Below the pieces are notes generated by a model. That model made no database searches. It had not been told where the DNA came from and saw only the letters and a list, made by a program, of their open reading frames with translations. A stretch of DNA of 64,000 nt, from assembly GCA_018057705.1 (NCBI GenBank), contig JAGPDF010000007.1:1125-65124 (forward strand). Reading direction: 5' to 3'. The translations under genes were made by a program, and so were the position numbers. Within the stretch, counting starts at the first letter, position 1. Each line of letters begins with the position of its first letter. Source of the DNA: Thermoanaerobaculia bacterium (GTDB lineage Bacteria > Acidobacteriota > Thermoanaerobaculia > Multivoradales > JAGPDF01). Of the stretch, positions 1 to 64,000 are shown piece after piece.

Positions 1-208
1 CAACGAGAAAGAGCTCGCGATCGGCCGGCACGACGGCGGAGGTAACCACGTCCCACACGAAGAAGTCGTGGAAGATCTCCCAGAAGGTCGAGCCCCCGTC
101 GCCGAAGCCGGCATCGAGATCGCCCTCGGCGGCGGCCGCCGGCAGGGGCGGCAGGAACATCGCTGCAACGAGCGAGAAAGTCAGCAGAAGGGGCGAAAAG
201 CGGCGCAT
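1..208 (-). CDS. Partial CDS running off the window's 5' edge. Only the N-terminal ~69 aa of a secreted protein are present (MRRFSPLLLTFSLVAAMFLPPLPAAAAEGDLDAGFGDGG...).
   Basis: Reverse-strand ATG at 206-208 preceded by GGAGAGGAG; signal-peptide-like N-terminus; no stop before the window edge. Absent from the ORF track because it is partial. Confidence 0.4.
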   Translation of the reverse strand, partial: MRRFSPLLLTFSLVAAMFLPPLPAAAAEGDLDAGFGDGGSTFWEIFHDFFVWDVVTSAVVPADRELFLV

Positions 209-473
209 GAAGACTCCTCTCCCCTGACAACCGTCAGAATCCGGAACGGGGGGACACGCGGGAGGCGACGCCGGCCGGGAAGGCGCCATCGCTCTGGTCA
301 CCGGAAAGTCGGGATACTTCATGAACTGGTACGCCGAGGCAGGGCGCGGCGAAGGGTTCGAGCTCCACGTCCTGGTGCTCGGCATGGTGCTCGCGATCGC
401 CTGGCGCGGCGGCGGGAGCGGATCGGTCGATCGGTGGCTCCTCGCGCGGCTGGACCGGCGCCGACCAGGAGGA

Positions 474-2003
474 CTAGGGACTCTGCACGGATGACCAGGC
501 GGAGGTCGTTCCCGACGCGAAGCCGTCGCTCCACAGGCCGTCGGGCACGAGGGCGTCGGCCACTCCGTTGATGTACTCCTCGATCGCCGTCCAGCCGGAC
601 GGCATCACCGTCGAGTGGTCGGCTCCGTTCGCCGGGTTCAGACCGTGGGTGAGCTCCCAGGCGTCGGCCATGCCATCGGCGTCGTTGTCGACCGGCGGCG
701 TGCCGGGGGTCAGGCCGTCGAGCCAGTTCGCGGGGCGGCGATTACCCCACGCGCCGGTGCGGGTGGCGACGTCCTCCACCGCCCACCGGTTGACGATGTC
801 GCGCGGGAAACTGCCCACCTTTTCCAGCAGGCCGCTCACCAAAGGGCTCCCGGAGCCGACGCCGATCGGCACGTAGCCGGCGAACGAAGAGAAGTCGAAG
901 GGGCCCGGCGAGGTGAACTGGCTGGCGGCGACGCCGCAGCAGTAGAAGCCGTAGGCGGCTTCGAAGCCCGGCGTGGTGAACGGATTGTCGAAGCGGCCGT
1001 TGAAGTCGCCCGGATCCTCCACCCAGTTGTCCCACGAGTAGTAGCGCGTGGGGATCGGCGGCGACGGGTTTTCGGGGTCGATCCAGAGCGGGACGAGCGC
1101 CGCCGAGGGCCCGTCGATGTACCAGTTCCCGATCAGGTTGAAATCGCCGATCGCGGTCGCGCTGGTGCTGGCCGCGCCCACGAGGTTGTGGTGCACGAAG
1201 CCCTCTCGCCCGTTGTAGACCACGTTGTTGACGACGTCCGCCGGACCGGTCGAGAGCGCCGGCGTGCGGTTGCGGGCGTGGGCGAAGAGATTGTGGTGGA
1301 TCGAAATCCGGCCGCCGAGAGGGTCGGAGGCTCCGCAGCTCGCGTCGTCGATGCAGGCGCGGTGGTTGATGATCCCGCAGTTGTGGGTCCAGCCGTTGCC
1401 CGGGTCGTAGATCGGATAGGTGATCGCCGACCACTGCAGCGTGACGTCGTAGGCGCCGCCCCAGGCGTCGATCGTCTCGTCGGCGCCGTGCGAGGCGTCG
1501 ACGTGGTCGAGGATGAAGGTATGGGCGGTCGAGAACTGGATCGAGTCGTGCTGCGACGCAGGCCAGTCGCCGCCCGGGTCCGGCGGTCGGACGCGCAGGT
1601 GCCGGAGGATCATGTTGTTCGTCGGGTCGCCAAAGTCGGTGTAGAGGTGCCCGAGGATCGTGATCCCGGCGCCGGTCGCCGTCTGACCGGCGATCGTGAC
1701 GTCGCCGTGGGGAATGCGGACGTCGCCCTGGATCAGGCCGGAGACCCGGAAGACGATGATTCGCGGCCCCGCCTGGTCGAGCGCCCACTGCAGGCTGCCG
1801 GAACCCGAGGTGTTGAGGTTCGTGACCCGCAACACCTGGCCACCGCGACCGCCGGTCGCTTTGGCGCCGAATCCCTGGGCGCCGGGGAAGGCCTGAAGGT
1901 CGCCCGCGTGCGCCGGGGCCGCCGGAGCCACCGGAGCCACCGGAGCCACGCCCAACGCCAGCGATGCGATGACGGCTCCGAGTGATGAGGTGATCTTTTT
2001 CAT
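474..2003 (-). CDS. Secreted pectate lyase-like right-handed beta-helix enzyme (PL1 / Pec_lyase_C-like). It carries a C-terminal Ca-binding TSP3-like motif (DNDADGMADAWE) and the conserved C-terminal tail ...LWSDGFASGTTSAWSSVQSP.
   Basis: Signal peptide MKKITSSLGAVIASLALG; N-terminal AFPGAQGFGAKATGGRGGQVLRVTNLNTSGSGSLQWALDQAGPRIIVF matches the pectate lyase / Amb allergen signature; HHN...RNRTP...VVNNVVYN core motifs. Confidence 0.75.
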   Translation of the reverse strand: MKKITSSLGAVIASLALGVAPVAPVAPAAPAHAGDLQAFPGAQGFGAKATGGRGGQVLRVTNLNTSGSGSLQWALDQAGPRIIVFRVSGLIQGDVRIPHGDVTIAGQTATGAGITILGHLYTDFGDPTNNMILRHLRVRPPDPGGDWPASQHDSIQFSTAHTFILDHVDASHGADETIDAWGGAYDVTLQWSAITYPIYDPGNGWTHNCGIINHRACIDDASCGASDPLGGRISIHHNLFAHARNRTPALSTGPADVVNNVVYNGREGFVHHNLVGAASTSATAIGDFNLIGNWYIDGPSAALVPLWIDPENPSPPIPTRYYSWDNWVEDPGDFNGRFDNPFTTPGFEAAYGFYCCGVAASQFTSPGPFDFSSFAGYVPIGVGSGSPLVSGLLEKVGSFPRDIVNRWAVEDVATRTGAWGNRRPANWLDGLTPGTPPVDNDADGMADAWELTHGLNPANGADHSTVMPSGWTAIEEYINGVADALVPDGLWSDGFASGTTSAWSSVQSP

Positions 2004-2092
2004 GTGCGGCGCGAGGCTAGCACGCGCTCGCGCAGGCGATATTCAGTGCTCCACAGACGAAAGCCGCAGGCGAATCGAGCACGCGGGGCCGG

Positions 2093-3196
2093 TCAGGTGG
2101 CAGCGACCTGTTCCGACTCGTCTTCGGCCTCGAGCGTCGGCGGCAGTCCGAAGGCGGCGAAGAGGTCGGGTCCGAAGGTGAGGATCTCTGCGATCGCCCC
2201 CTCCTCGATCCGCAGCACGTCCATCGCCAGCGCGTTCCAGGCGGGGTCGCCGGCGCGCCGGACGAAGGCCGCCACCGCCGGCAGTCCGTTGGCGCGCGTC
2301 GTCACGCAGCGCAGACGCCCGAACGCCTCCGTGCCGAATCCGGCGTCGACGAACATGCGGAGGATCGCGTCGCGGCCGGCGACGACCCCCACGTCCGGAT
2401 CCGGCGGCATCCGGAACAGCGCGTCCTCGCGGATCAGCGAGACGAGCATCGAAACGTCGGGCCGCTCGGCGGCCTCGACGTAGCGTCGCACCAGCTCGCG
2501 CTCGCCGTCCCCGGCGTCGACACCGGCCGGCCACGCCGGCCGGCGCGGTGGGAGCTCCTTCCGCAGCGTCGCGCGCGCCCGCTGCAGCGCGCTGTTCGCG
2601 GCGGCGACGGAGAGCTCGAGCAGATCGGCCGACTCCTTCGCGGACCAGCCGAGGACGTCGCGCAGGATCAGCGTCGCCCGTTGCAACGGAGGGAGCCGTT
2701 GGATCACGGTGAGGAAGGCGATCTCGATCGTCTCGCGGGTGAGTGCGAGGGCTTCGGGCTCCGAGTCGCGCGGCGCTATCGGATCGAGCGGTTCGAGAAG
2801 TGCGTCCGGGAACGGCTGGAGCCAGGCGATATCGGCAAGCGGGCCGGCGCCAGAAGCTCCGACTTCGGAGGAGGCCGCCAGCGCGGTTCTCCGGGGATCG
2901 CGTGCGATCGCGTCGAGGCAGGCGTTCGTGGCGATCCGGTAGAGCCAGGGGCGGAGCGGCAGGCCCTCCTTGACGCTCTCCCGATAACGCCAGGCGCGCA
3001 GGAACGTCTCCTGCACCGCGTCCTCGGCGTCAGAGAGAGAGCCGAGCATCCGATAGCAATGGACGAGCAGCTCGCGGCGGCGGCGCTCGACGAGCGCCGT
3101 GAAGGCCGTGGCGTCGCCGCTGCGGACGGCGCCCCCCAGCGCCGCGGTTTCGTCCGTCTCGTTCGGGGTCGTCTTTTCGTTCATTGCGCTTCCCAT
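2093..3196 (-). CDS. ECF-type RNA polymerase sigma factor with a ~170-aa C-terminal SnoaL/NTF2-like extension (ECF41/ECF56-like architecture).
   Basis: Region 2 ([17 protein letters not shown]...[17 protein letters not shown]) and region 4 ([39 protein letters not shown]); GGGAGGA RBS 5 nt upstream of the ATG at 3196; no adjacent anti-sigma gene. Confidence 0.85.
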
Positions 3197-3326
3197 TCTG
3201 TCCTCCCACGGCCCGGTGATCTACCTACGAGAGCTGATACCGCGAAAACCCTCGAAACTCATCGCCCGCACCGGGGAGCCGAAACTCCCGGTAGGCTCCG
3301 TCGCAGACAGGAAGGAGATCTCTCCG

Positions 3327-4028
3327 ATGACCGTTACCGAAGTCCTCGCGCTGCTCCACGCCGAACGAGACGAACGGGGCATGACGCACTGGGAGAAGCT
3401 GGGCTCGAGAACCGCGGGGATGAAGAGCTACGGCATCGGGCTCTCCCGGCTGCGCAAGCTGGCCAAGAAGATCGGACGCGATCGCGAGCTCGCGAAGGCG
3501 CTCTGGAGATCCGACGCCTACGACGCCAGGGTGATCGCGCTTCTGGTCGACGATCCCGCGCGCATCACACGGGAGCAGGCCGAGGAACAGGTCGAAGAGC
3601 TGGCCGGCGGCATGCTGGCGCACGTGTTCGCTTCGTGCGACGCGACGCTCGCGAAGTCGCCGTTCGCCGTCGAACTGGCCGACCAGTGGGTTCGGAGCGA
3701 AGACCCCGTGCGTCGCGATTGCGGCTATGGGCTGCTCTACGAGGCGTCCAAGCTCACCGGCAAGAAGGCGCCGACCGAGGCGTTCTTCCTCGCCCATGTC
3801 GAGCGCATCTCGATGCGGATCGCGACCGAACCGGAGAGTGTCCGCCTGGCTATGGGAGCGGCGCTGATGGGGATCGGCAAGCGGAGTGCCGTGTTGAACG
3901 CGGCGGCGCTTGCGGTCGCGCGCGCCGTGGGCCCGATCGAGTTCAGCTCCGCGAGCGGCGACTGCGAGCCGTTCGACGTTGTCAAGCATCTGACCAGCGA
4001 CCGGCTCAAAGAGAAGCTGGGGGTGTAG
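3327..4028 (+). CDS. alkD: DNA alkylation repair glycosylase (AlkD/AlkC-like HEAT-repeat protein).
   Basis: [72 protein letters not shown] is typical of the DNA_alkylation family; ATG at 3327 follows AGGAAGGAG; divergent from the sigma gene. Confidence 0.7.
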
Positions 4029-4288
4029 GGTCTGTTCGCCAACCTCACTGCGAGCGACGAGCTCCGCGGCTGGACGAACGCCGCGAGCAGGCGAGCCGCC
4101 ATGACCGCCGGGGGCGTCATGCACCTGGCGACGTCCCGGGCCTCGAGGGCGGCGAGCCGGTGGTCCGGCTCCTCCAGCTGCGAGGAATTTTCTCCAGGCA
4201 TAGAATCGCGTCGCCAGATCGGGGGCCCGTCGCGCTGCAAGTGGCGTCTGCGACCGAAGGGCCGCCCACAACTGAGCGAGGTGAGGCG

Positions 4289-4681
4289 ATGAAGCTGGAC
4301 CGGGTCTTCGCAATCAGGTTCGGCAGCGTCTACCCGCACTACGTTCAGAAGGCGGAGAAGAAGGACCGGACGAAGGAGGAGCTCGATCAGGTCCTCCGGT
4401 GGCTGACCGGCTACAGCCAGAAGCAGCTCGAAGAGCAGATCGAGCGCGGCGCAAGCCTCGAGATCTTCTTCGCCGAGGCTCCGGCCTTGCACCCGAACAG
4501 CTCGCTCATCCGCGGCGTCGTCTGCGGCATCCGCGTGGAGGATATCGAGGATCCCCTGATGCGGAAGATCCGCTACATGGACAAGCTGGTCGACGAGCTC
4601 GCCAAGGGAAAGGCGATGGAGAAGATCCTGCGGACGACCGGCGTGGGAGAGAGCGCGACGAAGGAGGTCACGACCCCATGA
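4289..4681 (+). CDS. Small conserved hypothetical protein (DUF2200-like), 130 aa.
   Basis: In-frame ATG at 4289 after GAGGTGAGG; well-conserved-looking globular sequence ([42 protein letters not shown]...); it is the tail of the artefactual 666-aa ORF 2681..4681. Confidence 0.5.
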
Positions 4682-4691
4682 GAGGAAGGAG

Positions 4692-6065
4692 ATGAGAGGT
4701 GGTTCGACTCGGGGGCGGCGATCCGCTACGACTCGCCTCGTACGGTGGGCCCTGGGGCTGCTGAGCGGCCTCTCTCCAGCGACCGCCCAGGTCTCGCCCG
4801 CTGACGAGCAGTTCCAGGTCAACCTCTTCACTACCAGCTACCAGGCGGTTCCCGAAGTCGCCAGCGACGGCTCGGGAAGGTTCGTCGTCGTCTGGGACAG
4901 CTACGGCTCGACTGGAGGGGATTCGAGCTCCTTCAGCATCCAGGCTCGGCGATTCGCTGCGGACGGCAGTCCCCTGGGCGGACAGTTCCAGATCAACTTC
5001 CACACCACCCTCGCGCAGGAGCATCCGAGCGTCGCGAGCGACAGCGACGGCAACTTCGTGGTCGTCTGGGACAGCAACAGCTCGACCGGGACCGATACCG
5101 ACGGACGGAGCGTGCACGGGCAGCGCTTCGGCGCGAATGGCGCGACGCTCGGCCCGCAGTTCCAGGTCAACCTCGTCACCTCGGGCACGCAAGCGAGCGC
5201 CGCCGTCGCGCGACACTCCCAGGGCAGCTTCGTCATCGTCTGGGAGAGCGCCAGTTCGTTCGGCACGGATACCACCGGTTACAGCATTCAGGCGCAGCGC
5301 TATTCCACCGCGGGAACGCCGCTCGGCGACCCGTTCCAGGTCAACTCCTACACGGCGGGAGACCAGCTCGCTCCCGACGTCGCGATCGACGGGCTCGGGA
5401 ACTTCGTCATCGCCTGGGCGAGCTATGGATCGGGCGGTGACGACACGAGCGGGGACAGCATCCAGGCGCGGCGCTTCGCCCCGGACGGCACGCCACTCGC
5501 TGAGGATTTCCAGGTCAACTCCTACACCACCGGCGTGCAGGGCCAGGCCGCCGTCAGCAGCGATGGCCTGGGAAACTTCGTGGTCGTCTGGACGAGCTCC
5601 GGCTCCGGCGGCACCGATACGTCGGAGTTCAGTGTTCAGGCGCAGCGTTTTGACGCCGTCGGCGACCCGCTCGGCGAAGAGTTTCAGGTCAACAGCCACA
5701 CTCCGAACAAGCAGCTCACGCCCGCCATCGCGAGCGACGCCGGCGGAAACCTCGTCATCGTCTGGGCGAGCGACAGCTCCGAGGGCGGCGACACGAATCT
5801 CCAGAGCATCCAGGCCCGGCGCTACGCGGCGAACGGCACCGCGCTCGACGATCAGTTCCAGGTCAACACCTACACGACCCAGCGCCAATGGACGCCCGCC
5901 GTCTCGAGCGACCCGCGCGGCAACTGGGTCGTCGCCTGGGACAGCACCGGCTCGAGCGGCACCGACACGGCCGGATCCAGCATCCAGGCGCAGCGCTACG
6001 ACGGGCTATTCCGCGATGACTTCGAAACCGGCGGCACCCTCCGCTGGTCTGCCAGCGCCCCCTAG
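4692..6065 (+). CDS. Secreted tandem-repeat protein: 7 x 58-aa repeats (likely a 7-bladed beta-propeller) followed by the conserved C-terminal tail ...LFRDDFETGGTLRWSASAP.
   Basis: Strong RBS AGAGGAAGGAG before the ATG at 4692. N-terminus has an RR-containing signal. Repeats of consensus [QE]FQVN.YTTG.Q..P.VA.D..GNFVVVW.S.GS.G.DT.G.SIQAQRF.A.G.PLG., exactly 174 nt apart. Confidence 0.75.
   Translation: MRGGSTRGRRSATTRLVRWALGLLSGLSPATAQVSPADEQFQVNLFTTSYQAVPEVASDGSGRFVVVWDSYGSTGGDSSSFSIQARRFAADGSPLGGQFQINFHTTLAQEHPSVASDSDGNFVVVWDSNSSTGTDTDGRSVHGQRFGANGATLGPQFQVNLVTSGTQASAAVARHSQGSFVIVWESASSFGTDTTGYSIQAQRYSTAGTPLGDPFQVNSYTAGDQLAPDVAIDGLGNFVIAWASYGSGGDDTSGDSIQARRFAPDGTPLAEDFQVNSYTTGVQGQAAVSSDGLGNFVVVWTSSGSGGTDTSEFSVQAQRFDAVGDPLGEEFQVNSHTPNKQLTPAIASDAGGNLVIVWASDSSEGGDTNLQSIQARRYAANGTALDDQFQVNTYTTQRQWTPAVSSDPRGNWVVAWDSTGSSGTDTAGSSIQAQRYDGLFRDDFETGGTLRWSASAP
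4809..6026 (+). repeat. Seven in-frame tandem coding repeats of 174 nt (58 aa) inside CDS 4692..6065.
   Basis: QFQVN/QFQIN/PFQVN/DFQVN/EFQVN repeat starts at 4809, 4983, 5157, 5331, 5505, 5679 and 5853. Confidence 0.8.
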
Positions 6066-6234
6066 GAGCCCGCGCGGTCCGGCGAGGCGCGACGCGAGGT
6101 GCTAACGCGAGGTGCCCGACTTCCGTCCCCGATGTCGAATTCTCGTCCGCCCGTTCGTCGAAGGTAGGAAGCCCGAGCGGCTCCCCACCCCCCTTGGGTG
6201 GGCGGCTCCGCCGGAATCCAACCCAGGAGGCACC

Positions 6235-6663
6235 ATGCGAGTGATGGTGATCGTGAAGGCGACGAAGGAGTCCGAGGAAGCGAACAGCCCTGTCGATGCG
6301 GAAGGCGCCGCGGCGATGTTCGAGGCGATGGGGAAGTACAACGAGGAGTTGATCCAGGCGGGGATCCTGCTCACCGGAGACGGGCTTCGACCGAGCAAGT
6401 TCGGGAGGCGGATCCACTTCAGCGGCACGAAGCGGTCGGTGACCGACGGCCCCTTCGCCGAGACCCGGGAGCTCGTGGCCGGGTTCTGGATCTGGCAGGT
6501 GCGCTCGATGGATGAGGCAGTCGAGTGGGCGAAGCGCTGCCCGAACCCGATGCCGGGGCCGAGCGACCTGGAGATCCGGCCCTTCTGGGAGGCCGAGGAC
6601 TTCGGGCCCGAGATCGCCGCAGAGGTCAACGCCCAGCGCGAGAAGCTCGGCAAGCGGAGCTGA
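6235..6663 (+). CDS. YciI-like / DGPF-domain protein (142 aa).
   Basis: Perfect RBS AGGAGG 5 nt before the ATG at 6235; ...YNEELIQAGILLTGDGLRPS...VTDGPFAETRELVAGFWIWQVRSMDEAVEWAKRCP is typical of the YCII-related family. Confidence 0.75.
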   Translation: MRVMVIVKATKESEEANSPVDAEGAAAMFEAMGKYNEELIQAGILLTGDGLRPSKFGRRIHFSGTKRSVTDGPFAETRELVAGFWIWQVRSMDEAVEWAKRCPNPMPGPSDLEIRPFWEAEDFGPEIAAEVNAQREKLGKRS

Positions 6664-6702
6664 CCAGTCGCTCGGCACGAGTGAGTTATACGCTAGGCAT
6701 GC

Positions 6703-7701
6703 TCACCGTGCGTATAAGCGAGTCGAGAGCCGCCGCCAACGAATGCCGGGGGCCCGGTCGAGAGCGTAGTGAAACTCGATCACCTCGCCGCTCCGCGCGG
6801 GCGAGAGTGGCCAGAGGATTTCGGGGACCGTCAGTCCGGAGTCATATTCGCGCAGCGCCAACTGGCCAAATACGTCGATTCGCGTGGTCAGGGCGACCCA
6901 GCGTGGGCGCTCCCCCGCCTGCTCGGGAAGGGTCACCGCAAGAGGTTCGGAACAGCCGTCCAGGTCGAGAGGCGGGAGCTCGCCGTGTGCGGTGACCTCG
7001 AACAGCTTCCCGAGACTCCAGTGCTCTTGCGCTGATACCCGGCCACTCCAGCGCGCCCGCTCGACGGGCGCGTCGATCAGCACGACCTCCACGGTCACGC
7101 GTTCGGGCACCAGGAGACCGCCGGGCGCCAGTTGACGTCGGAGGTTCCGAACAATCCCGACGAAGGGCTCGACAGCGAGGGAACGCTGCAGCGTCTCCGT
7201 CACCACCAGGTGAATCGGCGCCGGATGGCTGTAGCTCGAGGCGTCGCTGCACGCGACTCGCCGGGTTCGCGGTCCGAGGTCGAGGCGTTCTGTCAGTGAG
7301 ACCACGGAGTCGACCGCTACCTGGTGCACGTCGAGGAAGGTAAAGAGAACATCGCCAAGCGGTCGCGTCGTCATCAGCGGCAGCGCGAGGGGGGCGAACG
7401 GCCCCGTGCCGGCGTAGAGCACCTCGAGCACGCCTTGCGGGAAGCGTCGCCTCGCAGCGTCCAGCGCCAGAGCCACGCCGCGAACGAACGCCACCGTGCG
7501 ATGCGTGTCGAGAATGCACCGCGCTGCGGCCTCCGGTGGGAGCGCGAGGCCGGTCGGCAGTTGAATGGCCTCGCCCCGGGTCGCATCCAGTCGCACTGTG
7601 GTTGCAAACCAGTTGTAGAGGTCGGCACAGGTCTGCACGAGACCGTCCGCCGGGGTCGACTCGTCGAGGAGGCGCTGCGTCAGTCGCCGGAGTGCTTGCA
7701 C
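6703..7701 (-). CDS. Predicted class I SAM-dependent methyltransferase-like protein (PRMT-like fold); function unknown.
   Basis: Motif I-like VLEVLYAGTGPFAPLALP and post-II-like LAPGGLLVP; no other recognisable signature. Confidence 0.4.
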   Translation of the reverse strand: MQALRRLTQRLLDESTPADGLVQTCADLYNWFATTVRLDATRGEAIQLPTGLALPPEAAARCILDTHRTVAFVRGVALALDAARRRFPQGVLEVLYAGTGPFAPLALPLMTTRPLGDVLFTFLDVHQVAVDSVVSLTERLDLGPRTRRVACSDASSYSHPAPIHLVVTETLQRSLAVEPFVGIVRNLRRQLAPGGLLVPERVTVEVVLIDAPVERARWSGRVSAQEHWSLGKLFEVTAHGELPPLDLDGCSEPLAVTLPEQAGERPRWVALTTRIDVFGQLALREYDSGLTVPEILWPLSPARSGEVIEFHYALDRAPGIRWRRLSTRLYAR

Positions 7702-7788
7702 GCGGAGAGATCAGCGTAACATGCGGCTGGCAGCCACCTGCTGGTCTGCCCAATCGGCCTCGGAACTCTCCCCGGGAGGACGGACTTC

Positions 7789-8160
7789 ATGCCTCATTGC
7801 ATCCTCGAATACTCCGGCAACGCGCTCGACGAGCCCGATTGGGCAGCGACTCTGACGGCCCTTCACGAGGTGCTGGCGGCGACGGGCCTTTTCGTCCTCG
7901 ACGACATCAAGAGCCGGGTCGTAAGACACGACGACTTCCGGGTGGGGGAGGGTCGAGGCGATCGCGCTTTCGTGGCGCTGGAGATCCAGATTCTCTCCGG
8001 CCGGCCGGACGAGGTGAAGGGGGGGATCTGCGATGCCGCGCTGCAGGTGCTCGTCCGCGCCTTTCCCCGAACGGTGGAGCGCCTGACCACCAGCGTCACG
8101 GTGCAGATCAGCGACATCCATCGACCGAGCTATCGCCGCGAGATCCGCTCCCGGGGCTGA
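7789..8160 (+). CDS. 5-carboxymethyl-2-hydroxymuconate isomerase family protein (CHMI).
   Basis: Characteristic N-terminus MPHCILEYS; ~120 aa; GGGAGGA RBS 8 nt upstream. Confidence 0.7.
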   Translation: MPHCILEYSGNALDEPDWAATLTALHEVLAATGLFVLDDIKSRVVRHDDFRVGEGRGDRAFVALEIQILSGRPDEVKGGICDAALQVLVRAFPRTVERLTTSVTVQISDIHRPSYRREIRSRG

Positions 8161-8216
8161 CTGCGCCACTCGACCGCCACCGGCCAGCCCGCCCGCCGCC
8201 TGAAGAACGCGCTGGA

Positions 8217-9290
8217 TCAGCGGGTCGTGCTGCCGAGCTCCTCGGCGAGGAGCGAGCAGCCCCGCAGGTCGGCTTCCGGGGCGCGGCCGGCGAGACGGAA
8301 GCCGGGGCCGGCGAGGGAGCCGAGGTCTTCGGTGAGCAGGTGCAGCGCCGAGCCGACGTTGGCGAGGTCGAAGAAGGCGAGGAGACCGGTCGCACCGGGC
8401 GGGAGCTCGCGGAGGGTGACTGGATCGAGGACGCGGACCTTCATCCAGTGCGGCGGAACGAAGATTCCCGGGTCGCCGCCGGTGAGCGTGGCGGTGTAGC
8501 ACTGGCTGGTGAGCTCGGTCATGCCGTACTCGCCGACGATCGACTCCGGCGCGATGAACAGCTGCTCTTCGAGCTGGCGGTGGAGCTCTTCGCGTGCGAG
8601 CTCGCGCGCCCGGCCCTTGAAGCCGCCGGTCTCGAAGACCGCCGAGCCCGAAGGCAGGCGAAACCTGAGACCGATACGGCCGAGGAAGTCGAGGAGGTCG
8701 GCGAGCGCGAACGACGTCGTGAGAATCAGCACCGGCCGCCCCTCGCGCTGGCGGGCGCCGAACCAGGAGCGCGTCTTCGCCCCCTCGACGCCGCGCTCAC
8801 CGAAGGCCGAATCGCTCCCGGGTCCGCCGAAGCGCTGCAGCAGGTGGTCGACCATGAAGCCCAAGCTCGAGTCGGGCGCGACAGCGCGCGGCGGCACGAG
8901 TGCGAGCATCGCCGGAAGGTCCTGGGGCCGATCGCCGCGCGGCAGGCAGAAGCGCGGGAAGGACGCATCGATCGCGGCGCGGTAGAGCTCGGGGAAGGGG
9001 TGGGTGTGCACGCTCCGCGTCTCGCCCAGCGTGCCGCTCGAGCGAAACGTCTCCTGCGGCGGATCGGTGGCGAGCTCGACGGTCGCGAACGCCGTCGCGG
9101 GAATCATCGGCACGTCGCGCCACGAGGCCACCGTCGCCGGCGTCCGGCCGGCGCGTTCGCACATCGCGCGATAGGCGGGAAGGCGGTCGAACTGGTAGGC
9201 GAAGCCGTCCAGCGCCAGGCCTTCGAAGTCGGCCGCGGACGAAGCGTGCGGGGGCAGGCGAAGAAGACTGGAGATCCGTTCGACGATCAC
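8217..9290 (-). CDS. Acyl-protein synthetase (LuxE-like) / adenylate-forming enzyme family protein.
   Basis: GTG start; sequence resembles LuxE/PaaK-like acyl-adenylate ligases (…ESIVGEYGMTELTSQCY…GATGLLAFFDLANVGS…). Confidence 0.55.
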   Translation of the reverse strand: MIVERISSLLRLPPHASSAADFEGLALDGFAYQFDRLPAYRAMCERAGRTPATVASWRDVPMIPATAFATVELATDPPQETFRSSGTLGETRSVHTHPFPELYRAAIDASFPRFCLPRGDRPQDLPAMLALVPPRAVAPDSSLGFMVDHLLQRFGGPGSDSAFGERGVEGAKTRSWFGARQREGRPVLILTTSFALADLLDFLGRIGLRFRLPSGSAVFETGGFKGRARELAREELHRQLEEQLFIAPESIVGEYGMTELTSQCYTATLTGGDPGIFVPPHWMKVRVLDPVTLRELPPGATGLLAFFDLANVGSALHLLTEDLGSLAGPGFRLAGRAPEADLRGCSLLAEELGSTTR

Positions 9291-9447
9291 CGGAGGATTC
9301 TCTCACGGCGCCCCGGCCCGGAGCTTCCTGCAGAGCGCGCCGATGCGAGCCGTGGGGAGCCACACGGCGAGAGCGGGAAAGCCGGCGGCGCCGGCGCGAT
9401 GCCGACGCCGCCGAACTGGAGAGCCGGGCTCCCGGCCCCGCCCCGTC

Positions 9448-10749
9448 TCAGGGGAAGGTCTGACTCCAGGCGGTGCTGTCGCCCGTGCCGAAGCCGTCCA
9501 CGAAGATCAGGTTCGTGTTGGTGAGGAACTCGACCTCGCCGGGCGTGCCGGCCTCGAAGAGCCCCAGGACATGGGTTTCGATCTCGGCCGGCGGCCGGTC
9601 GGCGTCGAACCAGAAGTTGTACATGTTGGCCCAGCGGATCGCATTGGCGTTCTCCGCCGGAGAGAACGCGGGCGAATCCCAGCTCACTTCGTCGACGGTG
9701 ACGGTGTTCCCCCAGTCAGCCGTGTCGTAGGGCTCGTTCGAGTGCGCGTTGACATCGTGGAAGCCGATGTTCTCGAAGGTCGTGGCCCCGAAGAAGCGGA
9801 TTGCCAGCCGATCCGCCGCGCGGGCGGAGTTCATGTTGTGGACGGCATACTCGTAGTGCCAGACACCGGCCGAAGGGTTGGTGACCTTGCGGGCGACATG
9901 GAAGCGCTCGACCGGCACCGACGGGACGTCGACGTTGAGCAGTTCCACCGTCGCATCGATCACCGGCCAGACTTCGATCGCCGACTTCTGACGCACCGTG
10001 CTGCCGACATTCTGCAGGTTGAAGCTGACGGCCTCGACGGAGACCTCACGGTACGAGGCGTTGTTGAGGCCGTTGCCGGACTGGGCGTCGTCGGGGGCGA
10101 TGTACTGACCCTCGATGAAATAGCGCGCCCCCGGGTTGAGCGCAGCGTCGAGGTCGGCCTCGGCGACGGCGGCGCGCTGGTTCCAGATCGTAGCCGTGCT
10201 GCCGCCGCCGCCCTCTGGGAAGGGGAAGACTCCGGTCGTCGGGTTGACTTCGGACTTCCGTCCCATCGGGCGGCCGCCGTTGAGGCTCGACGAGTAGGGG
10301 TCGGTGCAACCGACGCCCAGCTGATTGCCGCCCAGCGGTGGAGCGGCGCAACTGCCGTCGCCGCAGCCGCCGGCGCTCTGGTTGAGCGAAATGAAGCCGT
10401 GCTTCAGCCAGCTGGCGCCGATCTGGTCGAAGCGTCCGTTCTTCAGCCGGTAGATGTTCTGACCGATCACCGGGTGATCGGAGCTGGTGGTCCCGCTGCC
10501 GCAACCGCCATTGACGTCGCACCAGTTGAGCGGCGTGTCGCCGATGTTGCAGGAGGTCGTGCCTACCGAATAGCCGCGGATGCCTCCGGACGCGCCCCAG
10601 TTGGTCGTTCCAGGCAGTTCGTAGACGGTGACGTCCGCCCCGGTGGAGCCGGCCGCTGCGGCTTCGACCCCGAGGAGGGCCAACGTGCAAACCGCGAAGA
10701 GCGCAAGAGTGGTACGAACAGGCAGGTTGCGAACGATTCGATTGTGCAT
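9448..10749 (-). CDS. Secreted protein of unknown function (433 aa), Cys/Gly-rich N-terminal region, ending in the conserved C-terminal tail ...IFVDGFGTGDSTAWSQTFP.
   Basis: Signal peptide MHNRIVRNLPVRTTLALFAVCTLALLGVEAAAAG; GGAGAC RBS; no family recognised. Confidence 0.7.
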   Translation of the reverse strand: MHNRIVRNLPVRTTLALFAVCTLALLGVEAAAAGSTGADVTVYELPGTTNWGASGGIRGYSVGTTSCNIGDTPLNWCDVNGGCGSGTTSSDHPVIGQNIYRLKNGRFDQIGASWLKHGFISLNQSAGGCGDGSCAAPPLGGNQLGVGCTDPYSSSLNGGRPMGRKSEVNPTTGVFPFPEGGGGSTATIWNQRAAVAEADLDAALNPGARYFIEGQYIAPDDAQSGNGLNNASYREVSVEAVSFNLQNVGSTVRQKSAIEVWPVIDATVELLNVDVPSVPVERFHVARKVTNPSAGVWHYEYAVHNMNSARAADRLAIRFFGATTFENIGFHDVNAHSNEPYDTADWGNTVTVDEVSWDSPAFSPAENANAIRWANMYNFWFDADRPPAEIETHVLGLFEAGTPGEVEFLTNTNLIFVDGFGTGDSTAWSQTFP

Positions 10750-10946
10750 CGGAGTCTCCGTACGTCGGCGAAGGGGTGGAGAGAGGACTCGGGACCGGGA
10801 AGAAGATGACGAGTGACGTAGCCCTTGCGGGATCTTCGCCCTCGGATTGACAATCGATACCCTGATTGACGCGGGAGTCTAGTACACCTCGGGAGAAATT
10901 CAATCCCCGATCCGGCGCGCGGCCGGAAGATCTCTACCGGCAGCTC

Positions 10947-13784
<2,838 letters not shown>

Positions 13785-13788
<4 letters not shown>

Positions 13789-14756
13789 GCTGGCGGGTGC
13801 TCAAGTTCGGTGGCACCTCGGTCGGCTCGCCCGAGGCCCTGCAGGCGGCGTGCGGGATCGTGCGCCGCGCGGCGGCGGAGACGCGCGTGCTCGTCGTGGT
13901 CTCGGCGCTCGCCGGCGTCACTTCGGGAATCGCGCGTCAGCTCGAGACGGCGCTGGCGCGTGACCCCTCCTGGCGCGACCCGTTTCGCGCCCTGCGCGCG
14001 CGCCATCGCGAGCAGCTTCAGGCGGTGGCACGCGGCCGGCCGGCGGTGGCGGCGGCCGATGCGCTCGATCGCGGACTCGAGCGCCTGCGCGATCTGCTGC
14101 GGGCGGTGGAGCTCCTGGGCGAGGCGACCCCGCGCACCCGCGCCCGGGTGATGGCGGCAGGGGAGCGACTCTCGGCGCCGATCTTCGCGGCGGCGCTGGC
14201 GGCGGATGGCGAGGCCGCGGCGCCGCTCGACGGAACCGAGGCGCTGGTCGCGAGGGGTCCGTACGACGAGGCCTTCCCTGACGTCGGCGCCAGCCGGCCG
14301 AAGCTGGCGGCGCGCCTGGCGACTTTGGGAGATGTCCTGCCGGTCGTGACCGGGTTTTTCGGCGCCGACGCGGCGGGCGACGTGCGGCTCTTCGGGCGCG
14401 GTGGCTCCGACACCTCGGCGACGGCGATCGGGGCGGCGATCGGCGCGGCCAGAGTCGAGATCTGGACCGACGTCGACGGCGTCGCGACCGCCGATCCGCG
14501 GCGCGATCCGGCGGCCGAGCTCCTGCCGCGGCTCTCCTACGACGAAGCCTTTCGCCTCGCCCGAGATGGAGCCAAGGTGCTGCACTGGAAGGCGGTGGCG
14601 CCGGCCCGCGCCGCCGAAGTCCCGATCGTCGTCCGCAACACCTTCCGTCCCGAAGCGGCTGGCACCTGGATCGGCCCCGATGCGGCTGGCACCTCGTCCG
14701 GCACAACGATCGGAGGGCTCGGGAGAACGGGGGGTGAATCCGCTCTGCTATGCTGA
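13785..14756 (+). CDS. Aspartate kinase, catalytic domain only (323 aa; no C-terminal ACT regulatory domains).
   Basis: GTG start overlapping the metX stop; KFGGTSVGS...VVVSALAGVT...RGGSDTSATAIGAAIGAARVEIWTDVDGVATADPR match the LysC/aspartokinase catalytic core; the protein ends ~35 aa after the kinase domain. Confidence 0.7.
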
Positions 14757-14766
14757 CCGGAGCCCC

Positions 14767-15444
14767 ATGCGCGCGCAGGCTCGACCCTTCACGGCGATCG
14801 TCGCCGCTGCCTTGCTGGGCGTCTGGCCGGGCGCCGCCGCCGATTTCTCGGGCCGCGTCGAGCTGCTCGAGAAGGGCAAGCCGTCGACCGACAAGACGCT
14901 CGCCGTCGATGCCACGGTCGTGGTCTTCACTCCCGCCCGGGCGGTGCCGGCCCCGAAGCCGGTGACGGTCGAGATGGTGACGGTGCGCAAGGCCTTCCTG
15001 CCGCGGATTCTCGTCGTACCGGTCGGTTCGACGGTGCGTTTTCCGAACCAGGACCCGATTCTTCACAACGTCTTCTCGATCTCCGGACGGAACTCGTTCG
15101 ACCTGGGGTTGCTGGGCAAGGGCGCGGGCAAGAGCGCGCTCTTTCGCGAGACCGGGATCGTGCGCGTCTTCTGCAACGTGCACCATGGGATGTTCGGTTA
15201 CGTCTTCGTCGTCTCCTCGCCCTACTGGGCGCGCGTCGGCGCCGACGGGACCTTCCGCATTCCCGACGTTCCGGCCGGGCCCGGCCAGCTGACGGTGTGG
15301 AACGAGCGCAGCTCGCCGACCACCAGGGAGCTCACGCTGCCGGTTGCGCCGCCCTACAGGATCGGCATCGAGATCACCATGCCGCGCATTCCGCCGCACA
15401 AGAACAAACTCGGAAAACCGTATTCAGGAGGGGGCTATGGCTGA
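14767..15444 (+). CDS. Secreted cupredoxin-like (type-1 copper) protein.
   Basis: Signal peptide MRAQARPFTAIVAAALLGVWPGAAA; candidate Cu ligands H (ILHNVFS) and C-x2-H-x2-M (FCNVHHGMFGYV); overlaps the downstream sensor gene by 8 nt. Confidence 0.55.
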   Translation: MRAQARPFTAIVAAALLGVWPGAAADFSGRVELLEKGKPSTDKTLAVDATVVVFTPARAVPAPKPVTVEMVTVRKAFLPRILVVPVGSTVRFPNQDPILHNVFSISGRNSFDLGLLGKGAGKSALFRETGIVRVFCNVHHGMFGYVFVVSSPYWARVGADGTFRIPDVPAGPGQLTVWNERSSPTTRELTLPVAPPYRIGIEITMPRIPPHKNKLGKPYSGGGYG

Positions 15445-18079
15445 GCGACGCCGCGGGCTGTCGCTCGGGACGCGCATCTTTCTGGTGACCGGACTCTTGC
15501 TGGTGCTGGCGCTCGGAGTGGCGATCATCGTCACCTCCTACCTCGGCAACCGCATCGGCCTCGCCACCGCGACGGAGCGCATCCTGGCAGGGAACTCGGT
15601 GCAGTCCGTTTCGCAGCAGCAGCGCTACCAGCAGCTCTCGCTCCTGACGCAGATCCTGACCGCGGATCCCGAGCTCAAGGCCTATCTCCTGCGGGCGATC
15701 GACGAGCGCGACCAGCTCTCGCTGCTCGACCAGCTCGACGAGCGCCAGGCGGACCTCGGCTACGACTTCGCCCTCATGGTCGATCCCCAGGGGCAGCTCC
15801 TGGTGCGCACCGACCAGCCGGACGCGCCGCCGGTCGACCTCTCGGCCCGGCCGCTGGTCCGCAAGGTGCTGGCCGACTTCGAGGCGAGCGGCGTCTGGCA
15901 GGAGGGCAACAAGATCTACGAGGCGGTCGCCGTGCCGCTCGCGCTCAGTCAGAACGTCTTCGCCTATCTGGTGGTCGGTTTCGCCATCAACGACGTGCGG
16001 GCGCTCGAGGTCAAGCGGATCACCGGCACCGAAGTCGCCTACCTGACCGGTACCTCGACCGGAGTCGCCGTCGTCGCATCGACTTTGGCGCCGGCGCAGC
16101 AGGACCGGCTGCTCGCGGCGCTGCGCACCCGCGGCGACCTGCTGTCGCGGGTGACCGAGCGCGGCCAGGCCGTGGACCAGGTGGAGATCGCGCTCGAAGG
16201 CGGGCGTTGGCTGGCGCTCCTCGCGCCGCTCAAGGACGCGACCGGCGCCTCGGCGGGCGCCTCGGTGGCGCTCGCCTCGCTCGACAAGGAGCTGGTCGGC
16301 TACATCCGGATCCGCAACATCCTCGTGGGGCTCGGGTTCGCGACGATTGCCGCCGCGTTGCTCATCTCGTATCTGCTCTCGCGCCGTGTCTTCCGGCCGG
16401 TGCGCCAGCTGGTCGAGGCCGCGACCGCCGCGCGGTCGGGCAACTACGAGGTGCCGATGCCGACCGGCGGCCCGGGTGAGGTCGCGGACCTCGCGACCGC
16501 CTTCAACACCCTGCTCGTCGACCTCCGGGAGCGCCGTGACATGGCGGCCTACGTCTCGGCGCTGTCGCGCAGCCTTCCCGAGCCGGTGGCGCGCGGCGAG
16601 GCACCGTCGAAGGCGGAGCGCTCCCGCCTGACGCTCCTCGGCGTCGACCTGCGCCGTTTCGCCAGCCCGCGGCAAAGCGCCGACCCCGAGGCGCTCATGC
16701 AACGGCTGTCGCGCGATCTCAAGCGGGTTCTCAACGCCGTGGAGGCGCACGGTGGCCACCTCGAGGCGGTCTTCGGGCATCGGGCGATCGCGAGCTTCTC
16801 CGGCGCCATGCAGTCGGACCGCGCGTTGGCCGCGGGCGCCGAGATCCTCGGCGCGGTTTCGGTCCCCGAGAATGCGTTCGAAGAGCCACAACCGGCGGCG
16901 ATCGCCATCACAGCGGGCGAGGCGGTGACCGGCGCCGTGAACTTCACCGACAATGCCGAGCGCACCGTGATCGGCCTGCCGTTGCAGCAGGTCGAGGGGC
17001 TGCTGCGCGAAGCGAATCCGGGCGACATCCTCATGGCGCCGGCGGTTCATGCGGAGGTCGCGGAAGGCCTGGCACGCACCGGCATCGAGCTCAGTCCGCA
17101 GCGTGGGCTGCTCTCGACCCAGGCGATCTTCATTCTCGGCGGCGAAGAGGCGACGCGGATTGCGGGCCGGTCGGTCGCCGCGGCGGTGACCGCGGTCACC
17201 CATGCCGCCGATGCGGCCGGACCCGGCGGAGCTTCGTTCGACACCCTCTCCGGGGTCGGCCCGGGCACGCTCCTCGGATCGCGCTTCGAGATTCTCTCGA
17301 CGCTCGGCGCCGGCGGCATGGGTGTCGTCTTCAAGGCCCGCGATCGCGAGCTCGACGATCTGGTGGCGCTCAAGATGCTGAAGCGCGAGGTGGCCGGCGA
17401 CGGCGCCCTGGTCGAGCGACTGAAGAGCGAGCTCAAGCTGGCGCGCAAGATCACCCATCCGAACATCCTGCGCACCTTCGATTTCGGCGAGATCGACGGC
17501 AACCCGTTCATCTCGATGGAGTACGTGCGCGGCCTGACGCTGCGCGCCATGCTGGAGCGCTCGGGCCGGCTGCCCTATTCGGCGGGGCTGCGGCTCGCCC
17601 GGCAGCTCACGTCGGGTCTCGCGGCGGCGCACGCGCAGGCGATCCTCCACCGCGACATCAAGCCCGAGAACATCATTCTCGACTCGCAGGGCAATGCCAA
17701 GCTGATGGACTTCGGCCTGGCGCGCCCGGTGACCCGCCTCACCCCCGGGCAGACCCAGGCCGGCTTCATCGTCGGGACGCCGCACTATCTCGCCCCGGAG
17801 CAGCTCGAGGGCAAGGAGCCCGACCAGCGCGCCGACGTCTACGCCTGCGGCGTGGTGCTGTTCGAAGTCTTCACCGGCCGCCTGCCGTTCGGCGGCGACA
17901 ACCTCATGGAGATCATCTCCAAGCACATGCGCGAGGCGCCGGCCGCGCCGCACGAGTTCTGGCCGGAGATCCCGCCGGCGCTCGAACGGCTCCTGCTGCG
18001 GTGCCTGGAGAAGGATCCGGCGGCGCGCTACGCCGACGCCGCCGCGCTCGTGGTCGAGCTCGACAAGCTGACTGCCTGA
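15437..18079 (+). CDS. Membrane sensor protein: periplasmic sensor domain, TM, HAMP, a degenerate cyclase-homology-like domain, and a C-terminal Ser/Thr protein kinase.
   Basis: CAGGAGGGGG RBS. TM segments flank a ~270-aa periplasmic region, and HAMP follows the second TM. The kinase catalytic motifs are GAGGMGVVFKA, HRDIKPENIIL, DFGLAR and GTPHYLAPE. Confidence 0.8.
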   Translation: MAERRRGLSLGTRIFLVTGLLLVLALGVAIIVTSYLGNRIGLATATERILAGNSVQSVSQQQRYQQLSLLTQILTADPELKAYLLRAIDERDQLSLLDQLDERQADLGYDFALMVDPQGQLLVRTDQPDAPPVDLSARPLVRKVLADFEASGVWQEGNKIYEAVAVPLALSQNVFAYLVVGFAINDVRALEVKRITGTEVAYLTGTSTGVAVVASTLAPAQQDRLLAALRTRGDLLSRVTERGQAVDQVEIALEGGRWLALLAPLKDATGASAGASVALASLDKELVGYIRIRNILVGLGFATIAAALLISYLLSRRVFRPVRQLVEAATAARSGNYEVPMPTGGPGEVADLATAFNTLLVDLRERRDMAAYVSALSRSLPEPVARGEAPSKAERSRLTLLGVDLRRFASPRQSADPEALMQRLSRDLKRVLNAVEAHGGHLEAVFGHRAIASFSGAMQSDRALAAGAEILGAVSVPENAFEEPQPAAIAITAGEAVTGAVNFTDNAERTVIGLPLQQVEGLLREANPGDILMAPAVHAEVAEGLARTGIELSPQRGLLSTQAIFILGGEEATRIAGRSVAAAVTAVTHAADAAGPGGASFDTLSGVGPGTLLGSRFEILSTLGAGGMGVVFKARDRELDDLVALKMLKREVAGDGALVERLKSELKLARKITHPNILRTFDFGEIDGNPFISMEYVRGLTLRAMLERSGRLPYSAGLRLARQLTSGLAAAHAQAILHRDIKPENIILDSQGNAKLMDFGLARPVTRLTPGQTQAGFIVGTPHYLAPEQLEGKEPDQRADVYACGVVLFEVFTGRLPFGGDNLMEIISKHMREAPAAPHEFWPEIPPALERLLLRCLEKDPAARYADAAALVVELDKLTA

Positions 18080-18171
18080 TCGGGCACTTGCGCCCGGCAC
18101 TTGCCGCGCGCAGTTCGGGCAACCCGGCCGGCAGCGCAGGGAAGCGGCGTTCTCCGGGTTCAAGAGGTGGA

Positions 18172-18825
18172 GTGGCGGCGAAGATTCCCCCGGCGGGAGC
18201 AGGAGACGCGGACTGGAACCTCCTGGCGCTCGTCGCCGGCGGGGACTCTGATGCCTTCACGACGCTCGTCGAACACCATCAGGATCGTCTCGTGGGCCTG
18301 TGTACGCGTTGGCTCGGAGACCGCGAAGAGGCCCGCGATGCGGCGCAGGAGGTCTTTCTCAAGGTCTACCGCCACGCCGCGAAGGCTCTGCCGCGCGGCC
18401 AGTTCTTCACCTGGCTCTACCGCATCGCCATCAACCATTGCCTGAACCAGCTCCGCCGGCGCAAGATCGCCCGCTTCTTCTCGTTGCAGGGGATGAGCGC
18501 CGGCCGGGGCGCCCGGGCGACCGGGGACGCCGGGGGGAGCGAGGTCGCATACGATCCGCCCGGCGTCGGGCCGGACGCCGAGGCCGAGCTGCTGGCGCGC
18601 GAGCGCTGGCGCGAAACGCGGCGACGCCTCGAGCAGCTGCCGGAGAACCAGCGAGTCGTCGTCATGCTGGCCCGGTTCGAAGGGCTTTCTGGGCGCGAGA
18701 TCGCCGAGACGCTCGGCATCACGGAGGGGGCGGTCGAGAGCCGTCTGGTGCGGGCGATGCGGCGGCTCACGCCGCAGGAAGAGCCGGCAAGGCGGGTTCC
18801 AGTGAAGGAAGGGGGAGTCGGATGA
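18172..18825 (+). CDS. ECF-type RNA polymerase sigma factor.
   Basis: Regions 2 and 4 (EEARDAAQEVFLKVYRH...WLYRIAINHCLNQLRRRK; QRVVVMLARFEGLSGREIAETLGITEGAVESRLVRAMRRL). Start placed at the GTG at 18172 after GAGGTGGA; the upstream ATG at 18001 would overlap the kinase gene. Confidence 0.7.
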   Translation: MAAKIPPAGAGDADWNLLALVAGGDSDAFTTLVEHHQDRLVGLCTRWLGDREEARDAAQEVFLKVYRHAAKALPRGQFFTWLYRIAINHCLNQLRRRKIARFFSLQGMSAGRGARATGDAGGSEVAYDPPGVGPDAEAELLARERWRETRRRLEQLPENQRVVVMLARFEGLSGREIAETLGITEGAVESRLVRAMRRLTPQEEPARRVPVKEGGVG

Positions 18826-19331
18826 ATCGGCGGCGGTCGGGGCAATCGGACGACGAAGGGGCTCGCTGGGCGCGTACCGTGCTCGGCCGGGGTGCGCACG
18901 CGCCGGCTTCGCAGCTGCCGGTTTCGGGCCGGCCGGGTTCTGCCGACGAGACGTGGCGGGAGACCTGGGACGGTCTCGAGTTGCCCGCCGCGCCGGCGGC
19001 TCCAGCGGGTTTCGCCCGCCGGGTCGCCCGCGCCGCGGCGGCGGAGCGCGAGCTTGCTTCCGCCTCGATCCTCGGCGCTGCCTGGATGCGCGCGGCGGCG
19101 GCGGCGGCGCTGCTCGCCGGCATCGCGCTGGGCAGCACGCTCGCGCTCTCGAGCGGCCTGGGTGGCGGGCTCGACGAGCTCCCGTCGGTCGACGCGATCG
19201 CCGCCGAGGAGAGTGGGCTCGACGACGAGTCGTGGGCGGCGACGCTCTCCGAGGAGTATCTGGTGGCGCTCGCGGCGGACGAAGCGACTTCGCAGACTTC
19301 CGCCGCGGGCCCGGGTGAGGCTTCCGAGTGA
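18822..19331 (+). CDS. Putative anti-sigma factor / single-pass membrane protein cotranscribed with the ECF sigma.
   Basis: ATGA overlap with the sigma stop; central TM (AAWMRAAAAAALLAGIALGSTLAL); no recognisable zf-HC2. Confidence 0.4.
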   Translation: MNRRRSGQSDDEGARWARTVLGRGAHAPASQLPVSGRPGSADETWRETWDGLELPAAPAAPAGFARRVARAAAAERELASASILGAAWMRAAAAAALLAGIALGSTLALSSGLGGGLDELPSVDAIAAEESGLDDESWAATLSEEYLVALAADEATSQTSAAGPGEASE

Positions 19332-19981
19332 GGCGCAACTGGCTCTTTCTCGCGCTCTTGCTCTCGGTGGGCGTCAACTGCGGCCTCCTCGGCATGGGCA
19401 TCATGCGGCATCGCATGCTCTCCGTTCCCTCTGGAATGCCCTCCGGCGGCGCTCCCGGAGATCACCGCGCTCCCGGCGATCCCGGCGAACGTCCCCCCGG
19501 CCGCCAGGGCGCCCGCCTCGCCGATCGCCTCGGACTCCTTGGGGAGGAGCGCGAGCGCTTCCTCGGGCTGCAGCGCCAGCTCGCCGAGCGGGTGCACGCG
19601 GGCCGGCGCCGCATCGACGACGGGCGCCGCGAGCTGCGCCGCGAGCTGACTTCAACCGACCTCGATCGCGGCCGGGTCGAAGAGCTGCTGGCCGGAATCG
19701 GCAGCGAGCAGAACGCCCTTGACCGGGCTCTGGTCGAGAACGTCCTCGCGGCCCGCGAGCTCCTCGACGGTGACGCCGAGCGCGAATATCTGCACTTCGT
19801 CGAGCGCTTCGGCGGCGCCTTCGCCGGCGGGCGCCCCCCGGGGCCCCCTGGTTTCGAGGCTCCTGCCGGCGGACCGCGGCCCCGCTTCGGCGACCGCCGG
19901 ATGCGCCGGCAGGGTGGTCCACCCGGACAGGAGAATTCAGACGATGGCGATCGCCGGGGTGCTCCCGACGGTCCCCCGTAA
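19328..19981 (+). CDS. Periplasmic Spy/CpxP-like (LTxxQ-type) stress protein; third gene of the ECF sigma operon.
   Basis: GTGA overlap with the upstream gene; signal/TM MRRNWLFLALLLSVGVNCGLLGMG; repeated helical E/R-rich segments. Confidence 0.4.
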   Translation: MRRNWLFLALLLSVGVNCGLLGMGIMRHRMLSVPSGMPSGGAPGDHRAPGDPGERPPGRQGARLADRLGLLGEERERFLGLQRQLAERVHAGRRRIDDGRRELRRELTSTDLDRGRVEELLAGIGSEQNALDRALVENVLAARELLDGDAEREYLHFVERFGGAFAGGRPPGPPGFEAPAGGPRPRFGDRRMRRQGGPPGQENSDDGDRRGAPDGPP

Positions 19982-20041
19982 GGCGTCCGTAAGCCGACTG
20001 GCGAGAAGTCGCGGCCGCCGGCGCGTGATAATTTCCCGGCG

Positions 20042-21007
20042 ATGATCCGGATCCTGCTCTTTGGTGCCGAAGGCTCGGTGCGCAGCGGTGGCGCCGAGCT
20101 GTTGAAGGAGGCCCTGGACCCCGGGGTCGCTGGATGGATCGACCTCGTGGCCGAAACCGAGGTCGCCGAGAAGCTCCTCCAGGATCAGGGGTTCCACCCG
20201 CTGGCGATCGAAGACACCTTCACCCTGCACCATCAGCCGAGGGTCGAGGAGTATGCCGACCACCTCTTCGTGATCGTGCGCGGCATCGACTTCAACTCCG
20301 ACAAGGCGGTCGACCAGCTACAGACCTTGAAGCTCGCCGCCTTCCTGCGCTCGAATCTCCTCATCACGGTCCACCGCGCGGAGCTGAAGAGCGTGAAGCT
20401 GGTGCGCAGCCGCGTCGAAGAGAGTGCGAGGGCGCTGCCCGGAGGGGTCGTCCAGCTCCTCTGGAGCATTTGCGACGAGATGATCGACCTCTACTTTCCG
20501 ATCGTCGACGACATCGGGGCGCGGATCGAGAGCCTCGAACAGGAGGTGCTGAACAACGCCGAGCGCGAGCATCTCCAGTCCATTCTCGACCTGCGGAGGA
20601 AGCTCGGCGTCCTCCGGCGCACCATGCTGCCGCACCGCGCGGTCTTCAATCACCTCGCGAACTCGCGCGATGCACTCTTCGACGCCACCGCGTCGCTCAA
20701 CTTCCGCGACACCCTGGAGAATGTCCTGCGACTGACCGATGCCATCGACCAGCAGCGCGACCAGCTCCTGAACGTGAAGGACACCTATCTCTCGGTGATC
20801 TCGCAGCGCACCAACGAGATCATGAAGGTGCTCACTCTCTTCTCGGCGATCATGCTGCCGCTCACCTTCATCGCCGGGGTCTACGGGATGAACTTCGAGC
20901 ACATGCCCGAGCTCTCCTCCCGGCACGGCTACTTCGTGGTCCTGGGCGCCATGGGAGCCGTCGCCGCCGCCATGGTGGTCTGGTTTCGACGCCGCAAGTG
21001 GTTTTAG
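20042..21007 (+). CDS. corA: Magnesium/cobalt transporter CorA.
   Basis: YGMNFEHMPEL (GMN motif) and two C-terminal TM helices ending ...WFRRRKWF. Confidence 0.9.
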   Translation: MIRILLFGAEGSVRSGGAELLKEALDPGVAGWIDLVAETEVAEKLLQDQGFHPLAIEDTFTLHHQPRVEEYADHLFVIVRGIDFNSDKAVDQLQTLKLAAFLRSNLLITVHRAELKSVKLVRSRVEESARALPGGVVQLLWSICDEMIDLYFPIVDDIGARIESLEQEVLNNAEREHLQSILDLRRKLGVLRRTMLPHRAVFNHLANSRDALFDATASLNFRDTLENVLRLTDAIDQQRDQLLNVKDTYLSVISQRTNEIMKVLTLFSAIMLPLTFIAGVYGMNFEHMPELSSRHGYFVVLGAMGAVAAAMVVWFRRRKWF

Positions 21008-21016
21008 AATCAATTA

Positions 21017-21048
21017 GATAAAAAGAAGGCCCCGCGACGCGCGGGGCC
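21017..21048. terminator. Candidate bidirectional Rho-independent terminator between convergent corA and the helicase gene.
   Basis: A-tract (ataaaaagaa) followed by a GC hairpin ggccccgcg-acg-cgcggggcc. It reads as hairpin plus U-tract for the minus-strand transcript. Confidence 0.5.
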
Positions 21049-21094
21049 CGAAGGAGGGTTGAAGAGGTAGGAGGCTGTGCCGTGCTCCCTGCTC

Positions 21095-23608
21095 TCATTC
21101 ACTCTTACGGGCGGCCGGGCGGCGCCGTCTAGGCGCGACCGGCTGGCCGGCGCCGGCCGGAGGGGTTGCACCGGGCGCGGCCAGAGCTGCGGCCGCCGCT
21201 TCCGGCCCGGCGAAGAACTCCCGCGCCGCGCCGACCAGATCGCCCCCCAGGGCGGCTGCCTCCCCCCCGGAGAGCCAGTCGGCGGGTAGCCGATCGACGT
21301 AGGGGCGGTCGAGGAACCGGCGGTCGAGGAGGGCGATGACCCCGACGTCCTCGGCCGAGCGGATGAGCCGTCCGGCCGCCTGTACGACCCGGGTCATTCC
21401 CGGGACGACGAAGGCGAACTCGAAGCCGCGTTCGAAGCGCTCCTCGTAGTAGCTCTGCAGGAGCCGCGTCTCGATCGTCGGCACCGGCAGGCAGGGGCCG
21501 ACGATCGCGACCGCCTTGAGCATGTCGCCGGGGTAGTCGACACCCTCGGCGAAAACCCCGCCGGCCACCGCGAGCAGCATGACGTCGCCGAGGAGCGCGT
21601 TGCGCAGCGTTTCGAGCAGCGCCTCACGGTCGCGCTCGCTGTCGGAGCGTTGCTGCACGTAGATCCGCTTCTTTCGGGCGTTCATCCGCGAAGCGACGTC
21701 GGACAGGAACTGGAAGCTCGGAAAGAGCACCAGGCAGTTGCCCGGAACGACGTCGCCGAAGGCGCTCAGGCGGTCGGCGATCGGCTGGCAGTTTCCCGCC
21801 CGCTCTTTCCACAGCGTGGTCACCGAGCGGTCGACGACGACCCGGCGATGGGCGGCGGGAAACGGGCTCGGCAGGGCGAGCGCGACCGTCCGGCCGGGAT
21901 CGAAGCCCAGGAGGTCGCGGTAGAACTCCGGCGGACTCAAGGTCGCCGACAGGCCGATGGCCGAATGCACGCGGCCGAACACCTGGCCGAGGAAGGCCCC
22001 CGGGTCCTTGCAGAAGATCCGCAGCTTGCGCTCGTCGCCGCGGCGCTCGCAGAGGTGACTGGAGATGCCGCCTTCGATCGCGATGCCGTTCAGAAAGCGC
22101 AGGAGCTCGAAGTAGAGCGCCACGAAGGCGTCGTCGGCCTGGAAGCTCTTGGTCTCGCGGCGGTGTTCGAGATAGTCGACGAAGGCGGCGTCGAAGTCGG
22201 GCCGCAGTCGCCAGAGGCGTTCCTCGGGCAGCGCCGCCTCGACGGCGCCTTCGCGCTCGCCGATCTCCGCGAGCGCGGCGTCCGAGGTGTCCTCGATGAG
22301 CGTCGCCAGGGCGACCGAGAGTCGCTCGAGCTCGCGATGCACCGGCGAGCCTCCGTGGGCGGCGGCTTCGGCCGAGCGGCGGGCGCTCGCGGAGGAGAGC
22401 TCGGGCGAGAGATAGCCGCGCCCGCGTTCGACCAGGTTGTGAATCTCGTCGATCACCAGCACGACGTTCGAGAGGTCGTGCTCGACGGAGAAGTCGGCCA
22501 GCGCGACGTACGGGTCGAAGGCGTAGTTGTAGTCGCAGACCACCACCTGGGCCTTGCCGGCGAGGTCCAGACTGACCTCGAAAGGGCAGACCTCGGCCTG
22601 GGTCGCGGCCGAGAAGACGAGGTCGGGATCGAGCACCGCCTGTTCCCGCAGAAGCCGCGGCACCACTCCGGACGACGCCAGCTTCGCGTAGTAGTCGCGC
22701 GCGAACGGACAGTAGTCCTCGTGACAGATGACCTCGCCGTTGGCGCACATGCGCGCCTTGGCGCGCAGCCGCAGCGCGTGGAGCGCCGGACCGGCGTCGA
22801 CCTGGCGGAGGACCTTGAGCGCCATCTCCTGCTGCAGGTTCTTGGCGGTGAGGACGAAGAGGCGCTTGTCGTGGGCGAGGGCGTAGCGGATCGCCGGAAA
22901 GAGCGCGGCAGCGGTCTTGCCGAGGCCGGTCGGGGCCTCGAGGAGGAGGTGCTCGCGATGGTCGAGGGCGTGCTCGACGGCTGCGACGATCTCCTCCTGC
23001 CCCGGGCGGAGGTCCGCGTGAGGAAAGCGGATGCCCAGAGCCGCGCGGTGGCGGTCGCCCGCCGCCTCGCGCTCGTGCCGGAAGTCGCGCAGCAGCGCGT
23101 TCAGACGCTGGCGGATCGCGAGCTCGAGCGCTTCGAAATCGGCCTTCAACGGCTCGCGCTCGACGGCGTCGCTGCCGATCGCGATCAGGATCAGCTCGGC
23201 GCGGACCGGACGCCCTTCGATCTGCGACAGCATCCAGGCGTAGAGGAGGGCCTGGCGCTCGTAGATCTGACGCGTCATCGGCGCGAGCTGGCCCTCGCGC
23301 CGGACCGACTTGATCTCCTCGACGACCAGCGCGCCGCCCTCCTCCTTGCGGATGCCGTCGGCCCGGCCCGAGAGGGTCACCGTCCAGCCGCGGTGGACGA
23401 ACTCGTGGCGCAGGGCGACTTCACGGCGATAGGTGCCGTCGCCGGCCAGCGCCTCCTCCTGATAGCGGCCGTGGATCGCCTGCCCCAGCCACATGCGCTC
23501 GAACCCGCCGCGGTTGGCGAAGCCGATCGAGCGCAGAAGGTGAGGCTCGAGGAGGTCGGCGACCGCGAGCTCGATCCGCAGAGCGGTTTCGTCGAAGCGC
23601 GGCGCCAT
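21095..23608 (-). CDS. dinG: PD-(D/E)xK nuclease fused to an XPD/DinG-family Fe-S ATP-dependent DNA helicase (837 aa).
   Basis: N-terminal ~190 aa with GRADGI...VVEEIKSV (D...E.K nuclease motif). The helicase motifs are EAPTGLGKT (motif I) and VIDEIHNL (DEAH), with a Cys cluster CANGEVICHEDYCPF consistent with the XPD Fe-S domain. Confidence 0.8.
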   Translation of the reverse strand: MAPRFDETALRIELAVADLLEPHLLRSIGFANRGGFERMWLGQAIHGRYQEEALAGDGTYRREVALRHEFVHRGWTVTLSGRADGIRKEEGGALVVEEIKSVRREGQLAPMTRQIYERQALLYAWMLSQIEGRPVRAELILIAIGSDAVEREPLKADFEALELAIRQRLNALLRDFRHEREAAGDRHRAALGIRFPHADLRPGQEEIVAAVEHALDHREHLLLEAPTGLGKTAAALFPAIRYALAHDKRLFVLTAKNLQQEMALKVLRQVDAGPALHALRLRAKARMCANGEVICHEDYCPFARDYYAKLASSGVVPRLLREQAVLDPDLVFSAATQAEVCPFEVSLDLAGKAQVVVCDYNYAFDPYVALADFSVEHDLSNVVLVIDEIHNLVERGRGYLSPELSSASARRSAEAAAHGGSPVHRELERLSVALATLIEDTSDAALAEIGEREGAVEAALPEERLWRLRPDFDAAFVDYLEHRRETKSFQADDAFVALYFELLRFLNGIAIEGGISSHLCERRGDERKLRIFCKDPGAFLGQVFGRVHSAIGLSATLSPPEFYRDLLGFDPGRTVALALPSPFPAAHRRVVVDRSVTTLWKERAGNCQPIADRLSAFGDVVPGNCLVLFPSFQFLSDVASRMNARKKRIYVQQRSDSERDREALLETLRNALLGDVMLLAVAGGVFAEGVDYPGDMLKAVAIVGPCLPVPTIETRLLQSYYEERFERGFEFAFVVPGMTRVVQAAGRLIRSAEDVGVIALLDRRFLDRPYVDRLPADWLSGGEAAALGGDLVGAAREFFAGPEAAAAALAAPGATPPAGAGQPVAPRRRRPAARKSE

Positions 23609-23741
23609 GCCGGGAGTCTACGACGCCAGGCAGCGGCAGCCGCGGCCGCGGCCGCGACGGCGTCCCTGCTTGCCGGTGCGGAGGGCGTCGGATACGCTGC
23701 GCGGCGATCTCACCCGCTTTCGCCCGGCACGAGGAGGCTTC

Positions 23742-24950
23742 ATGCAGCAGTTGATACCGGTTCTCGGTCTGTTCGTGATGCTGGGCATCGCCTGGGCGCT
23801 GTCGTCGAACCGCTCGGCGATCCGCTGGCGGCCGGTGGCAATGGGTACGGCGCTGCAGATCCTCTTCGCGCTGATCATCCTCAAGACCGAAGTCGGCAGG
23901 AGCGTTTTCGATTTCGTCGGCGCCGGGATCACCCGCTTTCTCGACTTCACCGACGCCGGCGCGACCTTCGTCTTCGGCGAGAGATTCAAGGAGTTCTACT
24001 TCGCCTTCAAGGTGCTGCCGACGATCATCTTCTTCTCGAGCTTCATCACCGTCCTCTACTACTTCGGCATCCTGCAGAAGATCGTCAGCGTCTTCGCCAA
24101 GGTGATGATGAAGACGATGGGTACGTCCGGCGCCGAGTCGCTCTCGGCCTCGGCCAACATCTTCGTCGGCCAGACGGAAGCGCCGCTGCTCATCAAGCCC
24201 TATGTCGCGCTCATGACGAAGTCGGAGCTCATGGCGGTGATGACCGGCGGCTTCGCGACCGTCGCGGGCGGCGTCATGGCGGCCTACGTCGGGATGGGCG
24301 TCTCCGCGAAGCATCTGCTCGCGGCGAGCGTCATGTCGGCGCCGGCCGCTCTGGTGATGGCGAAGCTGATGTTCCCCGAGACCGAGAAGAGCGTCACCGC
24401 GGGCAAGGTGGAGATCGAGGTCGAACGCCCCTGGGCGAACTCGATCGACGCTGCGGCCTCCGGCGCGGCCGACGGCCTGAAGCTCGCGCTCAACGTCGGC
24501 GCGATGCTGATCGCCTTCGTCGCGCTCATCGCCATGATCGACTTTCCGATCACCAAGCTGGGTCAGCTCTTCGGCTACGACACCTGGAGCCTGCGCGCCC
24601 TCCTCGGAATCGTCTTCCAACCTCTCGCCTGGGTGATGGGAGTTCCGTGGAGCGAGGCGCCGCAGGTGGGGACGCTCATCGGCATCAAGACGGCGGTGAA
24701 CGAGTTCGTCGGCTACATCGAGATGCAGAAGATGATCGGCGACGGCCAGCTCTCGGAGCGCGCCCAGATCATCGCCACTTATGCCCTGTGCGGATTCTCG
24801 AACTTCTCCTCGATCGCCATCCAGATCGGCGGCATCGGCTCGATCGCCCCCGAGCGCAAGAGCGATCTCGCCCGCCTCGGCCTGCGCGCCATGGTCGCGG
24901 GCTCCCTCGCCTGCTTCCAGACCGCGACCATCGCCGGCTTCCTGATCTAG
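23742..24950 (+). CDS. nupC: NupC/CNT-family concentrative nucleoside transporter.
   Basis: GAGGAGG RBS; ~402 aa multi-TM protein with CNT signatures (GFATVAGGVMAAYVGMG..., ...ALCGFSNFSSIAIQIGGIGSIAP). Confidence 0.85.
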   Translation: MQQLIPVLGLFVMLGIAWALSSNRSAIRWRPVAMGTALQILFALIILKTEVGRSVFDFVGAGITRFLDFTDAGATFVFGERFKEFYFAFKVLPTIIFFSSFITVLYYFGILQKIVSVFAKVMMKTMGTSGAESLSASANIFVGQTEAPLLIKPYVALMTKSELMAVMTGGFATVAGGVMAAYVGMGVSAKHLLAASVMSAPAALVMAKLMFPETEKSVTAGKVEIEVERPWANSIDAAASGAADGLKLALNVGAMLIAFVALIAMIDFPITKLGQLFGYDTWSLRALLGIVFQPLAWVMGVPWSEAPQVGTLIGIKTAVNEFVGYIEMQKMIGDGQLSERAQIIATYALCGFSNFSSIAIQIGGIGSIAPERKSDLARLGLRAMVAGSLACFQTATIAGFLI

Positions 24951-25022
24951 GGCGCGCAGCTCCGTAGGATGCGGTGCGCTTCGCTCAACACATCCTGCGA
25001 AGTCAGAGAATCGTAGCTCGGG

Positions 25023-25973
25023 CTAGGGCGCGCCCGCGCTTCCCAGGGCGGGCTGCTCCTCGAGCAGGAATGGCAGCGCCGCGGCGAGGAAGGCCTGCGG
25101 ACACTCTTCCATCGGGGTGTGGCCGCAGGCGGGAAGGCTGACGAAGGTCGAATTGGGGAGCTCACTCGAGCTCTTGCGGGCGGCTTCGGCCTCGATCAGC
25201 TCGTCCTCCGCACCCCAGACCACCAGCGCCGGTGTCTGGATCGCCGCGAGGTCGATCCGGAAGGGCGCCTCGGAGGAGGGGCCGACGAGGCCGTGAAAGG
25301 CGTCCGTGACGCCCTCGATGCGCAGGCGCTCGGCGTAGCTCCGCACCAGCTCCGGGGTGACTCTGGAATCGTCGAAGTAGGCTCTTTCGAGACCGGCTTC
25401 GATGACGCGGTCGGAGAGCGCGAAGGTGTGCGCCGCCATCCGGGCGACCCAACGCCAGGCGAAGAGCGGGTTGCGGCGCAGGCTGGCATAGAGCGGCAGA
25501 GTGTTGTCGATGAGCAGCAGCCGGTCGATCCGCTCCGGATGCTCTGCCGCGAGGTAGAGGGCGATGCCCCCGCCGTACGAGTGCCCGGCGAGGCGCACGC
25601 GGTCGAGCCCCAGCCGGTCGAGAACGCCCAGCACGAGGCGCGCTTGCCCGGCCAGGGTGTAGCTCGCGCGATCGCGCGGGCGCTCGGTGTAGCCGAAGCC
25701 GTTCAAGTCGATCGCCACCACCGCGAACCGCTGCGCGAGCTCCGGCAGGACGGCGGCGTAGGAGAGGGTCGATTCGCCGAAACCGTGCAGCAGGACGAGG
25801 GGCTCGCCCTCGCCGGCCCGCTCGACCGAGACCTGCTGGCCACCGATCTCGATCAGCCGTCCGGCAGGAAGATCACGCACGGCCGCGGAGTAGGGCTGCA
25901 TGGTGACGCAGGCCGACAGCGTGGGGAGCAGAGCGAGAAGCAGGATTCGTCGGGCGTGCGAGCGCAGGCACAT
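25023..25973 (-). CDS. alpha/beta-hydrolase lipoprotein.
   Basis: Lipobox LSAC after the signal peptide; nucleophile elbow GHSYGG; HGFGES motif. Confidence 0.75.
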   Translation of the reverse strand: MCLRSHARRILLLALLPTLSACVTMQPYSAAVRDLPAGRLIEIGGQQVSVERAGEGEPLVLLHGFGESTLSYAAVLPELAQRFAVVAIDLNGFGYTERPRDRASYTLAGQARLVLGVLDRLGLDRVRLAGHSYGGGIALYLAAEHPERIDRLLLIDNTLPLYASLRRNPLFAWRWVARMAAHTFALSDRVIEAGLERAYFDDSRVTPELVRSYAERLRIEGVTDAFHGLVGPSSEAPFRIDLAAIQTPALVVWGAEDELIEAEAARKSSSELPNSTFVSLPACGHTPMEECPQAFLAAALPFLLEEQPALGSAGAP

Positions 25974-26132
25974 CCATTCAGTTTACGTCTCTTCGCGCTC
26001 GTTGCACGGGTTGCCGTGCACTCCTGCGCGGACCCTCTGTGGCGCGCTCCCTGTCCGCCAGACGGCCGACCCGGTATGATTCCATTTTGGCAGCATCCAG
26101 GGATCGCCTGGAACATGGAGGCCGCACCCGGA

Positions 26133-27689
26133 ATGAGGCAGCGTTCGACATTGCAGCAGCCCTGCCTCGCAGCCGCGAGAAAGCGGCGAATCCGTCCCTT
26201 GCCTTCCGTTCTTTTCGGGACGGTGGCGCTTCTCGCGGCACTGCTTCCGGCCCCGTCGGTCGCGGCTGCCTCCGCTCCGGCGCCGAAAGCACGAACCGCG
26301 GCGGCCAAGCCGGCGCCGACGCTGCAGCAGGCCCTGGCTGTCGAGATCGAAGCGGCGCGCAAGAGCTCACGCGCCTTCGGCGTGCACATAGTCGACCTTT
26401 CGTCGCGCCAGAGCGCTTTCGCCGTGGATGCCGACCAGCCGCGGATCCTCGCCTCCAACACCAAGCTCCTGACCACTGCCGCGGCGCTCGAGACGCTCGG
26501 CGCCGACTTCGTTTTCGAGACTCGCGTCATGGTGCGCGGCGCTGCGAAAGAGGGCGTGCTGGCGGGCGACCTCGCTGTTTTTGGCAGCGGCGACCCGAAT
26601 CTCTCGGGGCGATTCCACGACGGCGACTCGTACGCGATCTTCCGCGAGTGGGCGGCCGCCCTCAAAGCGCGCGGAATCACCCGGGTCACCGGCAGCCTCT
26701 ACCTGGTCAACGGGCTCTTCAATCCGCCGAACGTCCACCCCGACTGGCCGCGCGATCAGCTCACCAGCTGGTACGAGGCGCCGGTCGAAGCGCTCTCCTT
26801 CAACGACAACTGTGTCCTCGTGCGGGTCTGGCCGGCCTCGCGGGCGGGCCTTCCGGCGCGCGTCGAGACGGTGCCGAAGCTCGACTATTTCGAGATCCGC
26901 AACAGCGCCACGACCACCGGCACGCGCAACAAGAACCGGCTGCATGTCGGCCGGCTCGGCGACAGCGACACGATCGTCGTCTCGGGCACGATCGGTCTGC
27001 GCACCGGCCCCGGCGAGTCGTGGGTCGCGGTGCAGAATCCGACGGCCTACTTCGGCGCCTCGCTCAAGGCGGCGCTCGCGGAAGAGGGCGTCCAGGTGGA
27101 AGGCGGGATCGTTCCCGCTCACGGCTCGCCGGGCGGCGCCTGGGAGCTGGTGGCGACTCACCAGAGCGACCTGGCGCGTACCCTCGAGGTGACCAACAAG
27201 CGCAGCCAGAACTTCTACGCCGAGTCGCTGGCGAAGCTTCTCGGCTGGAAGGTCCGCGGCGAGGGCAGCTGGGCGGCCGGGGTCGGTGTCGTCGGGGAGT
27301 TCCTCGCCGGGCTCGGGATCGCACCCGCCTCGTTCTCGCTCGTCGACGGCTCGGGGCTCTCGCGCGGCAACCTCATGAGCCCGCGGTCGATGACCGGGCT
27401 GCTCGAGCAGATGTACTTTCACGCCCTCGGACGCGACTTCCTGCGCTCGCTGCCGTTCTCCGGCGAACAGGGCCTCAAGTGGCAGCGCCGGCTCGCCCGC
27501 GCCCCCTACGCCGGAAACGTCTTCGCCAAGACCGGGACGATCAACGGCGTCTCGACCCTGTCGGGCTACGCCAAGGCGGTGTCCGGGCGGGTCTATGCCT
27601 TTTCCATACTCTTCAATCAGGTGCGCAGCAACTCCGGCGCTCACGCCGCGCAGGACCGCATCGTCGCCGCCCTGATCGATCGCGGCTAG
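26133..27689 (+). CDS. dacB: D-alanyl-D-alanine carboxypeptidase/endopeptidase (PBP4, peptidase S13).
   Basis: Signal peptide; ILASNTKLLTTAAALETLG (SxxK region), FGSGDP, ...KTGTINGVSTLSGY (KTG). Start at the ATG at 26133 (GGAGG upstream); the alternative ATG at 26115 cannot be excluded. Confidence 0.8.
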   Translation: MRQRSTLQQPCLAAARKRRIRPLPSVLFGTVALLAALLPAPSVAAASAPAPKARTAAAKPAPTLQQALAVEIEAARKSSRAFGVHIVDLSSRQSAFAVDADQPRILASNTKLLTTAAALETLGADFVFETRVMVRGAAKEGVLAGDLAVFGSGDPNLSGRFHDGDSYAIFREWAAALKARGITRVTGSLYLVNGLFNPPNVHPDWPRDQLTSWYEAPVEALSFNDNCVLVRVWPASRAGLPARVETVPKLDYFEIRNSATTTGTRNKNRLHVGRLGDSDTIVVSGTIGLRTGPGESWVAVQNPTAYFGASLKAALAEEGVQVEGGIVPAHGSPGGAWELVATHQSDLARTLEVTNKRSQNFYAESLAKLLGWKVRGEGSWAAGVGVVGEFLAGLGIAPASFSLVDGSGLSRGNLMSPRSMTGLLEQMYFHALGRDFLRSLPFSGEQGLKWQRRLARAPYAGNVFAKTGTINGVSTLSGYAKAVSGRVYAFSILFNQVRSNSGAHAAQDRIVAALIDRG

Positions 27690-27736
27690 CCCCGCGCGCT
27701 TCGACCCGGGGGCGAAGTCACCCCAGAAAGCCACCC

Positions 27737-28969
27737 ATGACGGACACACGCCAGGCGGATCTCCGCAATCTGATGAAGCGCGTCGAGCAGCTGGTGCGCG
27801 AGATTCAGTCGGCCGACGAAGTCGGCATCACGATCTACAACCTCGCCGATGCGATCATCTCGCGCTTCCGCGACGCGTTGGGCTTCTACGGCGGCCGGCT
27901 CTACCAGTGGGACGGCGAGGCCTACGAGCTCAAGGCGATCTTCCCCGACGCCCGCCCGGCGGAGCGCGAGATCCGCGTGCCCGCGACTTATGCGCCGATC
28001 GAGATTGCGCTCGCCGAGGGCGTGGTCTACATGGACTCGGGCGATCCGCGCTTCGACCACAAGCTCGAGGACCAGCTCGGGGTCGACCGCTTTGCGGCGA
28101 TCGAGGTCGGCGACGAGGAGTTCATCCTGTCGTTCGACGTCGCGCCCGGCGTGCATCGCGACGAGGTGCTGTTCTCGCTCGGCGTCCTGCGCCACGGCAT
28201 CAACCAGAAGCTCCGGCAGGAGCGCATGCAGGAGGTCTTCGATCAGGCGAGGAAGATCCAGGCGTCGATTCTCCCGCGCCGCGTGCCGGTCTACGGCGGC
28301 TTCGAGCTCTACGGACGGATCCAGCCGATGGAGTCGGTCGGCGGCGACTTCTACGACTACATCCCGATCACCGACAAGATCCTGGGCCTCGCGATCGCCG
28401 ACGTCTCGGGGCACGGATTGCCGGCGGCCCTCCAGGTGCGCGACATCTACATGGGCCTGCGCATGGGGATGGCGCGCGACTTCAAGATCGTGCGCACGGT
28501 CGAACGCCTGAACCAGATCATCCACAAGTCGACGCTCACCAGCCGTTTCGTCTCGATGTTCTACGGCGAGCTCGAACCGAACGGCGTCTTCATCTACGTC
28601 AACGCCGGCCATCCGCCGCCGTTCCATCTCTCGGCCGCGGGCGAAGTGCGCTACCTCGACGAAGGCGGCGCGGTCCTGGGCCCGCTCGCCGACGCCACCT
28701 ACGAGCGCGGCTTCGTGCGCCTCGCCCCCGGCGACATGGTCGTGCTCTACACCGACGGCATGATCGAGGCGACGCCCCCCGAGGGCGACGGCGAGGAGTT
28801 CGGTATCGAGCGCCTGGTCGAGATCGCCCGCAAGTCGACCGGCAAGAGCTCGAAAGAGATCGGCGAGGCGATGATGAAAGCCGTCGAAACCTACCGCGGC
28901 GAAGGCGAAGCCCAAGACGACCGCACCGTCGTCGTCGTCACCTACCCGCAGCCAGCGCCGGGCGCCTGA
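27737..28969 (+). CDS. PP2C-type serine phosphatase (RsbU/SpoIIE family) with an N-terminal sensory (GAF-like) domain.
   Basis: PP2C metal-binding motifs (GGDFYDY, DVSGHG, ...YTDGMIEA..., DDRTVVVV). It is the tail of the artefactual 976-aa ORF. Confidence 0.8.
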   Translation: MTDTRQADLRNLMKRVEQLVREIQSADEVGITIYNLADAIISRFRDALGFYGGRLYQWDGEAYELKAIFPDARPAEREIRVPATYAPIEIALAEGVVYMDSGDPRFDHKLEDQLGVDRFAAIEVGDEEFILSFDVAPGVHRDEVLFSLGVLRHGINQKLRQERMQEVFDQARKIQASILPRRVPVYGGFELYGRIQPMESVGGDFYDYIPITDKILGLAIADVSGHGLPAALQVRDIYMGLRMGMARDFKIVRTVERLNQIIHKSTLTSRFVSMFYGELEPNGVFIYVNAGHPPPFHLSAAGEVRYLDEGGAVLGPLADATYERGFVRLAPGDMVVLYTDGMIEATPPEGDGEEFGIERLVEIARKSTGKSSKEIGEAMMKAVETYRGEGEAQDDRTVVVVTYPQPAPGA

Positions 28970-29138
28970 CGCCCTAGCAAAACGCCTTTCCGCACGGCAG
29001 TTCGTCAGCGAGAGGACTCGCTTGAAGGGGAGCGGCGGCGATTCTCGCCTTGAGCTTCTGCTACCTTGGAAGCAGCGAGTCCGGAGACCTGGTCGGGAAC
29101 GGCTCAGCTTCGGTGATGCAGCGTCCTGTTCTCAGCGT

Positions 29139-29594
29139 TCACCCGTAAGCATCGATCTCGAGCTTGATTCCGAGGTCTCCCAATGCCTTCATGGTTTCGC
29201 TGGCGATAGAAAAGCCGTGGTTGCCGTCTTCAATACCGAAGACACCAAGAAACAGATCCATCTTGTACCCCTGCGCACTCAGCTCCTTCAGCGCTTCTCC
29301 TCGGTTCTGGAGGCGAGCCAGCAATCCGGTGATGTGATCGTCAGGAGCCGCGCTCCGGTGGAGCAACGATCTGATCGACCACATGCCTACCGAAAAGTCA
29401 GCGTACCTGCGACCAGATTGGCCGAGGAGTGGATCGCCAGCGCGATGCGACTCATCGGGAGTAAGCCCCAATCTCTTGGAGACGGTGTCCGGGTCGAGGC
29501 TCTTGTCGAAGATTCGAAGTGACGCGGAATAGGTGACGTTCACTTCAATCGAAGCCACGGAACAGGCGGTCGCGTACTTTGGACCACGGGACAC
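29139..29594 (-). CDS. DUF4279-domain protein. The 5' end probably starts at an internal GTG near 29543, downstream of and adjacent to the antitoxin gene.
   Basis: Strong match to the DUF4279 pattern (LRIFDKSLDPDTVSKRLGLTPDESHRAGD...LLARLQNRGEALKEL...DLFLGVFG...EIDAYG). The gene body has markedly lower GC than its surroundings. Confidence 0.55.
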   Translation of the reverse strand: MSRGPKYATACSVASIEVNVTYSASLRIFDKSLDPDTVSKRLGLTPDESHRAGDPLLGQSGRRYADFSVGMWSIRSLLHRSAAPDDHITGLLARLQNRGEALKELSAQGYKMDLFLGVFGIEDGNHGFSIASETMKALGDLGIKLEIDAYG

Positions 29595-29775
29595 TGGTGA
29601 TCGATCGGGCTTCGAGCTCTCTCACGCGGCGTTCGATCTCGTTCGACCAGGCGACTTCGACATCGGCGTCGGCGCGCACTTCGAGGCTCTCGATCAGCGC
29701 GCCGGCGACGGATGCGCGATCCTGCTCATCGAGCGAAAGCGCTTGCTTGAGGACTTCAGAAGCCGTCGGGCTCAT
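29545..29775 (-). CDS. Putative addiction-module antitoxin (Unstab_antitox / TIGR02574-like), 76 aa.
   Basis: MSPTASEVLKQALSLDEQDRASVAGALIESLE...WSNEIERRVRELE is the typical 'putative addiction module component' signature. Confidence 0.6.
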   Translation of the reverse strand: MSPTASEVLKQALSLDEQDRASVAGALIESLEVRADADVEVAWSNEIERRVRELEARSITSVPWSKVRDRLFRGFD

Positions 29776-29803
29776 GGCTGGGAAAGCATACGCCCCGACG
29801 CAG

Positions 29804-30499
29804 CTAGAGGCGGCGCGTCACGTTCTCGACGATCGAGATCTCCTGGCGGAGCTTGATCAGGCTGTCTGCGGGATAGAGCCCGCTGCGCAGTTGGACGCCG
29901 GTGTAGATCTGGGTGCGGGCGCCGACGATCGTTCCCGGATTGAGGACCGAGTTGCAGCCGACGGCGACCTGGTCGCCGAGGATGGCGCCGAGTTTGCGCT
30001 TGCCGGTCGGCAGGCGCTCGCCGTTTCCGGTGGGGATCTCGATGAGTCTGCCGTCGTGGCGGAAGTTGGAGAGGATGACGCCGGCGCCGAGGTTCGCGTT
30101 GCAGCCGACGATCGAGTCGCCGACGTAGTTCAAGTGCGCGGCGTGGGCGCCGGGGAAGAGGATCGCGCGTTTCATCTCGACGTTGGCGCCGACGACGCAG
30201 CCGTCGCCCACCCAGCAGCCGCCGCGCAGGTAGGCGCCGACGCGGATCTCGACGTCCTCGCCGATCCAGACCGGGCCTTCGACGACGGCGCCCGGCGCGA
30301 TGCGCGAGCCCTTGCCGAGGACGATCCGGTCGCCGACGAGATGGGCGCCGGGATGCACCCGGCCGAGGATCTCCGCCGAGGGCAGCGCCGCGAGCAGCTC
30401 ATCCATCGGAGCGTCGAGGAGCGCCCAGGGGCGCAGGGGATCGTAGCTCCCTGCGAAGGCCGCCGGGAGCTGGGCGAAGAGCTCGGGGAGGCGGGTCAT
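29804..30499 (-). CDS. Left-handed beta-helix (hexapeptide-repeat) acyltransferase-like protein, GlmU C-terminal-like; cotranscribed with galE.
   Basis: Multiple [LIV]-G-x-x-x-x hexapeptide repeats (IGEDVEIRVGAYL, VGDGCVVGANVEM, IVGCNANLGAGVIL); 4-nt overlap with the upstream epimerase gene. Confidence 0.6.
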   Translation of the reverse strand: MTRLPELFAQLPAAFAGSYDPLRPWALLDAPMDELLAALPSAEILGRVHPGAHLVGDRIVLGKGSRIAPGAVVEGPVWIGEDVEIRVGAYLRGGCWVGDGCVVGANVEMKRAILFPGAHAAHLNYVGDSIVGCNANLGAGVILSNFRHDGRLIEIPTGNGERLPTGKRKLGAILGDQVAVGCNSVLNPGTIVGARTQIYTGVQLRSGLYPADSLIKLRQEISIVENVTRRL

Positions 30500-31440
30500 C
30501 GCGCTTTCGAGGCGGCCGCCCGGCGCTCGTAGTAGGGGAGCGTGAGCGCCAAGCCCTCGGCGATCCGGGTCTTCGGCGCGGCACCGAGGGCGCGCTCGAG
30601 CCGCCCGGCGTCGAGGCTGTTGCGACGCAGCTCCGCCGAGACCGGCGGCTCGTGGCGCGGACGGATCGTCGAGGCGAGCTGCTTCGAGACCATTTCATAG
30701 AGCGCGTTGACCGAGGTCTCGATCCCCGTGCCGATGTTGTAGATGCCCGGCGTCCAGCGATCGAGCGCGGCGCGATGCGCCTTCACCAGATCGCCGACGA
30801 AGACGTAGTCGCGGGTCTGCGCGCCGTCGTCGAAGATGCGCGGCTGCTCGCCGGCGAGGAGCTTCTCGGCGAGGATCGCGACGATGCCGGCCTCGCCCTT
30901 GGGCTCCTGGCGCGGGCCGTAGATGTTGGCGTAGCGGAAGACGATCGGGTCGAGGTCGCCCATGACGCGGAAGGCATCGAGGTAGAGCTCGACCGCGAGC
31001 TTGGCGCAGCCGTAGGGCGAGGTCGGATGGCGGGAGTGCTCCTCGTCGCACGGGTAGACCTTCTGTTCGCCGTAGACCGTGCCGCCGCTCGAGGCGAAGA
31101 GCAGGCGGCGGACGCCGGACTTCTTGCAGGCCGAGATGAGGTCGAGAGTGGCGAGGATGTTGGTGCGCGCGTCGGCGGTCGGGTCGGCGATCGAGATGCG
31201 GACGTTGACCTGCGCGGCGTGGTGGCTGACGACGTCGATCTTCTCGTCGGCCACGAGCTCGTCGAGGCCGGGGTCGGAGATGTCGCGCTGGTAGAAGGTC
31301 GCGCCGGCCGGAATGTTCTCGCGCTTGCCGGTCGAGAGGTTGTCGAGCACGACGACGCGGTCGCCGTGCGCCAGGGCATCCTCCGCCAGGTGACTGCCGA
31401 TGAAACCGGCACCGCCGGTGATGAGAAGGGTGTGGGCCAT
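30496..31440 (-). CDS. galE: NAD-dependent sugar epimerase (UDP-glucose 4-epimerase family).
   Basis: TGGAGFIGSH Rossmann motif; YGCAK catalytic Y-x3-K; 314 aa. Confidence 0.85.
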   Translation of the reverse strand: MAHTLLITGGAGFIGSHLAEDALAHGDRVVVLDNLSTGKRENIPAGATFYQRDISDPGLDELVADEKIDVVSHHAAQVNVRISIADPTADARTNILATLDLISACKKSGVRRLLFASSGGTVYGEQKVYPCDEEHSRHPTSPYGCAKLAVELYLDAFRVMGDLDPIVFRYANIYGPRQEPKGEAGIVAILAEKLLAGEQPRIFDDGAQTRDYVFVGDLVKAHRAALDRWTPGIYNIGTGIETSVNALYEMVSKQLASTIRPRHEPPVSAELRRNSLDAGRLERALGAAPKTRIAEGLALTLPYYERRAAASKAR

Positions 31441-31499
31441 GGGCGGATTATCCCGCGAATCGCCGGCGGCGCGATGGATAGGCCCTGGCCTGGCATCCT

Positions 31500-31950
31500 C
31501 GTGCTCGGGGTCCTGTCCGGCCCGTCAACGTACGCCGGGGACACGTATCCGCCCTGGGGCGTTGCCGGTCCTACTGCGCGCTCGCTTGGGGCGGCTACCC
31601 GTCCCCAGCTGCGGGTCCGGCCACCCCTCGTCGGCAGGGTGGTGACGAAATTGCCTTCAACAGTGGTTCACCGCGACGCGAGAGGCGCTCGGGATCCAAA
31701 GTGGGCGACCACGCTTCAAATAGGAGCCCGCTTTGGATCCCGAGTGCCCGAGCACGCGACCACCGACGGTACGCCGGGGACACGTATCTGCCCTGAGGCG
31801 GCAAGGGGTTTCCGAACGGTTCGCCTGGGGCAGCTACATGTCCCCGGCTGCGGGTCCGAAAGATCGGTGACAGCTACCTGATTTCCCTCCCCGGCGAACG
31901 CCGGGCTCTCGGACTCTTCTGCAGGGAAATCAGGAAACTGTCACCAATTT
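31500..31950. repeat. Non-coding region with imperfect direct repeats and nested inverted repeats (possible MITE-like element or structured RNA).
   Basis: Direct repeats tacgccggggacacgtatc[c/t]gccctg (31531.. and 31771..) and gcta[cc/ca]tgtcccc[a/g]gctgcgggtccg (31594.. and 31831..). A 14-bp inverted repeat ctcgggatccaaag / ctttggatcccgag (~31690/31740). A ~22-bp inverted repeat ggtgacagctacctgatttccct / agggaaatcaggaaactgtcacc (~31866/31926). Confidence 0.4.
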
Positions 31951-31965
31951 CTCTATAGTGCCCCG

Positions 31966-32589
31966 GTGCGCTCGCTCGCTCCGCTACCCGACTCCTTCTA
32001 CTTTCGCCCCGCCGAGGAGGTAGCCCGGGATCTACTCGGGCGTCTCCTGGTGCGCGAGCTGCCGGAGGGGCGGATCGTCGTCCGGCTGGTGGAGACCGAG
32101 GCGTACGCGGGGCCGCACGATCGCGCGAGCCACGCTTTCGGCGGACGGCGGACGGCGCGCAACGAGTCGATGTATCTCGCCGGGGGGCACGCCTACGTGT
32201 ATCGCATCTACGGCGTGCACTTCTGCCTGAACGTGGTCACCGGCCCGCGCGACGCCGGCATCGCGGTCCTGCTGCGGGCGGCCGAGATCGTGGAGGGGGA
32301 GGAGCTGGTCCGGCGCGGGCGTCCCGAAGTGATCGCCGCTCATCGGCTCCTCGCCGGCCCGGGCAACCTCACGAAGGGCCTGGCGATCGATCTGGCGCTC
32401 GACACCGTGGCGCTCGATCGCGGCACGCTGCGTCTGGCCGCCGGGAAACCGGTCGCGGAGTCTGCGATCCTCACCGGACCCCGAGTCGGCTGCGAATCGG
32501 CCGGCGAGGCGGCCGCCTGGCCGTTGCGCTTCGCCGTGGACGGCAGTCGTGCGGTCTCGTCGCCCAGGCCGCGTCTGCGCTTCCGGTAG
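31966..32589 (+). CDS. mpg: DNA-3-methyladenine glycosylase (Mpg/AAG family).
   Basis: GTG start; ...FYFRPAEEVARDLLG..LV......RLVETEAY.G..D.ASHA..G.T.RN..M...GG.AYVY..YG.H.C.N is characteristic of AAG-family glycosylases. Confidence 0.75.
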   Translation: MRSLAPLPDSFYFRPAEEVARDLLGRLLVRELPEGRIVVRLVETEAYAGPHDRASHAFGGRRTARNESMYLAGGHAYVYRIYGVHFCLNVVTGPRDAGIAVLLRAAEIVEGEELVRRGRPEVIAAHRLLAGPGNLTKGLAIDLALDTVALDRGTLRLAAGKPVAESAILTGPRVGCESAGEAAAWPLRFAVDGSRAVSSPRPRLRFR

Positions 32590-32718
32590 CGGCCGTCCCG
32601 ACCCTTCCACGGCCTTTCCGATGGTGTCGTTCTCCGGAAGGAAACTCCGGGCCCTGGATTCCGAACGCGCACTCACGGGATCGGGACCGCCGGGTGGAGA
32701 ACGGCGGCGAAGGGCCCC

Positions 32719-34134
32719 CTATTGCGGCACGAAGCGGACGACGCCGCGCTCAAAGTCGAGTTCGACGGCGGCGAAGCGGCCGAGGAAGTCGTTGCCGAGG
32801 ATGCCACCGCGTTGCTCGATTCCCCACGCGGTGAGAACGGGAAGATCGGTTACATGGACGCCGACACCGGCGAAGCGCGCTCCGCCAAGATAGAGCTCGG
32901 CGATCTCCGCCCGCGGCGCGCGTACGGCCTTGCCGTCGAGGCCGCGCAACTCGATCGATCGCTCCGGATCCGGTGCCAACGCCAGACCTCGCGCCAGCTC
33001 CGGCCCGAGCAGAGAGACCTTTGCCCCCGTGTCGAGCACCCAATCGACCGCGCGACCAGCGATCGTTCCGGCGAGGAAGATATGCCGGTCGGCGAGGGTG
33101 AACGGGATCTCCGCGGCGTTCGTCGCGGCCGCTTTCCCGGCAATGGCGCCGCCGAAGCGGAGCTCGGGCTCCGGTCCGTAGACGAAGGTCACGCGCGGCG
33201 CCCGGCGGAGAAGATCGAAACCGAGGATGCCGGAGATCTCCCGTTCGCCGATCCGTGGCAGCGACCGCATCACCTGCACTGCCGACTGCTCGAAGCGCAG
33301 CGTGCCGAACGCGAGCGCAGGAAGCTCGGCGATTCCAAGGTGAGCTTCGACCTCGCCCGAGAGGGCGACGACTGCCGCTCCCGCCGTCCGTTCCCCGGCG
33401 GCGGAGTACTCGGTGCTCTCCAGCGGCGCAATCGCGACCTCCCGCGGTAGCGCGTCGCGGGCGACGACGCTCCGCCCTGCCGCGAGATCGACGACGAACC
33501 AGCCCTCAGCGCCGCCCTCCACGCGGCCGCGCGCGAACAGATGCTCGCCGTCGAATTCGAGCGCGACGTCGCCGGCGACCGCGGCCTCGGCGCGCGCCAA
33601 CGACGTCTCGAGCGTCAGCGAGAGATCGCCCGGGTTGAGCGGGATTCGGCCGCCGAACAGATCGAGCACCGGCCCGCGGCCCGGCGCGATCGCACTGCCG
33701 GCGCGGACCTCGAATACCTGGCCGGGGCCACTCGCCGTGCGCAGATGAACGCGCAGGTCATAACTCTCGACGACCGCGAGCGGTACGGCCGGAAGGGCGC
33801 GCGCCGGCGCCCCCGGTCGCTCGACGGTCGCCTCGAGCCCGGAACCGGTGCAGCGCGCCACGAGCCGCGCTCCAGCGGAAGCCATCTGCACGAGGTCGGC
33901 TGATTTGCCGGGTGAGAGTGGCAGCACGAACGTCATTGCCTCTCCACCCGCTCCGACAAGGAACCGCCGCTCTTCGCCCGGCGCGAGATCCACCCGCTCC
34001 AGTGCGTAGGGCTCCCGCTCGCCCGTCACGAGAAAGAGGCGGCAGCCCGCCGCCTCCGCTGCACACCCTGGAACTCCCGAGAGCAGCGCGGCACACCCGA
34101 TCGAACCCAGCCCGGCCCAGAAAGCACGCTGCAT
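32719..34134 (-). CDS. Secreted protein with a C-terminal retropepsin-like (clan AA) aspartic protease domain.
   Basis: ATG at 34134 preceded by GGAGGA (the upstream 280 aa of the 750-aa ORF is a high-GC artefact); signal peptide MQRAFWAGLGSIGCAALLSGVPGCAA; D-T-G active-site motif in DWVLDTGAKVSLLG. Confidence 0.6.
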   Translation of the reverse strand: MQRAFWAGLGSIGCAALLSGVPGCAAEAAGCRLFLVTGEREPYALERVDLAPGEERRFLVGAGGEAMTFVLPLSPGKSADLVQMASAGARLVARCTGSGLEATVERPGAPARALPAVPLAVVESYDLRVHLRTASGPGQVFEVRAGSAIAPGRGPVLDLFGGRIPLNPGDLSLTLETSLARAEAAVAGDVALEFDGEHLFARGRVEGGAEGWFVVDLAAGRSVVARDALPREVAIAPLESTEYSAAGERTAGAAVVALSGEVEAHLGIAELPALAFGTLRFEQSAVQVMRSLPRIGEREISGILGFDLLRRAPRVTFVYGPEPELRFGGAIAGKAAATNAAEIPFTLADRHIFLAGTIAGRAVDWVLDTGAKVSLLGPELARGLALAPDPERSIELRGLDGKAVRAPRAEIAELYLGGARFAGVGVHVTDLPVLTAWGIEQRGGILGNDFLGRFAAVELDFERGVVRFVPQ

Positions 34135-34292
34135 TGTCACTCCTCCGAGAACTGCTCCCGGCGGCGAGAACGCAAACGAAGTGCCAGATGCTCTACGCCG
34201 GCGGGAGCGCACTCCGCCCGAGGCCGGTACGCGTGCGAGCTGCCGATATCGGGAAGAGTTTCCCGAAATGAGCACGCGCCAGCGGCCCTCGG

Positions 34293-35441
34293 CTAGTTGG
34301 CCGGCTTCTCCAGCCGGACGTGGCCGGCCTTGAGGAGCTTCCAGACCGCGAGTTGGACGTCGAGCGGGTTCATCGAGCTGATGTTGACGATCGACTTGAG
34401 ATCGTAGGAGCCGTTCAGGCGGGTGAGGAGGAAGCCCTCTTGCGACGTGATCTTGAGCTGGGTGAGCTCTTCCATCGTGCGCGCGAGGACCGGAATCGAG
34501 GTCGGGAGCACGCCGGACTTCTCGATCGCGGCGCGGATCAGCTCCTCGATCTTCTGCGCCTCCGTGGCGAGCTTGCGGCTGTCGGGGTCGAGCGCTCTGG
34601 CGGCGCGCATGTGTCGAAGCGTCGTTTCGAACTCGTTCTTCTGCAGCGCCTGCTGGGCGATGACCATGAGTGTTTCGGGCGTGATGGCCTGCGGCGCCGC
34701 GAGCGCGGCGGCGGTCGCCGCGGTTTCCGCCGCCGGCGTGTCGCGCGGCCGGACGATCTTCAGCCGCTTCGATTGCACCTGGCGGAAGAGAATCCGGCAG
34801 ACGTGGAACTCGCTCGAGTGGGTGAGTTTGCAGATCTCGGCGACGGTGCGGTCGTCGTCGATGAGCGAGAGGATCTGCGGCGCTCCCTCGGTGAGGACCT
34901 TCTCGTCGAACTCGGCCACCGCGACCGGAATGGAATCCGGCGAGGGAACGATCCCGCGGATCCGCTTCCACTCATCGAAGCGCTGCATGCCTTCGAGGAC
35001 GAGACCGGTGACGTCGATCGAGATCGGCACCATGTTGGCCGTCGGCAGCTTCTGATCGAGAAAGCGGAAGTCTCCCTCCGGCCAGCTGAAGACGTCGTAG
35101 ATCGACTCCTCGGCCTTGAGCCGGAGCATGCGATGCACGTCCTGCTCGGAAATCGCCCCGATCGTCGAGAGGATCTTTCCGAGCAGCATCTTGTTGCTCT
35201 CCTGCATCCGGATCGCCTGCCCGAGCTCGGCGTCGGTGATGAAGCCGTGGCTGACGAGGAAGGCCCCGAGATGCTCCTTGGGGTCGGTCGAGGCCGACGA
35301 GACGATCATGCCGTCGCGGAAGAAGATCTGCTTCGTGACCTTGCCGTTCTCGACCACGAGCGTGCCGGTCTTCTGGGCTCCGGAGAGCCACTGAAGGAGC
35401 TCGGCGAGCTCCATGGTTTTGAGATTTCCCGTAATACTCAT
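34293..35441 (-). CDS. DUF4388-domain protein (PATAN-like N-terminal domain) with a C-terminal helical region.
   Basis: N-terminal LKTMELAELLQWLSGAQKTGTLVVENGKVTKQIFFRDG is the DUF4388 signature; noticeably more AT-rich than its neighbours. Confidence 0.65.
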   Translation of the reverse strand: MSITGNLKTMELAELLQWLSGAQKTGTLVVENGKVTKQIFFRDGMIVSSASTDPKEHLGAFLVSHGFITDAELGQAIRMQESNKMLLGKILSTIGAISEQDVHRMLRLKAEESIYDVFSWPEGDFRFLDQKLPTANMVPISIDVTGLVLEGMQRFDEWKRIRGIVPSPDSIPVAVAEFDEKVLTEGAPQILSLIDDDRTVAEICKLTHSSEFHVCRILFRQVQSKRLKIVRPRDTPAAETAATAAALAAPQAITPETLMVIAQQALQKNEFETTLRHMRAARALDPDSRKLATEAQKIEELIRAAIEKSGVLPTSIPVLARTMEELTQLKITSQEGFLLTRLNGSYDLKSIVNISSMNPLDVQLAVWKLLKAGHVRLEKPAN

Positions 35442-35553
35442 CGCGATCGTCGCAGCTCTCGATTATAGCCGCGAAGGATGAGGCCGCCGTGCGGTGCCTG
35501 GACGAGCTCGGGACGGTCGCGCATCTCCGGCGGCGGGGGAGCGCGAGGCGGGG

Positions 35554-36042
35554 CTACTTGCGGGCGATCGTCGTGCCGCGCTGGCCCTGGTAGTGCGACG
35601 ACGAGCCGGGCTCGCCATAGGCCACGTCGGGTTCCGACTCCATCGCGATGAAGATCAGCTGCGCGATCCGCCGGTTTGCTTCGAGCACGAATGGCGTGGG
35701 CCCCAGGTTCTGGAGCTCGAGGGTGATGTTGCCCTGGAAGCCGGGGTCGCACCAGCCGGCGAGCGAGTGGTTGATCCACAGTCTGCCGAGGGTCGACTTG
35801 AGCTTGAGGTCGCAGGCCACGGTGCGCGGAATGCGCACGTATTCGAGCGTCGAAGCGAGGACGACCTCTCCCGGGAAGAGCTTGATGTGCGGCGCCCGGA
35901 ACTCTTCCGGGTCCCGCGTCGGGCAGATCCAGTGATCCGAGAGGCGCAGGTCGAACGAGGCCGAGTTGATCTGCGAAGGCTCGTAGGGATCGACGCCGCC
36001 CTCTTCTGCCCAGGCGCGAATCCAGCGGTCGGGTTTGATCAT
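35554..36042 (-). CDS. dcd: dCTP deaminase.
   Basis: MIKPDRWIRAWAEEGG...PSQINSASFDLRL... matches the Dcd N-terminus. The ATG at 36042 avoids overlap with glpX; the ORF-track start at 36108 is the alternative. Confidence 0.7.
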   Translation of the reverse strand: MIKPDRWIRAWAEEGGVDPYEPSQINSASFDLRLSDHWICPTRDPEEFRAPHIKLFPGEVVLASTLEYVRIPRTVACDLKLKSTLGRLWINHSLAGWCDPGFQGNITLELQNLGPTPFVLEANRRIAQLIFIAMESEPDVAYGEPGSSSHYQGQRGTTIARK

Positions 36043-36070
36043 CGGATGCTCGCGGATCTCACGGAAAGGA

Positions 36071-37057
36071 TCAGACGTCGAAGTAGGCGGGCGTCGAAAG
36101 ATCCTCACGGTGGATCGTGTCCACGAAGCGGATCATCTTGCGCGTGAGCGACATGAAGAGCGTGTGGGAGCGCGAGCCGCCGCCGAAGAAGCGGACGCCG
36201 CGCAGCAGCTCGCCGTCGGTGACGCCGCTGCACGAGAACAGGATCTGCTCGCCCGGCGCGAGGTCCTCCGTCTGGTAGATCTTCGAGAGGTCGTGATAGC
36301 CGAGCGCCGCGAGTCGGGACTTCTGCCCCTCGTCGGTGGCCACGAGCCGCGCCTGGATCTCGCCGCCCAGGCAGCGCATGGCGGCGGCGGTGATCACCCC
36401 CTCGGGGGCGCCGCCCGTTCCGAGCACCGCGTGCACGCCGGTACCGCGAACCGCGGCGGCGATGCCGGCCGAGAGGTCACCGTCGCCGATCAGGCGGATG
36501 CGGGCGCCGGCCGTCCGGATGTCGGCGATCAGTTGCTCGTGGCGCGGGCGGTCGAGAACGACGATCGTCAGGTCCTCGATGTCGCGCGCGAACGCCTTCG
36601 CCAGAGCCCGCAGGTTCTCGATGACCGGGGCGTCGATGTGAAGCCGGCCCTTGGCGGTCGGCCCGACGACGAGCTTCTGCATGTAGCTGTCCGGGGCGTG
36701 GAGGAGTCCGCCGCGCTCCGCGGCCGCGAGCACCGCCGTGGCGTTGGAGGCGCCGGTGGCGCAGAGGTTGGTGCCCTCGAGCGGGTCGACGGCGATGTCC
36801 ACGCCGACGCCGTCCGGGTTGCCCTTGAGCGCTCCGACCTCCTCGCCGATGAACAGCATCGGCGCCTCGTCGCGCTCGCCCTCGCCGATGACGATGCGGC
36901 CGGCGATCGCGAGACTGTCGAGCTCCTCGCGCATCGCCTCGACGGCGACCTTGTCCGACTTGTGACGGTCGCCGAGTCCCATGGTACGCGCCGCGGCGAT
37001 CGCCGCCCGCTCGGTGACGCGGATGAAGTCCTGTTCGAGGATGCGATCGAGGGTCAT
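36071..37057 (-). CDS. glpX: Class II fructose-1,6-bisphosphatase (GlpX).
   Basis: 328-aa protein, [24 protein letters not shown]...[15 protein letters not shown]...DPLEGT..., typical of GlpX. It is the C-terminal part of the 695-aa artefactual ORF; ATGA overlap with the upstream gene. Confidence 0.85.
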
Positions 37058-38280
37058 CGGCTTGTCGCTCCCGCCTTGGGCTTGCGTTCGGTGACCATCG
37101 GGGGGTTGTAGGCGGGAATTCCGGTCACCGCCTCGCCGATCACCAGGCCGTGGATGTCGTGCGTGCCCTCGTAGGTGAAGACCGACTCGATGTTCAGCAT
37201 GTGCCGGATGACCGGATAGTCGTCCACGATGCCGTTGGCGCCCAGAATCTCGCGCGCCATGCGGGCGCATTCGCGCGCCACCCAGACGTTGTTGCGCTTG
37301 CCCATCGAGACGTGGTGCGGCTTGAGCTTGCCGGCGTCCTTGAGTCTGCCCATCTGCAGCGCGAGAAGCTGGCCCTTGGTGATCTCGGTGACCATCCAGG
37401 CGAGCTTCTCCTGCACGAGCTGGTGGCTGGCGATCGGCTGGCCCATGAACTGGATGCGCTGCTTCGCGTACTCGAGCGCCGTGTGGTAGCACTCCATGGC
37501 GGCGCCCAGGCCTCCCCAGGCGATGCCGTAGCGCGCCTGCGTGAGACAGGAGAGCGGTCCGCGGAGGCCCTTGGCGCCGGGCAGGATGGCGTCGTCGGGG
37601 ACATGGCAGTCGTGAAGGCCGAGCTCGGAGGTCGTCGAGGCGCGCAGCGAGAACTTGCCGTGCTGGTCCGAGGAGGTGTAGCCGGGCGTACCCTTTTCGA
37701 CCAGAAATCCGCGAATGCCGGAGGAGGAATCGTCGGTCTGCGCCCAGACGACCGCGACGTCGGCGAGCGTGCCGTTGGTGATCCATTGTTTGGCGCCGTT
37801 CAGCACCCAGCCGTCGGAGGTCTTCTTCGCCGTCGTTCGCATGCCGCCCGGGTTCGAGCCGAAGTCCGGTTCGGTCAGCCCGAAGCAGCCGATCGCCTCG
37901 CCGGTGCCCATCTTCGGGATCCAGCGGTCTTTCTGGGCCTGCGACCCAAAGGTGTAGATCGGGTACATGACGAGCGACGACTGCACCGACACGAAGCTGC
38001 GCAACCCTGAGTCGCCGCGCTCGAGCTCGGTCATGATCAGGCCGTAGGCGACGTTGTCCAGCCCGGGAAGGCCGTATTCGTCGATGGTCGAGCCGAAGAG
38101 GTTCATGCGGCCCATCTCGGGCACCAGCTCGAGCGGCGTGCGGCCGTCGCGGTGGCACTCCTCGATGATCGGCTTGACCTTCTCGTCCACGAAGGCGCGG
38201 ACGGAGTCGCGCACCAGGCGCTGCTCTTCGGTGAGCAGAGCGTCGAAGTCCATGTAATCCACACCGGGAAAGCGGTTCAC
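37054..38280 (-). CDS. gcdH: Acyl-CoA dehydrogenase, glutaryl-CoA dehydrogenase-like.
   Basis: [22 protein letters not shown]... N-terminus and ...[20 protein letters not shown]-terminus are typical of GCDH. GTG at 38280 after GGAGGCCGTC; the ATG at 38253 is the alternative. Confidence 0.8.
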
Positions 38281-38413
38281 GACGGCCTCCTGAGCCTCCA
38301 AATGGGCGGGTGAGACGGGGCCGGATTTGGAACCGGCCGGGTGGCGGAATACTAACACGCGGCTCCGCTATGATCGGGCCGTGGCCAGTTTCTCCGGAGG
38401 CAGCGCATACGCC

Positions 38414-38671
38414 ATGGCGAAGGACATCGCCGATGGCTATCTGATGGTCACCGAGCGCACCTATCAGCGCTTCGAGTCGGCGCAGCTCGACCAGCTGGCG
38501 TTCGAGCTCGAGCGCGCTCAGCGCGACATCCGCGGCGTCCTCTCGGCTGCCGACGACATCGCGACCGTCCAGCAGCGCAACCGCAAGCTCCAGCGGCTGA
38601 CCCAGGCGATCGCCATGCTGCGGGGAGTCCAGGCGCGCACCAAGTCGCGGCTGGTCCGGAAGAAGGACTGA
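38414..38671 (+). CDS. Small hypothetical coiled-coil protein (85 aa).
   Basis: ATG at 38414 with GGAGG ~12 nt upstream; immediately precedes the CPBP protease gene; no family recognised. Confidence 0.3.
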
Positions 38672-38679
38672 CCGCGGCA

Positions 38680-39573
38680 GTGGAGGCTCTGCGAACGATC
38701 GGGCCGGTGGTCGCGGCGCTAGGCGCCGTGCTCCTCTTCGATCACATGACCCGGAGACGCGGGCTCGACCCGCCCGGATTCCGCGAGCCGCTGCGGCGGA
38801 TCGCCGCGACGTCGCTGGTCGCGTTCAGTTTCTACGTCGGCGTCTTCGCCGCCGTCGGCACGATCGGCAGGCAGGGCGAGATCGACCTCTCCCAGTTGAG
38901 CAGCTGGCAGCTCTTCGCCCTGCACGCACTGTTCGCGCTGACGATCGTCGGCTGGTGGATGGCCGGATTCCTGGCGGTGCCGCGACCCGTTCCGGACATG
39001 TCGGCAGTCGCGGCGGAGCCGGTCGGCGAGACAGCCGCGAGCTCGGCCGCCGGGCCTTCGACCGGCTGGAGGAGCTTCGCCGAGCAGCTGGGAATGCGTA
39101 CGCCGAATCTGCGGCGCGAGCTCGCCCTGGGAATGGTCGCCGGGGTCGGCGCCTGGCTCGCCGTGTTGTGCGCGGTCTTCGTTTTCGCCCTGGTGCTCTC
39201 CGCGCTCTCGGGCGAGGAGCTCCTCCCCCAGGCGCCGCCGGCGGTGATCCCGTGGCTCGCCGGGCGCCCGATCCTCCTGCGCCTGGCGATCGCCGCGTCG
39301 GCTGGACTGGTGGAGGAGGCGTTCTTCCGCGGCTTCCTTCAGCCGCGCATCGGTATCGCGCTCTCGACGGTCTTCTTCGCGCTCGCTCACCTCTCCTACG
39401 ACCAGCCGATCATGCTCGTGGGCGTGACCCTGCTGTCGCTGCTCTACGGACTGCTGACCCGCTGGCGTCAGAACATCTGGCCGGCGATCGTCGCGCACTT
39501 TCTCTTCGACGCCATTCAGCTCCTGGTGGTCATACCGGCGGTCCTCGAGCTCTTCCAGCCCTCGGCGCCGTGA
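38680..39573 (+). CDS. CPBP-family intramembrane metalloprotease (CAAX protease / Abi family).
   Basis: Motifs [15 protein letters not shown] and HFLFD in a multi-TM protein; GTG start. Confidence 0.7.
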
Positions 39574-39653
39574 CGTTCCCGCCCGAATGAAATGAAGGAA
39601 ATCCGGTCTTTTCGTCGGTCCCCGTTCTGCTACACTTCGCCCGGTTTCTACCC

Positions 39654-40130
39654 ATGACTTCGACCGCGGGACGGGAGCTCCATCTGACGATCGGCAGCCG
39701 GTTCGAGAATATCGAGCTGGTGCAGGCGGTCGTGGACGATGCGCTGCGCGAAGGTGGCGCGGCCGAGGACGCCCGGCACTGGATCGGTCTGGCGCTGCGC
39801 GAGGCGGTGGCCAACGCCATCAAGCACGGCAACCGCCAGGACCCCGACAAGCAGGTGGAGATCCAGGCCAGTTTCGACCCGGAGCAGGTGGAGATCCGGG
39901 TCGACGACCAGGGGGCCGGCTTCGATCCGGACGAAGTGGTCGATCCCCTGGCGCCGGAGAACCGTTTTCGCGCCAGCGGTCGGGGCATCTTCTATATGCG
40001 AAAGTTCATGGACGAGGTCGAATTCGAATCCGGCCCCTCGGGAGGGACACGGCTCCGGCTGCGCAAGCGGCTGACCCCCGCCCCCGAGGCCGGCAACATC
40101 TCCAGCAACATCCAACATCACGAACAATAG
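39654..40130 (+). CDS. rsbW: Anti-sigma regulatory factor serine kinase (RsbW/SpoIIAB-like, HATPase_c).
   Basis: ...ALREAVANAIKHGN...VDDQGAGFDP...GRGIFYMRKFMDEV. Confidence 0.75.
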   Translation: MTSTAGRELHLTIGSRFENIELVQAVVDDALREGGAAEDARHWIGLALREAVANAIKHGNRQDPDKQVEIQASFDPEQVEIRVDDQGAGFDPDEVVDPLAPENRFRASGRGIFYMRKFMDEVEFESGPSGGTRLRLRKRLTPAPEAGNISSNIQHHEQ

Positions 40131-40147
40131 ACAGGAGGAGTGGAGTC

Positions 40148-40483
40148 ATGAAAATCACCAAGCGGGAACGGGATGGCGTGATCATTCTCGAAGTCGAGGG
40201 CAAGGTCACGATCGGCAAAGGTGACGTCGTCCTGCGCGAGACGGTGCACGAGGCGATCGGCGACCGGGCGGTCAAGATGCTGATCAACCTCGGCCAGGTC
40301 AGCACCATCGATTCATCGGGCGTGGGCGAACTGGTGAGCGCCTTCACGACGGTCACGAATCGCGGCGGCAAGCTGAAGCTCGTCAATCTGCCGCCGAAGG
40401 TCAACGACATCCTGCAGATCACCCAGCTGATCACGGTGTTCGAGGTGTTCGAGAGCGAAGACGAAGCCGTCCGATCCTTCTGA
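40148..40483 (+). CDS. rsbV: Anti-sigma factor antagonist (STAS domain, RsbV/SpoIIAA-like).
   Basis: 111 aa; ...LINLGQVSTIDSSGVGELVSAF...GGKLKLVNLPPKVNDILQITQL...; phosphorylatable Ser in DSSG. Confidence 0.8.
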   Translation: MKITKRERDGVIILEVEGKVTIGKGDVVLRETVHEAIGDRAVKMLINLGQVSTIDSSGVGELVSAFTTVTNRGGKLKLVNLPPKVNDILQITQLITVFEVFESEDEAVRSF

Positions 40484-40550
40484 CCTGACGAAAACCACGA
40501 GCCAGCTTTCCTCGCGCCTCGATCCGCGCCTCGCTGCATTCGCGGCGCGA

Positions 40551-41456
40551 GTGGAAGCTCGCCTTCCTGCCCTACTGCCGGCGGAGGACTCGCGCCCCGC
40601 GCACGTTCATCGTGCCATGCGCGCTGCCGTTCTCTCGCCAGGCAAGCGTGTCCGCCCCATGCTGACCCTGGCGGTCGCCGAGATGCTCGGCGGCGCCTCC
40701 GACGACGCACTCGACCTGGCCTGCGCGGTGGAGCTCGTGCACTGCTGCTCCCTCGTGCTCGACGACCTGCCCGCGATGGACGACGCCCACCTCCGGCGCG
40801 GTCGGCCGACGCTGCATCGCGAGCACGGCGAAGACGTCGCGCTGCTCGCCGCGTTCGCCTTGCTCAACCGCGGCTATGCGCTCGTCGCCGAGTCTTCGCA
40901 GCGGCTCCATCTGTCGCGCTACAGCCCGGAAGAGCTCCTGCACCACCTCGCCCAGGCGATCGGCACCGACGGGCTCATCGGTGGTCAGGCGATGGACCTG
41001 GCGAACGGCGGCGCCCCTCCGACGCTCGCCGACCTCGAGTACATCCACAGCCACAAGACGGGCGCCCTCTTTCTCGCCGCGGCGGAGCTCGGCGCGATGG
41101 CGGTCGACGCGCGGCGGCGGGATCTGGCGGCGATCGGTGCTTTCGCGAAGAACCTCGGGCTCGCCTTCCAGATCGAGGACGATCTCCTCGACGTCCTCGC
41201 GACGAGCGCGGAGACCGGCAAGGACGAGGGTCAGGATGCCTCGAAGGTGACCTTCGTGAAGCTGCTCGGCGTCGCTGGGGCGCGCTCTCTCGCCGACGAG
41301 CTGCTCGCGTTCGCCCTCGCGTCGGTAGCGCCGTTCGGACGCAAGGCCGAGGTGCTGTGCAGACTGGTCGAGTTCGTGGCCGGCTACGGCAACCTGGGGA
41401 GTCGGCAGGTGACGTTGACGGGTGCGGGCGGAGGGGGCCGGACGGGCGATGAGTGA
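40551..41456 (+). CDS. Polyprenyl diphosphate synthase (FPP/GGPP synthase family).
   Basis: First and second Asp-rich motifs LVLDDLPAMDD and FQIEDDLLD; GTG start; 8-nt overlap with the downstream gene. Confidence 0.8.
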   Translation: MEARLPALLPAEDSRPAHVHRAMRAAVLSPGKRVRPMLTLAVAEMLGGASDDALDLACAVELVHCCSLVLDDLPAMDDAHLRRGRPTLHREHGEDVALLAAFALLNRGYALVAESSQRLHLSRYSPEELLHHLAQAIGTDGLIGGQAMDLANGGAPPTLADLEYIHSHKTGALFLAAAELGAMAVDARRRDLAAIGAFAKNLGLAFQIEDDLLDVLATSAETGKDEGQDASKVTFVKLLGVAGARSLADELLAFALASVAPFGRKAEVLCRLVEFVAGYGNLGSRQVTLTGAGGGGRTGDE

Positions 41457-43287
41457 TCCGCGCGAGCTCGAGATCGCGCGGCGCGAGCTGCAGCGGCTCG
41501 GCTACCTGTCGCACCGCGTGGAGCGCTTCCTCTTGCGCGATGCCCTCGCTCCCGTGGGCGATCCGCGCGCGCTGGCGCACCTGGCGTGGAAGGTCGGACT
41601 ACTCGCCGGTATGCTTCTGGCGCTCGCCAACACCCTGGCCCTGGCGGCGGCCAACGGGCTCTTCGCCGCTGCGCCAGCCGATCTCCTGCCGCTGTTCCTT
41701 CACCTCCTGCCGCCGCTGGTCATCGCATCCGCCGCCGGATTCGTCGCCGTCGTCGCCGGCTTCCTCTTCGCGCTCAAGCTCTTCCCGCGGCGCAGTCTCG
41801 AATGGCTGATTCTCGGCGTGACGTTCGTCGCCACCGCGCTGCTCTTCGGCTGGGCCGTCCTGCGGGCCTGGGATCTCCTGCTCGGGTTGCCGCGCTGGCA
41901 GCGCGTCGTCGCCGGCATCGCCCTGCCGCTGGTCGCGGCGGCGGTGGCGAAGCTCCTGGCGAACGGGCTGCTCTCGATCGCCATCCGCATGACCCGCATG
42001 ACGCCGAGAGAGCGCCTGGTCTCGCGCCGCACCATCCTCGCCGTGACCGGCTCGATCCTGGCAATCGTCGCCACGGTCGCCTTCGTCGTGCCGCAGCGGG
42101 CTCCGGCCGCAGCGCCCGCCTCCCTGCCGAAGGCGGCCGGCGAGCGTGTCCTGTTGGTGGGGCTCGACGGCATTCTCGCCGAGGAGTTCGACTATCTGGT
42201 GGCGCGGGGCGCTCTGCCGGCCATCTCGGGACTGATGCGCGACGGGGCGGTCGTGGCGAGCTACGCGCGCGCCGCGGAGCTCGAACCGGCGGAGTTCTGG
42301 ACGACCGTGGCGACGGGCGTCGGCGGCGAGCTCCATGGGGTGCGATCGCTGGACAGTTTCCGGCCGACCGGACTAGAGACGGCTCTCGCGCGGAGCGGGC
42401 CCTGGCGATTCTGGTGGTCCGGGGTGGCCGTGCCGCTGGGCCTTGCCGAGCATCGACCGCTGCTCGCCAACCGCCGGGCAGCTTTTACCTTCTGGGAGCT
42501 CTCGGCGCGCGGCGGAGCGCCGGCCGCGGCGGTCGACTGGTGGGCGACCTTCCCGCCCGAGCCGCTCGCCGGGCTGGTGGTCGCGCACGGCGCTTTCCAG
42601 CTTCTGCTGGATGGGCACCTGAGTGCCGTGGCGCCGGCCGATCGCGCGCCGGATCTCGCCCGGTTGGCCCGGGCGACCGAGCCCGGGCCTTCGGGCTCGA
42701 CCCTGGAGGCAGCGCTGCCGGCCAAGCTCGCCGAAGAGCTGCTCCGGCGCGCGGTTCTCCCCGATCGCTTCTACCGCGAGGTCGCGCGCCGCGAGGCCGC
42801 TGACCGACCCGAGGCCATGGCGCTCTACCTTCCGGCCATCGATCTGCTCGCCGAGGGCTGGATCGGAGGGGACGTTGCCCTGGCCGACCTGGTGCGCGCC
42901 GAGCTCGAAGAGGCCGACCGCCTGATCGGCGGGCTGATGGAGGGCGTCGGCACCCTTGTGGTCGTGCTCGATCCCGGCCGCAGGAAAGGCGGCATGGGGA
43001 GGATGGGCAGGGTGGGGCGGGTTCTCTTCGCTCATCCGGCGCCGGATCCGCGCGCGATCTGCCGGGGTGGAGCCGATCTGCAGGTGGCTCCCGAGGCGGT
43101 CGCTGCCGCCCTGATCCGCGCCCTGGGCCTGCCGCAGAGTGCGGAGCTTCCCGAACCGCCCGGCTTTTGCTCCTGGCCGGAGCCGCCGGCGCGGGTCTCC
43201 GGCTTCGGCGAACGCTCGCCGGGCGGGGAACGACCCGGTGACAGCCGGGACTATCTCGAAAACCTGCGCTCGCTGGGATACCTCTAG
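41448..43287 (+). CDS. Polytopic membrane protein with a C-terminal alkaline-phosphatase-superfamily (type I phosphodiesterase/nucleotide pyrophosphatase-like) domain.
   Basis: Six hydrophobic segments in the first ~200 aa; RVLLVGLDG...LP...PAEFWTTVATGVGGELHGV matches the Phosphodiest/AlkP core; translationally coupled to the polyprenyl synthase. Confidence 0.6.
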
Positions 43288-43385
43288 CCCGGGCGCTGAC
43301 CCGGGCACGACGCGACCGTCTGCCGGGCAGCGCCTCCAGTCCGTGAGGCCGGTGGGGCTGTTTTGGGGGCGTCGAAAGCGGGTGT

Positions 43386-43943
43386 TCAGTTCGACCAGCT
43401 GTCGGTCGTGCCGCCTTCGAAACTGTCGGCGAACAGCGGCTCGGCCGGGCGTTGCACGGTGCTCATACGGTCGGCGGCTGCGACACCGGCAGACCCGGCG
43501 GGAAGCGGCGCCGTCCGGCCGAGATCCAGTCGCAAGCCGACACTGGCGGCGATCAGCAGCATCGCTGCCGCGGCGAAACCCAGCCAGCGGCGACTGGAGA
43601 ACGCGGCGAGCGCGGCGGACGCCGCCGGGGCGACCCGGCGCTCGGCGGGCACGACCTTCAACCGGTCGCGCAAGGCCACCAATTCGTCGAATTCACGCTG
43701 CAGCAGCGGATCGCCGGCGAGCCGGCTGGAGAAAAGCTCCGCTTCGACAGGGTCGAGTGTACCGTCCACCGCCGCCTCGAGCTGCTCGTACTCCGGCGAT
43801 TCCTCGTCGCGTTCGCCGCGCACCAGCAGGCCCTCGAACGCGACGGCCAGGTCGGCCTCGGCGCGAAGCGTCTCGTCCACCGGGGTCACCGGGCTGGACG
43901 GGAGGGCGGGAGTGGGCAGGAGTCGCAGGTTCGGACGGTTCAT
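43386..43943 (-). CDS. Anti-sigma factor (single TM) whose extracytoplasmic tail ends in the conserved C-terminal tag ...LFADSFEGGTTDSWSN.
   Basis: N-terminal anti-sigma-like helix (EYEQLEAAVDGTLDPVEAELFSSRLAGDPLLQREFDEL); TM WLGFAAAAMLLIAASVGL; sits 63 nt downstream of the ECF-like sigma gene. Confidence 0.55.
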   Translation of the reverse strand: MNRPNLRLLPTPALPSSPVTPVDETLRAEADLAVAFEGLLVRGERDEESPEYEQLEAAVDGTLDPVEAELFSSRLAGDPLLQREFDELVALRDRLKVVPAERRVAPAASAALAAFSSRRWLGFAAAAMLLIAASVGLRLDLGRTAPLPAGSAGVAAADRMSTVQRPAEPLFADSFEGGTTDSWSN

Positions 43944-44006
43944 ATCGGCTCTCGTGAACGGAGATGCGGAAAAAGACTCCCGGTTACCGGCCTGGTGGAA
44001 TCTCTC

Positions 44007-45125
44007 TCAGCCCTCCCATTCCGAGGCGCCTTCCGAAGGACGCGGACGCAGCCGCCGGGCGAGCCGCGCGCGGGCGCTCTTCCTCAGGTTGATGACCTGC
44101 CGGGCGGTGAGGTCGAAGCGCTGGGCGATGGTCCGGTCGTCGAGCGGCAGCTCATCCCAGAGCTCCCGGAGCTCCGGCTCGGGCAGGTCGAGGAGTCGGG
44201 CGAGGTCCGCGCGGGAGGCAAGTCCCGTGAGCGTCAGGAGGGTCAGCCGGTCCCGCCCCTGCTCGTCCCGCAGATTGAGCAGCAGGGCCCGCCGCTGTCC
44301 CAGGGGCAGCTCGCGGACCTCGCTCCAGAGGGCCGCCAGGAACTGGCGCCCTTCGAGCTCCCGGTGAGCCCCGGCGCGCGTTTCGGGCAAATCGAGGCCA
44401 GGCTGCGGATCGGCGCCCTCGGTGCCCGCGCTCGCCGCGCTCTCGCCAGAGAGGGAGAGCGGCGGGCGGTCCTGCACATCGAGCAGGTCGGCGGCAGCTT
44501 TCTGCAGATCGCGGAAGCCCCAGGGTCCTCCGCGCCAGAGCAGCAGGCGCCGCACGAGCTCCGGCAGCGGCAGCGCGCGGGCCGGGCCCGAGAGCGCCAG
44601 GTCGCGCGCCTGGGGAGCGTCGGACTTCGCGCCGGCTCGGGCCGTCCCCTCGGAGGTGGCTCCGGAGGCCGCAGCGCCGCCGGACGAGCCGTCTCGCCAG
44701 GCGGCGAAGCCGCAGAGGAGCGCTCCATCCCTGCCTTCCCAGAGCGCCAGCTCCTCGTCGTGGCGCAGGAGGTAGCGCAGCTGGTTCTGCAACCGGGTGC
44801 GTTCCGGGTGGCGGGCGCGCAGCCAGGCCCGGCAACCGTTGGCGCCCGTCGCCGCGACATAGGCGCGAAAGCTCTCGATCTCGACTTCCGGATCTCCCGA
44901 CAACCACTGCTGGAGCCGCTCTGTCAGCCGAAGAAGGGCGGCGGCATGGACCTCCTCCTGATCGGCCGCCGGCACGCCGCCCAGCTGGCTTCGGATCGTT
45001 CGCCAGAGCAGCGGCGCGGCCTCGCCGAGCAGCAGCCGGCCCAGAGCCTCGCTGGCGGCTGCCGGCCCACGTTCGGCCGCCGACCGCAGCGTGGCGAGCA
45101 GGGGATCGATGGCGAGCGCCTTCAC
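44007..45125 (-). CDS. Divergent ECF-like sigma-70 family factor (372 aa) with an extended linker/insert between regions 2 and 4.
   Basis: GTG start overlapping the MFS stop (GTGA). The region-2-like segment is EEVHAAALLRLTERLQQW...FRAYVAATGANGCRAWLRARHPER. The region-4.2 HTH is RTIAQRFDLTARQVINLRKSARARLARRL. The remainder of the 812-aa ORF is artefact. Confidence 0.55.
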   Translation of the reverse strand: MKALAIDPLLATLRSAAERGPAAASEALGRLLLGEAAPLLWRTIRSQLGGVPAADQEEVHAAALLRLTERLQQWLSGDPEVEIESFRAYVAATGANGCRAWLRARHPERTRLQNQLRYLLRHDEELALWEGRDGALLCGFAAWRDGSSGGAAASGATSEGTARAGAKSDAPQARDLALSGPARALPLPELVRRLLLWRGGPWGFRDLQKAAADLLDVQDRPPLSLSGESAASAGTEGADPQPGLDLPETRAGAHRELEGRQFLAALWSEVRELPLGQRRALLLNLRDEQGRDRLTLLTLTGLASRADLARLLDLPEPELRELWDELPLDDRTIAQRFDLTARQVINLRKSARARLARRLRPRPSEGASEWEG

Positions 45126-46387
45126 CCTGGCACTGCCGGCCCGCCGGCCGCGAAGAGCAACACCGTCGCGGCGCACGCGGCGAGGGCGGCGCCGGCGAGA
45201 AAGGCCGCTGAAGGCCCGAAGAGCTGCCAGACGACTCCAAACCAGAGACTGGCGAGGAACGTTCCGACGCCTGCGGCGAGGTGGAACGCGCCGAGTGCAC
45301 TGCCGGCGCCCGGTGGGCTGGCTCCGGCGGCGCCGGGGCCAGCTGAGCCACCCGCACCGGCGAGCTCGACCACCAGCGCCCGTTCGGCGCCTTCGGTGAG
45401 ACCGTAGAAGGCGGCATAGAGCGCGAGCAGGGCGGCGAGCGCCGCGGGCTGTGCCGTGACCGCGAAGCCCGTGTAGGCGATGGCGTACAAGGTCCAGCCG
45501 AGCAGGATGGCGGGCCGGCGGCCGATACGGTCGGCGAGTTTGCCGCCGGGAGCCGAAGCGAGCCACTTCACGACATGGAATGCCGACCAGAGGAGAGTGA
45601 GGCCGACCGCTCCGATGCCGATTTCGGCGGCCCGCAGCAGGAGAAAGGCGTCGCTCGCATTGCCCAGCGCGAAACAGAAGAAAGCGGCCAGAGCCCCGCG
45701 CAGTGGCCCGGGGAGAGGCTCGGACCGCGCCCCGAGCGAAGGGGCGGCGCCCCGGCCGCCGACCGCCGGCGGGGAGCGCCGGGTGGTCTCGCGCGGCAGG
45801 CCGAAAGCGACAGTCAGGAAGCCGGCGAGGGCCGGGAGCGTCGCGACCAGGAAAACCGTCCGCAAGGCGCCGGGCGAGAAGAGCAGGAGGACCGCCGCGA
45901 GGAGGGGGCCGCAGGCGGCGCCCAGGTGGTCGAGGCCGCGGTGATAGGAGAAGGCATAGGCGCGCTCGCCGGGTGCGACCGCCTCGGCGATCAGGGCGTC
46001 GCGCGGCGCCGTGCGCAGGCCCTTGGCGAGCCGGTCCCAGAGCCGCAACGAAATGACCTGGGCGGCGGTGGTGGCGAGCGCGAGCAGGGGTCGCGCCAGC
46101 GCCGACGCGCCGTAGCCGGCGACGACGAAGGGCTTGCGCCGCCCGAGTCGATCGCTCGCCCGGCCGGCCCAACCCTTGACCAGCGCCAGGACGCCCTCGG
46201 CGGCTGACTCCATCGCGCCGAGCACTGCCGCGCCGCCTCCCAGCGCCGCCAGGAAGCCCGGGAGCAGGGGGTACACCATCTCGCTCGCGACGTCCTGGAA
46301 GAACGAACCGGCTCCGAGCCGTCGCACGGTCGGCGGCAGGTCTCGCCCGCGATAGGCGCGCAGGAGGGCCGGGGAGGAGGGGCTCAC
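45122..46387 (-). CDS. MFS transporter.
   Basis: 12-TM profile, G(R/K)xxDRxGRR motif (GRASDRLGRRKP); GTG start overlapping the upstream SBP stop. Confidence 0.7.
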   Translation of the reverse strand: MSPSSPALLRAYRGRDLPPTVRRLGAGSFFQDVASEMVYPLLPGFLAALGGGAAVLGAMESAAEGVLALVKGWAGRASDRLGRRKPFVVAGYGASALARPLLALATTAAQVISLRLWDRLAKGLRTAPRDALIAEAVAPGERAYAFSYHRGLDHLGAACGPLLAAVLLLFSPGALRTVFLVATLPALAGFLTVAFGLPRETTRRSPPAVGGRGAAPSLGARSEPLPGPLRGALAAFFCFALGNASDAFLLLRAAEIGIGAVGLTLLWSAFHVVKWLASAPGGKLADRIGRRPAILLGWTLYAIAYTGFAVTAQPAALAALLALYAAFYGLTEGAERALVVELAGAGGSAGPGAAGASPPGAGSALGAFHLAAGVGTFLASLWFGVVWQLFGPSAAFLAGAALAACAATVLLFAAGGPAVPG

Positions 46388-47985
46388 GGCGGGTCGATTC
46401 TCTCCCGCTCGGTGCCTTCGCGCTCGCCTCTTTCGCGGTCGGCATTTTCCCGCCCCGCCCAGTACATCGTGCGCAGGCTGTGGAGTTCGCCGCTCGGATA
46501 GTGGCGATAGCCCACGAGGCCGGCCGGGTGGACGGCGACGTTGACCTTCGTGAACAGTGAGAGATAGGGCAAGTCGTGCGCCACGATCTGCTGCGCTTCG
46601 ACGTAGAGCGGCCGACGCGCAGCGCGGTCGGGGAGGCGCGCGCCCTGCTCGACGAGCTCGTCGAAGCGCGGATTGGAGTAGCGCCCGCGGTTGGACCCGG
46701 CCGGCGGTACGCGCTGCGAGTGCAGAATGAGCATGTAGATGTCGGGGTCGGCGATCCCCGTCCACGTCAGGCTGAAGAGCTGGAAGTTGCCGCGCTTGAT
46801 GTCGGCGTAGAACGTCGCGAACTCGTAGGAGCGGATTTCGACATCGACGCCGATCTCGCGCCACATCGACTGGAGGATCTGTGCCTGCAGGACGGCGGTT
46901 TCGTCGGTCGACGTCTTGTAGGTGAGGCGCAGGCGCGGCTCCGGCCCGCTCCCGTCCGGGTCGGGGAAGCCGGCCTCGTCGAGCTGGGCGCGGGCCGCCG
47001 CCGGGTCGAAGGGCGTCGCGGGGAGATCGTCGTTCCTCGCCCAGTTCCCGGGTGGGAGGAGGGTCTCGGTGACGACGCCGAGGCCTCGCCAGAGCGTGCG
47101 CACCAGCTTCTCCCGGTCGAGCGCCAGGGCGAGGGCGCGCCGCACGCGGCGATCGGCGAGCAGCGGATCGGTCAGGTTCAGGCCGAGGTAGACGTAGTTC
47201 GCGCCGCTCGCGGCCGGCACGCTGAAGCGCGGGTCGGCGCGAAAGAGCGGCACGACGTCGGGCGGCAGGGCGTTCACCACCAGCTGAACGCTGCCTTTGC
47301 GCAGCTCGAGCACGCGCACCGTGGCCTCCGGGATCTCGCGCAGCACGACGCGGTCGAGCCGCGGCCGGCCGCGGTAGTGGGCGTCGAACGCCGCGAGCTC
47401 GATGGTGTCGGCGGTGCGCGAGACGAAGCGGAACGGGCCGGTGCCGACCGGCTGCCGGTTCATCGCTTCGGGCGTCGAGCCCGACGGTACGATACCCAGA
47501 TACGAAGTGAGGTTCGGCAGCAGAGCTCCGAACGGCTCCGAGAGCACGAAGTCGACGGTGGTCGCGTCGATCGCGACGACCCGCTGCAGGAAGGCGAAGG
47601 CGCCGCGCTTCGAGCTGGCGACCGTGCCGTCGAGCAGGGTCTCGAAGGTCCACGCGACATCCTCGGCCCCGAAGGTCGAACCGTCGTGGAAGAGAATGCC
47701 GGGGCGCAGGTGAAAGCGCCAGCGCGCTCCGAGATCGAGCACTTCCCACGACTCCGCGAGATCGGGCAGGAAGTCGCCGCTCTCGTCCTTCGTCACCAGC
47801 CCGTCGAGGATGAGCTCGAAGACGCGGCTCGAGGCCTGGTCGGTCGCGACCCGTGGATCGAGATGGATCGGTGCGCTTTCGAGCGCGACGGTGAGGGAGT
47901 TGTCTGCCGGCGGGCGGGGGGGCGGTGCCGGGCCGCAGGCCGCGACGAGAAGCGCCAGCGGGAGGAGGCCGGCCCTCAGTACCAT
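46384..47985 (-). CDS. ABC-transporter family-5 substrate-binding lipoprotein (OppA/DppA-like).
   Basis: Lipobox LLVAACG; SBP_bac_5-like sequence throughout. No cognate permease or ATPase genes adjacent; an MFS gene follows instead. Confidence 0.75.
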   Translation of the reverse strand: MVLRAGLLPLALLVAACGPAPPPRPPADNSLTVALESAPIHLDPRVATDQASSRVFELILDGLVTKDESGDFLPDLAESWEVLDLGARWRFHLRPGILFHDGSTFGAEDVAWTFETLLDGTVASSKRGAFAFLQRVVAIDATTVDFVLSEPFGALLPNLTSYLGIVPSGSTPEAMNRQPVGTGPFRFVSRTADTIELAAFDAHYRGRPRLDRVVLREIPEATVRVLELRKGSVQLVVNALPPDVVPLFRADPRFSVPAASGANYVYLGLNLTDPLLADRRVRRALALALDREKLVRTLWRGLGVVTETLLPPGNWARNDDLPATPFDPAAARAQLDEAGFPDPDGSGPEPRLRLTYKTSTDETAVLQAQILQSMWREIGVDVEIRSYEFATFYADIKRGNFQLFSLTWTGIADPDIYMLILHSQRVPPAGSNRGRYSNPRFDELVEQGARLPDRAARRPLYVEAQQIVAHDLPYLSLFTKVNVAVHPAGLVGYRHYPSGELHSLRTMYWAGRENADRERGEREGTERERIDPP

Positions 47986-49136
47986 TCGAGCAGCGAGATG
48001 CCGAGTCCGATCCGGGTCGAGCTCTGGTTGTAGTCGATCAGGCTCTCGGCATAGCCGTGGAAGATCTGCAGGTAGCCCTTGAGGTCGCGATGGATCGGAA
48101 AGACCCAGCCGAGCTCGACGGCGCCGTGCGAGCTCGCGCCACCGCGCAGCGAGTGGCGGGCCATGAGGCTGATCTCGTGCTCGCGCAGGCGGCGCACGAG
48201 CAGGAGGTCGCCCCGGCCGGCATAGTCCTCGAGATCGGGGTTGTCTTCGCCGCCCGCGACCTCGGGAAGCCGCCACCAGGGCCGGGCGACGAGCGTCCAG
48301 GCGTCGCGCTCGAAGCCGATCATGCCGATGACGCGGTTCCAGCTCCGGGAGTAGGGCAGATCCGTGCCGTTCGACTGGTGGTTGAGGGAAACGCCGAGAA
48401 GGCGCCCGTCGAGTCCGAGAAGCTCGTAGCTCGTGTGGAAGACGAGCATCAACTCCGGCTCGTAGTTGGTCTCGCGGAAGGGGCGCGACAACTCACTGTT
48501 GTAGACCTGCCATCGGGACGACTGCGTGTAGCCGAACCAGAGATCGCCCCGGTGGCCGAAGAGCTCCTGGGCGATCTTGGTCTTGAAGCTGATCTGGAAC
48601 TTCGCCTCCACCTCGTCCAGATTCTCGGACTCGGTCACCGAGTGACCGGGCTCCGGGCTCGAGGGGAACTGATTGGGAGAATCGGTGTAGAAGGCCGGCA
48701 GGAGATAGACCGGCTTGAAGGCGCGCATCCCGAATGTGCCGAGCTTGGCGTTCCGGGTGAGCTCCCAACGGCTGTCGAGGAGTGAGCTCGCGACCGGCGG
48801 GCCCGCCTCTGCGAGTCCGCCGGCGACGGCCGGCCGCGCCATCATCTCGGCCGGCGGCGGCGGTCCGACGAAGGGCTCGCGCTGCGGCGTCGTCGGCGAA
48901 GACTCGGGAGCGGAGTCCGGGGAGGTCGCCTGCGGCGCCTCCTCGATGCCGCCGGGCCGCCTGTGGCGGCCGACGGCGCGGTCATAGCAGGCCAGCCGCT
49001 CGAAGTCCGAATCGATGCCGACGCAGCCCTCGGGGGAGATCGTCTCCACCTGGGCGAGCGCGGAAGTGGCGGCAAGCGGGGCGAGGCTGTGGATGAGGAC
49101 GAGAGCCAGGCCCCGCAGGGCCTTTGGTAAGATCAT
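47976..49136 (-). CDS. pldA: Outer-membrane phospholipase A (OMPLA).
   Basis: Signal peptide MILPKALRGLALVLIHSLAPLAATSALA; FKPVYLLP, YNSELSRPFRETNYEPEL, and an HQSNG catalytic His/Ser region. Confidence 0.8.
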   Translation of the reverse strand: MILPKALRGLALVLIHSLAPLAATSALAQVETISPEGCVGIDSDFERLACYDRAVGRHRRPGGIEEAPQATSPDSAPESSPTTPQREPFVGPPPPAEMMARPAVAGGLAEAGPPVASSLLDSRWELTRNAKLGTFGMRAFKPVYLLPAFYTDSPNQFPSSPEPGHSVTESENLDEVEAKFQISFKTKIAQELFGHRGDLWFGYTQSSRWQVYNSELSRPFRETNYEPELMLVFHTSYELLGLDGRLLGVSLNHQSNGTDLPYSRSWNRVIGMIGFERDAWTLVARPWWRLPEVAGGEDNPDLEDYAGRGDLLLVRRLREHEISLMARHSLRGGASSHGAVELGWVFPIHRDLKGYLQIFHGYAESLIDYNQSSTRIGLGISLLEWY

Positions 49137-49227
49137 CGGATTCGCGCTCACCGGGCGCCTTGATGCTAGCACTGCGATGTTCGGCCGCCGGCCTCGAACG
49201 GTGGCGATTTCCAAAGGAGCTTCCGAA

Positions 49228-51414
49228 GTGACTCGATTCCGCTCGCGCCGCGCGCTGCAGGCTGCTGCCGCCCTCCCGCTCCTCCTGACACTCGGTGTCT
49301 CGATGCTCCGGGCCCTCCCTGCCGACAGTGCCGGCGGCCCGCGGGCGGTCGTGCTCGGATTCGACGGCGCCGACGCCAAGCTCACCGAACAGTGGATGAA
49401 CGAAGGGAAGCTCCCCAACCTCGCGCGCCTGCGTGAACAGGGGACCTTCTCGCCGCTGCGCTCGACGATCCCCTCGCAGACGCCGGTCTCCTGGTCCACC
49501 TTTTCGACGGGTCTGAATCCCGGCCGGACGTCGATCTTCGATTTCCTGAAGCGCGACACCACGACCTACCGCCCGAGTTTCGCGGCGTTCGACGAGTCGT
49601 CGAAGCCGTTCCTGTTCGGCGCCAGCAACGGCCCGGCGGTCGGCGCTCTGGCGGCGGCCGCGATCTTCCTCGTCCTGCTGCTGCTCCTCAAGCTGTTTCG
49701 CGTCCGCCTGAAAGCCGCAGCTCTCGTCGCGGCGCTGTTCGCGGTCGCCGCTGGCGCCGGCGGATTCTGGGTGGGCAGCACGCTCCTGCCCGAGAAGGTT
49801 CCGTCGGTCATCAACCGGCGCCAGGGAGATCCGTTCTGGAAGGTCCTGGGCGACGCCGGCAAGCACGTGCGCGTGATGCGCATGCCGGTGACCTTTCCGC
49901 CGGAGCCGTTCCCGCACGGCGAGATGCTCTCCGGCCTCGGCACGCCCGACCTTTCGGGCCGGATCGGGAAGCCCTTTTACTTCACCTCCGAGCTTTTCTT
50001 TCAGCCGCGCGGCGGCAACGAGGTGTCGATCGAGATCGTCGAGCTCGAGGACAACAAGGGGACGCTCGCGACCGAGATCAAGGGCCCGCCGAACAAGCTC
50101 TTCCCCAAGCAGTCGGACTACATCCGGATTCCGATGACGATCGATGTCGCGGCCGACAAGTCGAAGGTCGACATCGCGGTATCGAACGCCCGGCTCGCGC
50201 TCAAGCCGGGAGAGTGGAGTCCGTGGGTGCGCTTCGTCTTTCCCTTCAACTCGCTGATCAAGGTCTCCGGGATCGGTCGCTTCCGGGTGCTTGCGATCGA
50301 GCCCGAAGTGCGGATCTACCTCTCGCCGATCCAGTTCGACCCCTCCGACCTGCCGGCGATCTTCGACGTCACGGCGCCGCGCGCTTTCGCGGGCGAGCTC
50401 GCGTCGCGCTTCGGGCTGTTCAAGACGATCGGCTGGATGATCGACACCTGGTCGATCAAGGGCGGCACCATCGACGACAAGGTCTTCCACGAGGATACGG
50501 ATTTCACCGTCGTCGAGGAGGAGAAGATCCTCGCCGGGCTGCTCGAGGACGATTGGGACGTCTACTTCCACTACTTCGAGTTCACCGACCGGGTGCAGCA
50601 CGTCATGTGGCACCACACCGATCCGCAGCATCCGCTCTACACGGCGGAGGGCAATGCGAGGTACGGTGATTCGATCCTCAAGTCCTACCAGCAGATGGAC
50701 CGAATCGTGGGCAAAGTGATGGAGAAGGTCGCGACGATGCCGGCCGGGACGACGCTTCTCATCGCTTCGGACCACGGTTTCGCCCCCTGGCGACGGACGA
50801 TGAACTACAACACCTGGCTCGCCACCGAGGGCTATCTCGTGCTCAAGGGCTCGACCGGCCAGCAGGCGAATCTCGAGGATCTGTTCGACCAGGGCCAGTT
50901 CTTCCAGGACGTCGACTGGTCGAAGACGCGCGCCTATGCCATGGGGCTCGGCAACGTCTACATCAACCTGAAGGGCCGGGAAGGCCAAGGCATCGTCAAT
51001 CCGGGTGCCGAGTACGAGGCGCTCACCGCCGAGATCCGCGCCAAGCTCCCACAGTACGTCGACCCGCAGAACGGCGAGCATCCGGTGGCCTACGTCTTCA
51101 CCCGCGACGAGGCCTACGGCACCTACGACCCGGCGCTCATTCCGGACCTCTTCCCGTCGAACGCCTCGGGCTACCGGGTCGGCTGGCAGGACTCCCTCGG
51201 CATCGTCGCCAAGTCGATCGTCGAGCCGAATCTCGACGTCTGGAGCGCCGATCACTGCTCGGTCTACCCGCCGCTGGTGGACGGCATCCTGTTCGCGAAC
51301 CGCAAGCTCGACCTGTCGCAGAAGCCGTACATGGCCGACATCATGCCGACCCTGCTCGCGATCTACGACGTGCCGCCAACAGTGGAGCTCGACGGCAGGA
51401 GTCTCGTCCCCTGA
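49228..51414 (+). CDS. Membrane-anchored alkaline-phosphatase-superfamily (type I phosphodiesterase/nucleotide pyrophosphatase-like) protein with two TM helices inserted inside the catalytic domain.
   Basis: AVVLGFDGADAK...TPVSWSTFSTGLNPGRTSIFDF core; internal hydrophobic pair AAAIFLVLLLLLKLF...AALVAALFAVAAG. Start chosen at the GTG at 49228 after AAAGGAG; the ATG at 49177 is the alternative. Confidence 0.65.
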   Translation: MTRFRSRRALQAAAALPLLLTLGVSMLRALPADSAGGPRAVVLGFDGADAKLTEQWMNEGKLPNLARLREQGTFSPLRSTIPSQTPVSWSTFSTGLNPGRTSIFDFLKRDTTTYRPSFAAFDESSKPFLFGASNGPAVGALAAAAIFLVLLLLLKLFRVRLKAAALVAALFAVAAGAGGFWVGSTLLPEKVPSVINRRQGDPFWKVLGDAGKHVRVMRMPVTFPPEPFPHGEMLSGLGTPDLSGRIGKPFYFTSELFFQPRGGNEVSIEIVELEDNKGTLATEIKGPPNKLFPKQSDYIRIPMTIDVAADKSKVDIAVSNARLALKPGEWSPWVRFVFPFNSLIKVSGIGRFRVLAIEPEVRIYLSPIQFDPSDLPAIFDVTAPRAFAGELASRFGLFKTIGWMIDTWSIKGGTIDDKVFHEDTDFTVVEEEKILAGLLEDDWDVYFHYFEFTDRVQHVMWHHTDPQHPLYTAEGNARYGDSILKSYQQMDRIVGKVMEKVATMPAGTTLLIASDHGFAPWRRTMNYNTWLATEGYLVLKGSTGQQANLEDLFDQGQFFQDVDWSKTRAYAMGLGNVYINLKGREGQGIVNPGAEYEALTAEIRAKLPQYVDPQNGEHPVAYVFTRDEAYGTYDPALIPDLFPSNASGYRVGWQDSLGIVAKSIVEPNLDVWSADHCSVYPPLVDGILFANRKLDLSQKPYMADIMPTLLAIYDVPPTVELDGRSLVP

Positions 51415-51455
51415 GAGAGCCAGGCCGGCCAGGGTCGCTGGAGCCCCCGAGGTAG

Positions 51456-52577
51456 ATGAGGAGGCTCACCGCGCTTCTCGCCCTGGCGCTGCTCTCGGCC
51501 GGTGTGGTGGAACTGGCGGCCCAGACCTCGCCTTCGTCACGTGAGCAGGAGCTGGAGGCGATCCGCGGCGAGATCGCCCGGCTGACCGCCCGGCTCGAGT
51601 CGGTGAAACAATCGGCGGCGGGCATCGCCGGTGAGCTCGACCGGCTCGAGCTCGAGCTCGAGCTGCAGTCGCAGAAAGTGGCCGAGGCGGAGTCGGCGAA
51701 GGCGATCGCCGAGGAGCGCGCCGCCGCTTCCGAGGTGGCGATCGCCGACCTCGAACGCCGCCTGGCCGAGGAGCGCCAGCGGCTGCGCCAGCGGCTCACC
51801 GGTCTCTACCGGATGGGTCGCCATGGATATATCCGGATGCTGCTCTCCCTCGCTCCCGGCGAGGCACTCCTGCCGGCGGTCCGGGCGCTGCGCTTTCTAG
51901 CGCGCCGGGATGCGGCGACGGTAGCGAGCTTCGAGGAGATCGCGGCGCGGCTCGCGGTCGAGAATCGCGAGCTCGAGGCCGAGCGAGAAGTGGCCCGAGG
52001 CTGGTTCGCGCGCGAGAACGACCGCCGCAACCAGTTGGTCGCGCTCGAGCGCCGCAAGGAGCAGATGCTCGCCGGGACGCGCCGGGAGAGCGAGCAGATC
52101 ACGAGCGCCGCGCTCGAGCTGGGCGAGCGCGCGCGCAAGCTCTCGGCCCTCCTCGACGCCCTCTACGGCCGCAGCGACCCGGGGCTCGGAGGGCTGCCGA
52201 TCCGGGATTTCCGCGGCCTGCTCGACTGGCCGGTCGAAGGCCGGGTGTCGGCGGAGTTCGGGCCTCGGGTCGACCCCCGGTACGGTACCCGCGTGCCGCA
52301 CAACGGCCTCGACCTCGAGACCGTCCCGGGCAGCGAAGTCCGTGCCGTCTATCCCGGGAAGGTCCTCTTCGCGGCGCCGTTCGAGGGCCTCGGGCAGATG
52401 GTCGTCGTGCAGCACGCGGGCCGCGTCTTCACGCTCTACGCCGGCCTCTCCGAGCTCCGGGTGCGCAAGGACGATGTCCTGCCCCTGCATTCGATCGTCG
52501 GCCGCGCCGGCAGCTCGCTCTACTTCGAGATCCGCGTCGACAAGAACCCGGAGAATCCGCGGGGCTGGCTGCGCTAG
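51456..52577 (+). CDS. envC: Murein hydrolase activator EnvC-like (coiled coil plus M23/LytM domain).
   Basis: Signal peptide; long coiled coil (LEAIRGEIARLTARLESVKQ...); C-terminal LytM fold (GLDLETVPGSEVRAVYPGKVLFA...LYFEIRVDKNPENPRGWL). Confidence 0.75.
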   Translation: MRRLTALLALALLSAGVVELAAQTSPSSREQELEAIRGEIARLTARLESVKQSAAGIAGELDRLELELELQSQKVAEAESAKAIAEERAAASEVAIADLERRLAEERQRLRQRLTGLYRMGRHGYIRMLLSLAPGEALLPAVRALRFLARRDAATVASFEEIAARLAVENRELEAEREVARGWFARENDRRNQLVALERRKEQMLAGTRRESEQITSAALELGERARKLSALLDALYGRSDPGLGGLPIRDFRGLLDWPVEGRVSAEFGPRVDPRYGTRVPHNGLDLETVPGSEVRAVYPGKVLFAAPFEGLGQMVVVQHAGRVFTLYAGLSELRVRKDDVLPLHSIVGRAGSSLYFEIRVDKNPENPRGWLR

Positions 52578-52635
52578 TGGCGCCACGGCAGCCCCCTGTT
52601 CGCCGCCGCTGCATCCGAACCCGCCGCCGGATAAG

Positions 52636-53880
52636 ATGTCCCCGATGAATCGTTCCGTTCCGCCCTCGCCCTCCGACCCGCCGGCTCGCGATCCGAACCG
52701 TTCGCGGCGGCGCTTCCTCGCCCTTTCGCTCATCGTGATGCTGCCGCTCGTCGGCGGTGTGCTGTGGAGCGCCGGCGATACCGGCGACAAGGAGCCGGAT
52801 CCCGACTCCCTCTATCGTTATCTCGCGATCTTCTCCGAGACGCTCAATCTGGTGCGCCAGACCTACGTCGAGCCGACCGACATCTCCACCCTCCTGGCCG
52901 GCGCGATGGAGGGTTCGACCGACGCGCTCGATCCCTTCTCGATCTACCTGCCGTCAGCTGTGCCGGCCGCCGGGGAGGGCGACCTCCTGCCCGGAGCCCG
53001 TCATGCAGGCCTCGTGGTCCTGAAGGACCGTGGGGTCGCCTACGTCGCCGGCGTGGAGGAAGGCAGCCCCGCGGTCGCTGCCGGAGTCGAGGGCGGCGAC
53101 ATCCTGTCGCGCATCGGCGGTCGGCCGACGCGGCAGATGCCGGTCTGGGAGATCAACCGCGAGCTCGTTCCCAAAGACGGCCGCGACCTCGAGCTCGAAG
53201 TCGTGCGGCGCGGCGAGACCAAGACGCTCCAGCTGAAGCTCGCGGAGTCCGTCCCGCCGGCGCCCTCGCTCGCTCCGGTCCAGGGGTATCCGCTGCTGCG
53301 GATTCCGCGCATCGACGGCGCTGCTGTCGATGCGGTGCGGGCTCTGCTTCAGCGGGCCAGCGCCGAAGGCACGACGAAGCTCATGCTCGACCTGCGCGGC
53401 ATCTCGGGCGGCGAACCGGAAGCCGCCTACGCGCTCGCCGGACTCCTCGCGGAGGGCGAGCTGGGAACGCTGCGCGTCAAGGAGAAGGTCGGCCGGAGCT
53501 TCACCGGAACCGCCGCTGCGGGCTGGGCGGGCGAGGTGATCCTGCTCGTCGACGGCTACTCGTCGGGTGCTGCCGAGATTCTCGCCGCCGTCCTGCAGCA
53601 GAAAAAGGGCGCCAAGCTGGTCGGCGTGCCGACTTTCGGCTGGGCCGGCGAACGCTCGCGGATCGAGCTCGAAGGCGGAGCGCGCCTGTATCTGACCACC
53701 GCCTTCTTTGCCGGACCGGATGGCAAGCCGCTCTCGGAGCGTCTGACGCCCGACCTGCTGGTCGACGACATCATCCGCCGATTCGAGGAGCGCGAGCGGC
53801 CGCTCTCGGAACTGATCCTCGAGCGCGCGATCCGCTATCTGAACGGTGAGCCGGAGCTTGTCGAGAAGAAAGCCGCCTAA
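52636..53880 (+). CDS. ctpA: Carboxyl-terminal processing protease (S41, CtpA/Prc family) with a PDZ domain.
   Basis: N-terminal TM/signal; PDZ (GLVVLKDRGVAYVAGVEEGSPAVAAGVEGGDILSRIGG); S41 core (...ILLVDGYSSGAAEILAAVLQ...). Confidence 0.8.
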   Translation: MSPMNRSVPPSPSDPPARDPNRSRRRFLALSLIVMLPLVGGVLWSAGDTGDKEPDPDSLYRYLAIFSETLNLVRQTYVEPTDISTLLAGAMEGSTDALDPFSIYLPSAVPAAGEGDLLPGARHAGLVVLKDRGVAYVAGVEEGSPAVAAGVEGGDILSRIGGRPTRQMPVWEINRELVPKDGRDLELEVVRRGETKTLQLKLAESVPPAPSLAPVQGYPLLRIPRIDGAAVDAVRALLQRASAEGTTKLMLDLRGISGGEPEAAYALAGLLAEGELGTLRVKEKVGRSFTGTAAAGWAGEVILLVDGYSSGAAEILAAVLQQKKGAKLVGVPTFGWAGERSRIELEGGARLYLTTAFFAGPDGKPLSERLTPDLLVDDIIRRFEERERPLSELILERAIRYLNGEPELVEKKAA

Positions 53881-54979
53881 GGGCGGCCGCAGCGCCGCAC
53901 CTTCCTCCAGAAAGAGTCCGGGTTCCCGGCGCCGCAAGGGCGGTCGCGGCTTCCGGGTCCTTTCGTGGCTCGTTCTGGGAGTCGTCCTGTTCGCTCTGGG
54001 CGTCTACTTCGGCGAACGGGTGGTACAGAGGTTCGCCGCCTGGAGGACTCCAAAGCCCTATTCGGCAGCGGCCGCCCGCAAGCCGACTCCGGCGAGCCCT
54101 GCCGCACGGTCGCGTGTCGAGGCCAAAGCGCCACGCGGCGCGGACCCCCGACCGACCGCGGCCGCCCCGACTGCCTCTGGAGCCACGGGCGACGGTGCCG
54201 GGTTGCCCGCTGTCACCGGACAGCGGGATCCAACGGCGTCAACGACTCCGACGGACCCGACGGCTGCGCTCGCTCCGATCGCTCCGCCGCCGCCGAAAGC
54301 CCGGGTGGCGATCGTCATCGACGACCTCGGGCGCGACGTCGCGGTGATCGAGAGGCTGGCGACGATGGCGCCAGGCGCGGAGCTCTCGTACGCGGTGCTG
54401 CCGTTCGAATCGCGCACTTCGGAGGTCGTCGAGGCGCTACGCCGCCACGGCGCCGAGGTGCTGCTGCATCTGCCGATGGACCCGGAGGGCGAAGCCGATC
54501 CCGGACCCGGAGCGCTCTCCACGGCGATGTCGAAGCGCGAGCTCGCCGCGGCGACCGCGGCGGCGCTCGCCGCCGTGCCTGGAGCGGTCGGCGTCAACAA
54601 TCACATGGGATCGAAGCTCACCGCCGATCGCGCGGCGATGGCCGCCATCCTGGGTGAGCTCCGGCGCGAGAACCGCTACTTCCTCGACTCGCGGACGGCG
54701 GCCGGGAGCGTCGGCTTCGAAGTCGCGCGCGAGCTCGGCCTGCCGGCTGCGAACCGCGACCTCTTCCTCGACGACGATCCCGAACCGGGAGCTATCGCAG
54801 CGCAGTTCGCGCTGCTTCTCGCCCGCGCTCGCGAGCAGGGCGCGGCGATCGCGCTCGCGCATCCGCGGCCGTCGACGCTCGAGGTGCTGGCGGAGCAGAT
54901 CCCGCAGGCCATCGCTGCGGGCATCGAGTTCGTGCCGGTCTCCTACCTGCTCGAACGGAGCGAGGAGCTTCCGGAGTAG
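53846..54979 (+). CDS. yibQ: Divergent polysaccharide deacetylase family protein (YibQ-like).
   Basis: N-terminal TM then ...VAIVIDDLG...ELSYAVLPF...LLHLPMD...VGVNNHMGSKLT, the YibQ/DUF610 signature. GTG start overlapping the ctpA 3' end; exact start uncertain. Confidence 0.65.
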   Translation: MSRSLSRRKPPKGGRSAAPSSRKSPGSRRRKGGRGFRVLSWLVLGVVLFALGVYFGERVVQRFAAWRTPKPYSAAAARKPTPASPAARSRVEAKAPRGADPRPTAAAPTASGATGDGAGLPAVTGQRDPTASTTPTDPTAALAPIAPPPPKARVAIVIDDLGRDVAVIERLATMAPGAELSYAVLPFESRTSEVVEALRRHGAEVLLHLPMDPEGEADPGPGALSTAMSKRELAAATAAALAAVPGAVGVNNHMGSKLTADRAAMAAILGELRRENRYFLDSRTAAGSVGFEVARELGLPAANRDLFLDDDPEPGAIAAQFALLLARAREQGAAIALAHPRPSTLEVLAEQIPQAIAAGIEFVPVSYLLERSEELPE

Positions 54980-55008
54980 CGAAGGCGCGCGCAGCGCGGT
55001 AGCCGATC

Positions 55009-57603
55009 TCAAGAGGCGCGCAGCGCCTCTATGGGCCTCTGCGCAAGCGGGCGGGCGCTGGCGGCGAGGCCGGCGGCGGCGGCGAAGAGGCCGGCGAGGG
55101 CGATCGCCACGAGCGGCGGTACGACGTCGAGGTGGAACGCAATCTCCATCCCTTTTTCGAGCACGACGGCGGCGAGGATCGTTCCGGCGACGGCGCCGAT
55201 GGTGCCGGCGAGGAGGCCGACGATCGCCGACTCGGTAGCGAAGAGCGCCGCGACCTGCAGCCGGGTCATGCCCAGCGCCTTGCCGAGGGCGGCCTCGCGC
55301 CCGCGCTGCGCGGCACCGGCCGCAACCGCCCCGGCGAGGATCGCGAGGCCGGCGAGCAACGTGAAGCCGCCGAGAAAACGCACACCCAGAGCGATGCGCT
55401 CGAGCACCGCGCCGACTTTCTCGAGCACCTCGCGGATCGCGAAGACGGTGACGTTCGGCGTCGTCGCGGCGAGGGCGTCCTGCAGGCGCTGCTCGCCTCC
55501 GGCCGGCAGCCGGACCGAGGCGATGCGCATCTGCGGCGCCCGGTCGAGCACGCCGGGCTCGACCACCCAGAAGAAGTTGATGCCGAAGCTCTCCCAGTGC
55601 ACCTTGCGAAGGCTCGTCACGGTCAGCGATACGGGCACTCCCTGGACGTCGAAGACGACTTTGGAACCGATCCGGAGTCCCAGGTCGCGCGCGTACTCCT
55701 CCTCGACGCTCAACTCGTCCACGCCCGGCGTCCCCCAGAGCGTGCCTTCGAGCAGCGTATTGTCGGCCGGCAGCCGCTCGAGGAAGGTGAGACGCTGCTC
55801 GCGGGTGAGAGCCCAGCGCCCGCGCTGCCCGCGCTCTTCATCGCCGTCGTCGGCCGCCTTGGCGGCGTCCGCGCGCTTCTGCTCGCGGGCAGCGGCGAGG
55901 GCGGCGACGGGCTCGCCGTCGATCTCCGCGAGGCGCGCCATGACCAACGGCACGGAGTCGACCGAGGTGGCGCCCGCGCGGTCGATCTCGGCGCGCACTC
56001 CCGCCCATTGGTCGGGCTGGATGTCGATCAGGAAGGCGGTCGGCGCGTTCGTCGGGAGATCCCCCCGCAAACGGGTCGTGAGACCGGTTTCGACGGTGCG
56101 CATTCCGACCACGACCATCGCCCCCAGCCCGAGGGCCACGACGCTCGCGACGGTCGGTGCCCCTGGGCGGCCGAGCGCGGCGAGACCGTAGCGCAGCGGC
56201 AGCGGCAGAGCGAGGCGCGGCAGCCGGTGCACGAGGAGAATGAGCCCGCGCGCGCCCAGCGCCAGGACGAGGGCGGTGGCCGCGAGGCCGCCGGCGAAGG
56301 CCGCACCCAGGGCGAGAGACCGGGCCTGCACCGCGGCGACTGCGGTCAGCCCGGCGAGCAGGAGAACGCCGGTCGCCGCCAGCACCAGGCGTGACGGCGG
56401 CAAGGGCTCGACCTCGCGGCGGAGCACGCGGGCCGCGGGCACTGCGAGGGCAGCGAGCAGCGGTGGCAGCGCGAAGAGCAGCGCGATACCCAACCCCAGA
56501 CCGAGGCCGCGCAGCGCGGCGAGCGGCTGGAACTCGATCTGCGGCAGCACCGGCAGGAGCGACCCCGCGAGGCTGGGCACGAGGCGCTCGAGTCCGAGTC
56601 CGAGGAGAACGCCAGCAAGGCTTCCGGCGGTCGCGAGCAGCACGGTCTGGCCGAGGTAGATCGCCAGGATCTCCAGCGGCCGCGCGCCCAGGGCCTTGAA
56701 GACCGCAATCGAATCGAGGCGGCTGGCGAGCCAGGCGCGGACGGTCTGCGCGACGCCGACGCCGCCCACCACCAGCGAGAGCAGGGCGACGAGCCCGAGG
56801 AAGCGCTCGGTCCGGTCGACGCCGCGGCGCATTTCGGGCTGGCCTTCGGCGGAGGTCTCGATGCGATAGAAGGCTGGGTCCCCCAGCGCGCTGCGCAACT
56901 CGGCGGCGTAGGTTTCGACCCCTGTGGCCGGCGTGCCCTCGGGCAGTTTCAGCAGCAGCCGGTGGGTGACCCGGCTGCCCAGGGCGACGAGGCCGGTCGA
57001 GCGCAGGCTTTCGCCGGAGAGAAAGAGGCGCGGCCCGAGAGTGAAGGCGTTGCCGAGCCGGTCGGGCTCGCCGAGCACCGTGCCGCGCAGTGTGAAGCGC
57101 TTGCCGCCGATCGCGATCGGGTCGCCGATCCGCAGGCCGAGCCGCGCCAGCGCCTCGGGCGCGATGACGACCCCGCCGTCGGCCAGGAGCTCCGAGAGTG
57201 GGCGTTCGGGAGAGAGGGTGAGCTTGCCGTAGAAAGGGAACTCGCCGTCCACCGCCTTGAGCTCGACGAGTTGGCTTCGGCCCGCGCCGGCACTGCCCGC
57301 GGGTGCCGCGGCGACGGTGACCATCTCGGTGATCCGGGTCGAACGCACCGCCCGCCAGGCCGGGCCGGCGGCCAGGAGCTCGTCCACTGCCGACGGCACA
57401 GGCTTCTGGCCGCGGACACGCAGGTCGGCGGCGAGCAGCTGTCGCGCTTCGCGCGCCAGGGTCGCGCGCAGGCTGGAGGAGAAGCCGGCGACCGCGACGA
57501 CCGCGCCGACCCCGACGGCGAGGCAGAGGATGAAGAACGTCACCCGGCCGCGGGCGCCGCGCGCTTCGCGCCCGATCTGGCGGAGGAGGGTTCCGGCGGT
57601 CAT
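55009..57603 (-). CDS. ybbP: ABC transporter permease with two FtsX domains (YbbP-like).
   Basis: 864 aa; two 4-TM FtsX-like modules separated by large periplasmic domains. Confidence 0.8.
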   Translation of the reverse strand: MTAGTLLRQIGREARGARGRVTFFILCLAVGVGAVVAVAGFSSSLRATLAREARQLLAADLRVRGQKPVPSAVDELLAAGPAWRAVRSTRITEMVTVAAAPAGSAGAGRSQLVELKAVDGEFPFYGKLTLSPERPLSELLADGGVVIAPEALARLGLRIGDPIAIGGKRFTLRGTVLGEPDRLGNAFTLGPRLFLSGESLRSTGLVALGSRVTHRLLLKLPEGTPATGVETYAAELRSALGDPAFYRIETSAEGQPEMRRGVDRTERFLGLVALLSLVVGGVGVAQTVRAWLASRLDSIAVFKALGARPLEILAIYLGQTVLLATAGSLAGVLLGLGLERLVPSLAGSLLPVLPQIEFQPLAALRGLGLGLGIALLFALPPLLAALAVPAARVLRREVEPLPPSRLVLAATGVLLLAGLTAVAAVQARSLALGAAFAGGLAATALVLALGARGLILLVHRLPRLALPLPLRYGLAALGRPGAPTVASVVALGLGAMVVVGMRTVETGLTTRLRGDLPTNAPTAFLIDIQPDQWAGVRAEIDRAGATSVDSVPLVMARLAEIDGEPVAALAAAREQKRADAAKAADDGDEERGQRGRWALTREQRLTFLERLPADNTLLEGTLWGTPGVDELSVEEEYARDLGLRIGSKVVFDVQGVPVSLTVTSLRKVHWESFGINFFWVVEPGVLDRAPQMRIASVRLPAGGEQRLQDALAATTPNVTVFAIREVLEKVGAVLERIALGVRFLGGFTLLAGLAILAGAVAAGAAQRGREAALGKALGMTRLQVAALFATESAIVGLLAGTIGAVAGTILAAVVLEKGMEIAFHLDVVPPLVAIALAGLFAAAAGLAASARPLAQRPIEALRAS

Positions 57604-57644
57604 TGAGACGAGCTCGGCGCTCTCATCCGAAGGTCATCCGGCGG

Positions 57645-58397
57645 TCAGCCGACACCGGCGGCGTCCGGCCGCGCGTCGATCCGCGGCTCGGGGCGCGACT
57701 CGACGCGCTCGACACGGCCGTCGCGCAGGTAGATCCGCCTGTCGGCGCGCTCGGCGATCGAGGCGTCGTGGGTCACCAGCACGAGTGTGGCGTGAACGTC
57801 GGCGCGCAGCTCGTCGAGCACATCGAGAATGCGGTCGCCGGTGGCGCCGTCGAGGTTGCCGGTCGGCTCGTCGGCGAACAGGATCTGCGGACGCGGCGCG
57901 AAGGCGCGAGCCAGGGCGACGCGCTGCTGCTCGCCGCCGGAAAGCTGGGCGGGATAGTGATGGCCGCGCTCGCCGAGGCCGACGCGATCGAGGAGGGCGC
58001 GCGCGCGGTCGAGCGGCCGCTTCTCGCCTCCGAGCTCGAGCGGCAGGAGGACGTTCTCGAGCGCCGTCATGTTCGACAGCAGCTGGAACGACTGGAAGAC
58101 GAAGCCGATCTTGCGCCGCCGCAGGCGCGCGAGGGCGTCCTCGGAGAGATCCTGGATCGCCGCGCCGTCGATCCAGACTTCGCCGCTCGTCGGCCGGTCG
58201 AGGCCGGCGGCGAGACCGAGGAGCGTCGACTTCCCGCTGCCGGAGGGCCCCAGGATGGCGACGAATTCGCCCGGCGCGACCGCGAGGTCGATGGCGTCCA
58301 GGATGGTCAGCAGCCGGTCGCCCGAGGGCAGCCGCTTGGTCAGTTGGCGGAGCTCGATCGCCGGCGGCATCGGGCTGGTGGGTGTCGTTGGGGTCAT
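57645..58397 (-). CDS. ybbA: ABC transporter ATP-binding protein (YbbA/LolD-like).
   Basis: Walker [10 protein letters not shown], signature [14 protein letters not shown], Walker [13 protein letters not shown]. Confidence 0.85.
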
Positions 58398-58447
58398 GTC
58401 CTGGCAACGGAGCAGGTTAGCATGTGGGTGTGGAGACTCCTCCCCTC

Positions 58448-59281
58448 ATGACTACGACGGCGCGGCGCGAAAAGATCTTTCTGGACGAGAAGCTGGGAGC
58501 CGGCAGGAACGACCCGGAGACCGGTCGAAGGAGTGGAGGGTTCGGACGCCATCGCCGGCTCGTGCGAGTGGCGCTGGGGTTGGGGTGGCTCGCGCTCGCC
58601 TCCGGGGTGAGCGGCTGCCGGAACGAGGCCGGGTCCGCTCCGGAGCCCTCCCCGGTGCCGGCGGCGAGCGTCACGGCGGCGCCGGCGCCGGTCGCTGCGG
58701 ATGCCGCCGGTCCGACGGTGGTCTTTCTCGGCGACAGTCTGACGGCGGGGCTGGGACTCGGTGAGGAGGCAGCCTACCCGGCGCTCGTGGGGAAGCTCCT
58801 CGCGGAGCGCGGCCGGCCGGTGCGGATCGTCAACGCAGGAGTCTCGGGGGACACGAGCGCCGGTGGTCTCGCCCGCCTCGACTGGCTGCTGTCGCTGCAA
58901 CCGGATTTTCTCGTGGTCGCGCTCGGTGCCAACGACGGACTGCGCGGCCAGCCGGTGGCATCGATCGAGGCCAACCTGCGGGAGATCGTGCGCCGGGGGA
59001 GCGCCGCCGGGGCGCAGGTGGTGCTCGCCGGCATGAAAATGCCGCCCAACTACGGCCCGGAGTACACGCGCGACTTCGAAGCCGTCTATACGCGCCTGGC
59101 GCGCGAGCTCGACTTGCCGTTCCTCCCTTTCCTGCTCGAGGGCGTCGCGGCCGATCCGCAGCTCAATCAGGAGGACGGCATCCACCCCACGGCCGAGGGG
59201 CAGCGCAGGATCTCGCTGCTCGTCGCCGAGCTTCTGCAGCCACTCGTCGAAAGCCCGTCAGGAGCCGCGACGGCCCCCTGA
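58448..59281 (+). CDS. tesA: SGNH/GDSL hydrolase lipoprotein (TesA-like arylesterase / thioesterase I), divergent from ybbA-ybbP.
   Basis: VVFLGDSLTAG (GDSL block I), GANDGL, and a DGIHPT catalytic-His block. Lipobox SGVSGC. The ATG at 58448 is chosen; the in-frame GTG at 58562 is the alternative. Confidence 0.7.
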   Translation: MTTTARREKIFLDEKLGAGRNDPETGRRSGGFGRHRRLVRVALGLGWLALASGVSGCRNEAGSAPEPSPVPAASVTAAPAPVAADAAGPTVVFLGDSLTAGLGLGEEAAYPALVGKLLAERGRPVRIVNAGVSGDTSAGGLARLDWLLSLQPDFLVVALGANDGLRGQPVASIEANLREIVRRGSAAGAQVVLAGMKMPPNYGPEYTRDFEAVYTRLARELDLPFLPFLLEGVAADPQLNQEDGIHPTAEGQRRISLLVAELLQPLVESPSGAATAP

Positions 59282-59345
59282 GTCCGCGCACGGTGCCGGC
59301 CGCGCGTCGGGTCGAACGTCCCGTCCGCTGCTAGTCTGCGCCGGC

Positions 59346-61262
59346 ATGAGGCCGCTTCCCGAGATCGTCCTGCTCTTCTCGCCGCACCTCTATGCGGCGG
59401 CGCTCGTCCTGCTGGCGTTCGCCGCCGGAAGCGCAGTCGCGGCGCGCTTTATCGACCACGGTGCGGAGGACGGCGCCGTTGCCTCGCGCGACCAGGGCGC
59501 CTGGGCACTCTCGCTGGCGCTCGCGCTGCCCCTCGGGCTGGGTCTGCTTGGACAGGTGCTCTTCCTCTGCGGCCTCGCCGGCCGGTTCGGCGTGGGCGCG
59601 CTAGCCGTCGTCGCCGGGCTGGCGCTCGCGGTCGGGTGGCGGGGCCGGGTCTGGGAGTGGGTGGGAGCGCGCGGACGTCTGGCGGGTAGCCGTCTGGCGG
59701 GCAGTCCGGCGTCGCGTGGGCCGGGCCTGCGAACGCTCGCCGTCCTGGGCGCGATCGCCTTTGCCGGGCCGGCCTGGCTGGCGCTCTACCCGCCTGTCGC
59801 GTGGGACGACACGATCTATCACCTGCCGCTCGCCCGGAGTCTGGTCGAGCACGGCGGGTATCTGCCCGTCGAGAACCTGCGGGTGCCGGTCTTCCCCTTG
59901 CTCGCGGAGACGATCTTCGCGCCGGCGATCCTCCTGGGTCGCGCCTCGACCGCGCACGGCGTCTCGCTCGTCGCGACCCTTGCCACCGCGATTCTCCTGG
60001 TGGCCTGGGGGCGCGACCGGTTGAGCGGTCCGGGCCGCTCCGCCGCAGTGGCGGCCTGGGCCCTCGCGCCGGCTGCGGTCTGGATCGGACAGCCGATCGT
60101 CGTTCTTTACGCCGGCTCGGCCTACATCGAGCCGCTCCTCACCCTGTTCGCGACCGCGTCGATCGTCGCCTTCGACTCCTGGCGACGCGAACGCCGGTTC
60201 GCCTGGCTGCTCGCGGCCGGCGCATTCGCCGGCTGGGCGGCAGCGACGAAGTACCTGGCTCTCTATCTGGTCGCCGCGCTCTTCGTCGCAGCCGCCTGCG
60301 AGGCCGGACGCGGCCTCCGGTTCCGCGCCCTCGCCGGTTTCGCTGGCGCCGCCGCGCTCGCCGGTGCGCCCTGGTACCTTCTCATCTGGGGCCTCACCGG
60401 GAATCCTCTCTTCCCTTTTCTCGCGAGCCTCTTCGGTGGCGGCGCCTGGAGTGGAGCGGAGGCGGTCTCCTACAGCCGTGTCGATTCCGGGTGGGTCCGG
60501 CAGGCGGCGGACGTCGTTCGCCTCGGATGGGACCTGGTGGTCGAGCGTTCGCGCGTCAACCTGCAGCCGCCGGCGTCGCCGCTCGTCATCGCTGCGATTC
60601 CGCTGCTGCTCTACCTCGGATGGCGCCGGAGGTGGGCGCGCGTCTGGGTGGCGATTCTGGCCGGGTTCGTCCTCGTGTTCCTCGCGCTGCCGCGGGATGC
60701 GCGCTACCTCATGCCCTACTCGCCGCTGCTCTCTCTGCTGCTCGTCGTAGCGCTCCGCGATCTGGCGCGATTCGCGGGCCGACGCCTGCCGCGTTCAAGG
60801 TCCTGGCGCAGCGTCGCGGCCGGCGCCCTCGTCGGGCTTGGACTCGCGACCGGACCCGCCTATGCCGTCTGGCGCACCTGGATCTCGGGGCCACCGCCCG
60901 TCGCGGCGACGGCGATCGACGCCTTCCTGGCGCAACGGGTGCCGCTCTATCGGGCGCTTCTCTTCCGGCGCGAGCAGGGGCTGGAAGTGGTCCCGGTCTA
61001 TGCCCTCCACGGCGAGCGGCTGCACGATTTCGCCGGCGCGGCGCTCCTCGGAGACTGGATCGGCCCGTACCGCTTCCAGCTCGTTCTGCCGCTGCTCGAA
61101 CGCCCCGAGGCGCTCGCGGGAAAGCTGCGCGAGCTCGGCGCGCGCCAGCTCCTGCTGCCGCTTGCCCAGGTGGCGCCTCAAGCCGTCGCGGGACTCGTCG
61201 CCTCGCCGCGATTTCGCGAGCTCTATCGCGACGCCGAGAGCGTGTTGTTCGCCCTGGATTAG
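59346..61262 (+). CDS. GT-C fold membrane glycosyltransferase (family 39/83-like; ArnT/PMT-type).
   Basis: ~12 TM segments; conserved first-loop acidic motif WDDTIYHLPLARSL. Confidence 0.6.
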   Translation: MRPLPEIVLLFSPHLYAAALVLLAFAAGSAVAARFIDHGAEDGAVASRDQGAWALSLALALPLGLGLLGQVLFLCGLAGRFGVGALAVVAGLALAVGWRGRVWEWVGARGRLAGSRLAGSPASRGPGLRTLAVLGAIAFAGPAWLALYPPVAWDDTIYHLPLARSLVEHGGYLPVENLRVPVFPLLAETIFAPAILLGRASTAHGVSLVATLATAILLVAWGRDRLSGPGRSAAVAAWALAPAAVWIGQPIVVLYAGSAYIEPLLTLFATASIVAFDSWRRERRFAWLLAAGAFAGWAAATKYLALYLVAALFVAAACEAGRGLRFRALAGFAGAAALAGAPWYLLIWGLTGNPLFPFLASLFGGGAWSGAEAVSYSRVDSGWVRQAADVVRLGWDLVVERSRVNLQPPASPLVIAAIPLLLYLGWRRRWARVWVAILAGFVLVFLALPRDARYLMPYSPLLSLLLVVALRDLARFAGRRLPRSRSWRSVAAGALVGLGLATGPAYAVWRTWISGPPPVAATAIDAFLAQRVPLYRALLFRREQGLEVVPVYALHGERLHDFAGAALLGDWIGPYRFQLVLPLLERPEALAGKLRELGARQLLLPLAQVAPQAVAGLVASPRFRELYRDAESVLFALD

Positions 61263-62419
61263 CCCGCGAGGGTTTCGAGGAGGGTGCGAGCGACCGCCAC
61301 GGGCGAGAAGCGCGCGCGACCCTGGCGTGCGATCTCGCTGGCGTCGCGGTGTCCGGCGTCCCATTCTGCGAGCTCGGCGGCGAGCGCACCGGCCAGCGCC
61401 TTCGGGCTGCGGCTCGCGGCGAGAGTGCCGAATCTCCCGCCGTCGATCATCCCCTCGAGATTGGGCATCGGCACGGAGATCAGCGTCGTGCCGAGCGCCA
61501 GCGCTTCGGTCGCGACGTGCGGGCCGGTCTCCCAGCGCGAGGAGAAGAGCGCAGCGCGGCTCTGCGCCAGAGTCTCGGCGACTACGTGGGGTTCCTGGAT
61601 CCCGGCGAGGCGCAACCGTGGCTCCCGGCGGGCGAGCTCGCCGAAAGCGCGCTCTGGTTCGGCGCCGAAAAGGACGACCTCGGTCGTCTCTCGGCGCAGG
61701 AAGAACCGGGCCAGTGCGGCGGCGAGCAGGGACGCGTCCTTCTGCGGATCGCTCCAGCGGCCGATGGCGACGACCCGGTCGGCCCTGGCTGCGTTCTCCG
61801 CCAGTGGCCGGGTGCAGAACGACTCCGGGACTGCGAACGGCGCCTCGCGCAAGCGCTCCGCGAGGTCGCCGGCCCGCTGCTGGCGCAGGAAACGGCTGAA
61901 GCAGACGATCGCCGGCGCGCTGCCCAGCACGACGCGGTCCGAGGCGCGGGTGCTGGCGAGGAAGTCGAGCTCTTCCGGATCTCGGCGCGCCGCGCTGGCG
62001 GCGAAGCGGCGGCAGAAATACCGCAGGGCACGCAGGCGACCGGAGAGCGTCGTTTGATAGGCGCCGATGCGCAACCAGGAGATGCGCGGATGGGCCGCGA
62101 ACCCGACCTGGCCGTCGGAGTCGGCGATCGCCACGACTTGCGTTCCGGCTGCTCGAATCGCCGCGAGCATGCCGGACATGCGGTGCCAGGTCACACCAAC
62201 GGCGACGTCGGCGGCAAGCTCGCGCCAGGTTTCGACCCGTTCCAGCTCCGCGCGGGCGGCGACGAGGTGGGTACGGCCGGCGAAGCTCCCCACCAGGTCC
62301 CGCGCGGTCACCAGCACGGCGTCGTGCCCGAGGGCCTCCCAGCCCGCCTGGTAGTTCTCGTGGCGGAAGGAGATGCGATCGAGCGCGACGGGGCCGTTCC
62401 AGACGAGAGCGATCTTCAT
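61259..62419 (-). CDS. Group-1 (GT-B, GT4-like) glycosyltransferase.
   Basis: C-terminal E-x7-E-like region ...SRWETGPHVATEALALGTTLIS...; convergent with the GT-C gene (4-nt overlap). Confidence 0.65.
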   Translation of the reverse strand: MKIALVWNGPVALDRISFRHENYQAGWEALGHDAVLVTARDLVGSFAGRTHLVAARAELERVETWRELAADVAVGVTWHRMSGMLAAIRAAGTQVVAIADSDGQVGFAAHPRISWLRIGAYQTTLSGRLRALRYFCRRFAASAARRDPEELDFLASTRASDRVVLGSAPAIVCFSRFLRQQRAGDLAERLREAPFAVPESFCTRPLAENAARADRVVAIGRWSDPQKDASLLAAALARFFLRRETTEVVLFGAEPERAFGELARREPRLRLAGIQEPHVVAETLAQSRAALFSSRWETGPHVATEALALGTTLISVPMPNLEGMIDGGRFGTLAASRSPKALAGALAAELAEWDAGHRDASEIARQGRARFSPVAVARTLLETLAG

Positions 62420-62450
62420 GCGGTTGGCGATACGGGAGGCGGCCGGCAGG

Positions 62451-63320
62451 TCAGCCGGGCGATCGCCTGGAAAGGTCTTCGTCGCGCTTCGCCGCCTGCC
62501 ACTGCTCTTCCATCTCGTCGAGCGAGGCTTCGGCGACGCTCCTGCCGACGCGGGCGAGGCCGGCTTCGACCGCCGCGAAGCGCCGCCGGAACTTGAGGTT
62601 GGCGGCGGCGAGCGCCCCCTCCGGGTCGATCTCGAGATGCCGGGCGAGGTTGGCGACAGTGAAGAGGAGGTCTCCCACCTCCTCGGTCCGCCGCTGCTTG
62701 AGGGTTGCCGCGTCGGTCCTCTCCACGCCCTCGGGCGTCGACAGGAGCTCCTTGAGCTCGACGATCTCCTCGTCGAGCTTGGTGACGACCTCGCCCGCCT
62801 CGCGCCAGTCGAACCCGACTCCGGCGGCTTTCTGCGTCAGGCGATAGGCGGCGACGAGCGCGGGCAGCGACGCGGCGGTGGCGCCGTCGAGGAGCGAGCG
62901 GCGTTCGCCTTGCAGGCTACGCACCTTGCGGCGCTCCCAGGCCTCGCGCACCTCCCTGGCCGAAGCCAGGGACTCGCCGCCGAAGACGTGCGGGTGGCGG
63001 GCGATCATCTTGGCCTCGACGGCGTCGAGCGCCGTGCCGAGGCGGAATCCTCCGGCCTCTTCGACGAGCCGGGCGATGAAGACGATCTGGAAGAGCAGGT
63101 CACCGAGCTCGCCGGCGAGCTCGGCGGGATCGCCGCTGTCGAGCGCCGCTGCGACTTCATGCGCCTCTTCGAGCAGATAGGCCCGCAAATCGGGTAGGGT
63201 CTGTTCCCGATCCCAGGGGCAGCCGTCGGGGGCGCGCAGGCGCGCGACCAGGGCGGTCAAGCGGGCGAGGTCCGTCGGCGAGAGGGGGGCGGTTACGTCG
63301 ATTGAGGTCGGATCTGACAT
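62451..63320 (-). CDS. mazG: Nucleoside triphosphate pyrophosphohydrolase MazG.
   Basis: Two MazG-like EExxE repeats (LLEEAHEVAAAL...; EEVGDLLFTVANLARHL). Confidence 0.85.
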   Translation of the reverse strand: MSDPTSIDVTAPLSPTDLARLTALVARLRAPDGCPWDREQTLPDLRAYLLEEAHEVAAALDSGDPAELAGELGDLLFQIVFIARLVEEAGGFRLGTALDAVEAKMIARHPHVFGGESLASAREVREAWERRKVRSLQGERRSLLDGATAASLPALVAAYRLTQKAAGVGFDWREAGEVVTKLDEEIVELKELLSTPEGVERTDAATLKQRRTEEVGDLLFTVANLARHLEIDPEGALAAANLKFRRRFAAVEAGLARVGRSVAEASLDEMEEQWQAAKRDEDLSRRSPG

Positions 63321-63422
63321 CGTAGGGGCAGGGGCGCCGCCGCCGAGCGTCCCCGCAGAAGAGCTGCCGGTTGCCGATGCGAAAGCGCGCTTGCTAGCAT
63401 AGTCGAAAAGAAATCACTGCCC

Positions 63423-63896
63423 GTGGGCGACATCAAGGTCACAGATCGGCGCATGTTCACTCCCGACGGGCGAGTGCGGGAGGACTACGCCGCGCAGGAC
63501 GAGACCTCGTCGGAGGCAACAGCCCCGACGCCCGTTCCACCCGAGCCGCCCGTTCCGCTCGGTCCGGAGACGCCGGAGCCCACCGTCGCGCTCGAGTCGC
63601 CGTCCGAGCCCGCGGCCTCTGGCGCTCGCCTCGAGCTCCCGGGCAGTCCCGCCGGGCTCGGTCCGGGCTTCCTCGACCTCGTCGAGTTGCTGGCCCAGCC
63701 GGTGCCTTTCTACCTCGGCGACGCGGCGCTGCCCGACGGCCAGTCGGTGGAGAACCTGGAAATGGCGCGGCTCCACATCGACATGCTCGACGTGCTGCGC
63801 CAACGCACGGCCGGCAACCTCACAGCCGACGAGCTGGCAGTGCTCGAGGATCTGCTCTATCAACTGCGGATGCGCTATGTCCAGAAGCGCGGCTGA
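63423..63896 (+). CDS. DUF1844-like small acidic protein.
   Basis: C-terminal ...GFLDLVELLAQPVPFYLGDAALPDGQSVENLEMARLHIDMLDVLRQRT... resembles DUF1844. Confidence 0.45.
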   Translation: MGDIKVTDRRMFTPDGRVREDYAAQDETSSEATAPTPVPPEPPVPLGPETPEPTVALESPSEPAASGARLELPGSPAGLGPGFLDLVELLAQPVPFYLGDAALPDGQSVENLEMARLHIDMLDVLRQRTAGNLTADELAVLEDLLYQLRMRYVQKRG

Positions 63897-64000
63897 GGTC
63901 GGCGGGCGGTCACTCCGTCGCCGGCACGGGTACCTCCTCGGAATTCTCCTGTCGCTCGCCGCGATCGCGCCGCCGGTTGCGGGCCAGGGCGCCGGCCCGA

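Follow-up and report, generated by a model that had tools for sequence, protein, structure and literature searches.

The membrane anti-sigma factor encoded in the window (the whole stretch of 64,000 nucleotides, from an uncultured Thermoanaerobaculia bacterium, analyzed in the present work) ends in a C-terminal motif that it shares with three secreted proteins of the same window, namely a pectate lyase, a propeller protein, and a protein of unassigned family. This sharing had been claimed in the initial annotation, and it was confirmed by a tail HMM built from 69 C-terminal tails of metagenome proteins, whose independence is good but not perfect, as they were found with a four-sequence query including the anti-sigma tail. 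When the 602 six-frame window ORFs of at least 50 aa were probed with this model, only four were matched: the three secreted proteins, with E-values from 2.5e-10 to 1e-6, and the anti-sigma factor (E = 2.3e-5); the next-best ORF had an E-value of 1.2. The features considered are reported in Table 1.

Table 1. Features of the window discussed in the text; coordinates are window positions.
Feature	Coordinates	Strand	Evidence and remarks
Secreted pectate lyase, tail LWSDGFASGTTSAWSSVQSP	gene 474..2003, tail 477..536	-	Tail HMM E=1.1e-6
Secreted repeat/propeller protein, tail LFRDDFETGGTLRWSASAP	gene 4692..6065, tail 6006..6062	+	Tail HMM E=2.5e-10
Secreted protein, family unassigned, tail IFVDGFGTGDSTAWSQTFP	gene 9448..10749, tail 9451..9507	-	Tail HMM E=7.9e-7
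Polytopic membrane protein, PF01663 phosphodiesterase-like domain	41422..43287	+	Convergent to anti-sigma; in 14/14 loci
Anti-sigma factor, 185 aa	43386..43943	-	Homologues, alignment, hhalign, position 3' of sigma
Anti-sigma C-terminal tail LFADSFEGGTTDSWSN, residues 170-185	43389..43436	-	Alignment, tail HMM
Predicted single transmembrane segment WLGFAAAAMLLIAASVGL, residues 120-137	43533..43586	-	Read directly from sequence
Anti-sigma domain core, residues ~50-96, YEQLEAAVDGTLDPVEAELFSSRLAGDPLLQREFDELVALRDRLK	43656..43796	-	HxxxCxxC zinc ligands replaced
Divergent sigma-70-family sigma factor, 372 aa	44007..45125	-	
HARE-HTH-like segment in sigma middle insert, residues 186-221	44463..44570	-	Profile vs PDB, AF2 model
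MFS transporter	45122..46387	-	PF07690, E=8e-30; translationally coupled to sigma in this genome
SBP_bac_5 (OppA-like) lipoprotein	46384..47985	-	PF00496, E=6e-87; lipobox LLVAAC in translation
pldA (outer-membrane phospholipase A)	47976..49136	-	PF02253, E=4e-101; first gene of the string here
Second PF01663 membrane protein	49228..51414	+	Divergent to operon, invariant neighbour; likely true start GTG at 49228

The sigma/anti-sigma pair and its neighbourhood

The genes proposed for this region and their tight junctions were borne out by Pfam matches, coordinates, and translations. The ATG of the SBP gene (47985) lies inside the end of pldA, with an overlap of 10 nt; the SBP/MFS and MFS/sigma junctions are GTGA start/stop overlaps, and a spacer of 63 nt separates the sigma gene from the anti-sigma gene. 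The grouping of pldA, SBP, and MFS in one unit with the pair was instead not sustained by the comparison of 14 species-level Thermoanaerobaculia loci (L001-L014) from GTDB genomes, 12 of them with full context. In 14 loci the sigma gene is immediately followed by the anti-sigma gene, and the constant core of the 12 full-context loci comprises only these two genes, with the two PF01663 membrane proteins on either side. The MFS gene is absent from L004, L008, L010, and L012, the SBP gene from L001, L003, L005, L012, L013, and L014, and pldA from L012; in different genomes SBP, MFS, or all three are missing, and they are dispensable, variable neighbours of the pair. Since gene order is conserved across the entire region, flanking genes are uninformative, and the two PF01663 proteins, for which no functional link to the pair is shown, are context only. 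No promoter common to the differing gene contexts is visible directly upstream of the sigma gene, so that no regulon could be defined.

The sigma factor is composed of a sigma2-like N-terminal domain, a folded middle insert, and a sigma4-like C-terminal domain. The window protein clears no curated family threshold (for TIGR02937, E = 3.6e-4 and 20.2 bits, below the cutoff of 42.9), and its assignment to the sigma-70 family comes from family-level evidence: some of its 549 homologues are annotated as sigma-70/sigma-24 by their sources, and PF04542 and PF08281 are matched in 20/48 and 2/48 members, respectively. The top Foldseek matches of its AF2 model (pLDDT 86) are nearly all sigma factors, including the sigma2 domain of SigC (TMt 0.71), with weak E-values of 0.04 or higher. 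It appears extremely unlikely that the pair is no sigma/anti-sigma system, with the 372-aa product a helical protein of another kind that binds DNA or RNAP and the 185-aa product an unrelated membrane protein. Such a reading would agree with the scores below threshold, the Foldseek E-values, the weak hhalign alignment to E. coli RpoE, and the sole match of the family profile in the PDB, the N-terminal HARE-HTH domain of the RNAP delta subunit (2krc_A, E = 3e-4). Against it stand the Pfam matches and names of the relatives, the almost pure list of sigma factors from Foldseek, the zf-HC2 anti-sigma factors encoded after distant family members, and the alignment of the anti-sigma domain with one of these. 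The HARE-HTH match also concerns the extended sigma2-sigma4 linker formerly attributed to a divergent ECF-like sigma factor. This linker is largely a folded insert resembling HARE-HTH, in which the AF2 model places two helices (residues 187-198 and 204-214) at pLDDT >90.

The anti-sigma factor (41 homologues, some called RsiW by JGI) combines a cytoplasmic anti-sigma domain of the non-zinc type with a single predicted transmembrane helix (conserved at W120, A125-A127, and L130), a variable periplasmic linker, and the conserved tail. It has no match in Pfam, RsgI_N included, and no member of the RseA, RseB, or DegS families was recognized among the proteins of the pair. In the alignment of the 41 homologues the (near-)invariant columns of the anti-sigma domain are G43, E56, A58, D60, L63, S73-D78, and R83-F85; hhalign paired this domain with the zf-HC2 anti-sigma factor of locus L018 (E = 5.8e-4), the core YEQLEAAVDGTLDPVEAELFSSRLAGDPLLQREFDELVALRDRLK aligning with YEELAAYLDGRADPVDREILESHLQICQQC of the zf-HC2 protein.

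The C-terminal tail of the anti-sigma factor and of secreted proteins

The periplasmic part of the anti-sigma factor consists of a 30-50-residue linker, which varies freely, and of the 16-residue motif FxDSFExGxTxxWSN-COOH, with nothing else. The motif is always at the extreme C-terminus and is kept in 14/14 species-level loci, among them distant ones that end in LFSDDFESGDADRWSQH; F171, D173, S174, F175, E176, G178, T180, W183, S184, and N185 are at least 90% conserved in the 41 homologues. The possibility, raised beforehand, that the tag might not be conserved in orthologues is contradicted by these data, the tail being the best-conserved extracytoplasmic feature in every one of them. No other extracytoplasmic element of the anti-sigma factor is conserved, which shows purifying selection on the tail and not on the linker. 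Distant members of the sigma family are followed by a zf-HC2 anti-sigma factor of 420-450 aa with a large periplasmic domain and without tail; since the present pair has no other extracytoplasmic domain, the tail takes the place of a sensor domain.

The general consensus of the tail is [LI]FxDGFE[ST]GDTSAWSxxVP-COOH, about 20 residues long. The anti-sigma variant (DSFEGG...WSN-COOH) is fixed and distinct from it, and the free C-termini of the anti-sigma factor and of the cargo proteins are not equivalent, because the former ends in WSN-COOH and the latter in xxVP-COOH; distant anti-sigma orthologues drift toward the cargo consensus (FESGD). The tail search retrieved 1025 cluster representatives at E<=1e-3, and no match to the motif was found in Pfam, NCBIfam, or the literature; the tail family is widespread, modular, and apparently uncatalogued. 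Tail hits are C-terminal in 94 out of 145 cases, 69 of them finishing exactly four residues past WS, and 76 of the 94 end in Pro; in 80 metagenome loci, 93/103 matches lie at the very C-terminus. The carriers are exported proteins unrelated to each other, nearly always with the tail at their very end, and include subtilisin- and trypsin-like proteases, beta-helix proteins, FG-GAP/DUF5122 propellers, and pectate lyase (the one of the window is PelZ-like, E = 1e-27). According to a crude heuristic, signal-peptide-like N-termini are enriched, occurring in 33/63 carriers vs 72/317 (p=5e-6). Adjacent tail-bearing genes sometimes form runs, with eight in one locus (L024).

Among homologues of the secreted protein of unassigned family, a full or half tail is present in 111/120. 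In one cargo family either the tail or its first half only (...LFxDGFE-COOH, about seven residues) occurs across phyla, Lysobacterales included, which speaks for a property that is general and may be autonomous, and not for a machine confined to one lineage. The AF2 model of the former protein has a body with pLDDT above 90 and an undocked tail at 44-56; this might indicate a lack of docking in cis on the carrier, the low pLDDT of a 20-residue tail being weak evidence. The motif occurs at domain starts, in tandem copies, and in tails, and its internal copies correspond to the first beta-hairpin of CBM_4_9/PF14099 jelly-rolls. The caveat that the tail might be a generic structural element was half right, as the internal motif does open these jelly-rolls. 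Since the internal motif is an ordinary jelly-roll hairpin, the likeness could reflect a common structural solution and not a common receptor. Neither a binding partner nor a protease or secretion component could be tied to the tail; the clustering of neighbours around the 80 tail loci returned generic families only.

Possible roles of the tail on the anti-sigma factor

We tentatively favour a scenario in which sigma activity is coupled to a factor that handles the tag. The tail would serve as a recognition peptide, a short beta-hairpin to which a periplasmic factor binds in trans; this factor would also handle tagged cargo, and the copy of the tail on the anti-sigma factor would act as a membrane-tethered pseudo-cargo or decoy. 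A change in the state of this factor (cargo-saturated, idle, or absent) might release or engage the anti-sigma tail, exposing the anti-sigma factor to regulated proteolysis and freeing the sigma factor. This, in turn, would imply a dedicated sigma factor wired to whatever recognizes the tail.

Alternatively, the tail might be a ligand-sensing mini-module derived from the jelly-roll hairpin, perhaps Ca2+-dependent via D/E, which binds a polymer of the envelope or of the substrate. By means of it, secreted proteins would be retained or targeted, and the anti-sigma factor would sense the same ligand with the same element. We regard this as rather unlikely. The motif does begin CBM_4_9 and PF14099 domains, a pectate lyase is among the tagged proteins of the window, and retention of the tail across phyla in one cargo family is expected of an autonomous module; the RsgI anti-sigma factors of cellulolytic clostridia (sigmaI) act as polysaccharide sensors (PMC10328401, PMC6852018). 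However, 20 residues, or about seven in the half-tail, are far below the size of a folded CBM, some carriers, such as proteases and propellers, show no evident connection to carbohydrates, the tether of the anti-sigma tail keeps it in the periplasm and not outside the cell, and RsgI_N or other RsgI features are absent (no Pfam match). Of similarly low probability is a generic beta-hairpin, mediating on the anti-sigma factor self-association or contact with a private partner (e.g., a flanking PF01663 protein), with the cargo tails unconnected. The recurrence of the motif in different contexts, the fixed variant of the anti-sigma factor, and the two PF01663 proteins flanking the pair in 14/14 loci speak in its favour; the drift of distant orthologues toward the cargo consensus and not away from it, the extreme C-terminal position common to anti-sigma and cargo, and the low information content of flanking genes under region-wide synteny speak against it.

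A role of the tail as a degron is very unlikely. In this reading, the PDZ domain of a tail-specific protease, either the window CtpA (52636..53880, an S41 protease) or a Prc homologue, would recognize the tail, and the protease would trim the anti-sigma factor or cut it at site 1 and would process the cargo tails as well. Prc/Tsp-type proteases help to process anti-sigma factors in the cell-surface signalling of Pseudomonas and to trim RsiW in B. subtilis, and CtpA lies ~9 kb from the anti-sigma gene, being syntenic in 7/14 loci (L001-L005 and L008 are listed). Its proximity carries no weight, though, because the gene order of the whole region is conserved. CtpA, suggested in the initial annotation as a possible reader, belongs to an M23-CtpA-YibQ block that is conserved and of a kind usual for housekeeping roles in the envelope, and no tie to the tail was found. 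Furthermore, the tails end in N-COOH, VP-COOH, or GFE-COOH, which makes a single PDZ specificity unlikely.

Comparison with known systems

As a short, strictly C-terminal module on many unrelated Sec-exported proteins, abundant per genome, the tail resembles the PEP-CTERM/exosortase, GlyGly-CTERM/rhombosortase, LPXTG/sortase, and T9SS CTD systems. It differs in that neither a transmembrane helix nor a basic cluster follows the motif, the chain stopping four residues past WS; it is far shorter than the T9SS CTD, NCBIfam models do not match it, and no dedicated processing enzyme was found near the 80 tail loci.

The anti-sigma factor shares with class I (ZAS-type) proteins, such as the RsiW/RsrA-like zf-HC2 ones, an N-terminal helical domain followed by one TM helix and the gene position directly 3' of sigma; unlike them, it has lost the zinc ligands, and its extracytoplasmic domain is cut to linker and tail. 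The CBM modules of RsgI match modules of secreted enzymes, and in both cases the extracytoplasmic end of the anti-sigma factor is a module also found on secreted enzymes (CBM3 and PA14 in RsgI, as in cellulosomal proteins), tying sigma activity to the surroundings in which these enzymes work; the present tail is related to the start of CBM_4_9. RsgI proteins, however, are complete folded sensors with an autoproteolytic periplasmic domain and RsgI_N, whereas here no more than a hairpin motif of 16 residues, carried by a flexible linker, is joined to a class-I-like non-zinc domain in a Gram-negative setting.

In the sigmaE/RseA/RseB/DegS system of E. coli, a membrane anti-sigma factor is likewise under periplasmic control, the signal is given by the C-terminal peptides of exported proteins (OMP YxF motif), and regulated proteolysis frees the sigma factor; there, only the cargo has the motif, which the DegS PDZ domain reads, while here a C-terminus of the cargo type is borne by the anti-sigma factor itself, which lacks an RseA-like periplasmic domain. 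FlgM, in the sigma28 flagellar checkpoint, is a soluble protein exported whole via the type III apparatus, whereas the present anti-sigma factor is fixed to the inner membrane, with its tag in the periplasm, and no secretion machine was found; by inference, the likeness is that an anti-sigma factor bears the substrate signal of a machine, so that sigma activity would reflect how this machine stands. The proposed logic would thus combine the use of exported C-termini as signal, as in sigmaE/RseA/DegS, with an anti-sigma factor that is a substrate of the monitored machine, as in FlgM.

A C-terminal tail shared by an anti-sigma factor and secreted proteins

The tail HMM was built from 69 C-terminal tails of unrelated metagenome proteins, whose independence is good, not perfect, since they came from a four-sequence query that included the anti-sigma tail. 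Of the window's 602 six-frame ORFs, it matched exactly four, namely the pectate lyase, the repeat/propeller protein, the secreted protein with no assigned family, and the anti-sigma (E = 2.3e-5; the next ORF has E = 1.2). The proposal of the initial annotation that the anti-sigma ends in the same tag as three secreted proteins is thus borne out.

Coordinates of the features considered in the text
Feature	Sequence	Position	Strand	Remarks
PelZ-like pectate lyase	window	474..2003	minus	tail carrier
Second ECF sigma	window	2093..3196	minus	PF04542, PF08281, PF12680
Repeat/propeller protein	window	4692..6065		tail carrier
Secreted protein, no assigned family	window	9448..10749	minus	tail carrier
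Anti-sigma	window	43386..43943	minus	185 aa; tail carrier
Anti-sigma residues 1-10	window	43912..43943	minus	MNRxNLRxLP
Sigma-like protein	window	44007..45125	minus	372 aa
Sigma residues 186-221	window	44463..44570	minus	HARE-HTH-like
MFS transporter	window	45122..46387	minus	PF07690
SBP_bac_5 lipoprotein	window	46384..47985	minus	PF00496
pldA	window	47976..49136	minus	PF02253, E = 4e-101
ORF of the 799-aa PF01663 protein, as called	window	49015..49230 (start region)	plus	
pldA/PF01663-gene intergenic region	window	49137..49227		
Anti-sigma with a more distant sigma	L015 (GCA_048500095.1)	7100..7723	plus	
Eight consecutive tail-bearing ORFs	L024 (contig Ga0256864_1000021)	2771..14211	plus	GC 0.71
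Dockerin-repeat-like and small secreted protein	L011	20..1704	plus	
Dockerin-repeat-like and small secreted protein	L006	705..1859	plus	

In the 41 anti-sigma homologues, the tail without exception closes the protein, with F171, D173, S174, F175, E176, G178, T180, W183, S184, and N185 each at least 90% conserved, and the segment between the TM helix and the tail is variable in both length and sequence. From the scan of GTDB species genomes, 14 loci were retrieved, all from Thermoanaerobaculia and all (14/14) with the tail, the most distant ones ending in LFSDDFESGDADRWSQH. Loss of the tag from orthologues had been named as a possible refutation; every one of them, homologues and loci alike, keeps it.

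Among 1.84 billion cluster representatives, 1025 (50%-identity clusters, E <= 1e-3) were matched by a profile built on the four window tails; the consensus of the C-terminal tails is [PGL][IL]F[ASR]DGFE[ST]G[DN]T[ST][AR]WSxx[VATS]P-COOH. The motif is C-terminal in 94 of 145 motif-bearing representatives; 69 C-terminal tails end exactly four residues after WS, and 76 of the 94 end in proline. The only anti-sigma among the 150 best representatives listed is P0002, an orthologue, and no other anti-sigma family with the tail was found there. Two or three tandem copies occur sometimes. A small secreted family of about 140-190 aa (P0173, P0174, P0177, P0179, P0194, and P0207) carries two or three tandem C-terminal tails, in which the ...VP of one unit runs straight into the next; this arrangement suggests that each 20-residue unit can stand as a module of its own.

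In giant proteins, internal copies of the motif recur every 190-300 residues and fall on the very start of two jelly-roll domains of about 130-210 residues, CBM_4_9 (profile positions 1-4) and PF14099 (position 1). The C-terminal tails correspond only to the first 20 or so residues of the jelly-roll, after which the protein ends, so that the complete domain is not present. In short, exported proteins carry at their C-terminus, as a modular addition, the first hairpin of a jelly-roll domain without the rest of it. No model was retrieved for the four window tails from NCBIfam (E <= 10) or from Pfam; literature searches for the tail sequence gave only irrelevant matches, and a topical search on anti-sigma factors and sorting signals gave nothing pertinent.

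The scan of metagenomes with 30 tails yielded at least 352 confirmed matches, and in the 80 metagenome loci kept, 93 of 103 HMM matches lie at the very C-terminus (...WSxTVP*). On the metagenome contig L024, eight consecutive ORFs each end in ...WSxTVP*, and at least three of them (about 566-618 aa) share the near-identical tail context LLYFRLWGDGFE. The carriers are unrelated to one another and include trypsin-like proteases, beta-helix proteins, and DUF5122 propellers (Pfam), an FG-GAP repeat protein (JGI source name), a subtilisin-like protein (read from sequence), and the pectate lyase; signal-peptide-like N-termini, scored by a crude heuristic, are enriched among carriers (33/63 vs 72/317, p = 5e-6). 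A tail-handling machine was sought by clustering the neighbours in the 80 metagenome loci, and only generic recurrent families emerged, that is, Ser/Thr kinase-TPR proteins, large multi-pass membrane proteins (read without Pfam), and sulfatase-like proteins.

The secreted protein with no assigned family is one of a large group (1237 homologues) that spans Thermoanaerobaculia and reaches as far as Lysobacterales. Pfam recognises no domain in this group, and many of its Cys, His, and Trp positions are invariant. The full tail is present in 57 of 120 members, and a half tail, ...LFxDGFE-COOH, in a further 54. In the AF2 model of the window protein (pLDDT 87), the body exceeds 90 and the tail, at 44-56, is undocked; Foldseek against the PDB gave no meaningful match (TM < 0.3).

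Two further tail-linked arrangements were observed. Another ECF sigma, extended at its C-terminus by SnoaL_2, adjoins the pectate lyase gene on the same strand, with about 90 nt between them. Moreover, upstream of the SBP gene in two of the orthologous loci (L011 and L006), a dockerin-repeat-like protein is followed by a small secreted, putatively cohesin-like protein that ends in a variant of the tail bearing additional cysteines (...FADGFESGDRCAWSLSVPPAICP*), both assignments being readings of the sequence alone.

The sigma and anti-sigma proteins

The window sigma scores 20.2 bits on TIGR02937 (cutoff 42.9) and has no Pfam match. The profile of its orthologues gave no significant sigma match by sequence in the PDB, and neither did hhalign against E. 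coli RpoE, where LPlgQRrALLLNLRD was aligned to the sigma4 region with low probability. The identification of the protein therefore rests on family and fold. The family comprises 549 members and extends into the Pyrinomonadaceae, with several members named sigma-70 or sigma-24 by their sources; of 48 diverse members, 20 match PF04542 (sigma2; best E = 6e-7) and two match PF08281 (sigma4). The AF2 model (pLDDT 86) has a helical C-terminal domain and retrieved with Foldseek, at weak E-values, almost exclusively sigma factors (sigma32, SigD, sigmaA, FliA, and AlgU); the sigma2 domain of SigC was matched at TMt 0.71.

ECF sigmas possess only sigma2 and sigma4, with a short unstructured linker between them and no third domain. 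Here, about 130 residues separate the sigma2- and sigma4-like domains, a layout other than the two-domain one, and the best Foldseek matches are three-domain sigmas (sigma32, SigD, and FliA). The protein had been described as having an extended sigma2-sigma4 linker: the long spacing holds, but it is not a mere linker, since the AF2 model has confident strands (126-140) and helices (187-214) within it. In view of this folded segment, we consider the protein a divergent three-part member of the sigma-70 family, ECF-like in context and yet not a canonical two-domain ECF. Residues 186-221 match the HARE-HTH N-terminal domain of the Gram-positive RNA polymerase delta subunit (2krc_A, E = 3e-4); a HARE-HTH-like module inserted in a sigma factor, confidently folded by AF2 in this case, is unusual.

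The anti-sigma lies directly downstream of the sigma in the window and in 14/14 loci. No Pfam family matches it at E <= 0.01, RseA, FecR, and RsgI domains included, and NCBIfam NF047528 is far below its cutoff (E = 0.0078). Over the anti-sigma domain, the alignment of its homologues matched the zf-HC2 anti-sigma of L018, which is encoded after a distant relative of the window sigma, with E = 5.8e-4 and a probability of 29% (hhalign). Class I (ZAS, zf-HC2) anti-sigmas bear an HxxxCxxC zinc-binding motif; in the window protein, the zinc ligands are replaced, ESHLQICQQC of L018 being aligned with SSRLAGDPLL, which has no His or Cys. A single hydrophobic segment, a predicted TM helix, spans residues 120-137 (read from the alignment), and the periplasmic part amounts to about 48 residues. 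The anti-sigmas of distant relatives are 420-450 aa long, with large periplasmic domains and no tail; thus, in Thermoanaerobaculia the tail occupies the usual place of the sensor domain.

Two side observations concern these proteins. The anti-sigma of L015, accompanied by a more distant sigma, ends in two degenerate half-motifs (...SMADFEDGTTGWATPPVVFDFESGRLPPSSAS*), perhaps an intermediate stage in the evolution of the tail, or a decayed form of it. Furthermore, M1, R3, L6, R7, and P10 of the anti-sigma N-terminus are at least 90% conserved and a variable segment follows, which is unusual for an anti-sigma; this stretch might be a sigma-contact or a degradation signal.

Gene string and upstream regions

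The window has about 70% G+C, and exact or nearly exact protein matches assign it to an uncultured bacterium of the Thermoanaerobaculia (Acidobacteriota; NCBI tags KBF21_08730 and KBF21_09115). The five-gene minus-strand string of the initial annotation is confirmed: pldA and the SBP gene overlap by 10 nt, GTGA overlaps occur at the SBP/MFS and MFS/sigma junctions, and 63 nt separate sigma from anti-sigma. Membership of the unit was judged by tblastn of the window proteins against the 14 loci. The constant part is the sigma and the anti-sigma only, bracketed in every locus by two PF01663 (phosphodiesterase-like) membrane proteins; SBP is absent from six loci and MFS from four, and L012 lacks pldA, SBP, and MFS altogether. 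With such variable presence, pldA-SBP-MFS was rejected as a functional unit with the sigma, and the suggestion that SBP and MFS import a product for the same circuit finds no comparative support.

The M23-CtpA-YibQ block is also syntenic among these related genomes. Since these genomes keep the same gene order throughout the region, proximity, including that of CtpA, carries no functional weight. CtpA, formerly put forward as a possible reader of the tail, is rejected as the specific one, because nothing ties it to the tail and the extreme C-termini of the tails differ.

Upstream of the sigma gene, a comparison by eye of 130 nt in 11 orthologous loci disclosed no promoter element shared across MFS, SBP, and intergenic contexts. 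Upstream of pldA there are a conserved hairpin and an extended -10-like element (TGGTATCCT). The intergenic region between pldA and the PF01663 gene is conserved across loci, with a GC-rich inverted repeat (CGCCGC...GGCGGC) followed by the extended -10-like CAGTGGTATCCT. Judged from these sequences, the promoter looks like a housekeeping rather than an ECF type, with a possible operator or hairpin. The ORF of the 799-aa PF01663 protein, as called, overlaps pldA by about 120 nt; its likelier start is the GTG at 49228 (VTRFRSRRALQ...), preceded by GGAG and kept in orthologous loci.

Possible roles of the tail and comparison with known systems

With a single TM helix, and with the anti-sigma domain necessarily in the cytoplasm, the C-terminus would lie in the periplasm; the tail would sit there on a flexible tether of 30-50 residues, and its partner would therefore be periplasmic or envelope-associated. 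In the simplest reading, which we favor tentatively and at somewhat less than an even chance, one factor would bind the tail in trans and would also meet the tails of passing cargo, the anti-sigma would be a tethered pseudo-cargo, and sigma release, probably by regulated proteolysis, would be coupled to the state of the tail-binding factor. A broader proposal, possible but rather doubtful, is that [LI]FxDGFE[ST]GDTSAWSxxVP-COOH represents a new recognition or sorting signal for Sec-exported proteins, monitored by the membrane-tethered pseudo-cargo anti-sigma; its users would be many high-GC Gram-negatives (Thermoanaerobaculia, some Lysobacterales, and numerous uncultured lineages), and the dedicated sigma would gauge how loaded or how available the tail-recognising machinery is.

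Other explanations have to be weighed against these. The tail could be an RsgI-like mini-module that senses a ligand (PMC10328401, PMC6852018), or a generic hairpin with a private partner; we regard the former as unlikely and would give the latter the same small chance. A degron for a tail-specific protease is very unlikely, being weakened by the differing extreme C-termini (WSN, xxVP, and GFE). That the 372-aa and 185-aa proteins do not form a sigma/anti-sigma pair at all seems extremely improbable; the family- and fold-level evidence is consistent with the sigma identity of the former.

If the pseudo-cargo reading is true, what binds or cleaves the anti-sigma tail is what handles the tag on cargo, and the anti-sigma becomes a handle on tail function, the tag being its only outward-facing feature and sigma release being easily read. 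A tail so common at the C-terminus of exported proteins (more than 1000 50%-identity clusters, metagenome loci in the hundreds, and as many as eight genes in a row on one contig) would then need a function, the candidates being sorting, surface retention, quality control, and ligand binding.

As for the tail, it may be a tag not described before. PEP-CTERM, GlyGly-CTERM, MYXO-CTERM, and LPXTG signals, for which NCBIfam/TIGRFAM models exist, consist of a signature motif with a TM helix and a basic cluster behind it, whereas the tails stop 1-5 residues past WS and have neither a hydrophobic stretch nor a basic cluster. The T9SS CTD is a C-terminal beta-sandwich of about 70-100 residues, for which the tail (about 20 residues, with no Pfam or NCBIfam match) is too short.

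The pair, in turn, we regard as a sigma/anti-sigma with a novel minimal sensor. RseA- and FecR-type anti-sigmas carry RseA_N/RseA_C or FecR periplasmic domains, and the RsgI type combines an RsgI_N anti-sigma domain with a folded C-terminal sensor module; the window anti-sigma has none of these domains (Pfam) and falls outside the three families. In function it nevertheless resembles sigmaE/RseA/DegS, where the C-termini of exported proteins are the signal, FlgM, where the monitored machine has the anti-sigma itself among its substrates, and RsgI, where the anti-sigma carries a module also found on secreted enzymes. If the proposed mechanism is true, pseudo-cargo would be a new type of input for regulated anti-sigma inactivation, and a new sensing principle would stand beside OMP C-termini and DegS, the export of FlgM, and the carbohydrate-binding modules of RsgI.
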